Below, one piece after another: positions 1 through 64,000 of a DNA stretch of 64,000 bases (positions are counted from its first letter, which is position 1; each line of letters starts with the position of its first letter). Both the position numbers and the translations under genes were made by a program. This stretch comes from Podarcis melisellensis. Lineage: Eukaryota. Location: NCBI GenBank assembly GCA_964234715.1, contig OZ174283.1; one strand, 5' to 3'. The notes under the pieces were generated by a model. That model ran no database searches. It was not told where the DNA came from and saw nothing but the letters and a program-made list of their open reading frames with translations.

Positions 1-419
1 CAGCGCTGGTGAATATGTTTTTTATTTAATCCTCTCTCTGTATTTTTACTTATATATTGTGACAGGATTGTAGATTTCTTGTTTATGGCTACGATGGTGG
101 TGGTGGTATATAGCTCTGCCACGCATTGCACCAATCCCCCTCACCCCACCAAATCTCTATTTGCCTTTTAAAAAATACTCTATTAATTTTGCACATAGTT
201 TAGAAAACAATAAAGCACATTTGGGGAGAAATGGTGAATAATGTTTGGATGGACAGTAGATGTAAATAATATAGATGACTAGTGTATCTTATATGTCACA
301 GAAAGAATATAAACATAGGAAATGAGCTAAAAAGATGGGGAAACTGGGACACATAAAATTATCAATATAACTCTACAAAAATCCTACCATTTCCACATAC
401 TCCACATATATGCTGAAGC

Positions 420-2390
420 TGCTGTCAAGGAGTGTGGCAGCTGTGCCCTCTTGGTATATTCAAGAAGATCTCTCCAAGCTTTCTGGCTTAATCCTACCAG
501 ACAATAATCTAACACACCATGTAGTTTTTCCTGTATAGCTGTTCTCCAAGCATTATCCCACAATTTTCCAATGTCCCATTCCTCTAATATCTTCTATAGT
601 AGCACATGCTGCCACTAGTAAAACAAAGTAAATAGTTTTATTTCTGAATTTTTCTACCTTCAAATATCGGTAATAGTACCATTTGAGGTATAGCTTGAAC
701 AGGTACTCTAAGAATATTCCTTATTTCAACAACAACAAAAATTAAACCAGAACATCTGAGACCGAGGGCACTCTCACCACAAATGAAATTATGTTCCATT
801 GAAGTTTGAAGTTCCCAGACTTCAAACTTTACTATGAATCAGCAGCATTCTGCTGGTTGAAAACACAGCAGCTTCTTGAGAACACAGACATTTTGGACTT
901 AGAAGGTTATAATAATATTTTTGGGTGGCATGCATATTTGTGGTATGACAAGGTTAAAGCTCACAAAGCCTTCAAAAATCATATTGTCAGGAAAGCACTA
1001 TATAATGTCTGGATTAGATATAAAGACTTGCTGGAAAATAAAACCCCAAGGTGGTTGTCGCCAATGGAGGCAAAGGCTGTGAAAAGGCTCAATATGGAGT
1101 CCAAATGGCCGAAATATTGGGAAATTTTGGAACAAGAAGGGGACAAACTGAAATTGCAGAGTTTTGAGAAATTAAAAGATAAAGTGCGAGACTGGCTTCA
1201 TTATTATCAAATAATGGAGGTTTATAAGATGGACAGGAAAATTGGCTTCCAGGTGGAAAAATCAAAATTGGAAACAGAATTGTTAGAATCCAATACTAAA
1301 AATTTGTCAAAAATGTATAACTTGCTGTTGAAATGGAATACACAGGATGAAACGGTGAAATCAGCCATGATTAAGTGGGCCCAAGATATTGGTCATAACA
1401 TTATGTTCGCTGCCTGGGAAAAGTTGTGGACCACCAGGATGAAATTTACGGCATGTAATGCCTTAAGAGAGAATATTATGAAAATGATTTATAGGTGGTA
1501 CATGACCCCAGTCAAGCTTGCAAAAATTTATCACTTGCCTGACAACAAATGTTGGAAATGTAAAGAAAATGAAGGTACATTCTTTCACCTTTGGTGGACG
1601 TGCCCAAAGATTAAGGCGTTCTGGGAAATGATATATAATGAACTGAAAAAGGTATTTAAATATACCTTTCTGAAGAAACGAGAGGCCTTTCTCCTGGGCA
1701 TGGTCGGCCAATTGGTGCCAAAGAAGGATAGAACATTCTTTATGTATGCTACAACAGCAGCAAGAATACTCATCGCAAAGTATTGGAAGACACAAGATCT
1801 ACCCACCTTGGAAGAATGGCAGATGAAGGTAATAGATTATATGGGACTGGCAGAGATGACTGGCAGAATCCGAGACCAGGGGAGAGAGACAGCGGAAGAA
1901 GATTGGAAGAAATTCAAGGACTATCTTAAGAAATATTGTAAAATGAATGAATGTTAGAATGACGTTGGTTTAGAAACTATGTGGTTTCCAGCTGTAATGG
2001 ATAAGTAAAAAAGATAAGAGAGACTAAAAATTAAATGAAAAATAAGGGAAAGGATTTGCTGAATTAATAAATTAGAAATTGGAATACAGAAAGGGGAGGT
2101 ATGAGGAAGTCGGGGAAATAAGTTATAAGAAAATAAGGGACTGAAATTATACTTGTTTTTATTTTTGTTTGTTTGTTTGTATTATTGTATAGTTTAGTTT
2201 TGCTTTTATAAAATATTTGAAACTTTAATAAAAATCTTTAAAAAAGAAAAGAAAATATGTTCCTTTTTTTGGCCTTTTGTGAAGACACACATAATATTGG
2301 ATTTGATTGGAGCTCCTGCAAACCCTAGCACCTAACTTTGTAAAAAGTATTCACTCCAGAATGCTGTGAACTACCAAAATAAAGAAGAAC
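420..2390 (-). mobile_element. Old degenerate L1-clade LINE fragment (ORF2 C-terminus), split by the younger L1 at 798-2250
   Basis: Minus strand from 797 downward reads GT*FHLW*ECPRSQMFW, the L1 ORF2 zinc-knuckle motif (cf. GTFFHLWWTCPKIKAFW in the young copy), followed by YFVLLVAACA- and LEEW-like remnants; contains stops. Boundaries approximate. Confidence 0.6.
798..2250 (+). mobile_element. 5'-truncated young L1-clade LINE: ORF2 C-terminal 383 aa (806-1957), 3' UTR and A-rich tail
   Basis: Open frame with CWKC..EGTFFHLWWTCP zinc-knuckle motif; AATAAA followed by A-rich tail at ~2227-2250; 13-bp TSD gaaattatgttcc (785-797) / gaaaatatgttcc (2251-2263) with 1 mismatch. Confidence 0.9.
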
Positions 2391-2748
2391 AAGGGTTCTG
2401 TCACAGTGCTATCCCTATCCCACGACTGTTTGGTGAGAGGAAATATGGGGAGTTTGAAATTCCCTGCCAAACCCCTGGGACCCTGGTTGCCCGAGCACCC
2501 AGAAAATTCCCCATGAAGGGGCCAGGCGCTCACACATTTCAGTGCCAGGGCCATAAACGCTGCATGACACCCATGGCGCTGGGCACCCACGGTCACAGGG
2601 CCCAGCTGGCACACCTGGCCTTCTGCAACACAAAGCAGTATTTGCTCAACCTCAGCTGCCATCCCAATCTGCAATGTGCCTATGAAGCACATTTGAAAAG
2701 CACAATATAAATGCTAAATATAACTATTACTATGTAAGTATTACTCAC

Positions 2749-2870
2749 ATTAGCATGGGGTCAAGAGGAGTCTCATCCACCCAAAGCCATTGATCTGTTC
2801 CCTTCTGATTTGTGAGACCGATACAAAAATTTTCGACTTGACTGTTCTGGGTATGGTTTGTAAGGAAACC
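2749..2870 (-). CDS. CLEC4A: CLEC4A-like exon 5 (CRD part 2)
   Basis: tgcag|GFLTNHTQNSQVENFCIGLTNQKGTDQWLWVDETPLDPML|gtgagt; xIGL and WxWxD CTLD motifs; 122 nt. Confidence 0.85.
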
Positions 2871-3956
2871 CTGCACAAAAATGTGAACCAAACTTTCAGT
2901 TAATTAAAATCACAGAGCAGTCTATACAGGTTAGCTGTCTTTGTGGAGCAGACATCTTTGGGGATCCTTTTGTGTCAAACAAACCCCAAACCCAAGGCTG
3001 CCTGTCGTAGCATGTAAACACCAGTGCAACTAAAGACCACAAATACAGCTGAGTGGTGGGAGATAGAAATGCTTCTTCTTCTAACATTCTGCTTCCAGGC
3101 ATGATAAATGCAGCACAAGCTTCCCCAGCCTGGAACCCTTCAGTTGTTGTTGGATGGCTCCCATCATCCCTGCCCAACGGTCATGTCGGAGGGCACCAGG
3201 TTGGGGAGGCTGACCTACGGTAGCTCACCCAGCACCACATGGAGTGGGAGAGGGAGGGAAATGGACGGCGCATGCGCACACAACTTCCTAAAAGCATCCA
3301 CATCACACAGGAGATAACAGCTGCAGTGGTAAGAAAAGAAGAGTTGTTCTATTGTCTGGAGAGGTCACTTCCTGGTTCACATGGAGAAGCTGGTGCCCAG
3401 TGAGGCAGCACTGAGCCTTGACATTTTGCGCCCCTAACAATTTTGCGCCTGAGGCCATCCCCATGCTATGCCACTGAGCTCACCTGCTCAGCTTCTGAAT
3501 TTATAATCACCAGGTCGAAGCCCTTCTTCATGCATTCTGCCCTGCTCTTGTTCCAGGTCCATTCGTCTTTGGAGAAATAGTAGCAGCTGGATCCAAATTG
3601 CTCTAGGTCCCCCATGCAACATGACAGCTGTGGTTCTGCAAGGAAAGCAGAGACAACAAGAAGCAACCTGAAATCTTGTTGCAACTGGAAACAGGTCTCT
3701 CCCACCCACTCCCAGCCCTTTTCCAGATCTTTCTTTTGCTATTTTTCATCACATTCTGTTAAGTTGTCCCACTTTTTAAGTTGCACATTCCATTTGTAGT
3801 ATTGGTTTCTCTTCAGATCGTATAAATCTTTCGCCTTTTTGGACATGCAGAATTTAAAGGGGTGCAAAGAGTGCTGCTCACAGTGTGCACACTCAACTCC
3901 ACACACACCCCAAATTCACCCCAGGGTAGCTGGGGCAACCCAGTCAGATGGGCGGG

Positions 3957-4010
<54 letters not shown>

Positions 4011-5242
4011 TTCACAACCAAAAGTGGCCAAAGCAGTGCTCAATAAGACAAAACAAAAAAGATGACAGACTCAGTAAACTAAAAGCAATAGTACTATTAA
4101 TATTCCATAAAACTACTGGGTCACACAGGGTCTAATTAGGCACTTGTCTCATTTCAGTTGTTAACTGACTCCAGAGGGCTGGAGCTGCAATCCTAAAAAC
4201 CTGGTTTCTAGTACATGCATATTAAGCCCTGGGGCAAGTGGTACTCTTAGCAATACCCAGCCGAGGAGAGTGGTATGACACAGTCCTTGGGTAACCAGTT
4301 CCCAAGTTGTTTAGGGCTTTAAAAACTAAAGGAAAAAACCTGAACTGCATGCGGTAGCAGTTAAGGCAATGTGTATCATGAAAAGAAATGGTAAATGAGA
4401 TACACACTGTGGAGGAGCTTTTACTGGTCAGACACACAAGCAAGGGAACTCCATTTCCTGCTACCAGGGCTGAACTGTGGGCAGCAGTCTGCGGAGAGCT
4501 AGAAGCTGGGACCCAGAAGTGATAGGGCAAACCAGCAGTCATGAACAAACAACAATTCCGGCCTGAACTAGGAGGCAAGGTTGAGGAGCAAGCAGCACTC
4601 AGCAGCAAAGAATAGTGAAGGATTCAAGCTCAGACTAGAGCTCAGCAATGCTTTATTTTTCAAACTAAGTGCAGCTGGAACCAGCACATTGCTGCTGCTT
4701 ACCAAGAGGGAGACTGGGAAGGACAAGGCAATGAATGCTGTGGCAGAGCCAATGCAATGCTCCCCAAGGAGGCTTAAGGGAACCTCCAGATTTGCAGAAC
4801 TGCAAAAAATTATCAGAAAAAACTAAGTCAGGGATCAAGAGTGAATCAGAAACAGTTCAGCAGGCATGGAATGCTGACTGTCTGGGTGGAAAACTGGGAA
4901 GTGGGTGGAATGGAGTATTTGGGGAAAGGGCATGGCCAGCTGCCTAGAATCCTGAAGAGGACAATGCCACATTGCAGCATTTCCTTGCAGCTCCCACTTG
5001 TGTTATGTGGTTCTCAAAACACTGGAACCAGTGCTTTTTTCTGGGGGTACTCAACAGTACACAGTAAAAAAATGAAGTGCTGTTTTATCACCACCACATT
5101 TATTATGGGAGAATACGCAACTTTTTTCTTTTGGCAGAAATGAATAAAATTTGCAGACATATTAGCCCCTCTGGAGTGGATCAAGGCAAATACACTCAGG
5201 AATTTTTATGTGAGACACATTTAAATGTTGTTGTTGTTGTTG

Positions 5243-5273
<31 letters not shown>

Positions 5274-8200
5274 TATTGTTATTGTTTTAAAAAGAAAACA
5301 CTTATATATTTAAAAAACTTTTTGGCAAACTATTCCAACTGCAATTCTGGATCAATTCCTGCTTTTAAAGGGCTCCTTTAAATAGGAGTGGCTCTCTACT
5401 TTTTATTTTAAAGCGTCTAACCTTTAGTCACATACTAAGGTGGCTTTCTTTGTTGCCCATCAGATCCTCTAATTCATAGTGACTCACCTTTTCCTTCAGG
5501 TCTCTTCAGGAGGCAATTCCATTCTGTTGATTTCTGAAACTGGCTTTTGAGGAATCCCTTCTTTGGACTTCCTTTGAGGATAACTGGGAAAAGGGAATGA
5601 ACAGCAGGACCATATAATACTGCAGAGTCCAAGAAAAAAGGCTCGGCTGCAGAAGGAGGTGTTAACACTGGGATGAACCCCCTGAACAGTCTGGAATTGG
5701 CCACCTCTGTAGTAACTCCTGAATGGATGGACATCTGCAAAAATGCCAGATCAGCTGCCACTGCCTAGTTCACTAAAAACTACAGTGGTACCTCAGGTTA
5801 CAGGTGCTTCAGGTTACAGACTCCGCTAACCCAGAAATAGTACCTTGGGTTAAGAACTTTGCTTCAGGATGAGAACAGAAATCACGCGGTGGTGGAGTGG
5901 CAGCAGCAAGAGGCCCCATTAGCTAAAGTGGTACCTCAGGTTAAGAACAGTTTCAGTTTAAGAACAGACCTCCAAAACGAATTAAGTTCTTAACCCGAAG
6001 TACCACTGTACTGATTATTTAAGATTAGTAGGCACCACTCTCTCACATAATGATGCATTCACTGTATCCTCAACCAAACCAGTGACTTCCCTTTGTCAGG
6101 AGAGCAAGTGATCTATCAAAGCGTTTGGTGCCAGATTATTTTTTTTACCTGAATGGATGGGAAACAGTGAGTGAATATGAATGAGGATTCTGTTTAATTA
6201 TGTTAGTGCACCCCTCATCACAACATGTCCAATCCAAACTTCATCAATTTGAAGGGCATTTGTCAGCTGGAGAGCTTTTAGGTTCTGTCATACTCTCTGC
6301 TAAAGGGAGAGAATGCCTACTAAGTCTACTTACATCTAGCAGGCTTTATTTCTCCCTGCTTTACTCAGAAATTTTACGCAACCATTTAGCAGAATCTTCC
6401 CCTTTCTCTTAAGTTCAGTTTGCTTTTTACTCACCAATGATGAAAACAAGAAGGATGGCGGAGAGCAACATCAAAAACCCTGACACCACCCACGGAAACC
6501 AGGGCTTGCATTTCTGGAATGTACTAAGTGGTTTTTCGCTTCCTGAAGATGCTGAAAAGTGAAAATGTCACCATTACAAAGGTAAAGGGTACTTACTCAA
6601 ATGCACTCAGTGCAAGCTAGTTAACCCTTAAAATGTCTAATCATGCTGTTGCATCACTGTTGGACTCGCAGTCACACTGGCTGAAGAATAATGACCTATG
6701 GGAAAGCTAGTTCTTTGCACTAGAAACCATATGCCAACAGCCGTCTGTAAAGTGCAACAAGACTCTCTGTTGTTTGGGGGACATAATGACTCAGTAGCAA
6801 TGACTTAGGACCATGCCTTAGTAGTAGAGGACATGTTTTGCAGGCAAAAATCCCAGGTTCGATCCCTGACATTTCCATTTAGGGCTGTGAAATCTGGAAT
6901 ATCACTGCCAGTCAGCACAGATGGTCTAGAACAGCACAGATGGTCTAGAGCAGAGGGACCCTCCCCATTATGCTGCAGCCTCCAGCCTCGGGCCATGGGG
7001 AAGATAGTTGGCTAGGGATGATGAGAACAGGGGGTTCAGAACATCTGGGGGCCCCCACACTGGCTACTGAACTAGACAGGCCAATGACATGACTGTCTAA
7101 AATAGCTTCTTATGTGCCTGCTCTGCACTTCTCATATACACAAATGCCTTGTGACTATGAATCATTTTTGAAAAATCCACTGCCCGCAGATTTTTGGGGA
7201 AGATTACAAATTCTCTATAGGCCACTTATGCAAATTGGTTTCTGAGTGTATTTCCCCATTAACTATAATTCTGCTGGGCATTAGAACATCATGCAAGTTG
7301 ATTCTGCTTGGCAGGCAGAAATTTGTGGAATGCTGGTGTTCAAAAAAGCTGACATGCACATTCGCATGTATGGAATATTGGGGAAGTGGGGCTTTTGGGG
7401 CAAAAATAGCCTTTTGTTCATTTCTCAGACCCGCTAGTCCAGAACAGATGTGCACCATTCCTGTTTTTGCCTTTGAAGCCATTTTTTGCTTGATGCTTGC
7501 CGGTTAAGTTGCACCTTCTCTAGTCTGCTTGATGAATGCTCTAAAAGGAAAAGGCTCCTTGTGCCATCTTCTTGAAGGTTACGTGTCTCCAGATGGAAAT
7601 CCCAAGAAAGGTTTTTAAGTGCCATACTTTTATGGACAAACATACAAACATGAGGTGGAAGAAAGAGACCACCTCATCCAGCAGCCATTTCCCACAGAGG
7701 CCAGACAGCCAGACGCCAACAGCGCTCTCCGCCCTCGTGTTCCCCAGACTAGTACTCAGTGGCAGACTCAAACATGGCCGTCACACCTTTCAATGGAGGT
7801 CACTTTCCCAGTTTGAATATGATAACATGGCCTTTACTGTTGTGAATTTGTCTTACTTCTCCACCTAGTGCTCGTGACTTCCACACTTCAGCCATGCACT
7901 TTGTGCAGAAGTACACTCTTGTCTGCCCCAAACCTCGTACCAGCCAGCTTCCTAAAGATGACCTTGAGTTCTGGTATTGTTAGAGATGGAGGAAAACTTA
8001 TTCATGTCCACTTTTTCCACATATCCACTTTATATACCTCTTATCATGCCTTTTCCCCAAATGAAGAAGCCCTAAGCATGATAACGTTTCCTCAGGGAAA
8101 AGGTTTTCTGCCCCCAATCTGAGTCAGCCACCCCAAGGGCCTAGGTACCATGACTATCAAAAGTTAGACCAAGCAGGCAGAGTCCTCTTTGGAGAATCGC

Positions 8201-9741
8201 TCCTTCAGAAAGCCTGCCATGACCATTCCCTTTGAGCTCTTAGGAGATTGGTTAAGACCTGGATTCTCGAGAATCAGTGGGGGGGGGATTTTTCATAGGG
8301 GAGCAGTTAGGGCCAGAGGCACCAGCTTATAAGGGATATTTGCCGGGGGGGGGGGACATCGTGCACATGAGCATCGCGCTTCCCTCCCTAACCTGGGCAG
8401 AAGCCTCCTGGGCTTTGGAGGGAGGATTTTGCTAGAACCTTTAGCTACTCTAGCTCCAGGATGATGTAGCTGAGGATCTAGCACATACTTTGAATCCTGC
8501 TTTGAAGCACCCAGTTTTGTAGCTTTCTGCTCTCTACTGCACATGAAAGATCCGATGGTGGCTGCTTACTGCCTGCCCAGGCAAGCCTAGGGTCTCTTCC
8601 GCGATGAAGCACCCCCTTTTCATCGGCCAGCAGTGGTCAGTGAAGAGCAGATGGCATACAATCCTAACCAATTTTGATTGGGCTTGTTTATGGATTTTTA
8701 TTTTGCAAGTTGTCTTGAAAGCTCTGCTGAGATCATTAAGTCTGAAGTGTAAATTTAAGAAATAACGACACCAGCCAGTAATAATAATCTACCAGAGACC
8801 ATTAAAGTGAGGCACACCTGAAGGTCTCCATCTTTCTTCTTAAGCATTTTCTAATCTCACATTTATCAGAAAGGAATGGATGGCAACCAAGTGGCAAAAA
8901 TATAAATGCACCTCCCTTCCTCAAGTTTCTCGGTGTGTTTGTTCATCTCTGACAAAGGAAGCTGCACTATTCTGATCCAGGCTGTACTGTTTCCTCCAAC
9001 TGGCAAATTCCCACATATCCCAAGAGAGTAATGGGATTACACAGGGGTCAGCAAGGTTTACCTCGCCTGGGCCAAGATCCCTCCATGGGCTGGATTGTGT
9101 GTGCGCCCGTGATTTCCAGCGTCTGCGTAGACACGGCTTCTGGCGCCATGGAAGCGAGTCCCCACGCTGCGTCGGTTTAGCGCAGCACACGGAGACTCGC
9201 CGAGCAGGTGGCTCGGTTCGTGGGTGGCTCATGGGCTGGTTAAACGACCCCCGTGGGCCACTTGTGGCCCATGGGCCTTAGGTTGCCAACCCCTGGGTTT
9301 ACAGGTTGGTTGGTTGGTTGGTTGGTTGGTTGGATGCAAGAAAGAATTATTTTGGTCCTTTGGAGTGGTTCAATCTTGTAATAAGCATTTTTTGTAATTA
9401 AAAAATAGATATAGATTGTAAGACTGCTGCCATATTTTCTAACAGCCAGCAATGTTTTCCCACTGCTAGGTTTCCATACTAAAAAAGTATACACTTGTCT
9501 GAATTCTGCCTGCTCCGAATTTAAATAGAACAGTAGATCAGAAAACTGAAAAGGTATTCTATAGCCCAGCTGTCCTAAAACAACACAACTGGGGAAGAAG
9601 CGCCCAGAGGCTCGTTTCGGTTGCCGACACCCCAGCACACACGCCCTTGCACCCCACCGGCAGATCATTACCTTTGGGTTCAGCAGATGAAGGCCCGTTG
9701 TTCTTGAACCTCACTTCAGCATAGGTGACCTCTGATGTCAT
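2749..9741 (-). CDS. CLEC4A: C-type lectin domain family 4 receptor, DCIR/CLEC4A-like (type II TM protein with ITIM); 3'-incomplete in window
   Basis: Exons 9672-9741, 6435-6551, 5488-5583, 3484-3635, 2749-2870 join in frame with GT-AG sites. N-terminus MTSEVTYAEVRFKN resembles human DCIR MTSEITYAEVRFKN, followed by TM, neck and CTLD exons. Adjacent to NECAP1 as in mammals. Exact orthology within CLEC4 not proven. Confidence 0.8.
3484..3635 (-). CDS. CLEC4A: CLEC4A-like exon 4 (CRD part 1)
   Basis: ttgcag|EPQLSCCMGDLEQFGSSCYYFSKDEWTWNKSRAECMKKGFDLVIINSEAEQ|gtgagc; 152 nt, phase 1 to 0. Confidence 0.9.
3958..4008. repeat. (TAT)n microsatellite
   Basis: About 17 perfect TAT units. Confidence 0.95.
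4225..4490 (-). mobile_element. Degenerate L2/CR1-group LINE 3' fragment
   Basis: Minus strand reads ..QFRFFPLVFKALNNLGTGY.., typical of the L2 ORF2 C-terminus. Confidence 0.5.
5227..5275. repeat. Compound (GTT)n(GCT)n microsatellite
   Basis: Direct reading. Confidence 0.9.
5488..5583 (-). CDS. CLEC4A: CLEC4A-like exon 3 (neck/stalk)
   Basis: cccag|VILKGSPKKGFLKSQFQKSTEWNCLLKRPEGK|gtgagt; 96 nt, phase 1-1, single neck Cys. Confidence 0.8.
5783..6008 (+). mobile_element. Tc1/mariner (Tigger/pogo-type) MITE, family A
   Basis: TIRs cagtggtacctc / ..gtaccactg, TA on both sides; same family at 31061, 59172 and 62226. Confidence 0.9.
6435..6551 (-). CDS. CLEC4A: CLEC4A-like exon 2 (transmembrane)
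   Basis: ttttcag|ASSGSEKPLSTFQKCKPWFPWVVSGFLMLLSAILLVFII|gtgagt; 117 nt, hydrophobic TM segment. Confidence 0.85.
6806..7115 (+). mobile_element. Degenerate tRNA-derived squamate SINE (Squam-type), apparently interrupted by a small MITE
   Basis: tRNA-like head with B box ggttcgatccc; body ctgccagtcag..agatgg; related relics at ~17115-17250 and ~19086-19400. Confidence 0.5.
9042..9295. mobile_element. hAT (Charlie-type) MITE
   Basis: TIRs caggggtcagcaa / ttgccaacccctg; 8-bp TSD ggattaca / ggtttaca. Confidence 0.8.
9304..9333. repeat. (GGTT)n microsatellite
   Basis: Direct reading. Confidence 0.9.
9672..9741 (-). CDS. CLEC4A: CLEC4A-like exon 1 (cytoplasmic tail with ITIM VTYAEV)
   Basis: ATG at 9741; MTSEVTYAEVRFKNNGPSSAEPK|gtaatg, phase 1, in frame with the TM exon. 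Confidence 0.9.
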
Positions 9742-9869
9742 TGGAAGAGTCCTTTTCAAAGCTTAAGGTGTAACTGGTGGAAAGGGATTTGTATTTGGCT
9801 TGGAGAACAGGTTACAAATGAAAGCTCGACTAAAGCAAGGGGTTTCTAACTCTCCCTCCCATGAGGTGC

Positions 9870-10130
9870 CATATTAGGAAGTCTTTGTTCTTTCAGTACT
9901 TCTTCATTTGGAAAGCTCCACAAGAGCTGAAGTGAAAAAGGAACTTCCAAGATGGAAAGGGGAAGTCCTACCAGCCCAGTCCCCCAAATGAAAAGGCAAT
10001 CTTTGCAGCGATTGGCCAGTCTCTGCCTTACCCTGGGCTCACCCCTCCCTTCCCTCAGATTGTGCCACGTTTCTGGTCAATGCAAAGTGTAAATAACGTC
10101 AGTTTACCAGAAACGAGGAAATGGAAGACA
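9870..10130 (-). promoter_or_regulatory. Putative myeloid-type proximal promoter of the CLEC4 gene
   Basis: Cluster of ETS/PU.1-like cores (aggaagt ~9876, ggggaagt ~9959, gaggaaat ~10115) within 400 bp upstream of the ATG; motif evidence only. Confidence 0.35.
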
Positions 10131-10816
10131 AGACTATATTAGGCCATCTGAAATCATGGTGCAGTTATGGGTTAGTTGAGATAAGGAGTATTTTCAAAAA
10201 CAAGTATTTTAAATCCTGTAACAAAATAAGCAATGAAATAGGAGGGCCATGTCCACAATTTTTCAATATTTACAATTAAGAAATATAGATAATTGCTTAA
10301 TGACAAAATATTGCCCATTGTGGGATGCTACAGATGTGGAAAACCTGGTAAAGCAGGAGATCAAAGTTACTGAGTAAAGGGCATGGACTTTCTATGAGCT
10401 GTGAGGTTTCTGCTACTGCACATCAAACTAAATGGGAAGAAAACCTGAACTGTGAGATTACAGCTGTCAGTGGAGGTGGCACACTGTCCCACAGCAAACT
10501 TTTAGTACTACTCTTAAATAATGTTTTGTAAATTTCTATTTTGTTGGCACTTGGACTAGGCTAAACCAAATATATCCAGGGGCAAATAATAAATGTTGGG
10601 AATATGATACATCAAATGCCAATATGCTCCCTATGTTTCAGTAATACTGCAAAATAAAGATTTTCCGGACAAATATATTGAATGAATGGTGCATTTTATA
10701 TTGTTGTACCTGCCCTGGGACCTTCAGGTGAAAGGCAGGTAGGAAACATAATGACAATAATGGTTGGGGCACATATTAGACAGTCATCTTGGAAAATTCC
10801 AAAATGCAATGATATA

Positions 10817-11057
10817 CAGTGGTACCTCGGTTTACGAACTTAATCCGTTCCGGAAGTCCGTTCTTAAACCAAAACCATTCTTAAACTGAGGTGTGCTTTC
10901 CCTAATGAGGCCTCCCACCACCGGTGCCCTTCCACCATTCGGATTCCATTCTTACACCAAGGTAAAGTTCTCAAACCAAGACACTATTTTCGGTTTTGCG
11001 GAGTTTGTAAACCAAATCGTTCTTAAACTGGACTTTTCTTAAACCGAGGTACCACTG
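10817..11057. mobile_element. Tc1/mariner (Tigger-type) MITE, family B
   Basis: TIRs cagtggtacctcggttta / taaaccgaggtaccactg; TA TSD. Confidence 0.9.
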
Positions 11058-11103
11058 TACCAGGCAAACAATATGCAGAAGGGAATTAAACTGAATCACA
11101 TTT

Positions 11104-11122
11104 GCCCACCAGATGGCAGCAC
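11104..11122 (+). promoter_or_regulatory. Candidate CTCF site between the CLEC4 promoter and the NECAP1 3' end
   Basis: gcCCACCAGATGGCAGCAc closely matches the CTCF core consensus. Confidence 0.45.
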
Positions 11123-12162
11123 ATCATTAAAACAGTCTCCTATGGGACTTAAAGTGACAGGTGCAGAGAAAGGGCATTATTTAAGTCATTCCTCTGCCAC
11201 GGTGCTAATTCCCTGATTCATGGGAACTTTCCAAGATTTGGGCAATGGATGTGACTATTTGTTGTGCATGACCCCCTTATTTCCCTTCTTTGCAGGGACA
11301 TCACTTTTCCAAGCTAAGGATGTGTGAGAAGCCTCACAAGAGGTGCACTGCTTCACTGTCACGAGTGGGATGGCGACACTGGCAGAACCAGCACTCACAC
11401 ACACCCACACCCCATTGCAGGTTTCCCATGCACTGCATCGCAACACCTGAAGAATGCTTTAACCTCCCGCCATTTCAGATTGAGAATCCATCCACCATTA
11501 AACTCAACATAGCATCCAGATTAATGTTTTAAACTCTTCTCTATCATTTTCCTTCTCTCCCCCTCTGCGCTTACCGTTACTACAGGCAAATTCATCTGAC
11601 AATCCTTCCTCCTCCATAAATAAGGAGTTGAGAGAATAAAGAGCTCATCTTGGAAGGTCTTGGCAGACACCGCCAACCGGGAAAGCCCTTGCTATGGGTA
11701 AGGTGGTGAGAGTGGGTATGCAACTCAGTGGCATTTCTGGAGCCTTTGCTGTTGCTTGAGGCTCAGCTGGCCTTGGTGGCCTGGAGCACCTTCCATCAGC
11801 TTTAGCTGCTGACTGAGCTGTGTCCCTATCTGGACAGAGATAGCCCAACTACTGTCTCCAATGCACTGGTAATCTCTTCAGATTAAGGGACGCGGGTGGC
11901 GCTGTGGTCTAAACCACTGAGCCTCTTGGGCTTGCTGATCAAAAGGTTGGTGGTTCGAATCCCCGCAACGGGGTGAGCTCCCGTTGCTCAGTCCCAGCTG
12001 CTGCCAACCTAGCAGTTCCAAAGCACGACAAAGTGCAAGTAGATAAATAGGTACTGCTCCGGCGGGAAGGTAAACGGCGTTTCCGTGCGCTGCTCTGGTT
12101 CGCCAGAAGCGGCTCAGTCCTGCTAGCCACATGACCTGGAAAGCTGTCTGTGGACAAACGCC

Positions 12163-13076
12163 CTGAAAAGGATAAACCAAGAACTCTGGCCACAAGTTTC
12201 AATGTAAGGATTAACTACTACTCAAGAGTTGAAAAGAAAAAAACGTATATATTCTGCAAAGAATGACAGTTTAGAGCTAATAGTAAATTTAAACGCAACG
12301 TGTGAGTACAATAGTTTTAAGATAATAAATTTAGATATAACGTTTAAGTGCCGAAATAATGTAGTTTCAAATGTGCAATAATATAGTATAAAGGTACATA
12401 AAATACCAGTACACAGCAATAGTTTTATACAAGTCTCAATGGTAGTCAAAAAGTGTCCATATTATATATACTCAGAATAAAGAATAAAGAGCCAAAAAGG
12501 AGTATCCGGAGTATGAATCAGATGTACGACTATACTCTAGAATGTATATACTTTATTATATTTATGATCTATGGAATTGAAGAACCTCGATTTATTTTGA
12601 CATATTATTTGATATTACCAGCTGAAGAAGGCGTTTACTCCGAAACAGGGCCCTGTCCTGGTCACCACTACTGAGTCGTACATCTGATTCATACTCCGGA
12701 TACTCCTTTTTGGCTCTTTATTCTTTATTCTGAGTATATATAATATGGACACTTTTTGACTACCATTGAGACTTGTATAAAACTATTGCTGTGTACTGGT
12801 ATTTTATGTACCTTTATACTATATTATTGCACATTTGAAACTACATTATTTCGGCACTTAAACGTTATATCTAAATTTATTATTATCTTAAAACTATTGT
12901 ACTCACACGTTGCGTTTAAATTTACTATTAGCTCTAAACTGTCATTCTTTGCAGAATATATACGTTTTTTTCTTTTCAACTCTTGAGTAGTAGTTAATCC
13001 TTACATTGAAACTTGTGGCCAGAGTTCTTGGTTTATCCTTTTCAGTGCATTTTCCACAAGAACTCCAATTTCTTTA
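12163..13076 (+). mobile_element. Non-autonomous Penelope-like element: inverted pseudo-LTR arms, hammerhead-containing spacer and 31-nt tail
   Basis: Arms 12163-12531 and 12674-13045 are reverse complements (one 3-nt indel seen); tail 13046-13076; 14-bp TSD tgtggacaaacgcc at 12149-12162 and 13077-13090; hammerhead in the spacer. Family assignment is by architecture. Confidence 0.75.
12617..12662 (+). ncRNA. Type I hammerhead ribozyme (minimal, palindromic stem III)
   Basis: ACCAG-CUGAAGA-AGGCGUUUACUCC-GAA-ACAGGG-CCCUGU-C-CUGGU: stem I ACCAG/CUGGU, core CUGAnGA and GAAA, stem II GG.G/C.CC, stem III ACAGGG/CCCUGU; predicted GUC cleavage after 12657. Confidence 0.8.
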
Positions 13077-13673
13077 TGTGGACAAACGCCGGCACCCTCT
13101 GCCTGTAAAGCGAGATGAGCGCCGCAACCCGAGTCCTCTGCGACTGGATTTAACCAACAGGGGTCCTTTACCTTTTAATCTCTTATATTACTGCAATGCA
13201 TTATATGTAAGGCTGCCTTTGAAGATGGTTCTGAAACTACAGCTGGTGCAGAATTCAGTGGCCAGCTGAATTTTGGTGTAGAGCAGGAAAGAGAGACTTT
13301 GAAACTCAACAGTGCACAGATGATGAACATGTTACTGCAGAATTCAGCAGCCAGGCTGCTCATCAGGGAAAGATGGTTTGAGCACATTACACTGATTCTG
13401 GTCTGACTGCACTGGCTGCCAGTTTCCAGTCCCAATTCAAAATACTGGTTTTGACCTATAAAGACTTAAATGGTTCAGGACCACAATACTTTTAAGGGTC
13501 ACCTCTATCCAAATGAACGGACCCAGGCCTTGAGATCCTCATTTGAGGTCCTTCTTCATTAGCCTACTCACTGAAGAACCAAGAGAGACTGTTTCACCAT
13601 AGGAAGACACATGAATTCCTAAGAGGTTACCAGGCATGTATTAGTATCACTTGATTTACTAATACATCGCTTT

Positions 13674-13699
13674 ACACACACACACACACACACACACAC
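13674..13699. repeat. (CA)n microsatellite
   Basis: Direct reading. Confidence 0.9.
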
Positions 13700-13728
13700 C
13701 AAAAACACAGCCACCCCCAATTTTATCC

Positions 13729-13734
13729 TTTATT
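13729..13734 (-). terminator. Probable NECAP1 polyadenylation signal
   Basis: Minus-strand AATAAA followed by a GU/U-rich downstream element (ggtggctgtgtttttggtgtgtg); would give a ~2.1-kb 3' UTR. Confidence 0.55.
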
Positions 13735-15850
13735 TTAATTGCTAATATTGAACCAATACATCTTATGCTTTATATACATATAGATGAAATGTTACTTCAG
13801 TTTCTGCCAATACATAGTATATTATCTTGATAATAACAACTTTAAAAAAAAACAATGGAGAGAGAGGCTCCTGATTAGTCTCTTCAAGATATTACCAAAT
13901 ACTTGAGGTCTGAACAGAGTTACTGAAATGATAAGACCTGCTACAGATATGGAATATTCGGCCAAATTCGAGAAATCTTCGGCTGGGTTATATGATAGCA
14001 CAAGGAAAAGAACTTGAAAACAGTTTATAACCAGCAGTGAAACAAGAGAAAGCTGAAGAAGCAGATAAGCTTCGGGTGTGTCTCAGTGAGTGAGATGAAT
14101 ATCTGGGTATTTAATGAATGGAAAGCCTTAAAAAGCAGGCCTCTATCCCCCAAATCCCACACGTGAAGTAGCTAGAAATCAGAGACAAGATGTGCATACA
14201 ACTTTACAAAACTCCTTAGAAGACTTTGCTTCCCAATTACTAACTAACAGAATTTCTGTAAGCTATTCTGGTATCAAAGAATTCAGAAAAGGGTTTGCAA
14301 GGACATGATCAAAGGAGAAAACACCAGGATACTTGTTCAGAAGTTCCCTGATTCAACTACGCCCACCTAGAAGCACCAAACCACAGGGTCACAGAGGACA
14401 CCAATTGTGTCTATATACAAAGCCTCTAGCTGATATTACAGGACAGTGACTACTGCCTATTGGCAGAACAAGAAGAAACCACTGTGAAACTTACAAATCT
14501 AGTGTTCAGTAATGAAGTGCATCTTGCTGCTAGAAGGTCAAGCAAAGCAGGTGCTTTAAAAGTTATTTCCAGCCAATAGTGAAGGGAGGGGGCTGCACAG
14601 CCACCAAAGCAGCTGGTGGGACAAAAGGACAAGAGGAACTACAAAATAAGGAGCTTTGTACAGGATGTGCAGCGAGGAAGAGACTCTGCCCAAGATAACT
14701 TCATGATCCACTAATATTTGCTGGGGAAGAGACTATCGCGATATAACAAGGTAAATCACACTGGCCAAAAAGTACAATTTCAGAACCTGAAATTCATTTT
14801 TTGGAAGTCTGTGCAGAGACCACTCTGCTGCTTTGGCCAATCTGGTGACAGCAGCCTGCCATTGGCAACAAACTATGCGTTAAGTGCCTAGACTTCTTTC
14901 ACATTAACCAACACAATGAAAGTGCAGAAGTTCCACCAAACTTGAGTGAGAATCGGCACCGAGCTGCCTTGCCCAAAGAGAGGATTTCCGGAAGACACCA
15001 AGCTCCTCCTCCTCCTCCTACCAACTGGAGAGCAGGCAGCTCTGCTCTTGTTCCCAGTAAGGATGGAAACAGGAGAAAGCCTTGCCATGCTAGCGCCGTT
15101 TCCACACATTTCCAGTTTTAAAGGCGCCAACTGTCTTTAGTGCTTTTGGGGGGGGGGAGAGTTGACGGATTTGTGGGACGCTAACGGCAGGGCTGCACCG
15201 CAGACAGGTTTGCACAGAACCCCGTCATCCCTCCCCTACTACAGATTTGACAGGAGAAGGAACATTTGAGGAAGGATTAAATTAATTCCATCATAAAGAT
15301 GCTACGACAAAGCAGCCTGTCCCAGGTAACCCCAGGGTGGCTTCTTCAAGAATGGCTTTTGTTTTCCTTCTTGGTTGAAATGTACAAATTAGTGTCGGTT
15401 ACACAGTTAGGGTGATTAGCAGTCAGCCTGCAAATCAACCTGCCCCAGCTAAGGTCACTGCTGCTGCTGCTGCTGTGGAAGCTGGGAGAAGAAAAGGGGA
15501 ACTGAGCCTACCTAGAAAAGCCAAGTCTGTGCAACCTTCTCCCATTTCACACAGTGTCAGCTTAATTCTCCCTCAAAGAGGCAGCCACTAAGCAGGCAGG
15601 TATTATTTATGGAAGCCAGTTAAGGCCCCCACTCTTCTGAAGTGACCACAGAGCACGCCTCTGCAGTTCTCTTGCACGAGAGAAAAACTGAACAAATCAA
15701 TGCAAATGGGAAACATTAAGAAAAAGAGGAAGATTGTCCAGAAGTCAAGTTTTGACTGAAGAGCCAAGGACATCAGCTCACTCCCCTGCCACTTCAGGCG
15801 CCTCGAGTCTCCGTCATTGGTCCATTCCTACATCACCAACTCAGATTCTC

Positions 15851-15899
15851 TCAGAATTGGACCCAGTTGGGTGCCTGGGGCGATTGGCTAGGAACTGTG
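15851..15899 (-). CDS. NECAP1: NECAP1 exon 8 (last coding)
   Basis: ccccag|(S)[15 protein letters not shown]. Confidence 0.93.
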
Positions 15900-18800
15900 C
15901 TGGGGAGAAGAAAGGAAGAGCAGTGTTAATGAGGAAAGTGGCAGCCTCTGGTGCTGGTTCAAGGGGCTGTTCTGGCCTCCAGGGCTCTGCCTCTCTGCCT
16001 CTCCCTCAGTAGCTGCTCCAATCCAAGGGAATGGTTGGCAAAGGAGGAGGCAAAGTTGCATTCCTAGGTCCAGGCTGCTTTGGGAAGAGGCATACGGTGG
16101 TATTCAATTGAGTTTTACTCCAAGCAGTCCAACTGAAATGAATGGACAGGGCTAAGGCCACTAATTTATATGGGTCTACTCTGAGTAAAACGTAGTTGAA
16201 TGCCATCCATTAAATTCCAACAAAAACCTGTAGCACCCATGTGCCCAAAGGGAGGAGGCTGGTTACTTAGCTGACCTGGTTGTCTCTTAGTCTAGGAAGC
16301 AGTGAAATTGCCTTATTGTTTATTAAAGCTCTACAGTTTCTACTTAAGATTTTTTTAGAAGCTGGATTGCTTACCAGTGTTTGTTAAATATATATCAGAG
16401 CAAGTAGATCTGGCTTTAACACTTCCTGAAGTGTCCTTCAGTTGCCTTGTAACCCGTCTCTGGCATGTGCACCTCTCATGATCTCCCTGGGCCAATGCCC
16501 CCCCCCCCCCAGTTTTCACAAGGGTTACCTGGACGCAGTGTTGAAGTCTCCCCAGAGGTCTGTGGTGGCTGGGACCACAGCAGGTGCTGGCACCTTTGAA
16601 ACAGGAGGTGTTAAATCGAAGTCTAGCAGGATATCTGGGAGTCAAAAGAGGGAAATGCTTATTTATTAAACTTCTATAAAAGAACCTGCACAGGATTCCT
16701 ATTGTGGTCTTTTTCCTAGCTCCTGATGAGGGCCATATGTGGGAATGTAAATTGCCTCAATTCTCAGTAACCTGAGTGGAGAAAGAGCAATAACCACACA
16801 CCCCCAACCCAACAACACTTTGGTTGGCAATTTGTTTGGGGGGGGGGAATCTAGCATTGCTATTATGAGGAAAAATACTGTCACTTCTTGGGGCAACATC
16901 TAAAAAGGCACACAGGAACAGTGCACCACTGTGAAGGGGGACAACATCTGCTAGCAGCCAGACAAGGCTTTGCCTCTCATTTCCTGGTGCATGCAGAAGG
17001 TTTGCTTTTCTCCAGCTTTTACATCATGATCCAACATCCCACAGATCAAGTCTCTTGGCCCTCAGTAGCTGTAAGGAGCAAGGTATTCAGAGAAACTGCA
17101 ACTGCATCTATCTAGGAGCTGTAGCTCAGTGGCGTTGATTCTCAGGTAGGACTAGGAAAGACCTCTGCTTGGACCCAAGAAAAATCATTGTCAGTCAGCA
17201 GAGACAATATTGAGCTACATAAACATTGGCATAAAGGGCCTTCCTACGATCATATGATTAGCTCCAAAGGACAGATATTCCAAGCAGAAATCAGAGAGGA
17301 CACTATGGAGTAGTGAAATTCCCACAAGGCGGCAGGAATTTGTAAGAGTTACACAATTACACACCTTTTTTAAAAAAAAATCATTTACTACACTCTCAAA
17401 GTAGTTTACGTCCTGGTTCCCGAGCAGCCTTCCATCCAAACAGCTTACAATATCTGCTTTGATTAAGACACAGTATTGCACTAAGTGCATTCAGACCATT
17501 CACTGGGTCTTCCCCCCCCCCAAATATAAACCAGCATCTTTCTTCCACATTAGCTCTGTTGGATATGGCTTTTTAAAAGGACACTTTGTAGAAATGACTA
17601 CTCTCCACTCCAGAGACCCAGACCTACCCATATCCTAGATCTGTGACCCATGTTATTTGATAGCAATCTTGCATCTGCCACCGACTGTACACACAGCCGG
17701 GAGTTACAACCAATTCTGGCTTCTTGGAATGTGTATTTGTATGATACGGCCAGGTGAGGAAATGTGCTTGCTACATGCACCTTTACAAACTATGTGGCAG
17801 TTACCTGCGCTGCCCACATTGCTGGATTTCAGCACCGGCGGCGGTGTGACATGATTGGAAATAGCAGTTGAGGAAGGAGGTGGCACGGGAGGAGGTACAA
17901 TTTTGCCCCCAGGAGGTGGCGGGAGCAGGCTTAGTCCCCCTGACCCAGCTGGACGTGGCTTGGTTGACCCACTTTTCTTCGTTGGCATGTTCTGTGAAGA
18001 GAGAGACAGCATCAAGGCACACAACGCACACTAGCAGCAGCTTGCCAGAGCACGTCAAGAAATAAGACCTATGAGATCCTCACCCCAATGTTCAATTTAA
18101 TTGTCTGCCCTTCCTTAAACCCCAGGTCAAGCTTGGGACGGCTGTCGATTTCCTGGGACTCCTTGGAGATTTCCGTCTCTTGTTTCACCCACCTACATTG
18201 TGGAGTGGGCAACAAAGACAAACAAATTAACAAAAGAGGAGGAAAGAGTAATTGCAGAGATGAGGAAAAATGATTGCAAGGAAAAGCCCAACAAGGATTC
18301 TCTAGTAAGTACTCTAGCACTTTGGTTTCCTGCCCCATGAGTACTTGCCACTCCTTCAAATATGTTCCTATTTTACAGACATCTGCATCACATTCCCCCC
18401 CCCCCCAAGAGTACAGGGATGGTTTACTTAAGTTTGCTTTGTTTAATCCACACAATCCTATGCTTGGGTTAAGCCCACTTTCAGGTCCAACATTCTAAGC
18501 TGTACACTTTGCAAGTTCTTCATGCTAAAGAAGCCAGCTAATCCTAACAACCTCAACTAATACATTCGTCTGAATTTTTAATCAGGATACAAGAGTGTCA
18601 AGAGGCAAAGCAAAGTTCTGCTACTAGTATATTGTTGATAGATAATGAGGCGTCTGACTGAGCCTGCCCAGGGAAGGTGCTCCTGGAAGGACCAAGTAAA
18701 GTATCTTATTTCCTAAGGACTGTAGGGGCTGAGATCAGAAGGTCTGTATGAGAGAAGATGCTCCAGCAAATATAAAAGGGCCAAGTTGTTCAGTGACCTG

Positions 18801-21800
18801 AACTGGGCCCTGCAGCACACCAGAAGCCATGGCAGGATCAGCAATAGTTTAGTTTAATATATTCCTGGGGACCCACCTCAAATGGGTAGCTAAATTTTAT
18901 GCTACTGAAGATTCCACCAATCTTAAAGGGCAGTCTCAATAGAGGATATTAGGCAATCTGAAAAGCAACAAGGCGGCAGAAAAGGCACCATCAAATGTTC
19001 TCCTGGTGCTCAGCAGCTTCGACACTTTCTGTTAGCTCCTACTTAGCTTCCCAAGAAGGAAAGTGTGACTCTCTACAGTCCCCCAGGGCCAAGGCTACAA
19101 CTCAGTAGCAGATCACATGCTTTAAATGTGACAACTGTATGCAAGTCTTGGCATCTCTGGTTAAAATGGAGGGCTGGAAAAGAGTCTCTCTGCCCTAAAT
19201 CCTTGAAGGGGACTGTGCTGCAAGTCACAGTAGACCAGAATCTCTCAATCTTGGGTCCCTAGATATTGTTGGACTAAAACTCCCATCATTCCTAGCCAGT
19301 CAAGGATGATGATTGTCACTCAAGAACATCTGGGGAGCCAAGGCTGAGAAACAATGCAGTAGACAATAACAAACTGGATGGACCAGTCCTCGGGACTCAA
19401 ATGTTCAGTGGGAAAGAAGTTACCAGAGAATCAAAGTCCCAAGGCACAGCGGAAAACTTACTTGAAGTGATCCTGCAAGGAAACATTGAAGTCAAACGCA
19501 TCTCCCCGGTCTCCAAAGCCAATGCCAATGAAAGCGCTTCGCCCTGACAAGGGAGGTGGAGAAACCAGTCAGCAGAAGGGATGAGGACAAAGGTTCAGAC
19601 CACTCATCCTTGCTACTAGACTGTCTTGGGAGAATGAGGGGGCACAGGCTGCCTTTTGCTATGTTGTCCTTTCAATGGGATCCCTTTTATCATGCCTCAA
19701 TTTACAGCCTTAATATATTATGCCAGAGAATTTCAACACAGACAAATTTGAGGGTTCTCCATGTAGCAAGGAATTGACATCTGTACAAATATAAGAGGGA
19801 CACCTAGCTTGCCAGTACTACATGTGAGAAGAATCTAGAGGGTCTTAGTAGACCACAAGCATAATGCATCAAAAGTGTGATGGAGCAGCAAAAAAAGCTA
19901 ATGCTATTCTAGGCTGCATCAACAGAAGTATAGTGTCCAGATCAAGGGAGGTCACAGTCCCACTCTTTTCTGCCTTGGTCAAACCACAACTGGAATACTG
20001 TGTCCAGTTTTGGGCTCCACAATTTAAGAAGGATATTGACAAGCTAAAACGTTTGCAGAGGAGGGTGACCAAGATGATTGGGGGTCTTATGAAGAACGGA
20101 TGAGGGAGCTGGGCATTGTAAGAGGAGATTGAGAGGCGATATGATACCCATCTTCAAATGTCTAAATATCTAAATGTCTGTCACATGGAAGATGCAGCAT
20201 GCTTGTTTTCTCCTGCTCTGGAGGGGAGGACCCGAACCAACGGCTTCAAGTTAAAAGAAAGGAGATTCTGACCAAACACCAGGAATAATTTTCTGATGTT
20301 AAGAGCTCTTTGACAGTGGAATGGACTCCCTCAGAAGGTTGCAGACTCTCCTTCTTTGGAGGTTTTAAAGCAGAATTTGGGTGATTGTCTGTTATGGATG
20401 CTTTAGCTGAGATTCCTGCATTGCAGGGGGTTGGACTAGATGACTCTTGGAGATCCCTTCCAACTCTACAATTCTATGATTGTAAGAATAGTCATTTTGG
20501 ATCATGCTTCCTAGGTGGCAACAGAACAGAAGGGAGCCTTAGGCCTAGGTTTGTTGGGCCCTATACAGTAGCTCAGGACTTGCCAACCTGGTGCCCTCCA
20601 GATACTATTGGAGCATAACTCCTAAAAGCTCCAGTCAATGGTCAGGGTGATGTAGAACTGTTGTAGGAGGGCATCAGATTGTTGTGCTCCTACTCCCAAG
20701 AACTACTTCATCATTCAGCCACACCACAGTTCAATTAAGGAGTAATAAACCCTTAATTCTCTCACCATTCCCATCCTGAATCCGGATGACAAAGTACCGA
20801 CTGGAATCAGTCACAGTCTCCACAGCAATGCCAGGATATTGATCTATTGGAGCCTGAGCAAAAAGCTCCCCTAAGGATACAGAAGAAGAGACCACTTTCA
20901 AGACCCAGACAGATTTATCACTACAAGCAAACTAGGGACACTATATTCTTTGGTCAAAGGAACAACCAACTTATTCAGCATCAAACACCATGAAGCAGTC
21001 TTTATCATTTTCATAAAAATCAAAGAGTACAACACAGTAAATTGCTGCATTGTCAGTCACACAGTATCTGAAGACTTCCAAACATTTTGAGTTTGCTTGC
21101 AATTCATAATCTATCCAACACCAGTGACACTAGCTTTTACTGCTAAACCTTAGCTCACAAATTAGATATTGCAAATAAATTTTAATTCTGCTCAGTGTGT
21201 GCATTTCAGTAAGCCCATTTACTAATAGTCTTCTAGTACCATGGGTTCACCATTTCCTTGGTTAATATACTATATTTTTCCATGTATAACACGCCCCCAT
21301 GTATAAGACGACCGCTATTTTTAGGAGCCTAAAATGAGGAAATAAAAAAATTAAGTTGTTGAGCTATTTTTGGCAAATTGCAAAAACAGTTGTTGAGCTG
21401 AACTATTGAGCTGTAAAAACAACCTCCAATTTATCACTAAACTTTTTCAGAAAAAAGGGTCTTATACATGGAAAAATACGGTACTTCACTCCCAAAATGA
21501 TTATGAAAATCAACACATGTAGCTTTTGCTTAAGTCAGAGCTTTAATGCTTGCAGTATCTCATTTTCAAGAAACAATTCCTGGCATGCCTGAACGGGTGC
21601 GGTACCTTGATGTTCATCAAAAATCTGCACACAATAAAAAACGTTACATATTTGAGAAAAATGCTACATTCTCTGCCACCTTGAATTACAACATGGATTC
21701 TAATGGCATCTTCCTCAACTCTGATTAAACATGAGTAACGAAGTGATAAAGGTAAAGGGACCCCTGACCATTAGGTCCAGTCGTGACCGACTCTGGGGTT

Positions 21801-24800
21801 GCGGCACTCATCTCGCTTTACTGGCCAAGGGAGGCGGTGTACAGCTTCCGGATCATGTGGCCAGCAGGACTAAGCCGCTTCTGGCGAACCAGAGCAGCGC
21901 ACTGAAATGGTGTTTACCTTCCCGCCAGAGCGGTACCTATTTATCTACTTGCACTTTGACGTGCTTTCAAACTGCTAGGTTGGCAGGAGCAGGGACAGAG
22001 CAACGGGAGCTCAATCCGTCGCGGGGATTCGAACCGCCGACCTTCTGATCGGCAGGCCCTGGGCTCAGTGGTTTAGACCACAGCGCCAATTGTGCATAAA
22101 AACTGTGTCGAGATATGGATGTTAATGACTGATCTTGCTTTTGGGTGACAGTCAAGTAAGTTTTCCTCAGAGCAGACCAACTGAAATTAATAAACCCAGC
22201 TTAGCCATGTGGATTCATGTTAATGGGTCCACTCTGAGTTAGACTGAGTTGACTATCACTTAGCCTGTAGCTGATCATCATCTCTGTTTGTTTCGCCTGA
22301 CATCTGTTTTGGTTACAATTGTAACATGCCCAAGTGTGCACACTGCAATCATAACTAGCACAGCTAAGGATACAAAAGCCCCATGGATCATCTAAACCAA
22401 CATACGACAGAGGGCTTAACACCACAGGTTGGGCGTGGAGAACCCTTGGCTCTCCAGGTGTTGCTGAACTACAATTCTCATCTGACCTGGCTACTGGCCA
22501 GGCTAAGGCTTGCCAAGGCGGATGGATCTTGTAGATCAGCGTTTTTGGAGGGGTCAAAGGTTCCCCAACACTGCCACAGAGGCTGGGGGAAAAAATACAA
22601 CAGAACAGAGTGATAAGCAGCAACAAAATTTTAGGGCAGAAAATTTTCATAAGACAAAGCTAACTCCTCCAAGGAGAAGGGAACATGTTTTGATGAAAAC
22701 ACACTATCAGTAATATCGCCTTCCCGTATGTAATTCTGTCTAACGTACGCATTATTGCAAAGCAATCACCCCCCCTTGAATAAACTTTAGCCAATGAATG
22801 CATTCCTATGTATACTTTACCCTGGTATATGCATTTTTGTACACATTACTTGACTAGAAACCTTCTCTGCAAAATTTGGAGAAGTGCAAGCAGCAACCAC
22901 AGAGCCGTTATGTATTGACAGACTTTTCCATAGATTTAGTATGTAGGCAAACCTCCCCACACTAATCATGTGGCAAGTTGACCGTCTGTATTCCCCACAA
23001 CATCTTTAAGAGCAGAACTAATCGGAAGCAACACCAAGTGAGGCACTACATAAAAAACCATGCAGGGCAATATCACCTATAGGAGTGAAGACAAAGGAAA
23101 ATGACGCTGAACTGGATATGTACATACTGACAGAAATTAAGCGGAGCAGTCTCATGACAGAGAAGTCCGAGAAGTATTTGAACCCACCCCAACCAGAGCA
23201 CAGAACCTGGGCAACCACGACTTCAGGACTACATAATGCCCACCCTGTGATTTCCTCACCTGAAACTTTGTCCTCTAGTTTTATATATGCAACTTTGCCT
23301 TTAGAGGTAATGCGGAGGCGTCCTGTCCAGTCCGGCTGGTCCAGTTTCCAGTCAGAAGCCCTGCAGGGTAAACAAACAGGGAGAAATTCGCTGAGAAGAA
23401 ACCCCCTCCAGCCACCCACGCCCTGTGGGCTTCCCCTGCTGATTTCACCACAATCCTGGGTCACGGCAGATTTAGCTTAACCTCCCTTGCGGCCAAGGGC
23501 ACAAGCAGCACTTTTATCTTTAGATGCTCCAGGACAGAATGCGGCCACAGAGTATCCCACCTTGTTCCTTCACCATCAATATTATCCACCCTGCTTCTCA
23601 GCCTGCTGCTGAACAGAATTCATAATTAGGATGAAAGCTATTATGATTGTTGTTATTGTTTTGAGGCTACTCTTATTTCAATAGGAACTAACTGCACCAT
23701 CACCAACACAACGTTTATACAGGAACTAAAAGCTACGTGTAGCACTTTTGGAAAAGGAGACTGACCTTGCCTGCTCAAAGTGGAATGTAGACAAAAACAA
23801 AGAAGGGGAAGCACCTTGTGGAAAGATGATACTATCATAAGGACATAGGAAGAGCCAGCAAAGCCAACAAGCGGGATTTGAGCACAAGAGGAGTCCTCTC
23901 CCCTGCAGTGGTTTCCAGCAACTGGGACTCAGAATCATTGCTGCCTCCAACTGTAGAGGCAGAGCAGAGCCATCCTGGCCAGGAGCCAGAGACAGCCCAC
24001 TCCTTCATCCTCTTTTAAAGCCACCCAAGCTAGTGGCAGTGACTGCCTTCTGTGGGAGCGAGTGCCATAGTTTAACTATGCGCTATGTGAAGAAGTATCA
24101 CAAGAAAGTGTTGCGAGTAACCTCAGATCCCCACTCAGCGGCTGACCTTGGGCCAGGCTAGCATCTCTCTGGCTAATCCAACTCACTGATATTTATCTGT
24201 GGGACCACCATGACTCACACGACCCCAACACCTGCTGAGATCAAAGGTGGCCATACAACACGTTCTATCTATAGAGAAAAGGTGGTGGAGGTCCCGTATG
24301 GGGTCCATCTGTATAGAGACATCAATTATGTGGAATTCCTGTAGGCTCACCCTTCTAGATCTGAGGTATTAAGAGCATATTGGCATGCTTTGATGTTTTA
24401 TTGGTATTTTGATCATGAGCTACTTGGGTTCGGCTGTACGTTTTAACAATGTAGTGGTGCCGCTGTGGTCTAAACCACTGGGCCTCTTGGGCTTGCCAAT
24501 CAGAGGGTTGGAGGTTTGAATCTGCTTTACAGTGGTGAGCTCCCAATTGCTCTATCCCAGCTTCTGCCAACCTAGCAGTTCGAAAGCATGCCAGTACAAG
24601 TAGATAAATAGGTACTGCTGCGGTAGGAAGATAAACGGCATTTCTGTGCACTCTGGCTTCTGTGACAGTGTCGCGTTGCGCCAGAAGTGGTTTAGTCATG
24701 CTGGCCACATGACCCAGAAAGCTGTCTGTGGACAAACACCAGATCCTTCGGCCTGAAGCGAGATGAGCACCACATGACATAGTCACCTTTGAATGGATTT

Positions 24801-27800
24801 AACCATCCAAGGGGTCCTTTACCTTTTACCTACCTACATTTTAACAGTATTTTTTTCCACACAATGAGGTCAATATGCCCCAGAGACAAATCTACAGAGA
24901 ATCCGAAGTTGTTGTTGTTGTTTAAACTACCCCACCCATCTGGCTGGGTTTCCCCAGCCACTCTGGGCAGCTCCCAACAGAATATTAAAAACATGATAAA
25001 ATATCAAATATTAAAAACTTCCCTAAGCATGTGAGACAGTGTGAAACAGTCTCTTCACAGATACAACTGTGGCCTTCCCAGAAAGAGTTCTCTGAATACA
25101 CACTTTCAAACCACTTCCAGGAGTCTGTGACATCTGAAAAGGAACTGAGCCACCCATCAGACTCATCTTAAACAGTCAGTCCTCAAAAGCATTGAAAAAA
25201 TGCTCAACTGCTGAGCTGACCTTTGAAAAGCTTTCAAATCTAACAAGGTTCTTCTGTAGGCAACAGCTTTCAAAAAAGAAATATCAGCTAGCATATTCTC
25301 CTGTGTGACCAGGCAGGATTCCCTATCATCTGGATGCTCAGGGTTTCCTGAGGAGGTTGTGAAATTGGCTCAGTAGGCAGATGCAGACTTCAAAACTTTT
25401 ACAAGCCATGGCCAGATTTGCTCCACTAAAAGTTTACTACATGTCCTTGGCCATGGCTTGTAAAAGTTTTGGAGCAAATCTGTATGGTGAAGAAATGCAA
25501 AAGTTTCCAAGGAATCTGAAACCATGGGTGGATTTTCCTCGTGCTTGGGGGGCAGAGGGGTGGAACTTTTTGGAAATAGCGCAAATGTGCAATTCTCACT
25601 TTCTTGAAAACTCAACTTTCTTTACTAATAATGAAAATGTATATAACCTGGAATTTAGAATTGAGTATTTGATATATCTATGAGATTTAAAATCAGTAAT
25701 ACATTTGTGTGTGTGTGTGTCCCAATTTTTATTTTTATTTTACAAATATATCAGTGTTAGAGATGGGATCCTAAAGGGTGTCTGAGTTTTAGACCACTAG
25801 AAAGGCAGGGACTGTGGGTAGGAGCAGGGATGATGTTTGAAAGTGATACCAACCAAAATGTAATCAACTAAACAATGTTTTATTTTGAAGTGTGATCCAG
25901 TCATTGAAATGTTTTCATTGCTTTTCATTTAGTGGATATTTAGTATTTGTATTTTAACTTATTGAACACTGCTTTGGTAGGTTTTGACTGTGAAGCTGTT
26001 TATAAAATAAGTACTGGGGCTCAGAAACAGAACACTGACCTCTCCAGTTTTGTGCAGAAAAAGAGTACTGTATATTGAAAGAAAAGGCCCAGGAAATAAA
26101 CGCACCTATAATGTAATTAAGAAGTAGCACAAGTTATTGTGAGCCAGCGTCATTGAAATAACTGGGAATTGCATGTAAGAGTAAGTGCAGAGTGGGTAAC
26201 AGAACAGACAGTTAGCTATCCTGGCCCCAAATGGCGCTGTGGGTAAAAGCCTCAGCACCTAGGACTTGCCAATCGCATGGTCGGCGGTTTGAATCCCTGC
26301 AGCGGGGTGCGCTCCCATCGCTCGGCCCCAGCACCTGCCAACCTAGCAGTTCGAAAGCACCCCAGGTGCAAGTAGATAAATAGGGACTGCTTTATAGCAG
26401 GAAGGTAAATGGCGTTCCGTGTGTTGTGTTGGCTCACCAGATGCAGCTTGTCACACTGGCCACGTGACCCGGAAGTGTCTGCGGACAGCGCTGGCTCCCG
26501 GCCTATAGAGTGAGATGAGCACACAACCCTAGAGGGGCAGGGGTACGGGCAGGGGTACCTTTACCTTTTTACTATATCAGTAAATGGCATATCCTTGAGA
26601 ATACTACTAACATGACTTACTTTTATTTTTCCCCCAGTTACCCTGGAGGATTCACAGTTCCTGATTCTGAACTTCTACTATGGGATTCATTCCAGAGGCA
26701 TTTCAGCCCTGAATTTGGGGAGATGCAGAGCCTAATGGAAGCCACGCTAATGGAAATCAATGACTCCTCTGATTGCTCTGTTCCTTGAACAAGTAACTGG
26801 GCTCCAAACCATTTTAAACTAACAGCGTGTGCCTACGCAGGGAGATGTCAGCAGAAAAACAAGTGTAATTTCTTAGCAGTTATCCACATTCCCTTCCTCT
26901 CTGCTCATCTAACCAGCGTGGTCAGCGCTGATGCACAATCTGGAAGATAATCCAGCTCCCTTTGTGACTGTTAGTGACGAGAGGAAAAGGGGAAGAGTGG
27001 ATTTGTCACTAATGAGAACCGGGATAGGATGACTCAGAGAACACACGTACTGCAAAAGAACAGAGAGGGGGGAAGAGGGAAGAGAAGGGAAGAGAGGATT
27101 ACAGAAGAAAATGATGTTCCAGAAGCCAACACCAGCAGAAATCCACCTGTGCAGCTAAACACTGAACAGTGGAGCAGCAAGTCTGAGGAAGCGACGCTCT
27201 CCATTTTAACACCCCTGTGGGAATGACACACACAGAGACCCAGCAGATGTCACACAACTCCCTTTTGCGCTCCTACAAGGGGGGGAAATGTAACAGAGGA
27301 AAGGTTGCCTGTCAGATGATGGCTGGTGAACAGAGGCTCCCAAATGAGGGGCAAACCAAGGAAAATCCATGCAGCAGAGCTTCTCCTGAAATGGGAAGAA
27401 TTCAACCCCAGGGGTTCAGCCGCAAAGATCTACGACAGGCCTTTCAATTTAAAAACATTAATAACAATGTGTTTGTCTGCTTTTAATGTTTACTGATTTT
27501 ACGGGTCTTTAAAAAATATAAATGCATTTATATAAATGCACACGATTTTAATGTCAGCCTCTCTGGTGTCATTAAAAGAATGAGTTAAGCCTCATTTAAA
27601 AGCAGGGCGTGTAAAGTGTGGGACGCGGGCAGAGGAACAAAAAAGGCCGCTCCATCTCCAAGGGAGGCGGAGGCGGAGTCCCAAGGACAGCAGGTGCCGG
27701 CGAGAAGAAATGGATCACGACCGCCTTACATAAGAGGCTCCCCCAGAAGTTGCATTGGGTCGCCATTTACTCCCTGAGTAAACGGACCAGGGCCACTTAG

Positions 27801-28307
27801 AGAAGTCTGCAGAGAAGGCTGTGCGGTTGCTGCTCCTGCTGTCATGGTTGCTATTAACGTAAAATGAGGAGGAAAATTAAAATGTGGTTTTTTAAAATAA
27901 AATAAAAAGCCTCCAATGAATTCCAACCTCAGCCACCCTGCAAGCTCTCGTCGTCCTCTCCTTATTCCACGGGGTAATAACTCTCTCTCTCTCTGTGTCT
28001 CTCATCTAGATATAGATAAATAGGCGGACACCTGCGCTGAATGAATGCCGGCCACAACCACCCCCCCCTGCGAGGGCGGGCGCCCGACCCTCAGCTCCGC
28101 GGGGAAAGAGGCGCGTGTGAACCCGTGCGCCCTCCGACGCGTGTGCCCCGCGGCCCGACCCGCCCCCCGCCCGGCCCGCCCGGCCCGCCTCTCCTGCCTG
28201 TATCCCCGGTTGGAGGCCCTCGGCGGGATCCTGTAGACGCTGATGTCGGGCTTCACGCACAGCACCGACTCGTACTCCACCTCGGGCGCCGCCGCCGCCG
28301 CCGCCAT
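15851..28307 (-). CDS. NECAP1: Adaptin ear-binding coat-associated protein 1 (282 aa, 8 coding exons)
   Basis: Exons 28198-28307, 23260-23360, 20766-20870, 19462-19543, 18084-18192, 17805-17991, 16529-16634 and 15851-15899 sum to 849 nt in frame; PHear domain ([28 protein letters not shown]..), [14 protein letters not shown] and C-terminal WVQF AP-2 binding motif. Confidence 0.97.
16097..16208. repeat. Short palindromic (MITE-like) repeat; related copy at ~22155-22260
   Basis: ggtggtattcaattgagttttactc ... gagtaaaacgtagttgaatgccatcc imperfect inverted repeat. Confidence 0.5.
16529..16634 (-). CDS. NECAP1: NECAP1 exon 7
   Basis: cccag|[35 protein letters not shown]|gtaacc. Confidence 0.93.
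17805..17991 (-). CDS. NECAP1: NECAP1 exon 6
   Basis: cacag|[45 protein letters not shown]|gtaact. Confidence 0.95.
18084..18192 (-). CDS. NECAP1: NECAP1 exon 5
   Basis: tgtag|[36 protein letters not shown]|gtgagg. Confidence 0.95.
19462..19543 (-). CDS. NECAP1: NECAP1 exon 4
   Basis: gtcag|[27 protein letters not shown]|gtaagt. Confidence 0.95.
19785..20480 (+). mobile_element. CR1 LINE 3' fragment
   Basis: [57 protein letters not shown]; CR1 3' end ccttccaactctacaattctatgatt. Confidence 0.9.
20766..20870 (-). CDS. NECAP1: NECAP1 exon 3
   Basis: cttag|[34 protein letters not shown]|gtgaga. Confidence 0.95.
21270..21481. mobile_element. Tc1/mariner (Tc2-like) MITE
   Basis: TIRs ctatatttttccatgtataa / ttatacatggaaaaatacgg; TA on both sides. 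Confidence 0.75.
21748..22088 (-). mobile_element. Sauria SINE
   Basis: Reverse complement of the 11887 element; aaaggtaaagg tail at the left end. Confidence 0.92.
23260..23360 (-). CDS. NECAP1: NECAP1 exon 2
   Basis: tgcag|(R)[33 protein letters not shown]|gtgagg. Confidence 0.95.
23870..24100 (-). mobile_element. Old CR1 3'-end relic
   Basis: Reverse complement resembles the CR1 3' fragment at ~41320-41630 (tacttcttcac..catagttaaactatgg..ggctttaaaagagg). Confidence 0.5.
24456..24834 (+). mobile_element. Sauria SINE
   Basis: Full-length diverged copy with diagnostic body and cctttaccttttacc tail. Confidence 0.9.
26232..26571 (+). mobile_element. Sauria SINE (different subfamily)
   Basis: tggcgctgtgggtaaaagcc head, gccaacctagcagttcgaaagc body, acctttacctttt tail. 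Confidence 0.9.
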
Positions 28308-28930
28308 CCTCGCCACTCTGGGACGCGCAGCGGGAGGGAGGGCGGCCGGCAGCCCCGCGCGCCTCCAGCGCCGCCTTTGATTGGGGCAGCGGCGCGGGCG
28401 AGGGGACGCGGCCTATCACGTTCGCCGAAGCCCGGGCGGGCGCCATCTTAACCCCTGGCGCACTCTTACGCAACCAGGCCGGCCATATTGCGCAGTCACG
28501 ACCCGCCGAGGGCGCCATCTTGGATTTCTGCGCGGGGGGGGGGGGGGAGGTTCGGCCGCCTCGCGGCGTAGACTTATCAAGGGGTAGAGTCGCCTAAGAC
28601 TAAGTCGCCAACTCCCGGGTTCTTTAAAGATCTTTCCCCCCCTCGGGGAGATGTGCCAGAATTGCACCCATTCGACAGACCCCCCCCTTCCAGCTCGGCT
28701 CGCGCTCAGCGCCACGTCGTCCGCTGCTTTCTAGCTGCCACTCGGGACGCAGCCCTTGATGGAAAGCGGAGCGCGGCCTCCCCAGCTCGGGCTGCCGCAA
28801 CGGATCCCTTTCCGCCTTTCAGGAGCCGCCAGACGCGCCGCTGTTTCCTCGCCCGGGCGCGCCAGCTGAGGGGCGTCTCAGGCGGGCTGCTCTGCAGGCG
28901 GCATTTCCCCAGCTCCTCGGAATGGCACCG
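28040..28930. promoter_or_regulatory. CpG island / NECAP1 promoter
   Basis: Very GC- and CpG-rich; two YY1-type CGCCATCTT motifs (28441-28449, 28513-28521), CCAAT (gattgg ~28379) and GC boxes. Confidence 0.85.
28198..28307 (-). CDS. NECAP1: NECAP1 exon 1 (coding part)
   Basis: ATG at 28307; [36 protein letters not shown](R)|gcagga, GC donor. Confidence 0.92.
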
Positions 28931-31060
28931 TTTACAAACCACGCAATATTGAGATAAGAAGCTGTGTTGGCATTTAACTTTTTTAAAACCCACACATTTT
29001 TTCACCCAAGAAAGCCTGGCTTCTTTTTGCTGCTGCCTTTTGCTTTGGAGAGGGCGCGTTGCGATTCAGTCACAATTGTGTGTTTAAAATCCTGGGTATA
29101 TGTATATGCCTCTCTCTCTCTTATTTTTTTACAAGGGAGAGGGCGAAAGGAACCCAAAAGCTCTGCCTTCAGTCCCTTGTATGCGTTTCTCTATTTTTTT
29201 ATCTCTGTGTCTTTCTACTCGGCGGCGGTGATTAAGTTGGGCTGCTGAAGTCACGCAGGGAGCCATCTTTCGCCCTGGCAGCCAAGTTTGGGCTCATAGA
29301 GATAAACAGTGTAGAACGAACCCCCCAATTGGGAAAGGCTGGACCACAGTTTTTTAAAGTTTTCCCGAGACGAAACTGAGAGCTGTCCTTGGAAAATACT
29401 GTAATGAAGTTCAAGATTTTAGCCTGGCTGTGATTGTTCTCCCTGAGCCCCCCAACCTCTTACCTGCCACAACCCCCTCAGCACACGACGCGTGCCACTC
29501 TTGGGCAGTCTGGCGTATTTCTTTAAAAACGTTTAATTACATTACCATCATATTATTTCTACCCACCCCAATATAAAGCTAGCATTAGAAATCGGAAGGA
29601 TTCCCTTTTCTTTGCTGCCGGCTGGATTTATATCAGAAAAACCTCACTTCAGAAGGAACCTAAGAGTTTCACCCCCAGAGTTTCTGTCTCTTAACAGAGT
29701 ATTATTGCTTCTATAAAAATATCAAACCAAAGTGGTGGTTTCGAGTTTCAGTCATTGGCAGGTGGGATTGGGCTTGTCTGTATCACTAAACTATTGCATA
29801 AAATACTGTGTATGCCTTTCATTTCCAAATAAGGGTAATTGCATAGTGACCAACACCACATCTGTGAGCTTCTCTGCATATTATTTCGTGTTTTAGCTAA
29901 TATCATTTGAACTCCTGTTAACATTCAGCTATGTGTGTGGAAATTGGCTCTATCTTACTCCAAAAACAACCAAGAAGTATGCCACAAATAGTTTAAATAC
30001 TATTTTTATTGTGTTTTAACAGATGTGACCAACATAACAGTTTTCTCTAGAAGTATAATTTAAGTGGGGAGGAACCCCCAGGTAATTTTTTACCCCCAAC
30101 AGTTTGTCTTCTGTGGACAATCTGGACTCCAAGTTTTTTCTTGGGGGGGGCACTTATTTGTTTGCAGGCGGGTCTTCTGGCTATCATGATAATGGCAGCG
30201 GCAGTGAGCAGAATTTTGAGCCACCCGCTTGAATTTAACAGTTCTGCAATCTTAATTGTGCCAAGCCCATTCCCAACACACACACACCCCGTGTCCAGGG
30301 CAGGAGCAGCATAATTCAGATTGTGGTGTGAGTTCAAGCTGATGGCCCACATCATTGATGAATTATCCATCCCCTTTCTGAGACAGGCAGCCTCCCCTTT
30401 TGCTGGCAGCACCGGTGGCTGAGCAGCACTGCAGAACACAGCTGTGCACCCAGACTCTCGGTGTCACTCACTGTCTTAATTAAGTCACTCCTGACCTTTG
30501 CACATTGAGTCTAGGGGTGGCATCATTAAGATGGCGGTGCATGAGCACATGGGCTGGAGCTATACTTAGCACTCCCACCCACCCAAGGCCTGCCTGACAG
30601 GCCAGCCAGGCTGGCAGCATCTCTTCAGTAGCAGCAGGGAACCTGCGTGGCCCTGCAGATGATGCTGGACTCCCAACTCCCAGCAGCCCTTGCCAGCGTG
30701 GCCAGTGGTCAAGAGTAGGGGAGTTGTAGCCCAGCCCACAGGTTAGCCATCCCTGCATTAGGGACTGCAGATGCATGTTTTAGGATGCACACTTTCGTTA
30801 GGGGACAGGGGACAAGGTTGGCCAAGCCTGATGAGTCTTACTGCCCCCGCCGTATGCACACAAACGCGTCCAAACTCCCTCCCAGTAATCATTTCAGGGT
30901 TAAGACTGGCAACTTGGGTTTCTGTTTTGTTTCTTTAAATGGGAGTGGAAAGCAGACTGTGGTTATCTCCCAAGAGACCTCTCTGCATTTCAAAACTAAA
31001 GCAGAACTAAAGCTGCCTTTCATTAAGTCCATCATTACTGACCCTTCACATGGAGGAATA

Positions 31061-31275
31061 CAGTGGTACCTCAGGTTACAGACGCTTCAGGTTACAGACT
31101 CCGCTAACCCAGAAATAGTACCTCGGGTTAAGAACTTTGCTTCAGGATGAGAACAAAAATCGCATGGTGGCAGTGGGAGGCCCCATTTGCCAAAGTGGCA
31201 CATCAGGTTAAGAAGAGTTTCAGGTTAAGAACGGACCTCCAGAACGAATTAAGTTCTTAACCTGAGGTACCACTG
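31061..31275 (+). mobile_element. Tc1/mariner MITE, family A
   Basis: TIRs cagtggtacctcaggtta / taacctgaggtaccactg; TA TSD. Confidence 0.9.
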
Positions 31276-31629
31276 TACCTGATAAGCTTCCCTGAAAGAC
31301 AGTAGGGAAATCACTCATATTACTTATTGAATATGATGAATGGTTTCTTATTAAGATTCATTCCAAACCACGTTCTGACCTGCCTTTTGGGTGAAAACAG
31401 ACTTGCAACAGACCCTGGTGGATAATGTGTGCTGGGGACTAGGGTGGTGGCCATTATGTCCCCACCTGTCCAGCCTAGGTGGTACAGAATGACAGTGACT
31501 CCAATCCTTCCTTGTTGGTTGGTCTCAGGTGGTGCTGGGTGACTTCTATTCCACCCCATGGTCTCTTCATGGATAAGGGTCCCGTCTTATCTATGATCCA
31601 TCATGCTCTTCAGCATCTAAACAAAGCCA

Positions 31630-32315
31630 ACCAGAGGTTTAGGCAGCGATGTCACCAATATGCAGATGACAGACAGCTCTACCTCTCTTTTTTGCCTAAA
31701 TCGCCCATGAAGGTTGTGGACCACATGAACTGGGTGCCTGAGATGGATGAAGAAGAAGCTGAAATTTAAGCTGGGTAAAAACAGGTTTTGACAGTTGGGA
31801 CGGTGGCTACTCTGGATTGAGCTCTTATACAGGAACACCTTCTAGCATCTTAGACTTTATACCAGCTGTGAACCTAATTAGAGTGGCTAGGACAGGATAG
31901 GAACCTCCAAGTTAAGACTGCTATTGTGCCCTATCATGTAGGGCTACCTATGAAACTACAGCTAGTGCAAAATGCAGTTACTCAGATGCAAACAAAACCA
32001 GGACATCTGAACATGTGACACCATTTTTTGCACCAACTGAACTGGTTACCAATAATAATTATTATTATTTAAACCCCAGGTTAACTTTAAGGCCACCTTT
32101 ACTTGTATGATGCTGCCCATATGCCACTACGGAGGTCCTGCTCTTGTACCTCCTTACTGAGAAAATTGGCTAGGCTAGAGAGTGTGAGAGAGCAGGGCTT
32201 TCTTGGTGGTGGCCCCAGTAATGGAGCTCCTTTCTGTTAACCTACACTTTGCCCTTTCAGTCTAAGTCTTTAGAAGGAACTTGAAAGCACAACTCTTTTC
32301 AACTGCCTTTCTTTG
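31630..32315 (+). mobile_element. Degenerate L2-type LINE fragment
   Basis: CHQYADDRQLYLSF RT motif, later LQLVQNA and HVTP..LHQL.WLP remnants. Confidence 0.7.
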
Positions 32316-33164
32316 AGGGCACAAATGGCTTCTGCGATTCAAAGAAGTGTTTTGTTTCATTTTCAGATGGCACCTGCATCCTTATAAGTTACACACACTG
32401 CATCTTATGTATATTGCTTTGTGAGGGCTTGGCCTTAAAGGGCACCTTATAAATACTTCCAATGATTAAATAAATAACTTCATCTCGTTTAAAAATGGGC
32501 TTTTGAAGTGCATTTATTCCAAGCAAGTTCTGATGTTCTGCCATTTAAGCTATATGGCTGAAGGGCACACTTTCTACAGATTGATCTCTGCTGTTTTGCC
32601 TTAAAAACAAAACTAAAATGCTCTTAAAAGTTTGCTCAGCCTTATGTGGGGACTCTCCTAATCAGAACAATCAAGAAAATGAACTAGCATCTTCTCCCTG
32701 TAAAAATGATTAGAAGTGCAACTAAGTGCAACTAATCTGCAACTTCCTGTCCAGAGCTGCCTTTTCTTCTTCCCCTATTCTTGACCCAGTCGGACAGAAG
32801 GAGCTGGTGACCAAAGACTGCAGCAGCAACAGAAACTACTGTGGAGCCAGTCCTACAGCAAAGGTAGGCATTAGCTGGGGCAGGAGATTGGGGTTGAGGG
32901 CTCCTATATGAGACATATAAGCTTATAGCCAGGATTTGGAGAGGGAAAATAGAAAGTATTGAGTGGGGTGGATGGGGAGAAAAGCAACTCATCATTTTTA
33001 TGAATTATTCATAGTTGGGGAGCTCTGTCCAAAATAAGAGAGATCTTATCTAGGAGTTTGCTCACTTTTTTGAAAAATCTGAAGAAGGGAGAGCTGCTAA
33101 GGAAAGCAAAAAGCCACCAAATGCCCCCCCTCTTCTAATAAAAACCAATAAGGATCGAGTTTCT

Positions 33165-33370
33165 AAAGGGGTAGCTGTGCTTGCTGTTTTTGCTCCAGCA
33201 AAAGAGCCACTTTAAAGACTAACAAAAGTATGCTGGTATAAGCATTCATGGACTACAGTTCACTTCATCAAATGCATGGTATGGTTATCTGTGGAATCCG
33301 ACTATAGTCCATGAAAGTTGATGCCCGGACAAATGTGTCAGCCTTTAAGGTGCCACAAGACTCTTTGTTT
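33165..33370. mobile_element. Decayed Penelope-like inverted pseudo-LTR remnant with degenerate hammerhead motifs
   Basis: gccactttaaagactaac..cattcatggactacagt inverted relative to gactatagtccatgaaag..gtcagcctttaaggtgccacaagactc; minus strand gives gcatTTGATGAagtgaactgtagtccatGAATgctta. Confidence 0.6.
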
Positions 33371-35710
33371 TTAATAAAAATCAGTAACTTACAATGCACA
33401 GGCTTATATTGTGTGATACATACTCTGGAAACTAAAACTGCTATATCAGGGACTACAAATCATGGCCACTCTTGTCAACTCACTTTTTAATCATTAAAAC
33501 AGTGTGCCTTGATACTATTATAGTGTAGTTGCAATATTTTGTCTGATACTGTCTGCCTACTAAAAATGTAATAAAATAAGGATGTGGATGCACAGCCCTA
33601 ATAACCACACAATATTTGACTATGGATATGTTCCCTGCTTCAACGATTGCAGTTTTAATAGGTCCATAGTGCTAAAAAAAAGTAGTCCCCAGACCTGTAA
33701 GACAAGGAAACTCTTAAATTTCTGAAGAAATCCAGGTTCTAAGCCCTCACGGTTGTGAATAAATATAACAAATGGTTACAAGAGTGCTACTATCAAAACT
33801 CATAAGCAACCAAATGGTCTGTACATATTTTTTATATATATATTCCATCATGTTTGGGCTTTCAATATTACTGACCACAATTGCCACTGCTGCATGGCTG
33901 ACACATTGGTTATACTGTAATTGCAACATCGCACACGTCATAAAAATATACAAGAGACAAAAATGCTGTCCACTCCCAAATTTTCCCCTACCACAAAGGG
34001 AACCACATCATTTGCAATGAGAAAAAAAGGAACTAAGCTCAAGTCATTATAGAAAAGGATTTATACACTGAACCACCACCACCAAGCCCTTCAAGGTACA
34101 GCTAGGATTATCGTAGCAAGCAGGTGGAACTGACCATTAGAAGTACACCCTGGGGGCAAGGGGAAGCCCCCATCTCACTGGAGCTTAATGTAATTTCCTG
34201 AGACTGCCGCTGCATGAATGGGGAGCGCATCCAATTCCTTTGCACTGGGCTTCTTTAAAGTTCTGACTAATGCAGACATGGTTACTGATCCCTCATCCCT
34301 GATCCTTCCTCATCCTGGTGATGTGCATCCATGTAAGCAAGCGGAACAGGACAGTGCAGAACTAGACAGACCAGGGAGGTCCTTGATCCTGTAGAGATAA
34401 GTTTGTTCCAAGAGTATAGAAAAAGCCAGGCCCACATGGAGATGGGAAGGTGGCTGCCTCGATTTCTAGACATCATTAAAGAGCGGCAACAGGCAAGATA
34501 GTGTTATTTAATTAATGTGTGTGCACACCTGCAGAGGCAGTGGAGCCACTTGGATTTTATGGCACAGGGCAAAGATGTCTTTTGCTGCACCCAGGAAGCA
34601 GGGAAGAGCCCTGGTGTTCTTTAATCCTGTACAAGGAATAAGGGGTAAAGCGAGGAAGGCTGAGATTGCTTAGCACAAAAAATCTCCAGGGGGGGCCACT
34701 AGTTTTGTCACCATTTTGTGGGAGGGATTAAATCACATACCAGAAATTTAGGTTTGCACAATTGCAACTGGGGTGCCATTAATTCACTTCTTTGAAAAAA
34801 GAAACCCGGACATTTCCCAGTCAGGAAAGTGACAGGCACTAAAAATTTGGGATAACCATTGATTCATGGAAGTTGTACAACATCCCCATAAAGAAATTAG
34901 AACAGAATTCCACCCACCACCCAACTACCAGAGAACAGGAAGACAACCATTCCCACTTCTTAGGGTATAATTAAATGAATTATACAAGAGGACACCAACC
35001 TGTTGGTCAAGGGCCTTCCACAAGTTTTGGGTTCCTGCCCCTTGTGGTCCCACCCTCTCATCCTCCAGGTGTTAACATCATCTGAGTTTGCACACTTTTT
35101 CTTGATCTTCCATCAAGTGCAGCAATACAAAAAGAGGCTTATTTTGACCTTACCTGACAAATGAATCTCACTGCATACAAGCAACAAACCAAGCGTTAAA
35201 GCTTTCCCTGGACTGAGCTATTTTAGGCTGCAGGTGAAGGGTTGAATATTTGAGTTCTCTCCCATCTTAAATAAATTCACCTTCCTGCATGAAGGAAATG
35301 CTTCCACCTGTAGCCTGAAGCAGTTTAGCCCCCCAAAATATCTTGCTACTGTACTTGACTCTGCTGAACGTATGAACTATCCCTAGCAGGGTTAACCCCA
35401 GATACGTTGCTGCTTGAAGTGGAACATCTAAGCACCACTCCTTCCCACTAATAAACAAACAGGAGGCGTAAGTCACTAGGAAGTTCTTCTGCACAAGTGT
35501 GAATAAAATAAATGGGAGCGATGCAAGAGCCCAAGGGTGCCCCTGCAAAGCTCCCATGCATTGCAGCAGCAGCTTGTGCTGGATAATTTCCCACTGACTG
35601 TGGCCTCATCTCTGAGGCTGCAAACTCTCCTCATTTAGAACAGCATCTAAGAACTTTGGCTTGTTTGCATTTTTCAGGCTTTTCCTCCTTTCTTTTCTTT
35701 TTTAAAGAAC

Positions 35711-37117
35711 ATGCCTCCATTCATGGCTAATGAGAGTTTCTACGAATCTGAGGACTCCTTCACGTTACAACATATGGATTCCGTGTCTATTGGATCTCTG
35801 CTCATCTTCTCCATCACCTTTCTCCTGGGCCTCCCCGGAAATGGCTTGGTAATCTGGGTCCTTGCTCTGAAAATGAAGCGAACGGTGAACACGGTTTGGT
35901 TTCTGCACCTTGCCGTGGCTGACTTTGTGTGCTGCCTGTCCCTGCCTTTCTCCATTGTCCACCTGGTGCTGCATCAGCAGTGGCCTTTCGGGTGGTTTTT
36001 CTGCAAGATTATCCCGTCTGCCATCATCTTCAACATGTTTGCCAGTGTCTTCCTCCTCACCACCATCAGCATCGACAGGTGTCTTGTGGTGATGAAGCCT
36101 GTCTGGTGTCAGAATCACCGGACAGTAAGGTTCGCATCCGTGGTCTGTGGTGTTACCTGGTTCCTAGCTTTCATTATGTGTTTTCCTGCTTTCTTCTATC
36201 GCGAAATCTCCATTGATGAATCGGGCAATGCCAGGTGTGTCTACAATTGGCACAGTGAGGAATATGAGGAAGGATGGCCAGATTATTTGTTTCCCAGCAA
36301 CGAAGAGTTTTCTAGTCAGCGTCCTACCTTTGTGGCTAGTAGCTATGAAGATATTTTCACAGACGGAATTTTGGATGTGTATTCTGAGTACCATATTCTT
36401 AATACAGACAAAAGCAAGGCTTGGTATTCCAGCACACCAAGCACTCTTGGCACTAATAGAGATACAGATTCATTGACGGTGGAAGTCACCAGCCCAAAAT
36501 ACGTGTCACACGAATCTTCCCACCCAGCTACTGCCATATCCAATGTTATTTATTCCGATCTTCCCGACTATTTTCTTTTGGGCAATTACTCTGGCAACCT
36601 CCCGATTAGCAATGACTCAATGGCAATGCCCTTTTATGATGAGCTGCCAAGCGTTCTTGTGTCCATTACTGTCACCCGAAGCATCTTTGGTTTTCTCCTC
36701 CCCTTCGGAATCATGGCTGCCTGCTACGTCCTTATTGCCCTCAAGATGCTCAGAAACCAATTTGCAAAGTCCCGTGTGAAGGCTTTGCGGGTGATCCTGC
36801 TTGTGATAGTCACTTTCTTTCTCTGTTGGGCTCCTTATCATGTCATTGGGGTGCTGTATCTCCTGGCTAACCCCAGCACAGCACTTTATGAAACACTGGC
36901 TTTGTGGAACCATGTTTCCACAGCATTGGCCTATGCCAACAGCTGCATCAACCCACTTCTTTATGTGTTTGTGGGGAAAAAATTCAGGGAGAAAGCACGC
37001 CAGACGGTGCAAGGGATTTTGGAAGGGGCGTTCAGTGAGGAAGGAATATGCTCCACTGCCTTCTCCCAGGAAAGAAGCAAGTCTACAGTTGACCATATTG
37101 ATGTTTCCGCCCTCTAA
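35711..37117 (+). CDS. C3AR1: Complement C3a anaphylatoxin receptor (468-aa class A GPCR, single coding exon)
   Basis: 7 TM segments, LGLPGNGLV, DRC motif, PVWCQNHR, NPLLY; very large (~150 aa) second extracellular loop diagnostic of C3aR; acceptor ttttaaag| 3 nt before the ATG; lies between NECAP1 and FOXJ2. Confidence 0.96.
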   Translation: MPPFMANESFYESEDSFTLQHMDSVSIGSLLIFSITFLLGLPGNGLVIWVLALKMKRTVNTVWFLHLAVADFVCCLSLPFSIVHLVLHQQWPFGWFFCKIIPSAIIFNMFASVFLLTTISIDRCLVVMKPVWCQNHRTVRFASVVCGVTWFLAFIMCFPAFFYREISIDESGNARCVYNWHSEEYEEGWPDYLFPSNEEFSSQRPTFVASSYEDIFTDGILDVYSEYHILNTDKSKAWYSSTPSTLGTNRDTDSLTVEVTSPKYVSHESSHPATAISNVIYSDLPDYFLLGNYSGNLPISNDSMAMPFYDELPSVLVSITVTRSIFGFLLPFGIMAACYVLIALKMLRNQFAKSRVKALRVILLVIVTFFLCWAPYHVIGVLYLLANPSTALYETLALWNHVSTALAYANSCINPLLYVFVGKKFREKARQTVQGILEGAFSEEGICSTAFSQERSKSTVDHIDVSAL

Positions 37118-38079
37118 AATGGAGCTTCCAGGCAACTAAACTTTCCTTGCTACTGTGGATTCTTGATTGGCACAGATGTGGCCACTTTGAATTAGTATCT
37201 GGAGTTCTTGCATATGCAGAGAGCGGCCACACCTTGTGAATCCCCTTTGTGCTGCGGTGTGAGGGGGTCAAGTGAAGTTCTGGGTTACACCACAGAAGGG
37301 AGACGGGGACAACTGCCTATCTTTGCAACATGGGTGGTGGTGGTGGTATCCAAATTTGTCAAAAATTTTCTAGCACTGCAAATGTGCCCTACAGTATTAC
37401 TTGACTTGTTATATATATTTTTTCCCTGTTGATGAAAGGAAGTAGCATAGCTATGTATGACGAGCCAGAATAAGCTTTAGCGGTGGCACAGAAATCTTGC
37501 AAGAAATGTCAGCAGCTTTGTTTTGTAAGTGGTTTGCATTCACCAAAAACTGTCAGAGAAAACTGGACGCAGTGCTTAATTTATAAAAGCAAAGCAGGGA
37601 AAAGGTAGGCAAGGGTTGAGCCTACGTTCTGCAAGCAGATCTAGGAGGAAAGCCCTTTCACTTAACTTTAGGTGGGAACGGCTGCTCAACAGAAAGGAAA
37701 AGGTAGTCAAAGGGGTGGTGGTGGTCAACAGGCATGGCTAGAACCTACAGAACCAAGCCAAATTGTACCTGCAGACTTGAGTATCAGCTATGAGTATCCT
37801 GTCCATTTTCAGGGCTACTGGAGACTCCATTCAAAATGTGCTTATTTCCAGAGCATACCTTAGGGGCTGCCTAGTTAATGAATTCTCTCCTACTGCAAAT
37901 TCACCCAACCTGGGCACCTTTCCAGAAGCGCTGTAAGGCCTACATTTTAGTACTAGCACCGGGAGAGTGAGTTAAGAGAAGTGGGGTACAACTTATTCTG
38001 TTCAGCTGCAGATGCCTTGCTTTTGTCCCAGTTTTTTGCTGTTCCGTATTTGGATTGGGGTAGGTTGCACACATGTACT

Positions 38080-38085
38080 AATAAA
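38080..38085 (+). terminator. Candidate C3AR1 polyadenylation signal
   Basis: First AATAAA noticed after the stop codon (~960 nt downstream), followed by T-rich sequence. Confidence 0.45.
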
Positions 38086-39054
38086 TAAGTTGCTTTTAAC
38101 CCTCTGAATTAAAACAGGCTTGACTTTTCCCTCTTCACATTTATCCTATGGTTACTCTCCCTTCCTAGCAACACTAAGTGGCTTTAATTTGGAACTGCTC
38201 AGTCCTTCTGCCTCAATACTGGGGGGGGGGGGAGTGTGAGAGAAACCAACTAGGGTGACAGAGAGCACCCAGGAAGCAGCCTGGCTCCATCAGTCTCTAG
38301 GCATCTCAACAGCAGAACCCTTACAGGCAGTTTACACCAAAAGCCAGATCAGAAGACCCAATAAAGACTAGGACGCTGCGTTGCTCTTAGTCTTTTCTCT
38401 CTCTCTTCCTAAGGGATGGGAGGTTGTTTTTCTTTTCCATCCACGGGTAGAGGTAGGAGGAAGTGGCCTCCTTTCCATCTTCTCTTGAAAGCATTGGACA
38501 GAGGCCAACAGAGCAACCTCATGATTCCTTGTTGGGGAGGAACTTTCTCCTTTCCTTGACAAATTAAGGGAAACTGCACGCCAAGCAAGAACATAAAACT
38601 ATGGTTTAATGTGAGGAGAGGAGGAGAGATCACTGAAGATATAAGGCAGGGAAACTATTCCTTTCCCTTCTCCATAAGGAAGTATTTTCAGTTAAATCTC
38701 ATCTCTGTCTCTTTCAGAAATATGTGAAGGGAGAGAAGGAAAATTCTAACTTTCATTCCTTCTTGTGGCCCTTTTGCCTCCTTCCCAGCCCCTTGTTGTC
38801 TTGTTCATGCTTTGCTTTTGGTTATGCTATTCTGTAAAATGTACCCTATGTATTAATAACACACCACTATTACAACAGGGAATTACAAGGATATATTCTA
38901 TTATGTGTATACAAAACTGCACCTAGCAGCTTGGTGATCAAGCTATTAAGGGTGGCCTTGAATTGAGTGACACCTCTGCATCAGGCAGGGCATAGGCAAG
39001 AAGCTACTATTTCTTCCCCACCCATCCTCCAAGGAGGTCAAAGTCATGGGCATC

Positions 39055-39165
39055 CCTTTAACAACAACCCTGAGAGGTAGGTTAGCTTGCAATATAGCAA
39101 CTGGCCCAGTCACCCAGTGAGCTTTGTGGCTGAGGAGGCATTCAAAGCAGGTCTGCCTGGTCAAA
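39055..39165 (-). mobile_element. CORE/MIR-like SINE fragment
   Basis: acaacaaccctgagaggtagg..actggccc.gtcacccagtgagctt.tggctgag, typical antisense CORE-SINE body. Confidence 0.55.
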
Positions 39166-40908
39166 GTTTGTTGTAACCTTTGAATCCAGCAGCAGGACAG
39201 ATCCAGTTGGGGCTGCAGATGCACCAGCTAAGGAGCCAACCAGGAAGTGGCTGCTCAATCTTGAGAAACCACTGTGCCTGAGGCTGTCACACAGGAGCCC
39301 CATAAGAACCTCCTGAACCACTGAGGTCTATAGGGACAGGCCCTCGCAGAACACCAGGAACCAAATGTTTCCCACAAGTCCTAATCGGTCTAGTGACACA
39401 GGGAGGACACCAGGCTATGGGACAGAGGAGCGCCTGTCTACAGGCCAGGTGGCTGGCCCTTCAAGTGTCTGAGGTTGTCTATGGGGGGCAGCACCAAGAA
39501 GAGGCAGTCTGGAGGCAGAGGCTTAGGCCCCACATAATGGGAATAAGTCTGACAGAGCCTCTGTTAAGTGTCCCCCCTTGAGATGGTTAGAGAACTCTGT
39601 GCCTGATCTACATTTCTTGACAAACGAGCCAAAAAAATGGACTAGGCCACTGTAGGACATGCATTTCTGGATGCTTCCCTGCATTTGAAAAATACATTCT
39701 CTGCGCAAGTAAAAAGAAAAATGAAAAAAAGGTTCTAGCTCAACCCACTCTCCAGCAGTTTTCTCCTTGCAAGGAAAAGTAACCTAGGGAAACATACAAA
39801 AATGGCACTCCCTCACCTGGCCGTTCTAAAATGATGCAATCCAATCATTACCACCTCATTTGTTGTGTGTGCCCACCAGGCCCACCAGTATGCAGCAGAT
39901 ATACCTAAAAGGAAAGGTTTGAAGAAAGCCTGCTGGTATGCATGTTGAAGAAAAGGGGGCTACAGAAGCCTTTGCTCATGTCCTGGAGAAAGTAGCTAAG
40001 TGCAAAACATGATTCCCTTTGAATGCTGCAGGTCTGATGAAAAGCCCTTTGGGCTCAAATTGTCTATTTCTAAACTCGAATCAGCAAGGAAGTCAGCTGA
40101 CTTCCATATGTGCATCATGCTCCACCCAATCACTGCACCCAGCCTTTCTCAACTATGCTCAAAAGACCAGTTCCCTTTTGAAAGTCAAAGTTGCTCAATA
40201 AATAGCATAGCTCAGCAAAAATAATGTGCCAAAAAAAGAGATCTCCACTCATGACTTTTATTTTGGATCACACTCCGTCACTCCTTTGAAACAAGGAAGC
40301 ACCCATCACTGACTAATCTAAAAGTTTCCTGCAGCACTGGACCTGAAGGTCTTTGAGCCGTGAAGTTGTACTGTATACAAGAAAATTTAAGAACAAAAGT
40401 AGATTCCTGCACTGATGGCTTCTAGAACTCCTGACTGCTGATAGGCTCTTACATCAACTCACCCAACAAAATTTCCTCTACTGAAATTTACTGTGGTGCA
40501 ATGAATACTGTTAGTGTTGGATCATTCAGCAATGACCCTGGGCACCTCTCTCTGTGAACCTCACACAATTGCTGTGAAAAGAAAACAAGGTTAGCCCAAA
40601 TATGTTGCCTGAGCTCCTTAGAAGAAGGGTAGAATACAAATATCAAAAACAACAAACAAATTTAAGTGATTCAACTCAGTTTTAAAATATCTTGGTAGGG
40701 CTGTTTCTACACTGCGATTAAGATCTGTTGCACCTAGCCAAGGCGGTGTTAATTACATTATTAAAAAAAAACAAACTTCTGGACTAATAAGGTCCTAATT
40801 CTATGTCCTAGAACATTGATCCGTAATATATATTTATAAAAGTATGTAATCCTTTATGATAATACAGACGACTTTTAACTCACCAGGGGGTAAGGCCAAA
40901 ATCATGTA

Positions 40909-41132
40909 CAGCCGTATCTTGAAAGTTGAACAGCTTAGTTCCCAAACGTTTTGGTTCCCGAACGGTTTGCAAATTATTTTTGGAAGCCAAACATCCAACA
41001 GGGCTTCCGTGGCTTTTGATTGGCTGCAGGAGCTTCCTGCAGCCAATCAGAAGCTGCGCTTTGGTTTTTGAACATTTTGGAAGTCGAACGGACTTCCAGA
41101 ACAGATTCCATTCGACTTCCAAGGTACGACTG
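40909..41132. mobile_element. Tc1/mariner (Tigger-type) MITE, family C
   Basis: TIRs cagccgtatcttgaaagttgaa / ttcgacttccaaggtacgactg; TA TSD. Confidence 0.8.
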
Positions 41133-41190
41133 TATAGTCAAAACACATTGGGTTCAACAGTGAGTAGAATTGCCAAAGTCTTTTTTCTCC

Positions 41191-41241
41191 ATATATATAT
41201 ATATATACACACATATATACACAAATATATATATATATATA
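41191..41241. repeat. (TA)n/(CA)n microsatellite
   Basis: Direct reading. Confidence 0.85.
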
Positions 41242-41319
41242 TTGCCAAGTGTGTAAAGCTGAATGTGCACAAGTGAAATGTGTGTATGTTGTGAACTCAC
41301 CAGAACTAAAAATCGGGGC

Positions 41320-41630
41320 CATCCAATTAAACAGAAGGCAATAAATTGAGGACAATGTAAAGTACTTCTTTACCCAATGCATAATCAGTTTATGGAATTT
41401 ACTGCTAATGGCTGTCCGCTTAGGTGGCTTTCAAAGGGGGCTGGACAAATTCATGGGAGAATGATTCTATCAATGACCACTAGTCATGATGTCTGTATAG
41501 AAACTCCATGACCAGAGCCGGCATGCCTCTGAGGATGAGCAAGAGAGAGCTGCCGCCTTCATGCCCTGCCTATGGGCTTCCCTGAGTAATCTAGATGGCC
41601 ACTGTGGAAATCAAGATGCTGGAACAGATG
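41320..41630 (+). mobile_element. Old CR1 3' fragment
   Basis: aagtacttctttacccaatgcataat..tggaatttactgc..ggctttcaaaggggctggacaaattcatgg, CR1 ORF2 end and 3' UTR. Confidence 0.65.
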
Positions 41631-41703
41631 GGAGTTAAACTTCATCTGCTCTCATAGAGCTCTGTCTAGGTTTGTAATTTATCTCTGTTTACATAATTTA
41701 TTC

Positions 41704-41986
41704 CACAATTTGGAAGAAGGTACAGGGTTATAAAGACTAGGACTAGCCGCCTGAGAAACAGTTTCTATCCAAATGCGATTTTGGTTTTAAACGCAGTGTA
41801 AAGTAGTCTCTATGGGAGTATGCTGTATTTAATTATGGGGTATCAGAGTTTTTAGGGGGCTAACCAGGCTGGGATATCAGGATTGTTGGTTTTTGAATGT
41901 CTGATGTAGATTCTTTCAATTTTGTTGTTCTGTATGGGACAATGACAATAAAGATTATTGTTTTGTATTGTATTGTATTATCCTGT
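41704..41986 (+). mobile_element. Rex1/Babar-clade LINE 3' end
   Basis: GRRYRVIKTRTSRLRNSFYPNAILVLN* C-terminal peptide; aatgacaataaag followed by (tattg)n tail; TSD ataatttattc at 41693-41703 and 41987-41997. Confidence 0.75.
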
Positions 41987-44740
41987 ATAATTTATTCTGC
42001 TTTTACTAATAATGAGAAGGAGCAATGCAAGGACACTCAAGCCACATCCCTAGTGAAATAAACTATTTTCAACCACCTTCCTGGATTCTAGGATTTCAGC
42101 CCCCATTTTCAATGATATCTTTAAAATCATAACGGACAAAGCATTTTTTTAAAAGAAAAAGAAAGCAGTGTTTCTCAAAACATTGAATTCTGCACTTTCT
42201 GTGCTCCTGCAAGATTCACTGTATAGACACTACCCCGCACGAAGGGATGTCTTTGGGCTCTGGTTGTAACATGAGGTGGTACAAATGTAAGGAATAACCT
42301 GGAATCAAGTATATGTAAAATGGTAGGCTTTGTTTCAGTAAGAACAAGGCTGTATTTCCTTTGTCCAAATTCCAGCCCAATGATGTGAGTTGCACCTTAC
42401 GAGTTGCCACAGACAAATTAAAACAGGGGCACCAAAGGGATTAAACCATAAACATTCACTTTTTTAATTAAGAAAGCATGCAAAAAAAATAAATCTGTGA
42501 GGCCACACCCCTCTCCCATCTCCTTGACATAAAGCATTGTGGGCTGCACTGAAGCGGGTGGGCAGGCGAGGGATTTCTCTCCACGGCAGGCAGGCTGGCC
42601 GGCCAGCCCTCTGTGCTGCTCACCCTTGTTTTTCCAGGACAGGCTGTGTCAGCTGCTCACAGTGCAGAATTCCAGTGCTGAGTCTATGACTTCATGTGTC
42701 CATTCCAATAGTAACCCACTTGAGAATGATGCAGTTAATTCAGAGGCAAAAGGGAGGATGTGGCTAATTTGCACACTGACTGGCATATATTTACATATGC
42801 AAACAAGGCGCCTTTAAATACCTATAGGAGTGATCTTTTATTCCCTCCACCTTCTGTGGATTTTATTCTTCGAAAACTTCTTGTAAAAAGCACCAGCTGG
42901 CATCTGGAGGAGAAGTCATCTCTACAGCGTGTTCCACAGACACTCGCCAACAAGAATCTCCTGTTCCTGGTCACATCATTCTCATCTTGGGACAGTGTAG
43001 ACAACCATTAAAACTCCTCCAGGAATTCAGCTCAGGGATTTTCTACTCCTCTCAGTACACACAATGATGGCCCCATTCCCCAACAACCAAAAATTCCCTC
43101 CCTCCAAAATCCAATGGAACAGTGAGTTAAAAGCAGTGCTGCAGAACCTTCCCACCCTCGGGCACAGCACTTTCCTATGATGTTTTTTGCTTCCAACTTA
43201 AGTTTCCTCTTCACACAAAGCAGGCTTGCAGCTGAAAGAGTATGCAGATTAACAAGAGGTCTGGCAAAAGAGAGTCACACTAGAAACTGAAAACAAAGCA
43301 GCAAAGAGGTCACCTAGCCAGATCCAGTTCTAAATTCAATCCTACACTGGCACCCTTCTTCTTCCTTGTCTCCTAAGGACTGCCATACAACTGAACTTCT
43401 GCCCTTCCTGACCCCACGTGACTTGGAAGGGCCCTTCCAACTTTCCCTCCTATTCCAGCTATACACTTTCGGCATCTTCTTCACAGAGATATTCCACAAT
43501 CACTTAGCCTCTACCCTCCACCCACCAAGCTCTGCTCAGCATTACATTCCTCCTTTCACCTTAAGTTTATCCACGAAACAGGGACCACCAGTTGCTTATT
43601 TTATATAAGGCAGACAAGACACCCTCAGCTCTTACTCTTGCATCACAAGCCACAACACTTTCTAGAGAATTGAGAGGAAGTCAAATTCAGGAGTTGAAAA
43701 ACAAAACCTTGCAGGGTAGAGAAGTTACTTCTTGATTTTTATGTCTTATCTGCATATTCAAATAAGAGCCTTACTGCATTATGAGAGAAGGCAGCAGGAG
43801 GGGGGGGGGCGGAACTGTGATAAGACAAGCCCTGAGGATTCTGGTTCGATCTTGGTACCCAAGCCACATGATGCGGATACAAGCCAGACCTGTCAAGCTT
43901 TCATCGTCTGCCGAGGGGGAAAGTGCAAAATGGCAGTGATTGAAAAAGGCAGTGTAGAAAAAAGGTAAAGGCCCCCATCGTCTGTACCAGACACTCAGCC
44001 CCTACCAAGCAGCAGACTCGTAACCACAGTGTTTCAGCTAGAGGGAAGTCCTCACCTTCCACTAAGGCAAGCCTGTCTCTGTCAAACTCCAATATTCCAG
44101 CTCTTCTCCACACCCAGAGCCTCATATTCTGTGCACTTGTTAATCCTGCTGCTCCTGCTGGTGTGAGAAAGTTCACAGACCTCCTTTCAACGCTGGTCTA
44201 ACCCTCCCCTCCCCTCCCCCCCTTTACAACATTTAAGAAAGAACATAATTATTACAGACTTTCAAGATTCACGGGGCTCTCTCACTTTTGTAGCCAATAA
44301 AACAGAGTCACTGGCCACCTTGAAGGGAAAGCGGGATTGTTAAAACGCAGGTGATGCAGGAAGAGAAAGGTGCCCTCAAGAATTCCTCCTTCCAAGGTCT
44401 TCTCATGACACCAAAAAACAGTTTTCCTACCCTCCATCCCACACAGGGTGCCAGTAAACACATAAAATCCGAAGCTGGAAGATGGAGCAGAAGGGCTGTG
44501 CACTATTATTGATGATGATAATAATAATAATAATAAAGAAGAAGAAAATAAGGTAAAACAGGGAGCGCAAGGAAGGATTATCTTCGGCAGCATCTTGCGG
44601 CAGCTTCTCTGGCGGAAGTCGAGAATATATATCTATATACAGGCAAGGAAAGAGGCTGAAGGTGCTGGTCTTGTGACCCAAACCCCAGACTCCCCTTCCC
44701 ATACCCTACATGAGGGATGTGCTATCAAGTCTGTAACTTG

Positions 44741-44820
44741 CTAGGTGATCAAATCCCAGTTGAAATCATCAGGGATTTCCTCATTGGCACCTGGAGGCGG
44801 CCGTGGAACCAGATGATGAC
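44741..44820 (-). CDS. FOXJ2: FOXJ2 last coding exon
   Basis: ttcag|[26 protein letters not shown]. Confidence 0.93.
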
Positions 44821-47800
44821 CTGAATGCATTGCAGAAAGGAAGAAAACAGGAAACAAGTGGTCTGTTATGTAGAATTCTTGATAATAAACTACTATGATC
44901 ATTACAGAGCAGCTCAGTTCATTTGAAACACATGCCCCCAAATGGTGTTTTTGGCTTGGCCCTGGTGGCATATGTGAGACTGCCAACATATTCAGGCCCT
45001 TAAACAGGAGGCTGCAATTGCTTCAATTAATTCCGGAATCCAATGTCATATCTAATGCAAGCAACACTTTGTCTGTTATCTCTTGTGAGTGAATGGATTG
45101 ACCCTAAAAGCATATCCTGCATTTCCTGAGAGGGCCAAGCTGAACCATTTTCCAGCAAAGGTGAGATCACCTCATTAGAATGAGATCTGAGTCGTGGACT
45201 TTGCTTTAACCCTGTGGTAAAACAGCTGGCATGACTTAGGCAGACCCAGGAAAACACATTACCTGTGTCTTTCTACTATAATGATTCATTGCGAAAAGCC
45301 TGGTTCAGATTGAAGTGAGGTTTACTGGTAAGTTTCCCCTGTTACTGGATGTATACTGTATTCATAGTTTGTACAGCCATTTGGGATCACACCAGAAGGC
45401 TGCTCTGCTTTCAGATGCTCTATAGGTGGGTGTGGAAGATGGCTTTTCTCCCTGTCATTAACTTAAGTTAGACCCTTTCCTTGTCTCAATCTTCTCCATA
45501 CTCCTTGTATCTGAACTGTGTTTGTCATTTTCTTCGGAATTATTCAGGACTCCTTCATGCAGAGGCCCCTTTCCCAAAGGATAATTTTTTCTATGTTTAA
45601 ATGAATTGAAAGGATAAAACTGGAGATTAATTGCAAGGAAAGAAGCATTTTGACTAGACTCTGCAAGGCCCTGGTGGATTTTGTTGTCCGGTAGGTAGGT
45701 AAGAAAGAGAGACAATGTCTGCAGGGACACTGGGTTTCACTGGAACTAATAAGCAGACTGCTCAGCTGTAGACAACTAGCACATTATAGACAGTGCCCCT
45801 CTTGAGTTGCAGTAGACAACCCAGTTTTTCACCTTTCCAAGTTCGTTCAACCACATGACAGGTAAATATTAGCACCTCAACTTTTGTACTTCTTTCTGTT
45901 TTCTGAATTTCCCAGTCCCATGCACTTTTAGTCTTTCCATTCTATGCCTGTAGAACAGTGGACCCTCCAGATACGAACTTAATTCGTTCCGGGGGTCCGT
46001 ACATACCCCGAAAAGTCTGCATCTAGAGGCGCCGCTTCTGCACATGCACGCGGCACGATAGAGCACTTCTGCACATGCGCGGCGAAACCCGGAAGTATAC
46101 ACTTCCGGGGTTGCCGCATTCACAACCCGAAAGTTACGTTACCCGAAGGTAACGTAACACAAGTGTCCACTGTAGTAACTAAGCATTTGGGCCAAGCAAT
46201 GTGTGGGTGGTTTAGCCTGTGTAACTAAGCACCTAACTCAAACATTTGCTAGAAATCATCTGCATATGTTTGGGGAAAGAGATGATAGCAGAAAGCAGAT
46301 GATTTATACTTGCCAGCTAGACCCTGGAGCAAGCCAGAAATGAAATTATTCAACTTTTTATGTTCAAAGAGTATCTCAAAACTCATCCTTACCTGGACGA
46401 TTATACCCTGGCGTGTCCTGGGTGGAAATCTGGTACATTGGAGATGGCCCAGAGTAGAGATGGGGAGGCTGTGGCTGACCGTAAGAGTTCACTAGCAGAG
46501 AAAAGGGGAAAAGAACAATCAATAGCCCCAACTACCTGCTTGCAACCTGGAAACACAAACGATTAAGGTGGGATATGTGACTTCTACACATGCTCTCAGG
46601 TCTTCCTATAAGTTTATCTGTAGCATCATCTGGGATACAGAAAATCAGGGATGGTTTCTATCATTCAACTGGTTTGGCTCCTTTGCCAGATATAAATATG
46701 AAAAACAATTAGCAACTTTCTCAATACATAAAAAATCAAAAACATATATGTACAATTTGCATTTTCTACAAAACACAGATCTGTTTTTGGTTTCAGTTTT
46801 GTTGTATGTGAATTCATGTACCTCACTAGCCATGTCTGAGCACTATAGTTACAAAGTTGACATAAATTTGCTAGATCAACTTTTAAAGACTTCCTCTTTT
46901 TATCTTAATGCTCTTTTAAAAGCATACTAATTCAGCTTTGCAAAGAAATCCACAAAAATTACTAGCCCACTAGGCCTTCATACACCAGTTCAGTAAATTT
47001 TGAAAAACTGTTACAAGTCTTTCATTGTATAATTAATTCCATCGTGGATTAACTGGAGGCATTTCTTACAGGTAAGTGGTTATTTACAAACCTATGCTAC
47101 TCATATGACTTTACTGCACTAGAGTAAATGTGGTGGGGTGCAATTTGAAGTCGAAGAGGTAACAATATGTAGATGTTTTCACACAATGTGTCATCAGATC
47201 TCTATCCATGCAACATAATGAGCATGTGCAGCCCAGTATTCATATTTTATGGACAACAGAAGACTCTTTGGAAATGGCTGAATTGTGGAATAAATTCATG
47301 CCATGCAATCTCACTCTAGCAGTGAAAAATGGGGCAACCTGAACATCCTTTGATAACTGCAAATGTGTCTTTGCATTTGTATAAGCTCTGTGAATTCTTC
47401 TGATTCTTTTCAGCAAAGGCTTTCTTTCTTATCTCCATGTGTTTCATGGGTGACTTGTGAATAAGCTTTTGCAGAATGCTTTCCTATAACTTGTTTTAAA
47501 CCCGCTGTGTGTTGCTAAGAAGTGGTCATCAGGTCCCTGATTGTTTTCCTTGAGTCTTTCACACTAGTCAGAACGATAAAAGCTGAGATAGGCTGATAAA
47601 CTATGTCTTGGCCCTTTTGAAACAGACACACATGCACCCATTCATGAGGTACATTTTCATCTCTCAGCAAAACACAGTATTTCTCAGTATGCACAGACAC
47701 ACACTTGCTAGCTGTGTAAAGTGGCAAAGAACTGGACATGCTTAGCCATCCATCCTGTGCAAATCTGAGCCTACCGTAAGTGGGGGGAAACTCCTTTATG

Positions 47801-50800
47801 GTAATGGCAGTTGCCAACATTGCAGCATGTGTTTGCTACCATCTTTGCATTGCTCAGATATACTCTGAGCACTGAACATTCAGAATTTTTGGCGATGGTA
47901 CAGGCACCTCAAACACCTCAAACTACACTCTTCTGTTCCCCCCCCCCCTGCATACTAAGGGATCAGGCAAAACAGATCAAGGTTAGGGAAAATCTGAGAG
48001 ACGGAGACCGGATGTGACAAAAACATATGCTTTGTTGAACCTTTTATCCCCATCCCTAGAAACGATGCCACGTGAGGGGGTGTGGCTACACCTCTTTGAT
48101 TCCGCCTCACCTACTGTCCTGGCATGGCAGGTCCCCACCCAGAAAGCCCTGCTGAGTACCTTGGTTCATGGGCTGCTCTTGTTTGCCACTATTCATGGCA
48201 CAGGACTCGGAGATTCGGGGAAGCTGCTGTGGGCCTCCCAGATGAGGGAGCTGACCGGTCTGGGTGAGAAAGTGATTGAGGGAGTCACAGAGGTTGGCAA
48301 TGTGATGCTGATCTAGGGTCCAGTTCTTACGCTCAGCCTGGCGCAGACTCTCCATCAACTCTGCAGGGGCCAGAGAAAGAGAGAGGTAAGAAACTAGGCG
48401 TCACTGTTCTCTACTCTTGCCAAAGAGATCCTTCTCTATATCTCTACTTCCCACTCTAAGCCTTTGAAGGGCCCCTTTCCCCCTCTACCAGAGTGAAGGG
48501 TGTAAGGAAATAACATAACATGACCCACCTGAGAACTGGGAGTGCTCAATGCTAGACCAGTTCAGCCGATTCACCATCTTGAAACTTTCTTTTAGGGAAT
48601 CTATGTTGGAGCACCACTCAGGGGGAAATGCTGAAAAATGGGGGACACAAAATAGTCAACAGGGTGTACCCCCATACCTTATATTAGACACCAAATACAT
48701 GCCTAATACATTTATCTCTAAAATCCTGAACTGAACAACCTACCTCCTCATGACAACGTAACTCTTCTCTGTACCCAGCCACTCCACTCCCTGTTTTATT
48801 CATTAATTCATTCAAAGCTTTCCAAGCTCCTTTTATCATCAATAATGGCTTACAAAAATTGAAGCTAATAAAATAATAGATATAAACACAAACACCCAGC
48901 AGCTAAAAGCAAAATTTAAAGCCATCTAGTCTAGGGAACCACCCACTAACAGTGCCTCAGTCTTATCTGGATTGAGTTTCAGTTTGTTGCCTCCCATCCT
49001 GTCCATTATCAAGGCAAGACACTGGTCCAGCACTTCCACTGCCTCACGTTCAAATGTAAAGGAGAAATAGAGCCCAGTGTCATCAGCATACTGCTGACAA
49101 GGTACTCCAAACCTGTGGATAACCCCACCCAGTGCTTTCATGTAGATGTTAAACAACATGGGGGATAGGAGTGAGCCATGCAGGACCCCACATTGAAGGT
49201 TCCACATGGCTGAAAAACATTCCCCAAGCAACACCCTCTGGGAATGACCATACAAGTAGGACTGGAACCACCGCAAAGCGGTGCCACCCACACCTAGTTC
49301 AGACAGTTGCTCCAGGATACCATGGTTGATGGTATCAAAAGCCATTGAGAGGTCGAGAAGAATTGACAGGGACACGTTTCCAAAGCCGTTTCTGTGCCTA
49401 AACCCCAACTGAAATGGATCTGGAAAATCAGTTTCTTCCAAAAGTGCCTGGGTATGGTCTGCGACCACTAGCTACAGAACCTTGCTCAGGAAAAGGAGAT
49501 TAGCAACTGCTGTAGTGAGTTAGGTTTTCCAAATCCAGGGAATTTTTCTTCTGGGCTGCCCTCCCCCCGCCACCCCAAACTTCTGAGGGAGTGGAACTAG
49601 CAAGAAGGCCCCACTGCTTATCTTAACACCTGAGAGGATCTGAAGGGAAGAAGATAGTTTCAGAAATTTGGGGCTCATGTTGTTAAGGGCTTTAAACGCT
49701 AACGTAAGCACCCTGAATTGAACCCAGAAACTATCTGGCAACCAATGCAGCTGTTTTAAAACAGGGATTATATTGGAGTTCTAAATGGAACCCCAGCTGC
49801 ATTTGGATCAATTGAAGTTTTCGAGTTGTATTCAAGGGCAGCCCTATGGAGAGTGAATTGCAACAATCCAGTCCATAAGTTACTGTGTACTGTGACCATA
49901 TCATCTCTGTCCAAAAGGGCCTCAGCTAGATATAGGCACTCCTAGTCAAAACCACCTGAGCCTACAGTGATAGTGTTGGACCTTGGAGTAAACCCAAGGC
50001 CCAGTGCAGGGTACAATCAAGAGAGCCGCAGTCAGTTCTGACTTCCTGCACAATGCAGGCCTGCACAAGTGTGTTTTTCCACATTCACACTTGACTATCT
50101 TTGGTGCACAGCTAAAAATGTAAACTGTGATGTGGCCCTTCATGATTTGCTCAGAAGGAACGTGCCAAAAGCTCCTCAACTCCAAAATTTCAGCCTTGCC
50201 TAGTCCATCTGTCCTTCATTCAATGAATATTTCTGTCAGTTTGCCCACTCTGTAACTCACCAAAGCTAGCATTATTCATGGAAGCTTGTGATTGCTGCTG
50301 CTGCTGTTGCTGTTGTTGTTGTTGCTGCTGCTGCTGCTGCTGTGAATGGGAGTGCGGGTGGTGGTGCTGATGCTGGTGATATCCTCCATGCTGCATTGAA
50401 GAGGGGTGAATGGACATCACAGGTGGGGGGCCATAGCTGTCACCTCCTTGCTGCTTGCCACCCTGGGATGGACAGCCTTCTGAGGTTGGAGTGTGGAGGG
50501 GGGGTGCAGCTCCCACCGAGGAGGGCACCTGCTGCTGGTGGTACATATAGTAATTGTGGTTGGAGGGCTGCATGTCACCCAGGAGGGAAGAGAAATCTGA
50601 AGGGAGGATTAAGAGGAAAGTATTAAAATGGGTGGCGGGCCCTTTTTAGCCTGGAGGGCCACATTCACCTGTGCCCAGCCCTCCAGGGGCCACTATGGCC
50701 ACTCACTCTCTTATCAGGTACATGCACTTATGCATACACACACAAGACACACACAAGCATATTATGGCCCTCCTTCTGATGACTGGCAGAGGGGGCAGTG

Positions 50801-53800
50801 AACACCTCTATCTGGGAACTGGGCTCTGCCCACCCCACGTTTTTTAATCCCTATCTCACCATTTTGCTGCGGCTGCCAACATTGGCAAGGTCTTGGACAG
50901 CCAGAAAAAACTGTGTGTGCATGGGAGGGGCAAATCACGACCCTGAACTGAGGTTAACCACCCCTGCATTAAAATACACAAAGGTAGCAGAAACATCAGT
51001 TCTATACCTTTCCTAGAAATGAGGCAAGTACCCCAAATATTATAAAACAAGCCATTAGCACTTCAGTGACCACATTTCTAGCAATGTTCACTAAACAGCA
51101 GCTTAGGTCCAGAATTTTTAACCCCTTTTCTACGCGAATAACACAAAAGACAAGATTAGCTTCATGAGATGCTGCCCCCCAGTGGCTGTAACTGATTAAT
51201 AGAATGCAAAGTACTCTGGAGTAGGCCTGGGCGATATACAGTATTGATCTATCGCCCAGGACCGTTATGAGGGGCAGACCGTGATGATGGCTTCACTCAG
51301 TGGTATATTGTGGGTGACACTGCTGCTTCCAGAGACCCTCTGCTACCAGCACCCAGCACGCCAAGGGAACAACAAGCTGCAGTGGGGCTGCTCGCCCGCC
51401 CCGCCCCCCACACCAGCGAAGGCAGAGGGAGTCCTGCAAACGGAGTCCTGTCAGGCTCCGTCACAGGGCTCACTCTGTCTTGGGGAGTCATGGGGCTCGC
51501 TCAGCTGGAGCCTTCCTGCCCCCCAGCTGAGCAGCAGGCTGGGGCCAGCTGCCACTGGCCCTAGGGTAAAAGTGTCTCAGCTCCCGCGGTGACAGCTGTG
51601 GCAGATTCACCCAGTGCCTCGCAGGCTGGGGCAACTGCAGCTAGTTTCAGCATCGCCAAACCACAATGTTTGGCTGGTGATACACCACAATGTGGATCGC
51701 CCAACCCTACTCTGGAGTTGGGAAACAAGTACCATATTTCACCAAATGACCATCGCACCCTGCTTTTTCAGTCCAAAAACAAGGTTACCTTTCATTGCAT
51801 GGTATAATTCTGTTTGTCCTGCCACTTAAACAGAGCAGCAATGTATTCACCAGTGGGATATGGATACACATTTTTCTCTTGCACATTGTGCATTGCAAGC
51901 CACAAGCTTAGCATTCTCAGTGCACATGTCAGTATACTATACTGCATTTCCATAGGTGCAAGTGAAGTGTGCAGACGGGCATAGCTGCCTTGAGTGAGGC
52001 ACATGATATGATAAGACCTGCATCTTCCTGCGATAGCTTAGTGATAATAAAATTTAGTAATAATAAGATTATTGCTTCACATAATGGTTGCACCCCACTT
52101 TGGGGCAAAAAAAGGCATAAAATCTGTGGCAATTATACGGGGAATTATGGTAATCTTTCTCTGCAACCTATTTCTAGCTATTGATCTTTCCCCTTTCCCT
52201 ACAGCATAGGCATGTCCCTAACCCAAGAGGTCAGCTAAAACACTCAATCCATTATTGAGCATATAGTTCTGTAGCAATTTTTAATTTAGTATGCATTCTA
52301 CAAAAAAGGAGGTTTCATTGAAAAAGGGACATAGGATTTCTCTAGAGCAGGCCAACTTCTTCAGTTGAGAAGGGCTCTTAAAGTGTAGGGGCCTCATTCT
52401 AGCCTCAACATCAGGAAGAACTTTCTGACAGTAGGAGCTGTTCAGCAGTGAAAAAGACTCCCTTGGGAGGTGGTGGACTCTCCTTCCTTGGAAGTTTTTA
52501 AGCAGAGTTTGGCTGGCCATCTGTCATGGATGCTTTAGCTGAGATTCCTGCATTGAAGGGGTTGGACTAGATGACTCCCAAGGGTCTCTTTTTTAAGTCT
52601 ACAATTCTATGATTCTAAGATGATTATCTGGGGTGCAGACACCTCTCTCTCCCCCACCCACCGATCATATCTGGCACTGTTACTCACCATGCTGGGATGA
52701 GGAGGATTTCTCAAGCATGGATTTATAGAGATTTCGGAAGGACCAGCTCAGGTCCTGGAAGTTGATCTCAGAATAGGAGAATTTCAAGTCGTTGCTGTTA
52801 CTGTAATGTGGAGGTGGCACATCTGGACCTTCACGGCTCTGACCGCCAGCCACTGTTGCTGCCACATCCACAGGCCCTGTGCTCTGCTGAAGATAAACAG
52901 GTGTATTAAATAGAATTCTAGCCTTTTGAAACCAGGGATTGTATATGTACAATTCCCCCATTTTCAGAGCTATTAGCTCTGGCCCACATCCAAGGCATGC
53001 CACTGTGCCGCAGCTCATTTCATCCATGTCCTATTTTGCTTTTCAATAGCCTTCTCCCATTGTCTTCCTCCCTCCTCCCAGCTCCCTCTCAGCAGTCACC
53101 TTTTTCTGCTGCTTCTCCCTCTTCTTACCCTCGACTCACCTGACTGTAATTGCCAATAGGCGGTGTGCTTTGCAAGGATAGCTGCTGAGTGGATTCGGGG
53201 GACAGTGATGATTCTGCCCCAACAGAAACAGGCCCCCGGGGGCTCTTGCTTGCCTCTTGCTCTGGGGAATCCTGGGACAGCTGGACAGATGGGAAATATG
53301 CGCATAAGAAACACATGGGCCGAGAAGTAAAACTGCAGAGAAACAACTCACTCTAGAGTTGACAGAAAATTGATAGGACTAGATAGGGGCAAGTATGGCA
53401 GTCAAGGAGAGCGTCACCTGCCACGCAATGTGCTAGAGCAGGAGGGAAATTAAAACTCCATGTCTAGTGGTTGAACAACGGACTTACATGCGGTGAGCCA
53501 ATTTAAGATCACCAGCCAAGACATAACTACAGTGGCGCCTCGCAAGACGAAAAGAATCCGTTCATCTAGCGGTTTTTTCATCTTGCGAAGCAAGCCCATT
53601 GACAGCTTAGTGGATTAGCGCTACAGCGGTCTAGCGGCTTCTAGCGATCAGCTGTTAAGCGGCTTATCAGCGGATCAGCTGTTAAGCGGCTTAGCGGCTT
53701 AGGAAAAGGGGGGGAAAGCGGGGAAAAAACCGCGGGGACTCGCAAGATTTTTTCAACTTGCGAAGCAACCCCATAGGGAAATTCGTTTTGCGAAGCGCCT

Positions 53801-56800
53801 CCAAAACGGAAAACCCTTTCGTCTAGCGGGTTTTCCGTCTTGCGAGGCGTTCGTCTTGCGGGGCACCACTGTATTGAACGAACCTCAGAAACCTCATGTG
53901 AAATAAACACATGAACTTTCCAATTAAGTACATTTTATGTGATTAGCTATAAGTTTTAATTGATTAATTAACTGATCTATCAATTAAATCTGCATACGGG
54001 TTAAAACAGTGTTTCTACAGCACAAAGCACTTTCTTTGTTCTGTGTGTTGTGGCACTCGTCACGGTCCTCCATGCCCCAGTAGAGGTTTAGTCGTGCTGG
54101 CCAGATGACCCAGAAAGCTGTCTGCAGGCAAACACCACTCCCTCAAACTGAAAAGTGAGATGAGCGCCACACCCCACAGTCGTCTTTGAATGGACTTAAC
54201 TGTCCAGCGTTCTTGGACAGGCATCATCCTAGAAGAGGCATCCCCCACACCCACTGAACGCAAAAAAAGATGGAATGCTTCTTTTAAGCACTTGTACTAA
54301 AAATAATATTTATAAAAAAATAAATTGCTGTACAATTAATTGCAGCATCTTTTTGGGTGATTAAAAGTTTTTTAATTAACTAATTTAACCCTTTAATTTA
54401 ATGTATTACTGCGTATTTACTCTAGAGCCAGTCTCACTCTGTTTAGTGGGGTTTACTCCAAGGCATGTGTGCACAAGAATGCAAGCAAAACATTGCAGCC
54501 CTACTGAATGATTTAATAAATCTATGCTGTTTTTGGAGCAATATAGCTAATACAGTTATTAATCATTAGGTTAGTAATTTAAAAGAACAAAATTAAAGTC
54601 ATTTAAATTAAGCACGTGTGTATAATTTATTATGTATTTTGCTATTTAAATAATAATAATTCTGATTCTGCTAATAATGGAGCAGGCTGAGGAAGAAAGG
54701 GCAAAGGGGGTGAGGCGCTCAAGCCTTTCCCTCCTTTGGCTGCTGCAAATCTTATGCAATTCTTCTCTATTTCCAAATCTCAGCAGACATTGCTCATGCA
54801 CTGACAAACATTGCTTCAAGCCCATAAAGGCTACAAACTTGCTTTTAAAAAAACATGAAAGTGAAGGCTCGCAGAAGCCTGAGTTTTATGACCAATGCAT
54901 TACTTCTGAGCCATGTAGGATCATGCCCTTTGGAAAAAGTGGATCTCTTAATCATCTCACAAATGCTTTGGATTTTGAGGGTAGGAATGGGGAGCCCCAC
55001 TCACATCGTCATCTGGTGGGTGACGCCTCTTCCGGGAAATATCAGGACAGGTATCTATGGTCCAGTAAGAACCCTGCAAAGAGTAAGATATGCTGGTGAA
55101 AGGAGTATAAAACCAACCCTTGATATCAGCGATAGCAACAGCAGCAGTGCAACCCATAATACCAAAGAGCATGCAGGTTGCCACAGCTTATCAATTACTC
55201 TTGCAGCACAAGACAGGTCCTTTCTTTACATTGCAACATCATTGCAACATCATCCTTGATACTTTTTTGTGATGTCTCAATCTCAATACTCCTTCAGTCT
55301 CCAATAAACTCTTGGGAAGAACAGGTTGGACAAGAACAGCAATTCTGATGTAAAAGTATGAAAAAGAAGGACCAGGGCAGAAATCCAGTAAAATCTAAAA
55401 AAAGGTGATGTTTTGCTCCTGTTGCAGCATAGTTCTGGGGTCATGCGCACACATGTTACAGTCTGGGATACAAAGGCCCACTGCTTTCTCTTAGCTTTCC
55501 CAAATGTGCACACACCGAAGAAGTCAGAGCTATTTCATCCACAGTAGAGTTTATTACTTATTACTATTACTGAGAGATACAGAAGAACAAAACCTGAATG
55601 TTCTTTCCTTGCTTCTTCAGCAGAGCAGCAAATACCTATGCCCTACTTTTACACAAACCTTTGCTCTAGCCTGGAGTAGGAGCAGCAGAATTTTCAACTT
55701 GCCTGCATATTTTATGTCCTCACTTAATCTGTTCATTCACATTAGTCCAATTTCTGCCAAGAGCAGGAGTGGGGGTTTAGAAGTCAATGCAACATTGGTT
55801 TAAAAAACACCTCCCCACCACGATGGTCAAATGTCTAGCTTGATCCCTCTCACCTTTCCAGGGTCGTCCCGAGGGCGAGGCACTTTCCGAAAGCATTTGT
55901 TCAGAGACAGATTGTGACGAATGGAGTTCTAGGGAGGAAAAAAATGACACAGCTAACAGGCAGGCTGCTCACCCATGCCCTTATCACCTCCCTAGCGCAA
56001 ATGCTGCTGCTTTCCCCTCAGCCAGAGTTCCCAGGCACAGCTATGGTGGTGGTTGTTGTTTTGCCACATCGAGAGGGGGGAGCAGGAGATGGAGTACTGG
56101 GTGGGAAGGGAAGGATGTGGCAGGCAAGAACAGTGAGGGCTAAGCAGCCTCTTTCCACCTACCACACCTGCCCTGGAAGTCATCCCACCTGTGGTATTTT
56201 GGAGAAGCAGCAGCCAAGCTTCCAACCCCAAAGAGCAGTTCCAATCTCCCCACCAGGATGCAGATTTGCATCTCTTACCTACACAATGGGAAATCCAGAA
56301 CCGAGAAAAGGCAAGGTCTTCTCTTAGAACCAATGTTCTACTCCAGGGATGGGGAACCGTAGGCCCAGAAGATGGAGGCACATGTGACTGAAGAAACCCT
56401 TAGATTTTGTGTTCCTAGAAAGTAGCCTGCTGTGCATTTCTCTGCCCAATTCTTCCTCTGGCCCTGCACATCCCTGGCAAGTGGCCTCTAGAAGGTCCCC
56501 CATGAAGGAACTGAGTAAAGTGCAGAAGGTTCCCCCACCACAGCTCCTCAGACAAAGGTTACAGCACAGACTGCCTCACCGAACCCCGAAAAGCTAAATT
56601 TCTCCTTTACTCTGCAGGAAGAATTAAGGCTGCATGAAACACATGTGACTAATCTGCAGCACATAGTGGTAGTTATGGCGTGTACCTCCACCTACCTCTA
56701 GCATGGTGAAATGCCATGGACTGCATATTTGCTATGGCCAATCGCAGGCTCTGATTTAGCCTGTGGCACAAGCCCCAACCAAGAAGGCTGGCTACCACTG

Positions 56801-57605
56801 GCACAGAAGAGAGCCTCTGACTCGAAATAGGAATCTGTAGCTCATATTCCAGATTATTATTACCCTCTTTATCTGCACTGAACTAGAAACTATATTTATA
56901 TATGTACTTATTGCTGATGTTTTTACTGTTGACTGCTTCAGGATGTTTCATGGGAAGAAATTAATAAATGAAATCAATGTTATCTATTTTAAAGATACAG
57001 AATGGACTTCAAGCGTATAGAAGAGGCATGGAGAAGCTGAAGACTGAAACACTCATATGGGAAAGTTTCACCTCCCCTCTGGTCAAAATTTAGAATGTAA
57101 GTGCCTTGAGGCGGAGATTTGTTTTTGTGTTACATTGAGTCTGTAAAACACCACGCACATTCATGGCGTGATCATACAATATAACATTAAATGGGAATGG
57201 ATTTTCATAGGAGCAGAAGCTGGAACTTCTGCTCCCATGAATGAACTTCTGAGAATGCCCAAGTCTACTTACCTTCCACCCAATGCCAGCATTCTTATAG
57301 TAGGGAAAGTTGTCACAAATCCAGCGATAGATCTCACTGAGGGTCATCTTCTTGGCCGGGGATGAATTGATAGCGTAAGTGATCAGAGTGGCATAGCTGT
57401 AGCGCGGCTTCCCATCCTGGTGGACTGCAGCATCATCTTTGCTCAAGGTGGCATTGGGGTCAGTGGGGGAGCCAGGAGAGCACTTCCGACCGGCCCCTGG
57501 GGGACCTGACTGGGAGGCACCCCCTAATTTCTCAATAGTGGCTCGCAGAGTGAGCTGTGGGAGCCAATCAATGGAAGTGAGGCTGCTTTCCAGATCAGAG
57601 GCCAT
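44741..57605 (-). CDS. FOXJ2: Forkhead box protein J2 (544 aa, 10 coding exons; non-coding first exon not located)
   Basis: Exons 57273-57605, 55854-55928, 55005-55073, 53140-53280, 52688-52886, 50261-50596, 48529-48630, 48160-48360, 46393-46491 and 44741-44820 sum to 1635 nt in frame; [15 protein letters not shown], forkhead [26 protein letters not shown]-terminal [13 protein letters not shown]. Confidence 0.97.
45956..46172. mobile_element. Tc1/mariner (Tigger-type) MITE, family D
   Basis: TIRs cagtggaccctc / aagtgtccactg, TA at the right end; internal palindromic ccggaagtatacacttccgg. Confidence 0.75.
46393..46491 (-). CDS. FOXJ2: FOXJ2 coding exon 9
   Basis: gctag|[33 protein letters not shown]|gtaagg. 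Confidence 0.92.
48160..48360 (-). CDS. FOXJ2: FOXJ2 coding exon 8
   Basis: tgcag|[41 protein letters not shown]|gtactc. Confidence 0.92.
48529..48630 (-). CDS. FOXJ2: FOXJ2 coding exon 7
   Basis: ttcag|[34 protein letters not shown]|gtgggt. Confidence 0.93.
48920..49510 (-). mobile_element. L2/CR1-group LINE reverse transcriptase fragment
   Basis: [37 protein letters not shown] and [12 protein letters not shown] motifs. Confidence 0.9.
49600..49900 (-). mobile_element. Separate L2-type LINE 3' fragment
   Basis: [13 protein letters not shown] and [23 protein letters not shown] remnants. Confidence 0.65.
50261..50596 (-). CDS. FOXJ2: FOXJ2 coding exon 6 (Pro/Gln/His-rich, polyQ)
   Basis: ttcag|[27 protein letters not shown](Q)[11 protein letters not shown]|gtgagt. 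Confidence 0.93.
51222..51709. mobile_element. hAT-superfamily MITE
   Basis: TIRs taggcctgggcgat / atcgcccaacccta; perfect 8-bp TSD ctctggag (51214-51221, 51710-51717). Confidence 0.85.
52400..52617 (+). mobile_element. CR1 3'-end fragment
   Basis: aacatcaggaagaactttctgacagt..ggttggactagatga..attctatgattcta tail. Confidence 0.85.
52688..52886 (-). CDS. FOXJ2: FOXJ2 coding exon 5
   Basis: ttcag|(Q)[40 protein letters not shown]|gtgagt; CAGCAG tandem acceptor. Confidence 0.93.
53140..53280 (-). CDS. FOXJ2: FOXJ2 coding exon 4
   Basis: tccag|[23 protein letters not shown]|gtgagt. Confidence 0.92.
53530..53871. mobile_element. Tc1/mariner (Tigger-type) MITE, family E, with internal tandem repeats
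   Basis: TIRs cagtggcgcctcgcaagacgaa / ttcgtcttgcggggcaccactg; TA TSD. Confidence 0.88.
54050..54210 (+). mobile_element. Sauria SINE 3' fragment
   Basis: gtttagtcgtgctggcca.atgacccagaaagctgtctg..gagatgagcgcc matches the other copies. Confidence 0.75.
55005..55073 (-). CDS. FOXJ2: FOXJ2 coding exon 3
   Basis: tgcag|[23 protein letters not shown]|gtgagt. Confidence 0.95.
55854..55928 (-). CDS. FOXJ2: FOXJ2 coding exon 2 (forkhead helix 3/wing)
   Basis: cctag|[25 protein letters not shown]|gtgaga. Confidence 0.96.
57273..57605 (-). CDS. FOXJ2: FOXJ2 first coding exon
   Basis: ATG at 57605, acceptor ~57629; [64 protein letters not shown]|gtaagt. Confidence 0.97.
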
Positions 57606-59171
57606 GATGCTGGAGGCAAAAGTGTCTACTGTGGAGAAAGAAAGAGATACAGATAGATGGGGCTCTTGAAATATGATCACATTATATGTTTTTACTCTCC
57701 TACAAGGAAAAAAACCTCAGTATGGCCAAACAAAAGCTGCATCACCAATAGCTCAGTTTCCAAAGCCACAGACATTACTGCATTTGCTTAGTTACGTGTA
57801 AGAACTACTGTATATAGGTCAGGAACAAAGATGACAACTTTCTGAGCCAGACTTAAGAGAAGTTAGAACAGGCTTGTATAAAAGTCACTCTTTTCCTTAC
57901 CTATGGAGAGTAAGTTCCTCTCCAGGCAAGAAGAAAGGGAAGTGCTAAAGAAGTTGAACCACAAATTATTGCAACATGCAGGTGAGCACAGGTAAGCTCA
58001 AAGAAGTTTGTGTGGGTTAGTTACAATGCATCATAGTCACTTGCCCATATTTGGACATTTAAATTGTATTTCTCAGTGATGTTCTGGATACAGGCGGCAA
58101 CCATTTTACATGGGGGTTCCGTTCCTAGCCCCCACGTGCATCAGTGCAGAACACATAAGCCCCCACCCCACCCCATTAAACCACTGCCCCCATTCCACCC
58201 TCTTTTGGGTCCAAAAGGACCCATGCGTCAACTGGACATGCAAAATGGTCACTGCCTGTAAGTATTGTTTTGTTCTGATGCATATCATGACTGCTTTGTT
58301 TTACAATTAAAAAGAAGGGGGGAAATACTCCCACCACTCTTATTACAGAGCTTCTGACATGAGAGGAGTGAAATATGCCTTGAAAGGTTAAGCCACCATG
58401 TGCACAAGTCCCATGAAATGAGCAGCAGCTACACAAGAGCATTGCCTGCTAGATTCTACCTCATGAGCTGCATCTGTCTGGCTCTCGTTAAAATCTACTG
58501 CTTGAGGCAGGGATAGCACTCGCCCAAAGATTCTGAGATCAACTCTGCAACCTGTGCTATTACCCAGCTAATTTGGGGGAAGGGCACCTCGATGAACGAA
58601 AAGGGATAGCTCTGTAACAACACTTCTCTCCAGTACAGAACTTTCATATACATTTAAAAGACTGGCAGCTAACAAGCTCAGCTAACAGATTAATTAATAA
58701 GCAGACAAGTAGTGGCTGAATGACCACCTGGAGGGGAAGGTTTAGTTCCCCTTGCAGGTTATTTCTCTTGTGAGCAGTCCAGCTGAGGCAAGGAAACACC
58801 CATCAGCAAATGAACGTAACAATTAGTTGTTTCTTTTTTTTAAAAAAACCAGGTATTTTAGGATGACAGGGAGCAGTTGCCCCAATCCAAACATGTATGC
58901 ACTCAATGTATTCTACACCACTACTTTCACAACACAAAATGAGCCTATCTGGTCTTGGAGGACTTACACAAGTGTTCAACAGTACTTGTTCCATTACGCT
59001 CTCAAACGTGTATGCATCTGCTAGCTTAGACCCGCTTGTCACACTCATAACATTTAACGGTATTTCACATATGTTTTATCAGTCTTTACAACAACCTTAG
59101 AATGGTGGGCTGGTGCTACTGCCTCTGTATATATAGTATATATAGTGAAAACACTGGTCAATTTGACAGTA

Positions 59172-59369
59172 CAGTGGTACCTTGGGTTAAGAACTTAATT
59201 CATTCTGGAGGTCCGTTCTTAACCTGAAGCACCACTTTAGCTAATGGTGCCTCCCACTGCCGCTGCACGATTTCTGTTCTCATCCTTAAGCAAATTTCTT
59301 AACCCAAGGTACTATTTCTGGGTTAGCGGAGTCTGTAACCTGAAGCGTCTGTAACCCAAGGTACCACTG
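59172..59369 (-). mobile_element. Tc1/mariner MITE, family A (reverse orientation)
   Basis: TIRs cagtggtaccttgggtta / taacccaaggtaccactg; TA TSD. Confidence 0.9.
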
Positions 59370-59526
59370 TACAATGATGTATGAATACCACTGGGCAATC
59401 ATTATGTATACCCCTTGAGCCATATCAGCAGTGAAGTAAGTTACTATAGAATTAAAAGGTTTATGATGATTTACCAAATCATAATTTCAATGGTGCCAAG
59501 TTCTAAAATGGTCTAGTGGGGCTCAA

Positions 59527-60066
59527 GTAATAGTGCCACTGTATTCTGCTCTGGTCAGACCTCACCTGGAGTACTGTGTCCAGTTCAGGGCACCACAGTT
59601 CAAGAAGGACACTGACAAACTGGAACGTGTCCAGAGGAGGGCAACCAAAATGGTCAAAGGCCTGGAAACGATGCCCTATGAGGAACGGCTAAGAGAGCTG
59701 GGCATGTTTAGCCTGGAGATGAGGAGGTTAAGGGGTGATATGATAGCCATGTTCAAATATATAAAAGGATGTCACATAGAGGAGGGAGAAAGGTTGTTTT
59801 CTGCTGCTCCAGAGAAGCGGACATGGAGCAATGGATCCAAACTACAAGAAAGAAGATTCCACCTAAACATTAAGAAGAACTTCCTGACAGTAAGAGCTGT
59901 TCGATAGTGGAATTTGCTGCCAAGGAGTGTGGTGGAGTCTCCTTCTTTGGAGGTCTTTAAGCAGAGGCTTGACAACCATATGTCAGGAGTGCTCTGATGG
60001 TGTTTCCTGCTTGGCAGGGGGTTGGACTCGATGGCCCTTGTGGTCTCTTCCAACTCTATGATTCTA
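59527..60066 (+). mobile_element. Young CR1 LINE 3' fragment
   Basis: [40 protein letters not shown].. nearly intact; caactctatgattcta end. Confidence 0.92.
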
Positions 60067-62225
60067 AGTCCATCACCCCTAATTCCCCTGTCAGAGGCAA
60101 ATGCCAATTTTAAAACATATTCAGGTTAATATCAATCCAAGCCTATTGATATCAGCAATGCTATCTCATTAAGCTAAATATGATCTCTTTCCAACAAATT
60201 ATTGTAATAATACTAATTCCCCAAAAAAGAGCCAAGGACATTCTTGATTCTTCCAGGATCTAGAAGCAGTTTTAGCTTTCAATGTTAGAGTATTCCTCCT
60301 CTAAGTCAGAGAAGCTGTTTCGGAAGGACTGAAAGTGAAGAGCAGAGAAAGCAATTGATAGCCCTTGCAACCAAAGAAAGAGGTAACCCTTAACCCACAA
60401 ATGAGATTACATACGTATGACAAGATTTGAGGGGAATCTTTTGCCCTCTACCACATTCTGTGGTTTTTCTACATTTACATGGATTTTAGTATATATACAA
60501 CCCTGTTCCCAAGGCAATTTGTGTGGCTCAGAAAGGCAATGGGGGGAAAAAATAAATATGCCGCTACCTTTCAGCATGAAACAACTAACATATTTCAATG
60601 TAAGTGACTAACATGTGTGACCTTAGGGTGAAAACTGAATCCAGCCCCTAGTCTCAGATTCCCTGCACTGTGAATTCCACTGATTGGTAGAAGGTGGTAT
60701 TCTGCTTGTCCTGCTCTTCTGCTAAATTCTTTCATCCTTGCCTCATCCTGCCATGGCAAGCCATGCCTCTGAATTCACACAACAGGGTTTGAGAAGCTTT
60801 TCACATGCAGTGATGAAAGCATTAAGGTTATAAGCAGGACAGCCAGCCAGGTGCAAAACAGTAGCTGGGGTGGCAGAGCCCATTCAAAATGATGGCTTTG
60901 AGGGGAGTAAATTACCTACTCCACCCGACAGGCCACACACTTGGATGACCTGAACGAAGTACAAACTATACCTGAGTTACTATAGACCAGGGATTTTCAA
61001 ATTCTAATGTGTGGGGAATGAAAAACTTGTGTTGTTGCTATAGTTAAAAAATTGGGAGTCAGAAATCCTTGCTCATCTACTGCAAATCATCCAGCCATCA
61101 TTCAAGAAGCCATTGATATATCCTGATCTACCTCCTGCCCACCCCAACTCTGAAGCATTTTTATAAAAACCATTGATCAAGAAGCAAGCAGTGTAGCAGT
61201 TCCAAGTACCAGATAGCTTTATCTTTTTAAAGAAAAAAATTCTTCTCGTGTTCATGAAAAATTGGGTATAAGACTGAACGTTACCTTGAAACACATTGTT
61301 CCAGGTGGATGTTAAAAACAAGACTCATCTCTCAACAAGACGCATCAAGTTACACTTGCTTTTTATTGTTATAACCTGCCCTGGGACCTTATGGTGAAAG
61401 GTGGGTAAGCAATCTAATAAATCAATCAAACAAGCCCTTACAAAATGTTATATTTTTTAAATGAGTCAATTAACCAAATATCTGTGTAACAACAGTTTGG
61501 CAGCTCTACACATTTTACCCACTATCTTTAACTTAATCCCAAATCTTATTTCTTAACTGCATTTTCTAATAGTTATTGGGTCATACAGTAGCTTGTCATC
61601 TCTTCAATTTTTACAAATATATATACATACTAAAAATATAATATTTGACAAGGAAAATAACGATGGCGTCTAAACAAGGTGAATTTAAAAGCGAGAAGGG
61701 GAGAACACATGGGATAAAGGACAAGCATCATATCTCACAAGTAGTGAAGACTTTTAAAATTGGAAACGTATGGATATATGGTTAGGAAGGGGGTTGTCCT
61801 ACCAGTGCTATTTATGAAGTGGAAAGAGGAAATAACATTTTTCTTGTCCTTTCCCATTATCCAGAAACCTTGCTGCATGCACTATAGTGGAATCAGTTGC
61901 TCAGGTTCAGGGCTGGAAGGCAACCAGCCACAAACCTGAGCCCTTTCCAGAATAGGCGGGGAAATTTTTTTAAGAGTGGGAAAGAAAAAAAAAATTCTCT
62001 CTTTTCCTATTCCGTTCCTGAAAACTCCCCTCCTTCTGAAAGTTCTAACAGCACTACAAGGCTGGCTGGCTGGCTGGCTGGCAGCTTGAACTGCAGCACA
62101 GTTGGAGGCTGAGAATAGACTGAAACATTGTTTCCTATTTTTTACCCTTTTTCCCCTCCAATATTGGGCACTTCCACACTTATCAGTGAGGAAATGAAAT
62201 GGAATTACCCAAAATCATGGTAGTA

Positions 62226-62467
62226 CAGTGGTACCTCGGGTTACATACGCTTCAGATTACATACGCTTCAGGTTACAGACTCCGCTAACCCAGAAATATT
62301 GCTTCTGGTTAAGAACTTTGCTTCAGGATGAGAACAGAAATTGTGCTCCGGCAGCACGGTGGCAGCAGGAGGTCCCATTAGCTAAAGTGGTGCTTCAGGT
62401 TAAGAACAGTTTCAGGTTAAGAACAGACCTCTGGAACGAATTAAGTGCTTAACCCGAGGTACCACTG
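62226..62467 (+). mobile_element. Tc1/mariner MITE, family A
   Basis: TIRs cagtggtacctcgggtta / taacccgaggtaccactg; TA TSD; internal duplication of ttacatacgcttcag. Confidence 0.9.
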
Positions 62468-64000
62468 TACTTGCTACATAAGGGGGATTTCCTAGGTAAA
62501 TTAAGAGAAAACTATTTGTAAAATGTACCAACATCCTGTGAACTTCTAGGAAACGGAGTGCAAGTCTTTTTCTTTTCTTTTTTTAAATGGTACAAGAGTG
62601 CTTGAGCAGGCCAATTGCATCTAACAGTGAGAATACTATAGGTGGGGATTTGGGTCAGGGTGGGGGAGAGATAAAGTTCAAACTCTCTTTTTACAAACAC
62701 TGATCTCACTGGAAAAAGACTAGAAAAAACACCACATAAATATCTGGACAACAACTGAGGAAAAGAACTGGTCTCCGGGTGGGAATGCCTTAAAATGCAT
62801 TTGGCTGGGCAATAACCGTTTTCATCACTGGTGTTCTACTGCCTGTGAACACACACATCAGTCACATGCAACTAGGCAAAGACCACTGTAGTTGCTTCAT
62901 CCATGAAGATGCTGATGCCAAAGAGAATTTTAGCTCTACTTGTGTCAAGACTTCATGGAGACAGCATCCTGGTACCACGGAAAGACATACCTCTTCCAAC
63001 AGAAAGGTAAAACAAGGGGGTTCCAGGCCACTTTCCAGTGGCTTTCCAAATTTCCTTTCCTTTATGCGCAGGATGCTGAAGCAACTGGATGTCCACAACA
63101 CAGAATAAAAATAAACATCATTTGATTTTTAAATAGTCATCCATAAAGTATTTCAGGTTGTTTTACAAGTCATACTAAGAATAAACCCTTGAATAAAGGT
63201 TTTGAGGCCTGGCAAGTAGGCAGGGACAAAGAGTCTCATATCCTTATTTTGCATCTAAAGTCATTTACTCTTATTCTAGATGAAAAACACTCTCACATAC
63301 ATATTAGCAACTAATAAATGCACTTCAGCCACAAGTAGACTGGAAAAAAGAACAACCCTGTTTAACCACCCTCACTGTGAGGACAACACATGTTTAAATG
63401 AAGTTATGGGTAACTAATCTGTTCTAAAGGATCATGCGTATGCTCCATCCTAGGATTCTAGTACATACTCTTAGTGTTCTAGAACTACTAATTTTAGACT
63501 GAGAATATGGAATCAGAAATGCAAGATCTTTCAGATATGGTCAAAAGACACACTGGTACTAATCTCAGATTAACAACACCAAATTAAAGAATGCAATTTG
63601 AATTTATATTATATAGCTGTATATACAGATAAGACCAAGAAAAAGGTCTTAAAAGTTTGCAAGTTGTAGCTGCCTTCCCACAGTAAGCATAAGATTGTAT
63701 GGGGTGGGCAGAAGCAGCAATGCCTGTACTCTCTTTTTGTGTTATGCCAAACCCTTGTGGCAGTCATGAGGTGACTGGCACAGTCAACAGTAAAATAAGA
63801 ACATGTAAGACAATTCTCAAAAAACTTTTTTGGACAATATCAGATTCCAACATGAATTTGAAGTCAGTGGTGTCAGTGGCAGCATAGTTAGCTGGCAGGC
63901 TACATTCTGAAATGCAGATTGAGGTGTTCACTGATTTTTCAGCTTGGCCCTTCAAGATACAGGCCTCCCCGCACTTGTGTGTGATCAACTTGTGTGCAAC

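Follow-up and report, generated by a model that had tools for sequence, protein, structure and literature searches.

We found a 914-bp insertion that very probably arose in a single event in which a Penelope-like element (PLE) retrotransposed into an old SINE, leaving two 5'-truncated copies of the element's 3' region arranged head to head. The insertion lies in a 64-kb stretch of DNA, the whole of which was analysed (the window). It consists of an inverted partial copy joined to a longer direct copy, with a 31-nt extension at one end, a target site duplication (TSD) for which an empty site could be rebuilt, and a hammerhead ribozyme motif of the type found in PLEs. An initial annotation had proposed a PLE-type retroelement insertion on the basis of the inverted partial copy, the one-sided extension, the TSD and the hammerhead, and our results bear this out.

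The published signature of PLE insertions comprises strong 5' truncation, an inverted and 5'-truncated copy adjoining the 5' end, a 30-40-bp tail at one end only, and hammerheads in the pseudo-LTRs (pLTRs) (PMC8557442). The tail found here falls within this published range. PLEs of rotifers have a 31-bp tail, an inverted pLTR and TSDs of 8-10 bp (PMC3846280). Head-to-head PLE insertions with a tail are already known from the literature.

Structure and age of the insertion

The two arms of the insertion are reverse complements. By global alignment and with a repeat finder, we found 369 matches, no mismatches and one gap of 3 nt between the left arm (369 nt) and the right arm (372 nt). The gap falls within a run of AATAATAAA, at ~12322 in the left arm and ~12880 in the right. 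The insert is flanked on either side by tgtggacaaacgcc, and the two copies of this TSD are identical at 14 of 14 positions. The direct copy reaches 142 nt beyond the inverted copy, and the tail is found at the right end with no partner at the left. The initial annotation had described the same parts, that is, arms that are reverse complements except for one 3-nt indel, a 142-bp spacer that holds a hammerhead, a 31-nt tail on the right only, and a 14-bp TSD; all of them were recovered here (Table 1).

The insert is AT-rich (~26-30% G+C) and the flank is ~55% G+C. The 3' end of the insert has neither poly(A) nor a simple repeat. A possible stem-loop has the boundary between arm and tail in its loop; its minimum free energy fold (z = -1.1) was no better than that of shuffled sequence. 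Self-BLAST of the 64-kb window revealed no second copy of the arm, the spacer or the tail. Exact-match scans of metagenome contigs (two patterns) and viral contigs (one pattern) gave no match either; lizard DNA is not expected in these collections, and the result has no bearing on copy number.

Table 1. Positions of the insertion, its parts and the interrupted SINE in the window
Feature	Position	Strand	Remarks
Host tRNA-derived SINE, 5' part	11897-12148	+	Empty-site alignment, 76-83% identity
Left TSD copy, tgtggacaaacgcc	12149-12162	.	Identical to 13077-13090; present once in paralogous SINE copies
Inverted 5'-truncated copy of the element's 3' region, 369 nt	12163-12531	-	3' end faces outward (leftward); without tail or hammerhead
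Spacer, 142-nt 5' extension of the direct copy	12532-12673	+	Unique in the window; continuous with the right arm
PLE-type minimal type I hammerhead motif	12617-12662	+	Sole descriptor match in the window
Stretch of the direct copy matched by the inverted copy, 372 nt	12674-13045	+	26% G+C; non-coding; from the arm alignment
Possible stem-loop	13022-13065	+	Weak; 9-bp stem, 13022-13030 with 13057-13065; arm/tail boundary (13045/13046) in the loop
Tail, 31 nt, direct copy only	13046-13076	+	Not host SINE; read as the stretch between two reverse transcription start sites
Right TSD copy, 14 bp	13077-13090	.	Identical to the left copy
Host SINE, 3' part	13091-13175	+	Empty-site alignment

The 914 bp are a genuine insertion and the TSD is real. 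We rebuilt the empty site by joining the left flank, one copy of the TSD and the right flank, and compared it to other SINE copies in the window. The rebuilt site aligned straight across the junction with three of them, at 21748-22088 (minus strand), 24456-24828 (plus strand) and 26232-26532 (plus strand), with 76-83% identity. The copy at 24456-24828 contains the 14-mer once, with one substitution and in the same context, and reads ...gaaagctgtctgtggacaaacacc... at this site. Because the paralogous SINEs run through the empty site, the tail belongs to the insert and not to the host. The target is G+C-rich SINE sequence, and the interrupted, tRNA-derived SINE is one that we take to be of a common squamate type.

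We found no credible coding capacity in the insert, as had been concluded from the sequence beforehand. There were many stops in all six frames, and the longest ORFs were 50-87 amino acids. A Pfam search with the longest ORFs of the insert gave no significant match; the best had E = 0.14, far short of the cut-off. An exact-protein look-up returned no record for a 76-aa ORF in the arm or for a C3AR1-like ORF. With a 545-nt 3' fragment and an inverted fragment of 369 nt, non-coding sequence is expected even if the parent was autonomous. PLE insertions are typically heavily 5' truncated (PMC8557442). Because truncated copies are the rule, the missing ORF is no proof of a non-autonomous family.

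The insertion is young, and on this point too the earlier reading stood. There were no substitutions in the 369 arm positions and none in the 14-bp TSD, giving a 95% upper bound on divergence of ~0.8% (three events in 383 sites). For a neutral rate of 1-2.5 x 10^-9 per site per year, which we assumed for dating, the insertion is less than roughly 2-4 million years old, an estimate that is valid only if the arms have not been homogenised by gene conversion. The 3-nt indel between the arms could date from reverse transcription, since the arms are independent copies and the run in which it lies is prone to slippage.

A hammerhead motif in the spacer

We searched for type I hammerheads with a strict descriptor that specified CUGANGA, a helix II closed by a G-C pair, GAAA, a helix III that forms a perfect palindrome, UH, and a helix I of at least 4 bp. 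A scan of both strands of the 64 kb gave one match, in the spacer, and there were none in 200 shuffled sequences. In this motif, helix I is formed by 12617-12621 with 12658-12662 (ACCAG with CUGGU). The core, CUGAAGA (12622-12628), is followed by an extra base (A12629) and then by helix II, which has the pairs G12630-C12641 and G12631-C12640, a C-U mismatch and possibly the pair G12633-C12638. The GAAA is at 12642-12645. Helix III (12645-12656; ACAG-GGCC-CUGU) is a perfect 12-nt palindrome, and the predicted cleavage site follows GUC, at C12657.

Cervera and de la Peña described three hallmarks of PLE hammerheads: positions 9 and 10.1 are separated by an added base, G10.1 pairs with C11.1, and 15.2-16.2 together with loop 3 is palindromic (PMC4209133). 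All three are present in the motif at 12617-12662. The Rfam hammerhead models gave no match in the whole window at the gathering score, and none in the element at E-values up to 10. Detection of the minimal PLE motifs in the published work required the authors' own relaxed descriptor (PMC4209133). The only Rfam matches were to a microRNA model, MIR169_2, and we rejected these as spurious matches that come from the long hairpin.

When two copies of the motif were folded together, they formed a 12-bp intermolecular helix III (-35.7 vs 2 x -10.5 kcal/mol). For the monomer RNA, the hammerhead fold was not preferred. The modelled intermolecular helix is as would be expected for a ribozyme that works as a dimer. 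Because there is a single copy of the motif at the locus and helix II is weak, we would expect little or no self-cleavage from the copy at 12617-12662.

Proposed priming from the two target strands

The arrangement of the two copies is consistent with biochemical results from another PLE. The purified Poseidon protein from Anolis carolinensis (PAc) cleaves and extends both target strands, and initiates reverse transcription from two neighbouring sites within the RNA; the tail seen in genomic copies is the stretch between these sites (PMC11167929). Applied to the insertion described here, the endonuclease of the element would first have cut both target strands, 14 bp apart. The end of the bottom strand would then have primed at the distal internal start in the RNA, giving the direct copy (12532-13076; 545 nt) with its tail and hammerhead. 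The end of the top strand would have primed at the proximal start, 31 nt upstream, giving the inverted copy (369 nt) without a tail. This inverted copy would have halted before reaching the hammerhead, which would account for the presence of the hammerhead in the spacer only. Lastly, the two DNA copies would have been joined at 12531/12532, and fill-in of the staggered cut would have produced the 14-bp duplication.

On this view, the spacer is no module of its own; it is just the 142 nt that the longer copy adds at its 5' end. The insert was most likely dead on arrival, because it has no ORF and contains a single hammerhead of a type thought to be dimeric.

Two-strand priming has been seen in vitro only, and for one other family (PMC11167929). 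Further points run counter to this account of the insert: the window offers no second copy that would tie it to a parent encoding RT and GIY-YIG, the target is not AT-rich or a microsatellite, as is reported for PLEs, the Rfam hammerhead models failed to match, and helix II is weak, with two G-C pairs before a C-U mismatch.

The window also contains a much older head-to-head PLE remnant, at ~33.13-33.43 kb, that is from another family. The initial annotation had noted that the insert differs in sequence from this remnant (placed at 33.2 kb), and self-BLAST of the window agreed. This mode of insertion thus recurs in the window.

We found that the tail has some complementarity to the target. The first 13 nt of the tail (UGCAUUUUCCACA) and the top-strand primer (the 14-bp TSD) have 11 complementary positions, with one bulge, in the register of the junction. 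In a test anchored at the junction, 95 of 49,234 random genomic 14-mers scored as well, a frequency to be read with the fact that this test was chosen after the data had been seen. An unanchored local alignment of the tail with the target context was not significant; 13.5% of random genomic windows scored as well.

It is possible that the match reflects annealing of the cut DNA over the tail, which could set the proximal start. It is also possible that the endonuclease prefers targets that resemble the tail. Both possibilities concern a match at one locus. An endonuclease preference for tail-like targets has been reported for Penelope of Drosophila, according to PMC11167929. Some guidance of this sort is plausible because the target is G+C-rich, unlike the AT-rich sites that are usual for PLEs. 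If the complementarity holds across insertions, then annealing between target and tail would explain why the copy primed from the top strand lacks a tail. The in vitro finding that no homology to the cleaved DNA is needed for initiation would then also have to be qualified.

The parent element and alternative origins

We compared the insertion to those of endonuclease-bearing PLEs (the Penelope/Poseidon and Neptune clades). It is like them in having an inverted truncated copy, a tail at one end, a TSD and no poly(A), and its hammerhead is likewise minimal and of type I, with a helix III that is palindromic and a helix II preceded by an extra base. It is unlike them in that it has neither an ORF nor a tandem pLTR, and in that its target is a G+C-rich SINE.

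The insertion shares with Poseidon_Ac a reptile host and the architecture of the hammerhead. Its tail fits two adjacent start sites, and use of both target strands as primers, also as in Poseidon_Ac, would explain the inverted pair. In contrast, there was no resemblance in sequence to the Poseidon_Ac consensus in a comparison made by eye only. The layout of the 3' region also differs. In PAc, the hammerhead overlaps the start of the ORF; the cut falls at +26 of the ORF and the start of reverse transcription at +111 to +118, such that the two are ~85-92 nt apart (PMC11167929). In the insert, 388 nt separate the cut site from the proximal start and 419 nt separate it from the distal start, and this stretch is non-coding throughout. 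Because the layout differs from that of PAc, the sequence suggests that the parent either belonged to a PLE lineage distinct from Poseidon_Ac, in which the non-coding 3' region is longer, or was a derivative that lacks coding sequence. The hammerhead of this parent would have been ~390-420 nt from its 3' end.

It is possible, although unlikely, that the insert comes from a dedicated non-autonomous family, as the initial annotation had proposed. Its source would then be a short non-coding RNA that has the 3' end and hammerhead of a PLE and is moved in trans by an autonomous PLE. Throughout its 545 nt, the direct copy is AT-rich and lacks coding sequence, whereas the same distance from the 3' end of Poseidon_Ac would already include coding sequence. 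In addition, PLE derivatives that lack autonomy, and trans-mobilisation through pLTRs, are documented (PMC8557442, PMC3846280). However, 5' truncation alone accounts for the missing ORF, the length of the pLTR differs among PLE families, and the window holds no second copy to show a common 5' end. We see a slim chance for the combined proposal that the parent was an uncatalogued, possibly non-autonomous squamate PLE whose AT-rich 3' region is non-coding over 0.5 kb or more, and that annealing between target and tail could help to pick the proximal start.

The initial annotation had also placed the insert in a retrozyme-type family, and this part did not hold. Non-LTR retrozymes (PMC7229834; bioRxiv 10.64898/2026.07.22.740005) are like the insert in being non-coding, in having a type I hammerhead and in being related to the pLTRs of PLEs. 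They are built of head-to-tail units that each contain a hammerhead, whereas the insert has one hammerhead and is inverted. There is one hammerhead in the window and no direct repeat of the unit.

An inverted pair might also be made from a single DNA copy that snaps back and primes itself, instead of by priming on both target strands; for inverted PLE structures whose junctions are palindromic, such self-priming has been suggested (PMC3846280). We consider such an origin improbable for this insertion. As read by eye, the nucleotides at 12532-12537, the end of the DNA copy, are not complementary to the site beside 12674, and there is no microhomology; the loop would also have to span 142 nt. 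Furthermore, snap-back leaves unexplained why the arm stops exactly at the tail boundary, and this is explained by two start sites (PMC11167929).

Twin priming of L1 likewise gives an inverted 5' segment, implying that both target strands served as primers. The inverted and direct parts of an L1 twin-priming product derive from separate, non-overlapping stretches of a single RNA, and such products carry poly(A) at the 3' end. We rejected a LINE twin-priming product as the source of the insert because poly(A) is missing and its two parts overlap fully, repeating one and the same 3' sequence.

A fold-back or MITE-type DNA transposon with long terminal inverted repeats would account for the near-perfect ~370-bp arms and the flanking duplication, but is very improbable given that the ends are asymmetric, with the 31-nt tail on one side only, and that the insert has a PLE-type hammerhead and no transposase. 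The superfamilies of DNA transposons have fixed, short TSDs, unlike the 14 bp found here. The asymmetric tail and the length of the TSD thus sustain the earlier argument that the insert does not fit TA or 8-bp MITEs. Finally, tandem and inverted PLE structures are known to trouble assemblies (PMC8557442), but it is scarcely credible that faulty assembly, such as of a palindromic chimeric read, created the inverted left arm. This arm precisely fills the interval from the left TSD copy to the start of the direct copy, and it stops at the very position of the tail boundary; an artefact would ignore such landmarks.

As a kind of element, the insert of two head-to-head PLE copies adds little to what is known. 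Its value is as a very clean example that can be dated: its empty site has been demonstrated, each junction is known to the base, and the length of the tail fits the two-start-site model from the in vitro work with the Anolis protein. Copies of this sort, collected across a genome, could map the start sites of reverse transcription used in vivo by each PLE family. They could also show whether complementarity between target and tail matters.

The element is near a host gene. We found exons of NECAP1 on the minus strand of the window, from ~28.27 kb to a stop codon near 15.85 kb. The longest stop-free stretch that contains a NECAP1 exon is 152 amino acids, and the whole protein is ~285 amino acids by a rough count of exons. 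Because the element is ~2.8 kb downstream of the NECAP1 stop codon, it is either in the 3' UTR or past the gene. If it is within the 3' UTR, then the ~370-bp perfect hairpin would give the transcript a long double-stranded RNA segment.

Tail and target of the young element

The 914-bp element (12163-13076) is a young head-to-head twin insertion of a Penelope-like element (PLE), with two proposed start sites for reverse transcription, a proximal one at 13045/13046 and a distal one at the end of its 31-nt tail (13076). The first bases of the tail, immediately past the proximal start site, are TGCAT (13046-13050). A TG is found at the distal end (13077-13078), where it could be part of the element or of the target-site duplication. 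It is possible that a short repeated motif marks the two start sites. We also compared the start of the tail (13046-13058) to the duplicated target (12149-12162). Of the 13 positions, 11 are complementary; the pairing has a single bulge and keeps the register of the junction.

An older PLE remnant

A second head-to-head PLE, old and from a different family, is present in the window (see table). When one arm was aligned to the other, inverted, arm, ~70% of positions were identical across the first ~95 alignment columns, and mean column identity over the entire arm alignment was 73%. Both arms contain a hammerhead-like core in decayed form: TTGATGAAGTGAACTGTAGTCCATGAATGC is on the (-) strand and CTGTGGAATCCGACTATAGTCCATGAAAGT on the (+) strand, and in each arm the core is followed by ...TTTAAGGTGCCACAAGACTC. 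This remnant has the same insertion mode as the young 914-bp element and is far older.

Other mobile elements and host genes

Features of the window
Feature	Position	Strand	Basis
Non-LTR retrotransposon fragment	806-1957	(+)	ORF
NECAP1 exons	15850-28270	(-)	stop near 15.85 kb
PLE remnant	33130-33430	inverted arms	alignment of arms
G-protein-coupled receptor, C3AR1-like, single exon, 468 aa	35711-37117	(+)	ORF
Non-LTR retrotransposon fragment	48926-49468	(-)	ORF
Forkhead exon, FOXJ2-like	57090-57680	(-)	exon
Non-LTR retrotransposon fragment	59533-59907	(+)	ORF
Inverted repeat, short and imperfect (43-nt arms, 77% complementarity, 206 nt between)	62201-62492		repeat structure

By eye, the first of the three retrotransposon ORF fragments looks like the C-terminal part of an L1-like ORF2, the second like a piece of a LINE reverse transcriptase and the third like a C-terminal piece of CR1-like type. 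All three are non-LTR and none is a PLE, so the window does not provide a PLE protein that could be used as a query. The inverted repeat may be a relic of a small DNA transposon.

The host genes stand in the order known from the human NECAP1-C3AR1-FOXJ2 neighbourhood. The region around NECAP1 exon 1 (28000-28520) has very high G+C and long spurious ORFs on both strands, and is probably a promoter CpG island.

Follow-up and report, generated by a model that had tools for sequence, protein, structure and literature searches.

We have identified a minimal type I hammerhead ribozyme motif of the kind carried by Penelope-like elements (PLEs) in a 64-kb window of DNA, the window being the whole stretch that was analysed. 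The motif comprises 46 nt (12617-12662, plus strand), and its minimal type I hammerhead topology was read directly from the letters. It is a genuine PLE-type minimal hammerhead motif, for which we infer catalysis, and it lies within a fold-back retroelement insertion of 914 bp. With a probability of about 0.8, we take the motif to be the hammerhead of a whole family, either of PLEs or of non-coding derivatives that PLE enzymes mobilise; the family would presumably be linked to a master element coding for reverse transcriptase (RT) and endonuclease. The hammerhead class is already known from PLEs. The ribozyme described here is another family's example of that class and an inert passenger in a fresh insertion. 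The parts of the motif are as follows.

12617-12621, plus strand: stem I, 5' strand ACCAG, with five of five Watson-Crick pairs to 12658-12662
12622-12628, plus strand: core C3-A9, CUGAAGA, at the sole descriptor match in the 64-kb window
12629, plus strand: extra unpaired A between A9 and G10.1 (letters read)
12630-12641, plus strand: stem II, GGCG/CUCC with loop UUUA; G10.1-C11.1 kept, C10.3.U11.3 mismatched
12642-12644, plus strand: core G12 A13 A14, GAA (letters read)
12645-12656, plus strand: helix III, the perfect 12-nt palindrome ACAGGGCCCUGU, A15.1 to U16.1 (letters read)
12657, plus strand: C17, with predicted cleavage between 12657 and 12658 (position from hammerhead numbering)
12658-12662, plus strand: stem I, 3' strand CUGGU (letters read)

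The general hammerhead core is complete, with CUGAAGA, GAA, A12645/U12656 and C12657 at H17, and three helices can be formed. Stem I has 5 bp, and its extension is blocked where U12616 stands opposite C12663. The pairs of stem II follow in the order G-C (G12630-C12641), G-C, C.U mismatch (C12632/U12639) and G-C, and this stem is thermodynamically marginal. Helix III can be either 4 bp with a loop or a 12-bp duplex. The first-pass annotation had described the core nucleotides, the 5-bp stem I, the single C/U mismatch in stem II and the 12-nt palindrome, and the letters match this description. Its classification as a minimal type I hammerhead with a predicted cut after C12657 is borne out by the letters and the hammerhead numbering, and the extra A12629 was absent from its account. 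De la Pena and Flores are said to have described in 2001 an extra A between A9 and G10.1 in the plus-strand hammerhead of CChMVd, reportedly an active natural ribozyme. The CChMVd hammerhead is a viroid type III ribozyme with loop-loop contacts, and its context is unrelated to that of the motif described here.

According to PMC4209133, PLE hammerheads are characterised by a base between positions 9 and 10.1, by the G10.1-C11.1 pair and by a palindromic 15.2-16.2 segment with loop 3. All three hallmarks are present in the motif, as A12629, G12630-C12641 and the palindromic 12645-12656, respectively. The insertion that carries the motif is composed of the following parts.

12163-13076, plus strand: the whole fold-back retroelement insertion, 914 bp, made of a 3'-terminal PLE-type part and an inverted copy
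12163-12531, minus strand: left arm, an inverted copy that is truncated at its 5' end and lacks both tail and ribozyme (369/372 identity)
12532-12673, plus strand: unique centre of 142 nt with the ribozyme, a hairpin loop if transcribed
12674-13045, plus strand: right arm, the sense copy of the element's 3' region (from arm comparison)
13046-13076, plus strand: tail of 31 nt, at the right end only (from arm comparison)
12149-12162: left copy of the target-site duplication, TGTGGACAAACGCC, 14 bp (from repeat comparison)
13077-13090: right copy of the target-site duplication, 14 bp (from repeat comparison)

The left arm is identical to the reverse complement of 12674-13045 at 369 of 372 positions, and the sole difference is a 3-nt TAA indel. 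Of the element itself, the locus contains only the 3'-terminal 545 nt (12532-13076), flanked on the 5' side by the inverted partial copy of 369 nt; the ribozyme is located 419 nt before the 3' end of the element. Deletion of the insertion and of one copy of the duplication restores a host repeat, and four further copies of this repeat in the window run through the junction unbroken; the insertion boundaries are therefore real. PLE insertions show strong 5' truncation, an inverted 5'-truncated copy beside the 5' end and an optional tail of 30-40 bp at one end (PMC8557442). The same architecture is found here in the 5' truncation, the adjacent inverted partial copy, the one-sided tail and the target duplication. 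The earlier proposal of a link between this ribozyme and PLEs is thus supported, both by the target duplication, the fold-back arms and the one-sided 31-nt tail, and by the three PLE-hammerhead hallmarks (PMC4209133). At this locus the element inserted very recently into a repeat of SINE-like type, and the copy was dead on arrival.

The host SINE-like repeat occupies 11861-12162 and 13077-13260 and is interrupted by the insertion. Other SINE-like copies are located at 21748-22088 (minus strand), 24456-24828, 26232-26532 and 54077-54200; they are 75-83% alike and continuous through the insertion point. ARAGORN found no tRNA in the host SINE-like copy. We presume that the host repeat is a tRNA-derived squamate SINE. 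When the element was compared with the 64-kb window by blastn, the only match was that between its own inverted arms.

The family to which the element belongs was followed in public DNA reads. Contigs from one DNA run each of organism A (the likely source species) and organism C (a relative) were aligned on 12520-13095. This region is a high-copy repeat, with a word depth of thousands in A and of hundreds in C. An identical 72-nt unitig, 12620-12691, is common to A and C at depths of about 1900 and about 430, respectively. Since this unitig is identical in two species, the C.U mismatch of stem II is the state of the family and not a decay. An ancestral GGAG in stem II had been suggested in the first-pass annotation, and this suggestion does not hold: C12632/U12639 sits in the high-depth form of both species, where no variant reaches 10%. 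Within 12589-12691 no substitution or indel at 10% or more is listed, and 37 variable sites are found elsewhere. This variant-free run over the ribozyme is only suggestive of constraint, because a second stretch of about 105 nt, 12790-12894, is also free of listed substitutions. The ribozyme segment is invariant and high-copy in the read sets of the two species. Metagenome contigs scanned for family copies with a degenerate 26-base pattern gave 0 matches.

The other copies also reveal how the members of this family begin and end. They run on upstream of 12534 with different sequence, and thus the fold-back joint is private to the copy in the window. Their ends are found near 13049-13052 or near 13076-13078, two sites that are about 27 nt apart. 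The tail of PLEs has been explained by two internal reverse-transcription start sites in the anole Poseidon element (PMC11167929), and the two copy-end sites match both this explanation and the optional 30-40-bp PLE tail (PMC11167929, PMC8557442). In a second subfamily, an unrelated upstream sequence (...TCCTCAAAAAACCG) is joined at 12620, the exact 5' edge of the ribozyme, and accordingly the start of the ribozyme looks like a module boundary. This subfamily still supplies ACC(+G)AG, the stem I strand with one bulged G. At 12588, 12789, 12913 and 12934 the copy in the window has C, and all or nearly all contigs of organisms A and C have T; position 12588 is a CpG. Those of the four C sites that are located in the arms are identical in both arms, indicating that the C variants were inherited from the template and did not arise after the insertion. 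This suggests a small and young subfamily.

Predicted folding distinguishes between the monomeric and the dimeric use of the motif. In the minimum free energy (MFE) structure of the monomer (-10.1 kcal/mol), the cut site is hidden in a CAGGGC/GUCCUG hairpin, whereas the monomer hammerhead fold has -6.0 kcal/mol, which is 4 kcal/mol above the MFE, and its 4-bp helix III has a probability of 0.009 in the monomer ensemble. Helix III alone is predicted at -1.8 kcal/mol as a hairpin and at -24.3 kcal/mol as a duplex of two RNAs, and in the dimer ensemble the duplex has a probability of at least 0.93. For the dimer, the MFE is -35.7 kcal/mol, and the full double-hammerhead structure, at -32.7 kcal/mol, falls short of it by 3 kcal/mol; two monomers folded separately amount to -20.2 kcal/mol. 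In the dimer, intermolecular stem I has a probability of about 0.3 and stem II one of about 0.1; in the monomer, that of stem II is 0.015. Of the two modes that had been proposed for the motif at first, the dimer in trans agrees with these values, and the monomer is thermodynamically poor. The predicted energies thus describe a sequence suited to dimerising, with stem II as its weak point. If the motif cuts, we consider the dimer mode to be by far the likelier one.

In the source elements, two RNA copies, either tandem units or separate transcripts, would pair via the palindromic helix III into a 12-bp duplex. Stem I would then become intermolecular, giving a double hammerhead, and this structure would cut each strand after C17 and leave 5'-OH and 2',3'-cyclic phosphate ends. 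The ribozyme of the source elements most likely works as has been published for PLE hammerheads. At the locus in the window, on the other hand, cutting would need read-through transcription and a partner in trans, because the locus has a single ribozyme and nothing points to a promoter of its own. The consequence of this single locus would be small. A transcript of the whole insertion, if made, is predicted to fold into a double-stranded hairpin of 369 bp whose loop contains the ribozyme (-647 kcal/mol, z = -50).

It could also be argued that the motif is a shell that is conserved in the family and yet inert, with the palindrome and its surroundings serving as a site of RNA-RNA dimerisation or of PLE-protein binding, and we regard this as unlikely. 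The weakness of stem II and the fact that the active fold is not the MFE structure would suit such a shell, and so would the very low in vitro rates of PLE hammerheads, which cut poorly even as dimers (PMC4209133). The PAc protein of the Poseidon_Ac element has been modelled as a dimer, which would suit a dimeric RNA (PMC11167929). Also, cleavage ends are absent from the RNA reads, both here and for Poseidon_Ac. In two raw-read RNA runs of organism C, with 10-12 aligned reads each, the reads were mostly less than 95% alike and many continued into unlike sequence. These reads, from copies of the other species, cross 12657/12658 at a depth of 2-6 with no pile of starts or ends, a coverage too thin to decide. 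For Poseidon_Ac, no reads ended at the ribozyme site, and cleavage was dispensable for insertion in vitro (PMC11167929). However, all invariant core positions are intact, and the subfamily with a different upstream sequence has retained the stem I strand; a role of the palindrome alone would hardly account for this. Moreover, PLE hammerheads of this architecture are reported to undergo cleavage in dimeric form (Lunse et al. 2017, cited in PMC6765202). We favour the reading of the motif as the hammerhead of a PLE-type family.

The minimal type I hammerheads of metazoan PLEs (PMC4209133; Lunse et al. 2017, cited in PMC6765202) have in common with the present motif the type I topology, the intact core, the extra base and the G10.1-C11.1 pair. 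They also share the palindromic helix III, which implies a dimeric active form, the presence of many genomic copies and a position within non-coding terminal sequence of a PLE-type element. Their helix III is absent or has only a few nucleotides, whereas here it is a 12-nt palindrome. Because of this length, helix III could formally also close as a 4-bp hairpin, and the duplex between two molecules is unusually strong. The PLE motifs discussed by Cervera & De la Pena have a large helix II of about 6 bp (PMC4209133), whereas stem II here has four positions with the fixed C.U mismatch.

Among lizard PLEs, Poseidon_Ac (PAc) of Anolis carolinensis resembles the present element in several respects: its minimal hammerhead has a single additional base behind A9, the tail signature is present, and its copies end at two points (PMC11167929). 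On the other hand, the Poseidon_Ac consensus has the core CUGAGGA+U, a longer stem II and a helix III of only ACGU, whereas the present motif has CUGAAGA+A and the 12-nt palindrome. In Poseidon_Ac, the start codon of the ORF follows directly after the core, at the unit junction, and the stated cut site lies 26 nt downstream (PMC11167929); here no ATG is found at that place, and 419 nt separate the ribozyme from the 3' end. By eye, the element shows no sequence resemblance to the ends of PAc. The present family is different from the Poseidon_Ac family. In newt satellite 2 and in ASBVd, double hammerheads (Forster et al. 1988, cited in PMC4209133) likewise have an unstable monomeric helix III, and they gain activity when two copies pair into an extended helix III. 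They belong to tandem satellite or rolling-circle RNAs, whereas the copy here is single and dispersed, and therefore its partner would need to come in trans.

A further interpretation sees in the element not the 3' end of a coding PLE but one unit of a non-LTR retrozyme, which is a non-autonomous relative of PLEs that occurs as tandem repeats and forms circRNA. We consider this to be quite improbable. Animal non-LTR retrozymes are non-coding, contain a type I hammerhead and are related to the terminal regions of PLEs (bioRxiv 10.64898/2026.07.22.740005), and the absence of coding capacity in the 545-nt element part and in the 30 nt known upstream would agree with such a unit. Type I hammerhead retrozymes were present in 4/5 reptiles sampled and are pLTR-related (bioRxiv 10.64898/2026.07.22.740005). 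In contrast, the ribozyme here is single and dispersed, the second arm is inverted and without ribozyme, and no tandem arrangement was found in the 64-kb window. The target duplication, the tail and the fold-back are typical of PLE insertion by target-primed reverse transcription. In addition, the reptile retrozyme consensus averages 176 bp (bioRxiv 10.64898/2026.07.22.740005), whereas the unit here has at least about 610 nt. The PLE reading and the retrozyme reading overlap, since the same source derives retrozymes from PLEs.

In terms of coding capacity, no PLE-type RT/GIY-YIG ORF was found in this copy or elsewhere in the 64-kb window. The only RT fragment of the window lies at 48926-49468 on the minus strand (RVT_1, E 2e-16) and contains ..QYADDTGLY..; it is LINE-type, not PLE-type, and unrelated to the ribozyme element. 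The ribozyme region was also considered as coding sequence and rejected: the upstream consensus of the other copies puts a stop in the frame of the ORF at 12453-12674, and the remaining two frames are full of stops. For the 76-aa ORF of the arm, Pfam gave no domain and an exact protein look-up was blank. A protein search with this ORF gave no candidate, a result that is silent on longer or shorter kin.

The level of chance was estimated with a descriptor of the motif. Its core part was CUGANGA, 0-1 extra nt, GAA and H17. Stem II was given 3-6 bp with G10.1-C11.1 and at most one mismatch, stem I at least 4 bp, and helix III A15.1...U16.1 as a palindrome or as a hairpin of at least 3 bp. On both strands of the 64-kb window the full descriptor had 1 match, 12617-12662, and it had 0 in 300 dinucleotide shuffles, a count that is indicative only, the descriptor having been devised post hoc with the motif already known. 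Rfam 15 gave no hammerhead at gathering score, and none at E<=10 on a 501-nt or a 71-nt slice; the motif stayed below the gathering thresholds of Hammerhead_1, _3, _II, HH9 and HH10. To our knowledge, the hammerhead models of Rfam are not built on PLE minimal motifs. We take the silence of Rfam as a failure of the curated models and not of the hammerhead class. The only Rfam matches were two of MIR169_2, on both strands of 12479-12726, which at 33 bits stayed below the gathering score of 50; they fall there because the region is the inner part of the fold-back hairpin, and they do not represent a microRNA gene. Chance resemblance, or an assembly artefact of the palindromic region, is highly improbable: the bare core pattern alone is insignificant (4 matches vs 1.7 expected), Rfam is silent and perfect fold-backs are prone to mis-assembly (PMC8557442), but the full descriptor is absent from all shuffles, the 72-nt segment occurs at high depth in independent read sets of two species, and the 14-bp target duplication comes with a cleanly restored host repeat.

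If the motif is the hammerhead of a PLE-type family, its helix III invites a further and speculative idea, which we put forward with considerable doubt. The helix III palindrome, grown to 12 nt in a lizard-type PLE family, might be a signal for RNA dimerisation without tandem neighbours. If this were true, the ribozyme would be a concentration-sensing switch in trans, which cuts only when the RNA of the family is abundant. The palindrome might also couple two template RNAs in a dimeric PLE protein complex, and such coupling could bear on the frequent inverted or tandem doublets of PLE insertions. PLE hammerheads are always present, are poor cutters in vitro and proved dispensable for insertion in the one system that has been reconstituted. 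Whether dimerisation in trans is enough for cleavage could conveniently be tested on a natural variant such as this recently active family, with its long palindrome and fixed stem II mismatch, and the family is equally suited for asking whether the hammerhead motif of PLEs serves cleavage at all.

Other features were observed in the window. Two 24-nt inverted repeats, 10815-10838 and 11036-11059, are 96% complementary and 197 nt apart, and may mark the two termini of a small element resembling a DNA transposon. An intact single-exon gene for a GPCR of 468 aa (Pfam 7tm_1) is located at 35711-37117 on the plus strand, and its best solved relatives are C3a anaphylatoxin receptors, with E about 1e-116. 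On the minus strand, a forkhead-domain exon (Pfam Forkhead; PDB matches) is found at 57090-57680, and an ORF with a glutamine run lies near it at 50220-50573. The C3a receptor, the forkhead exon and the glutamine-run ORF look together like the vertebrate FOXJ2/C3AR1 neighbourhood.
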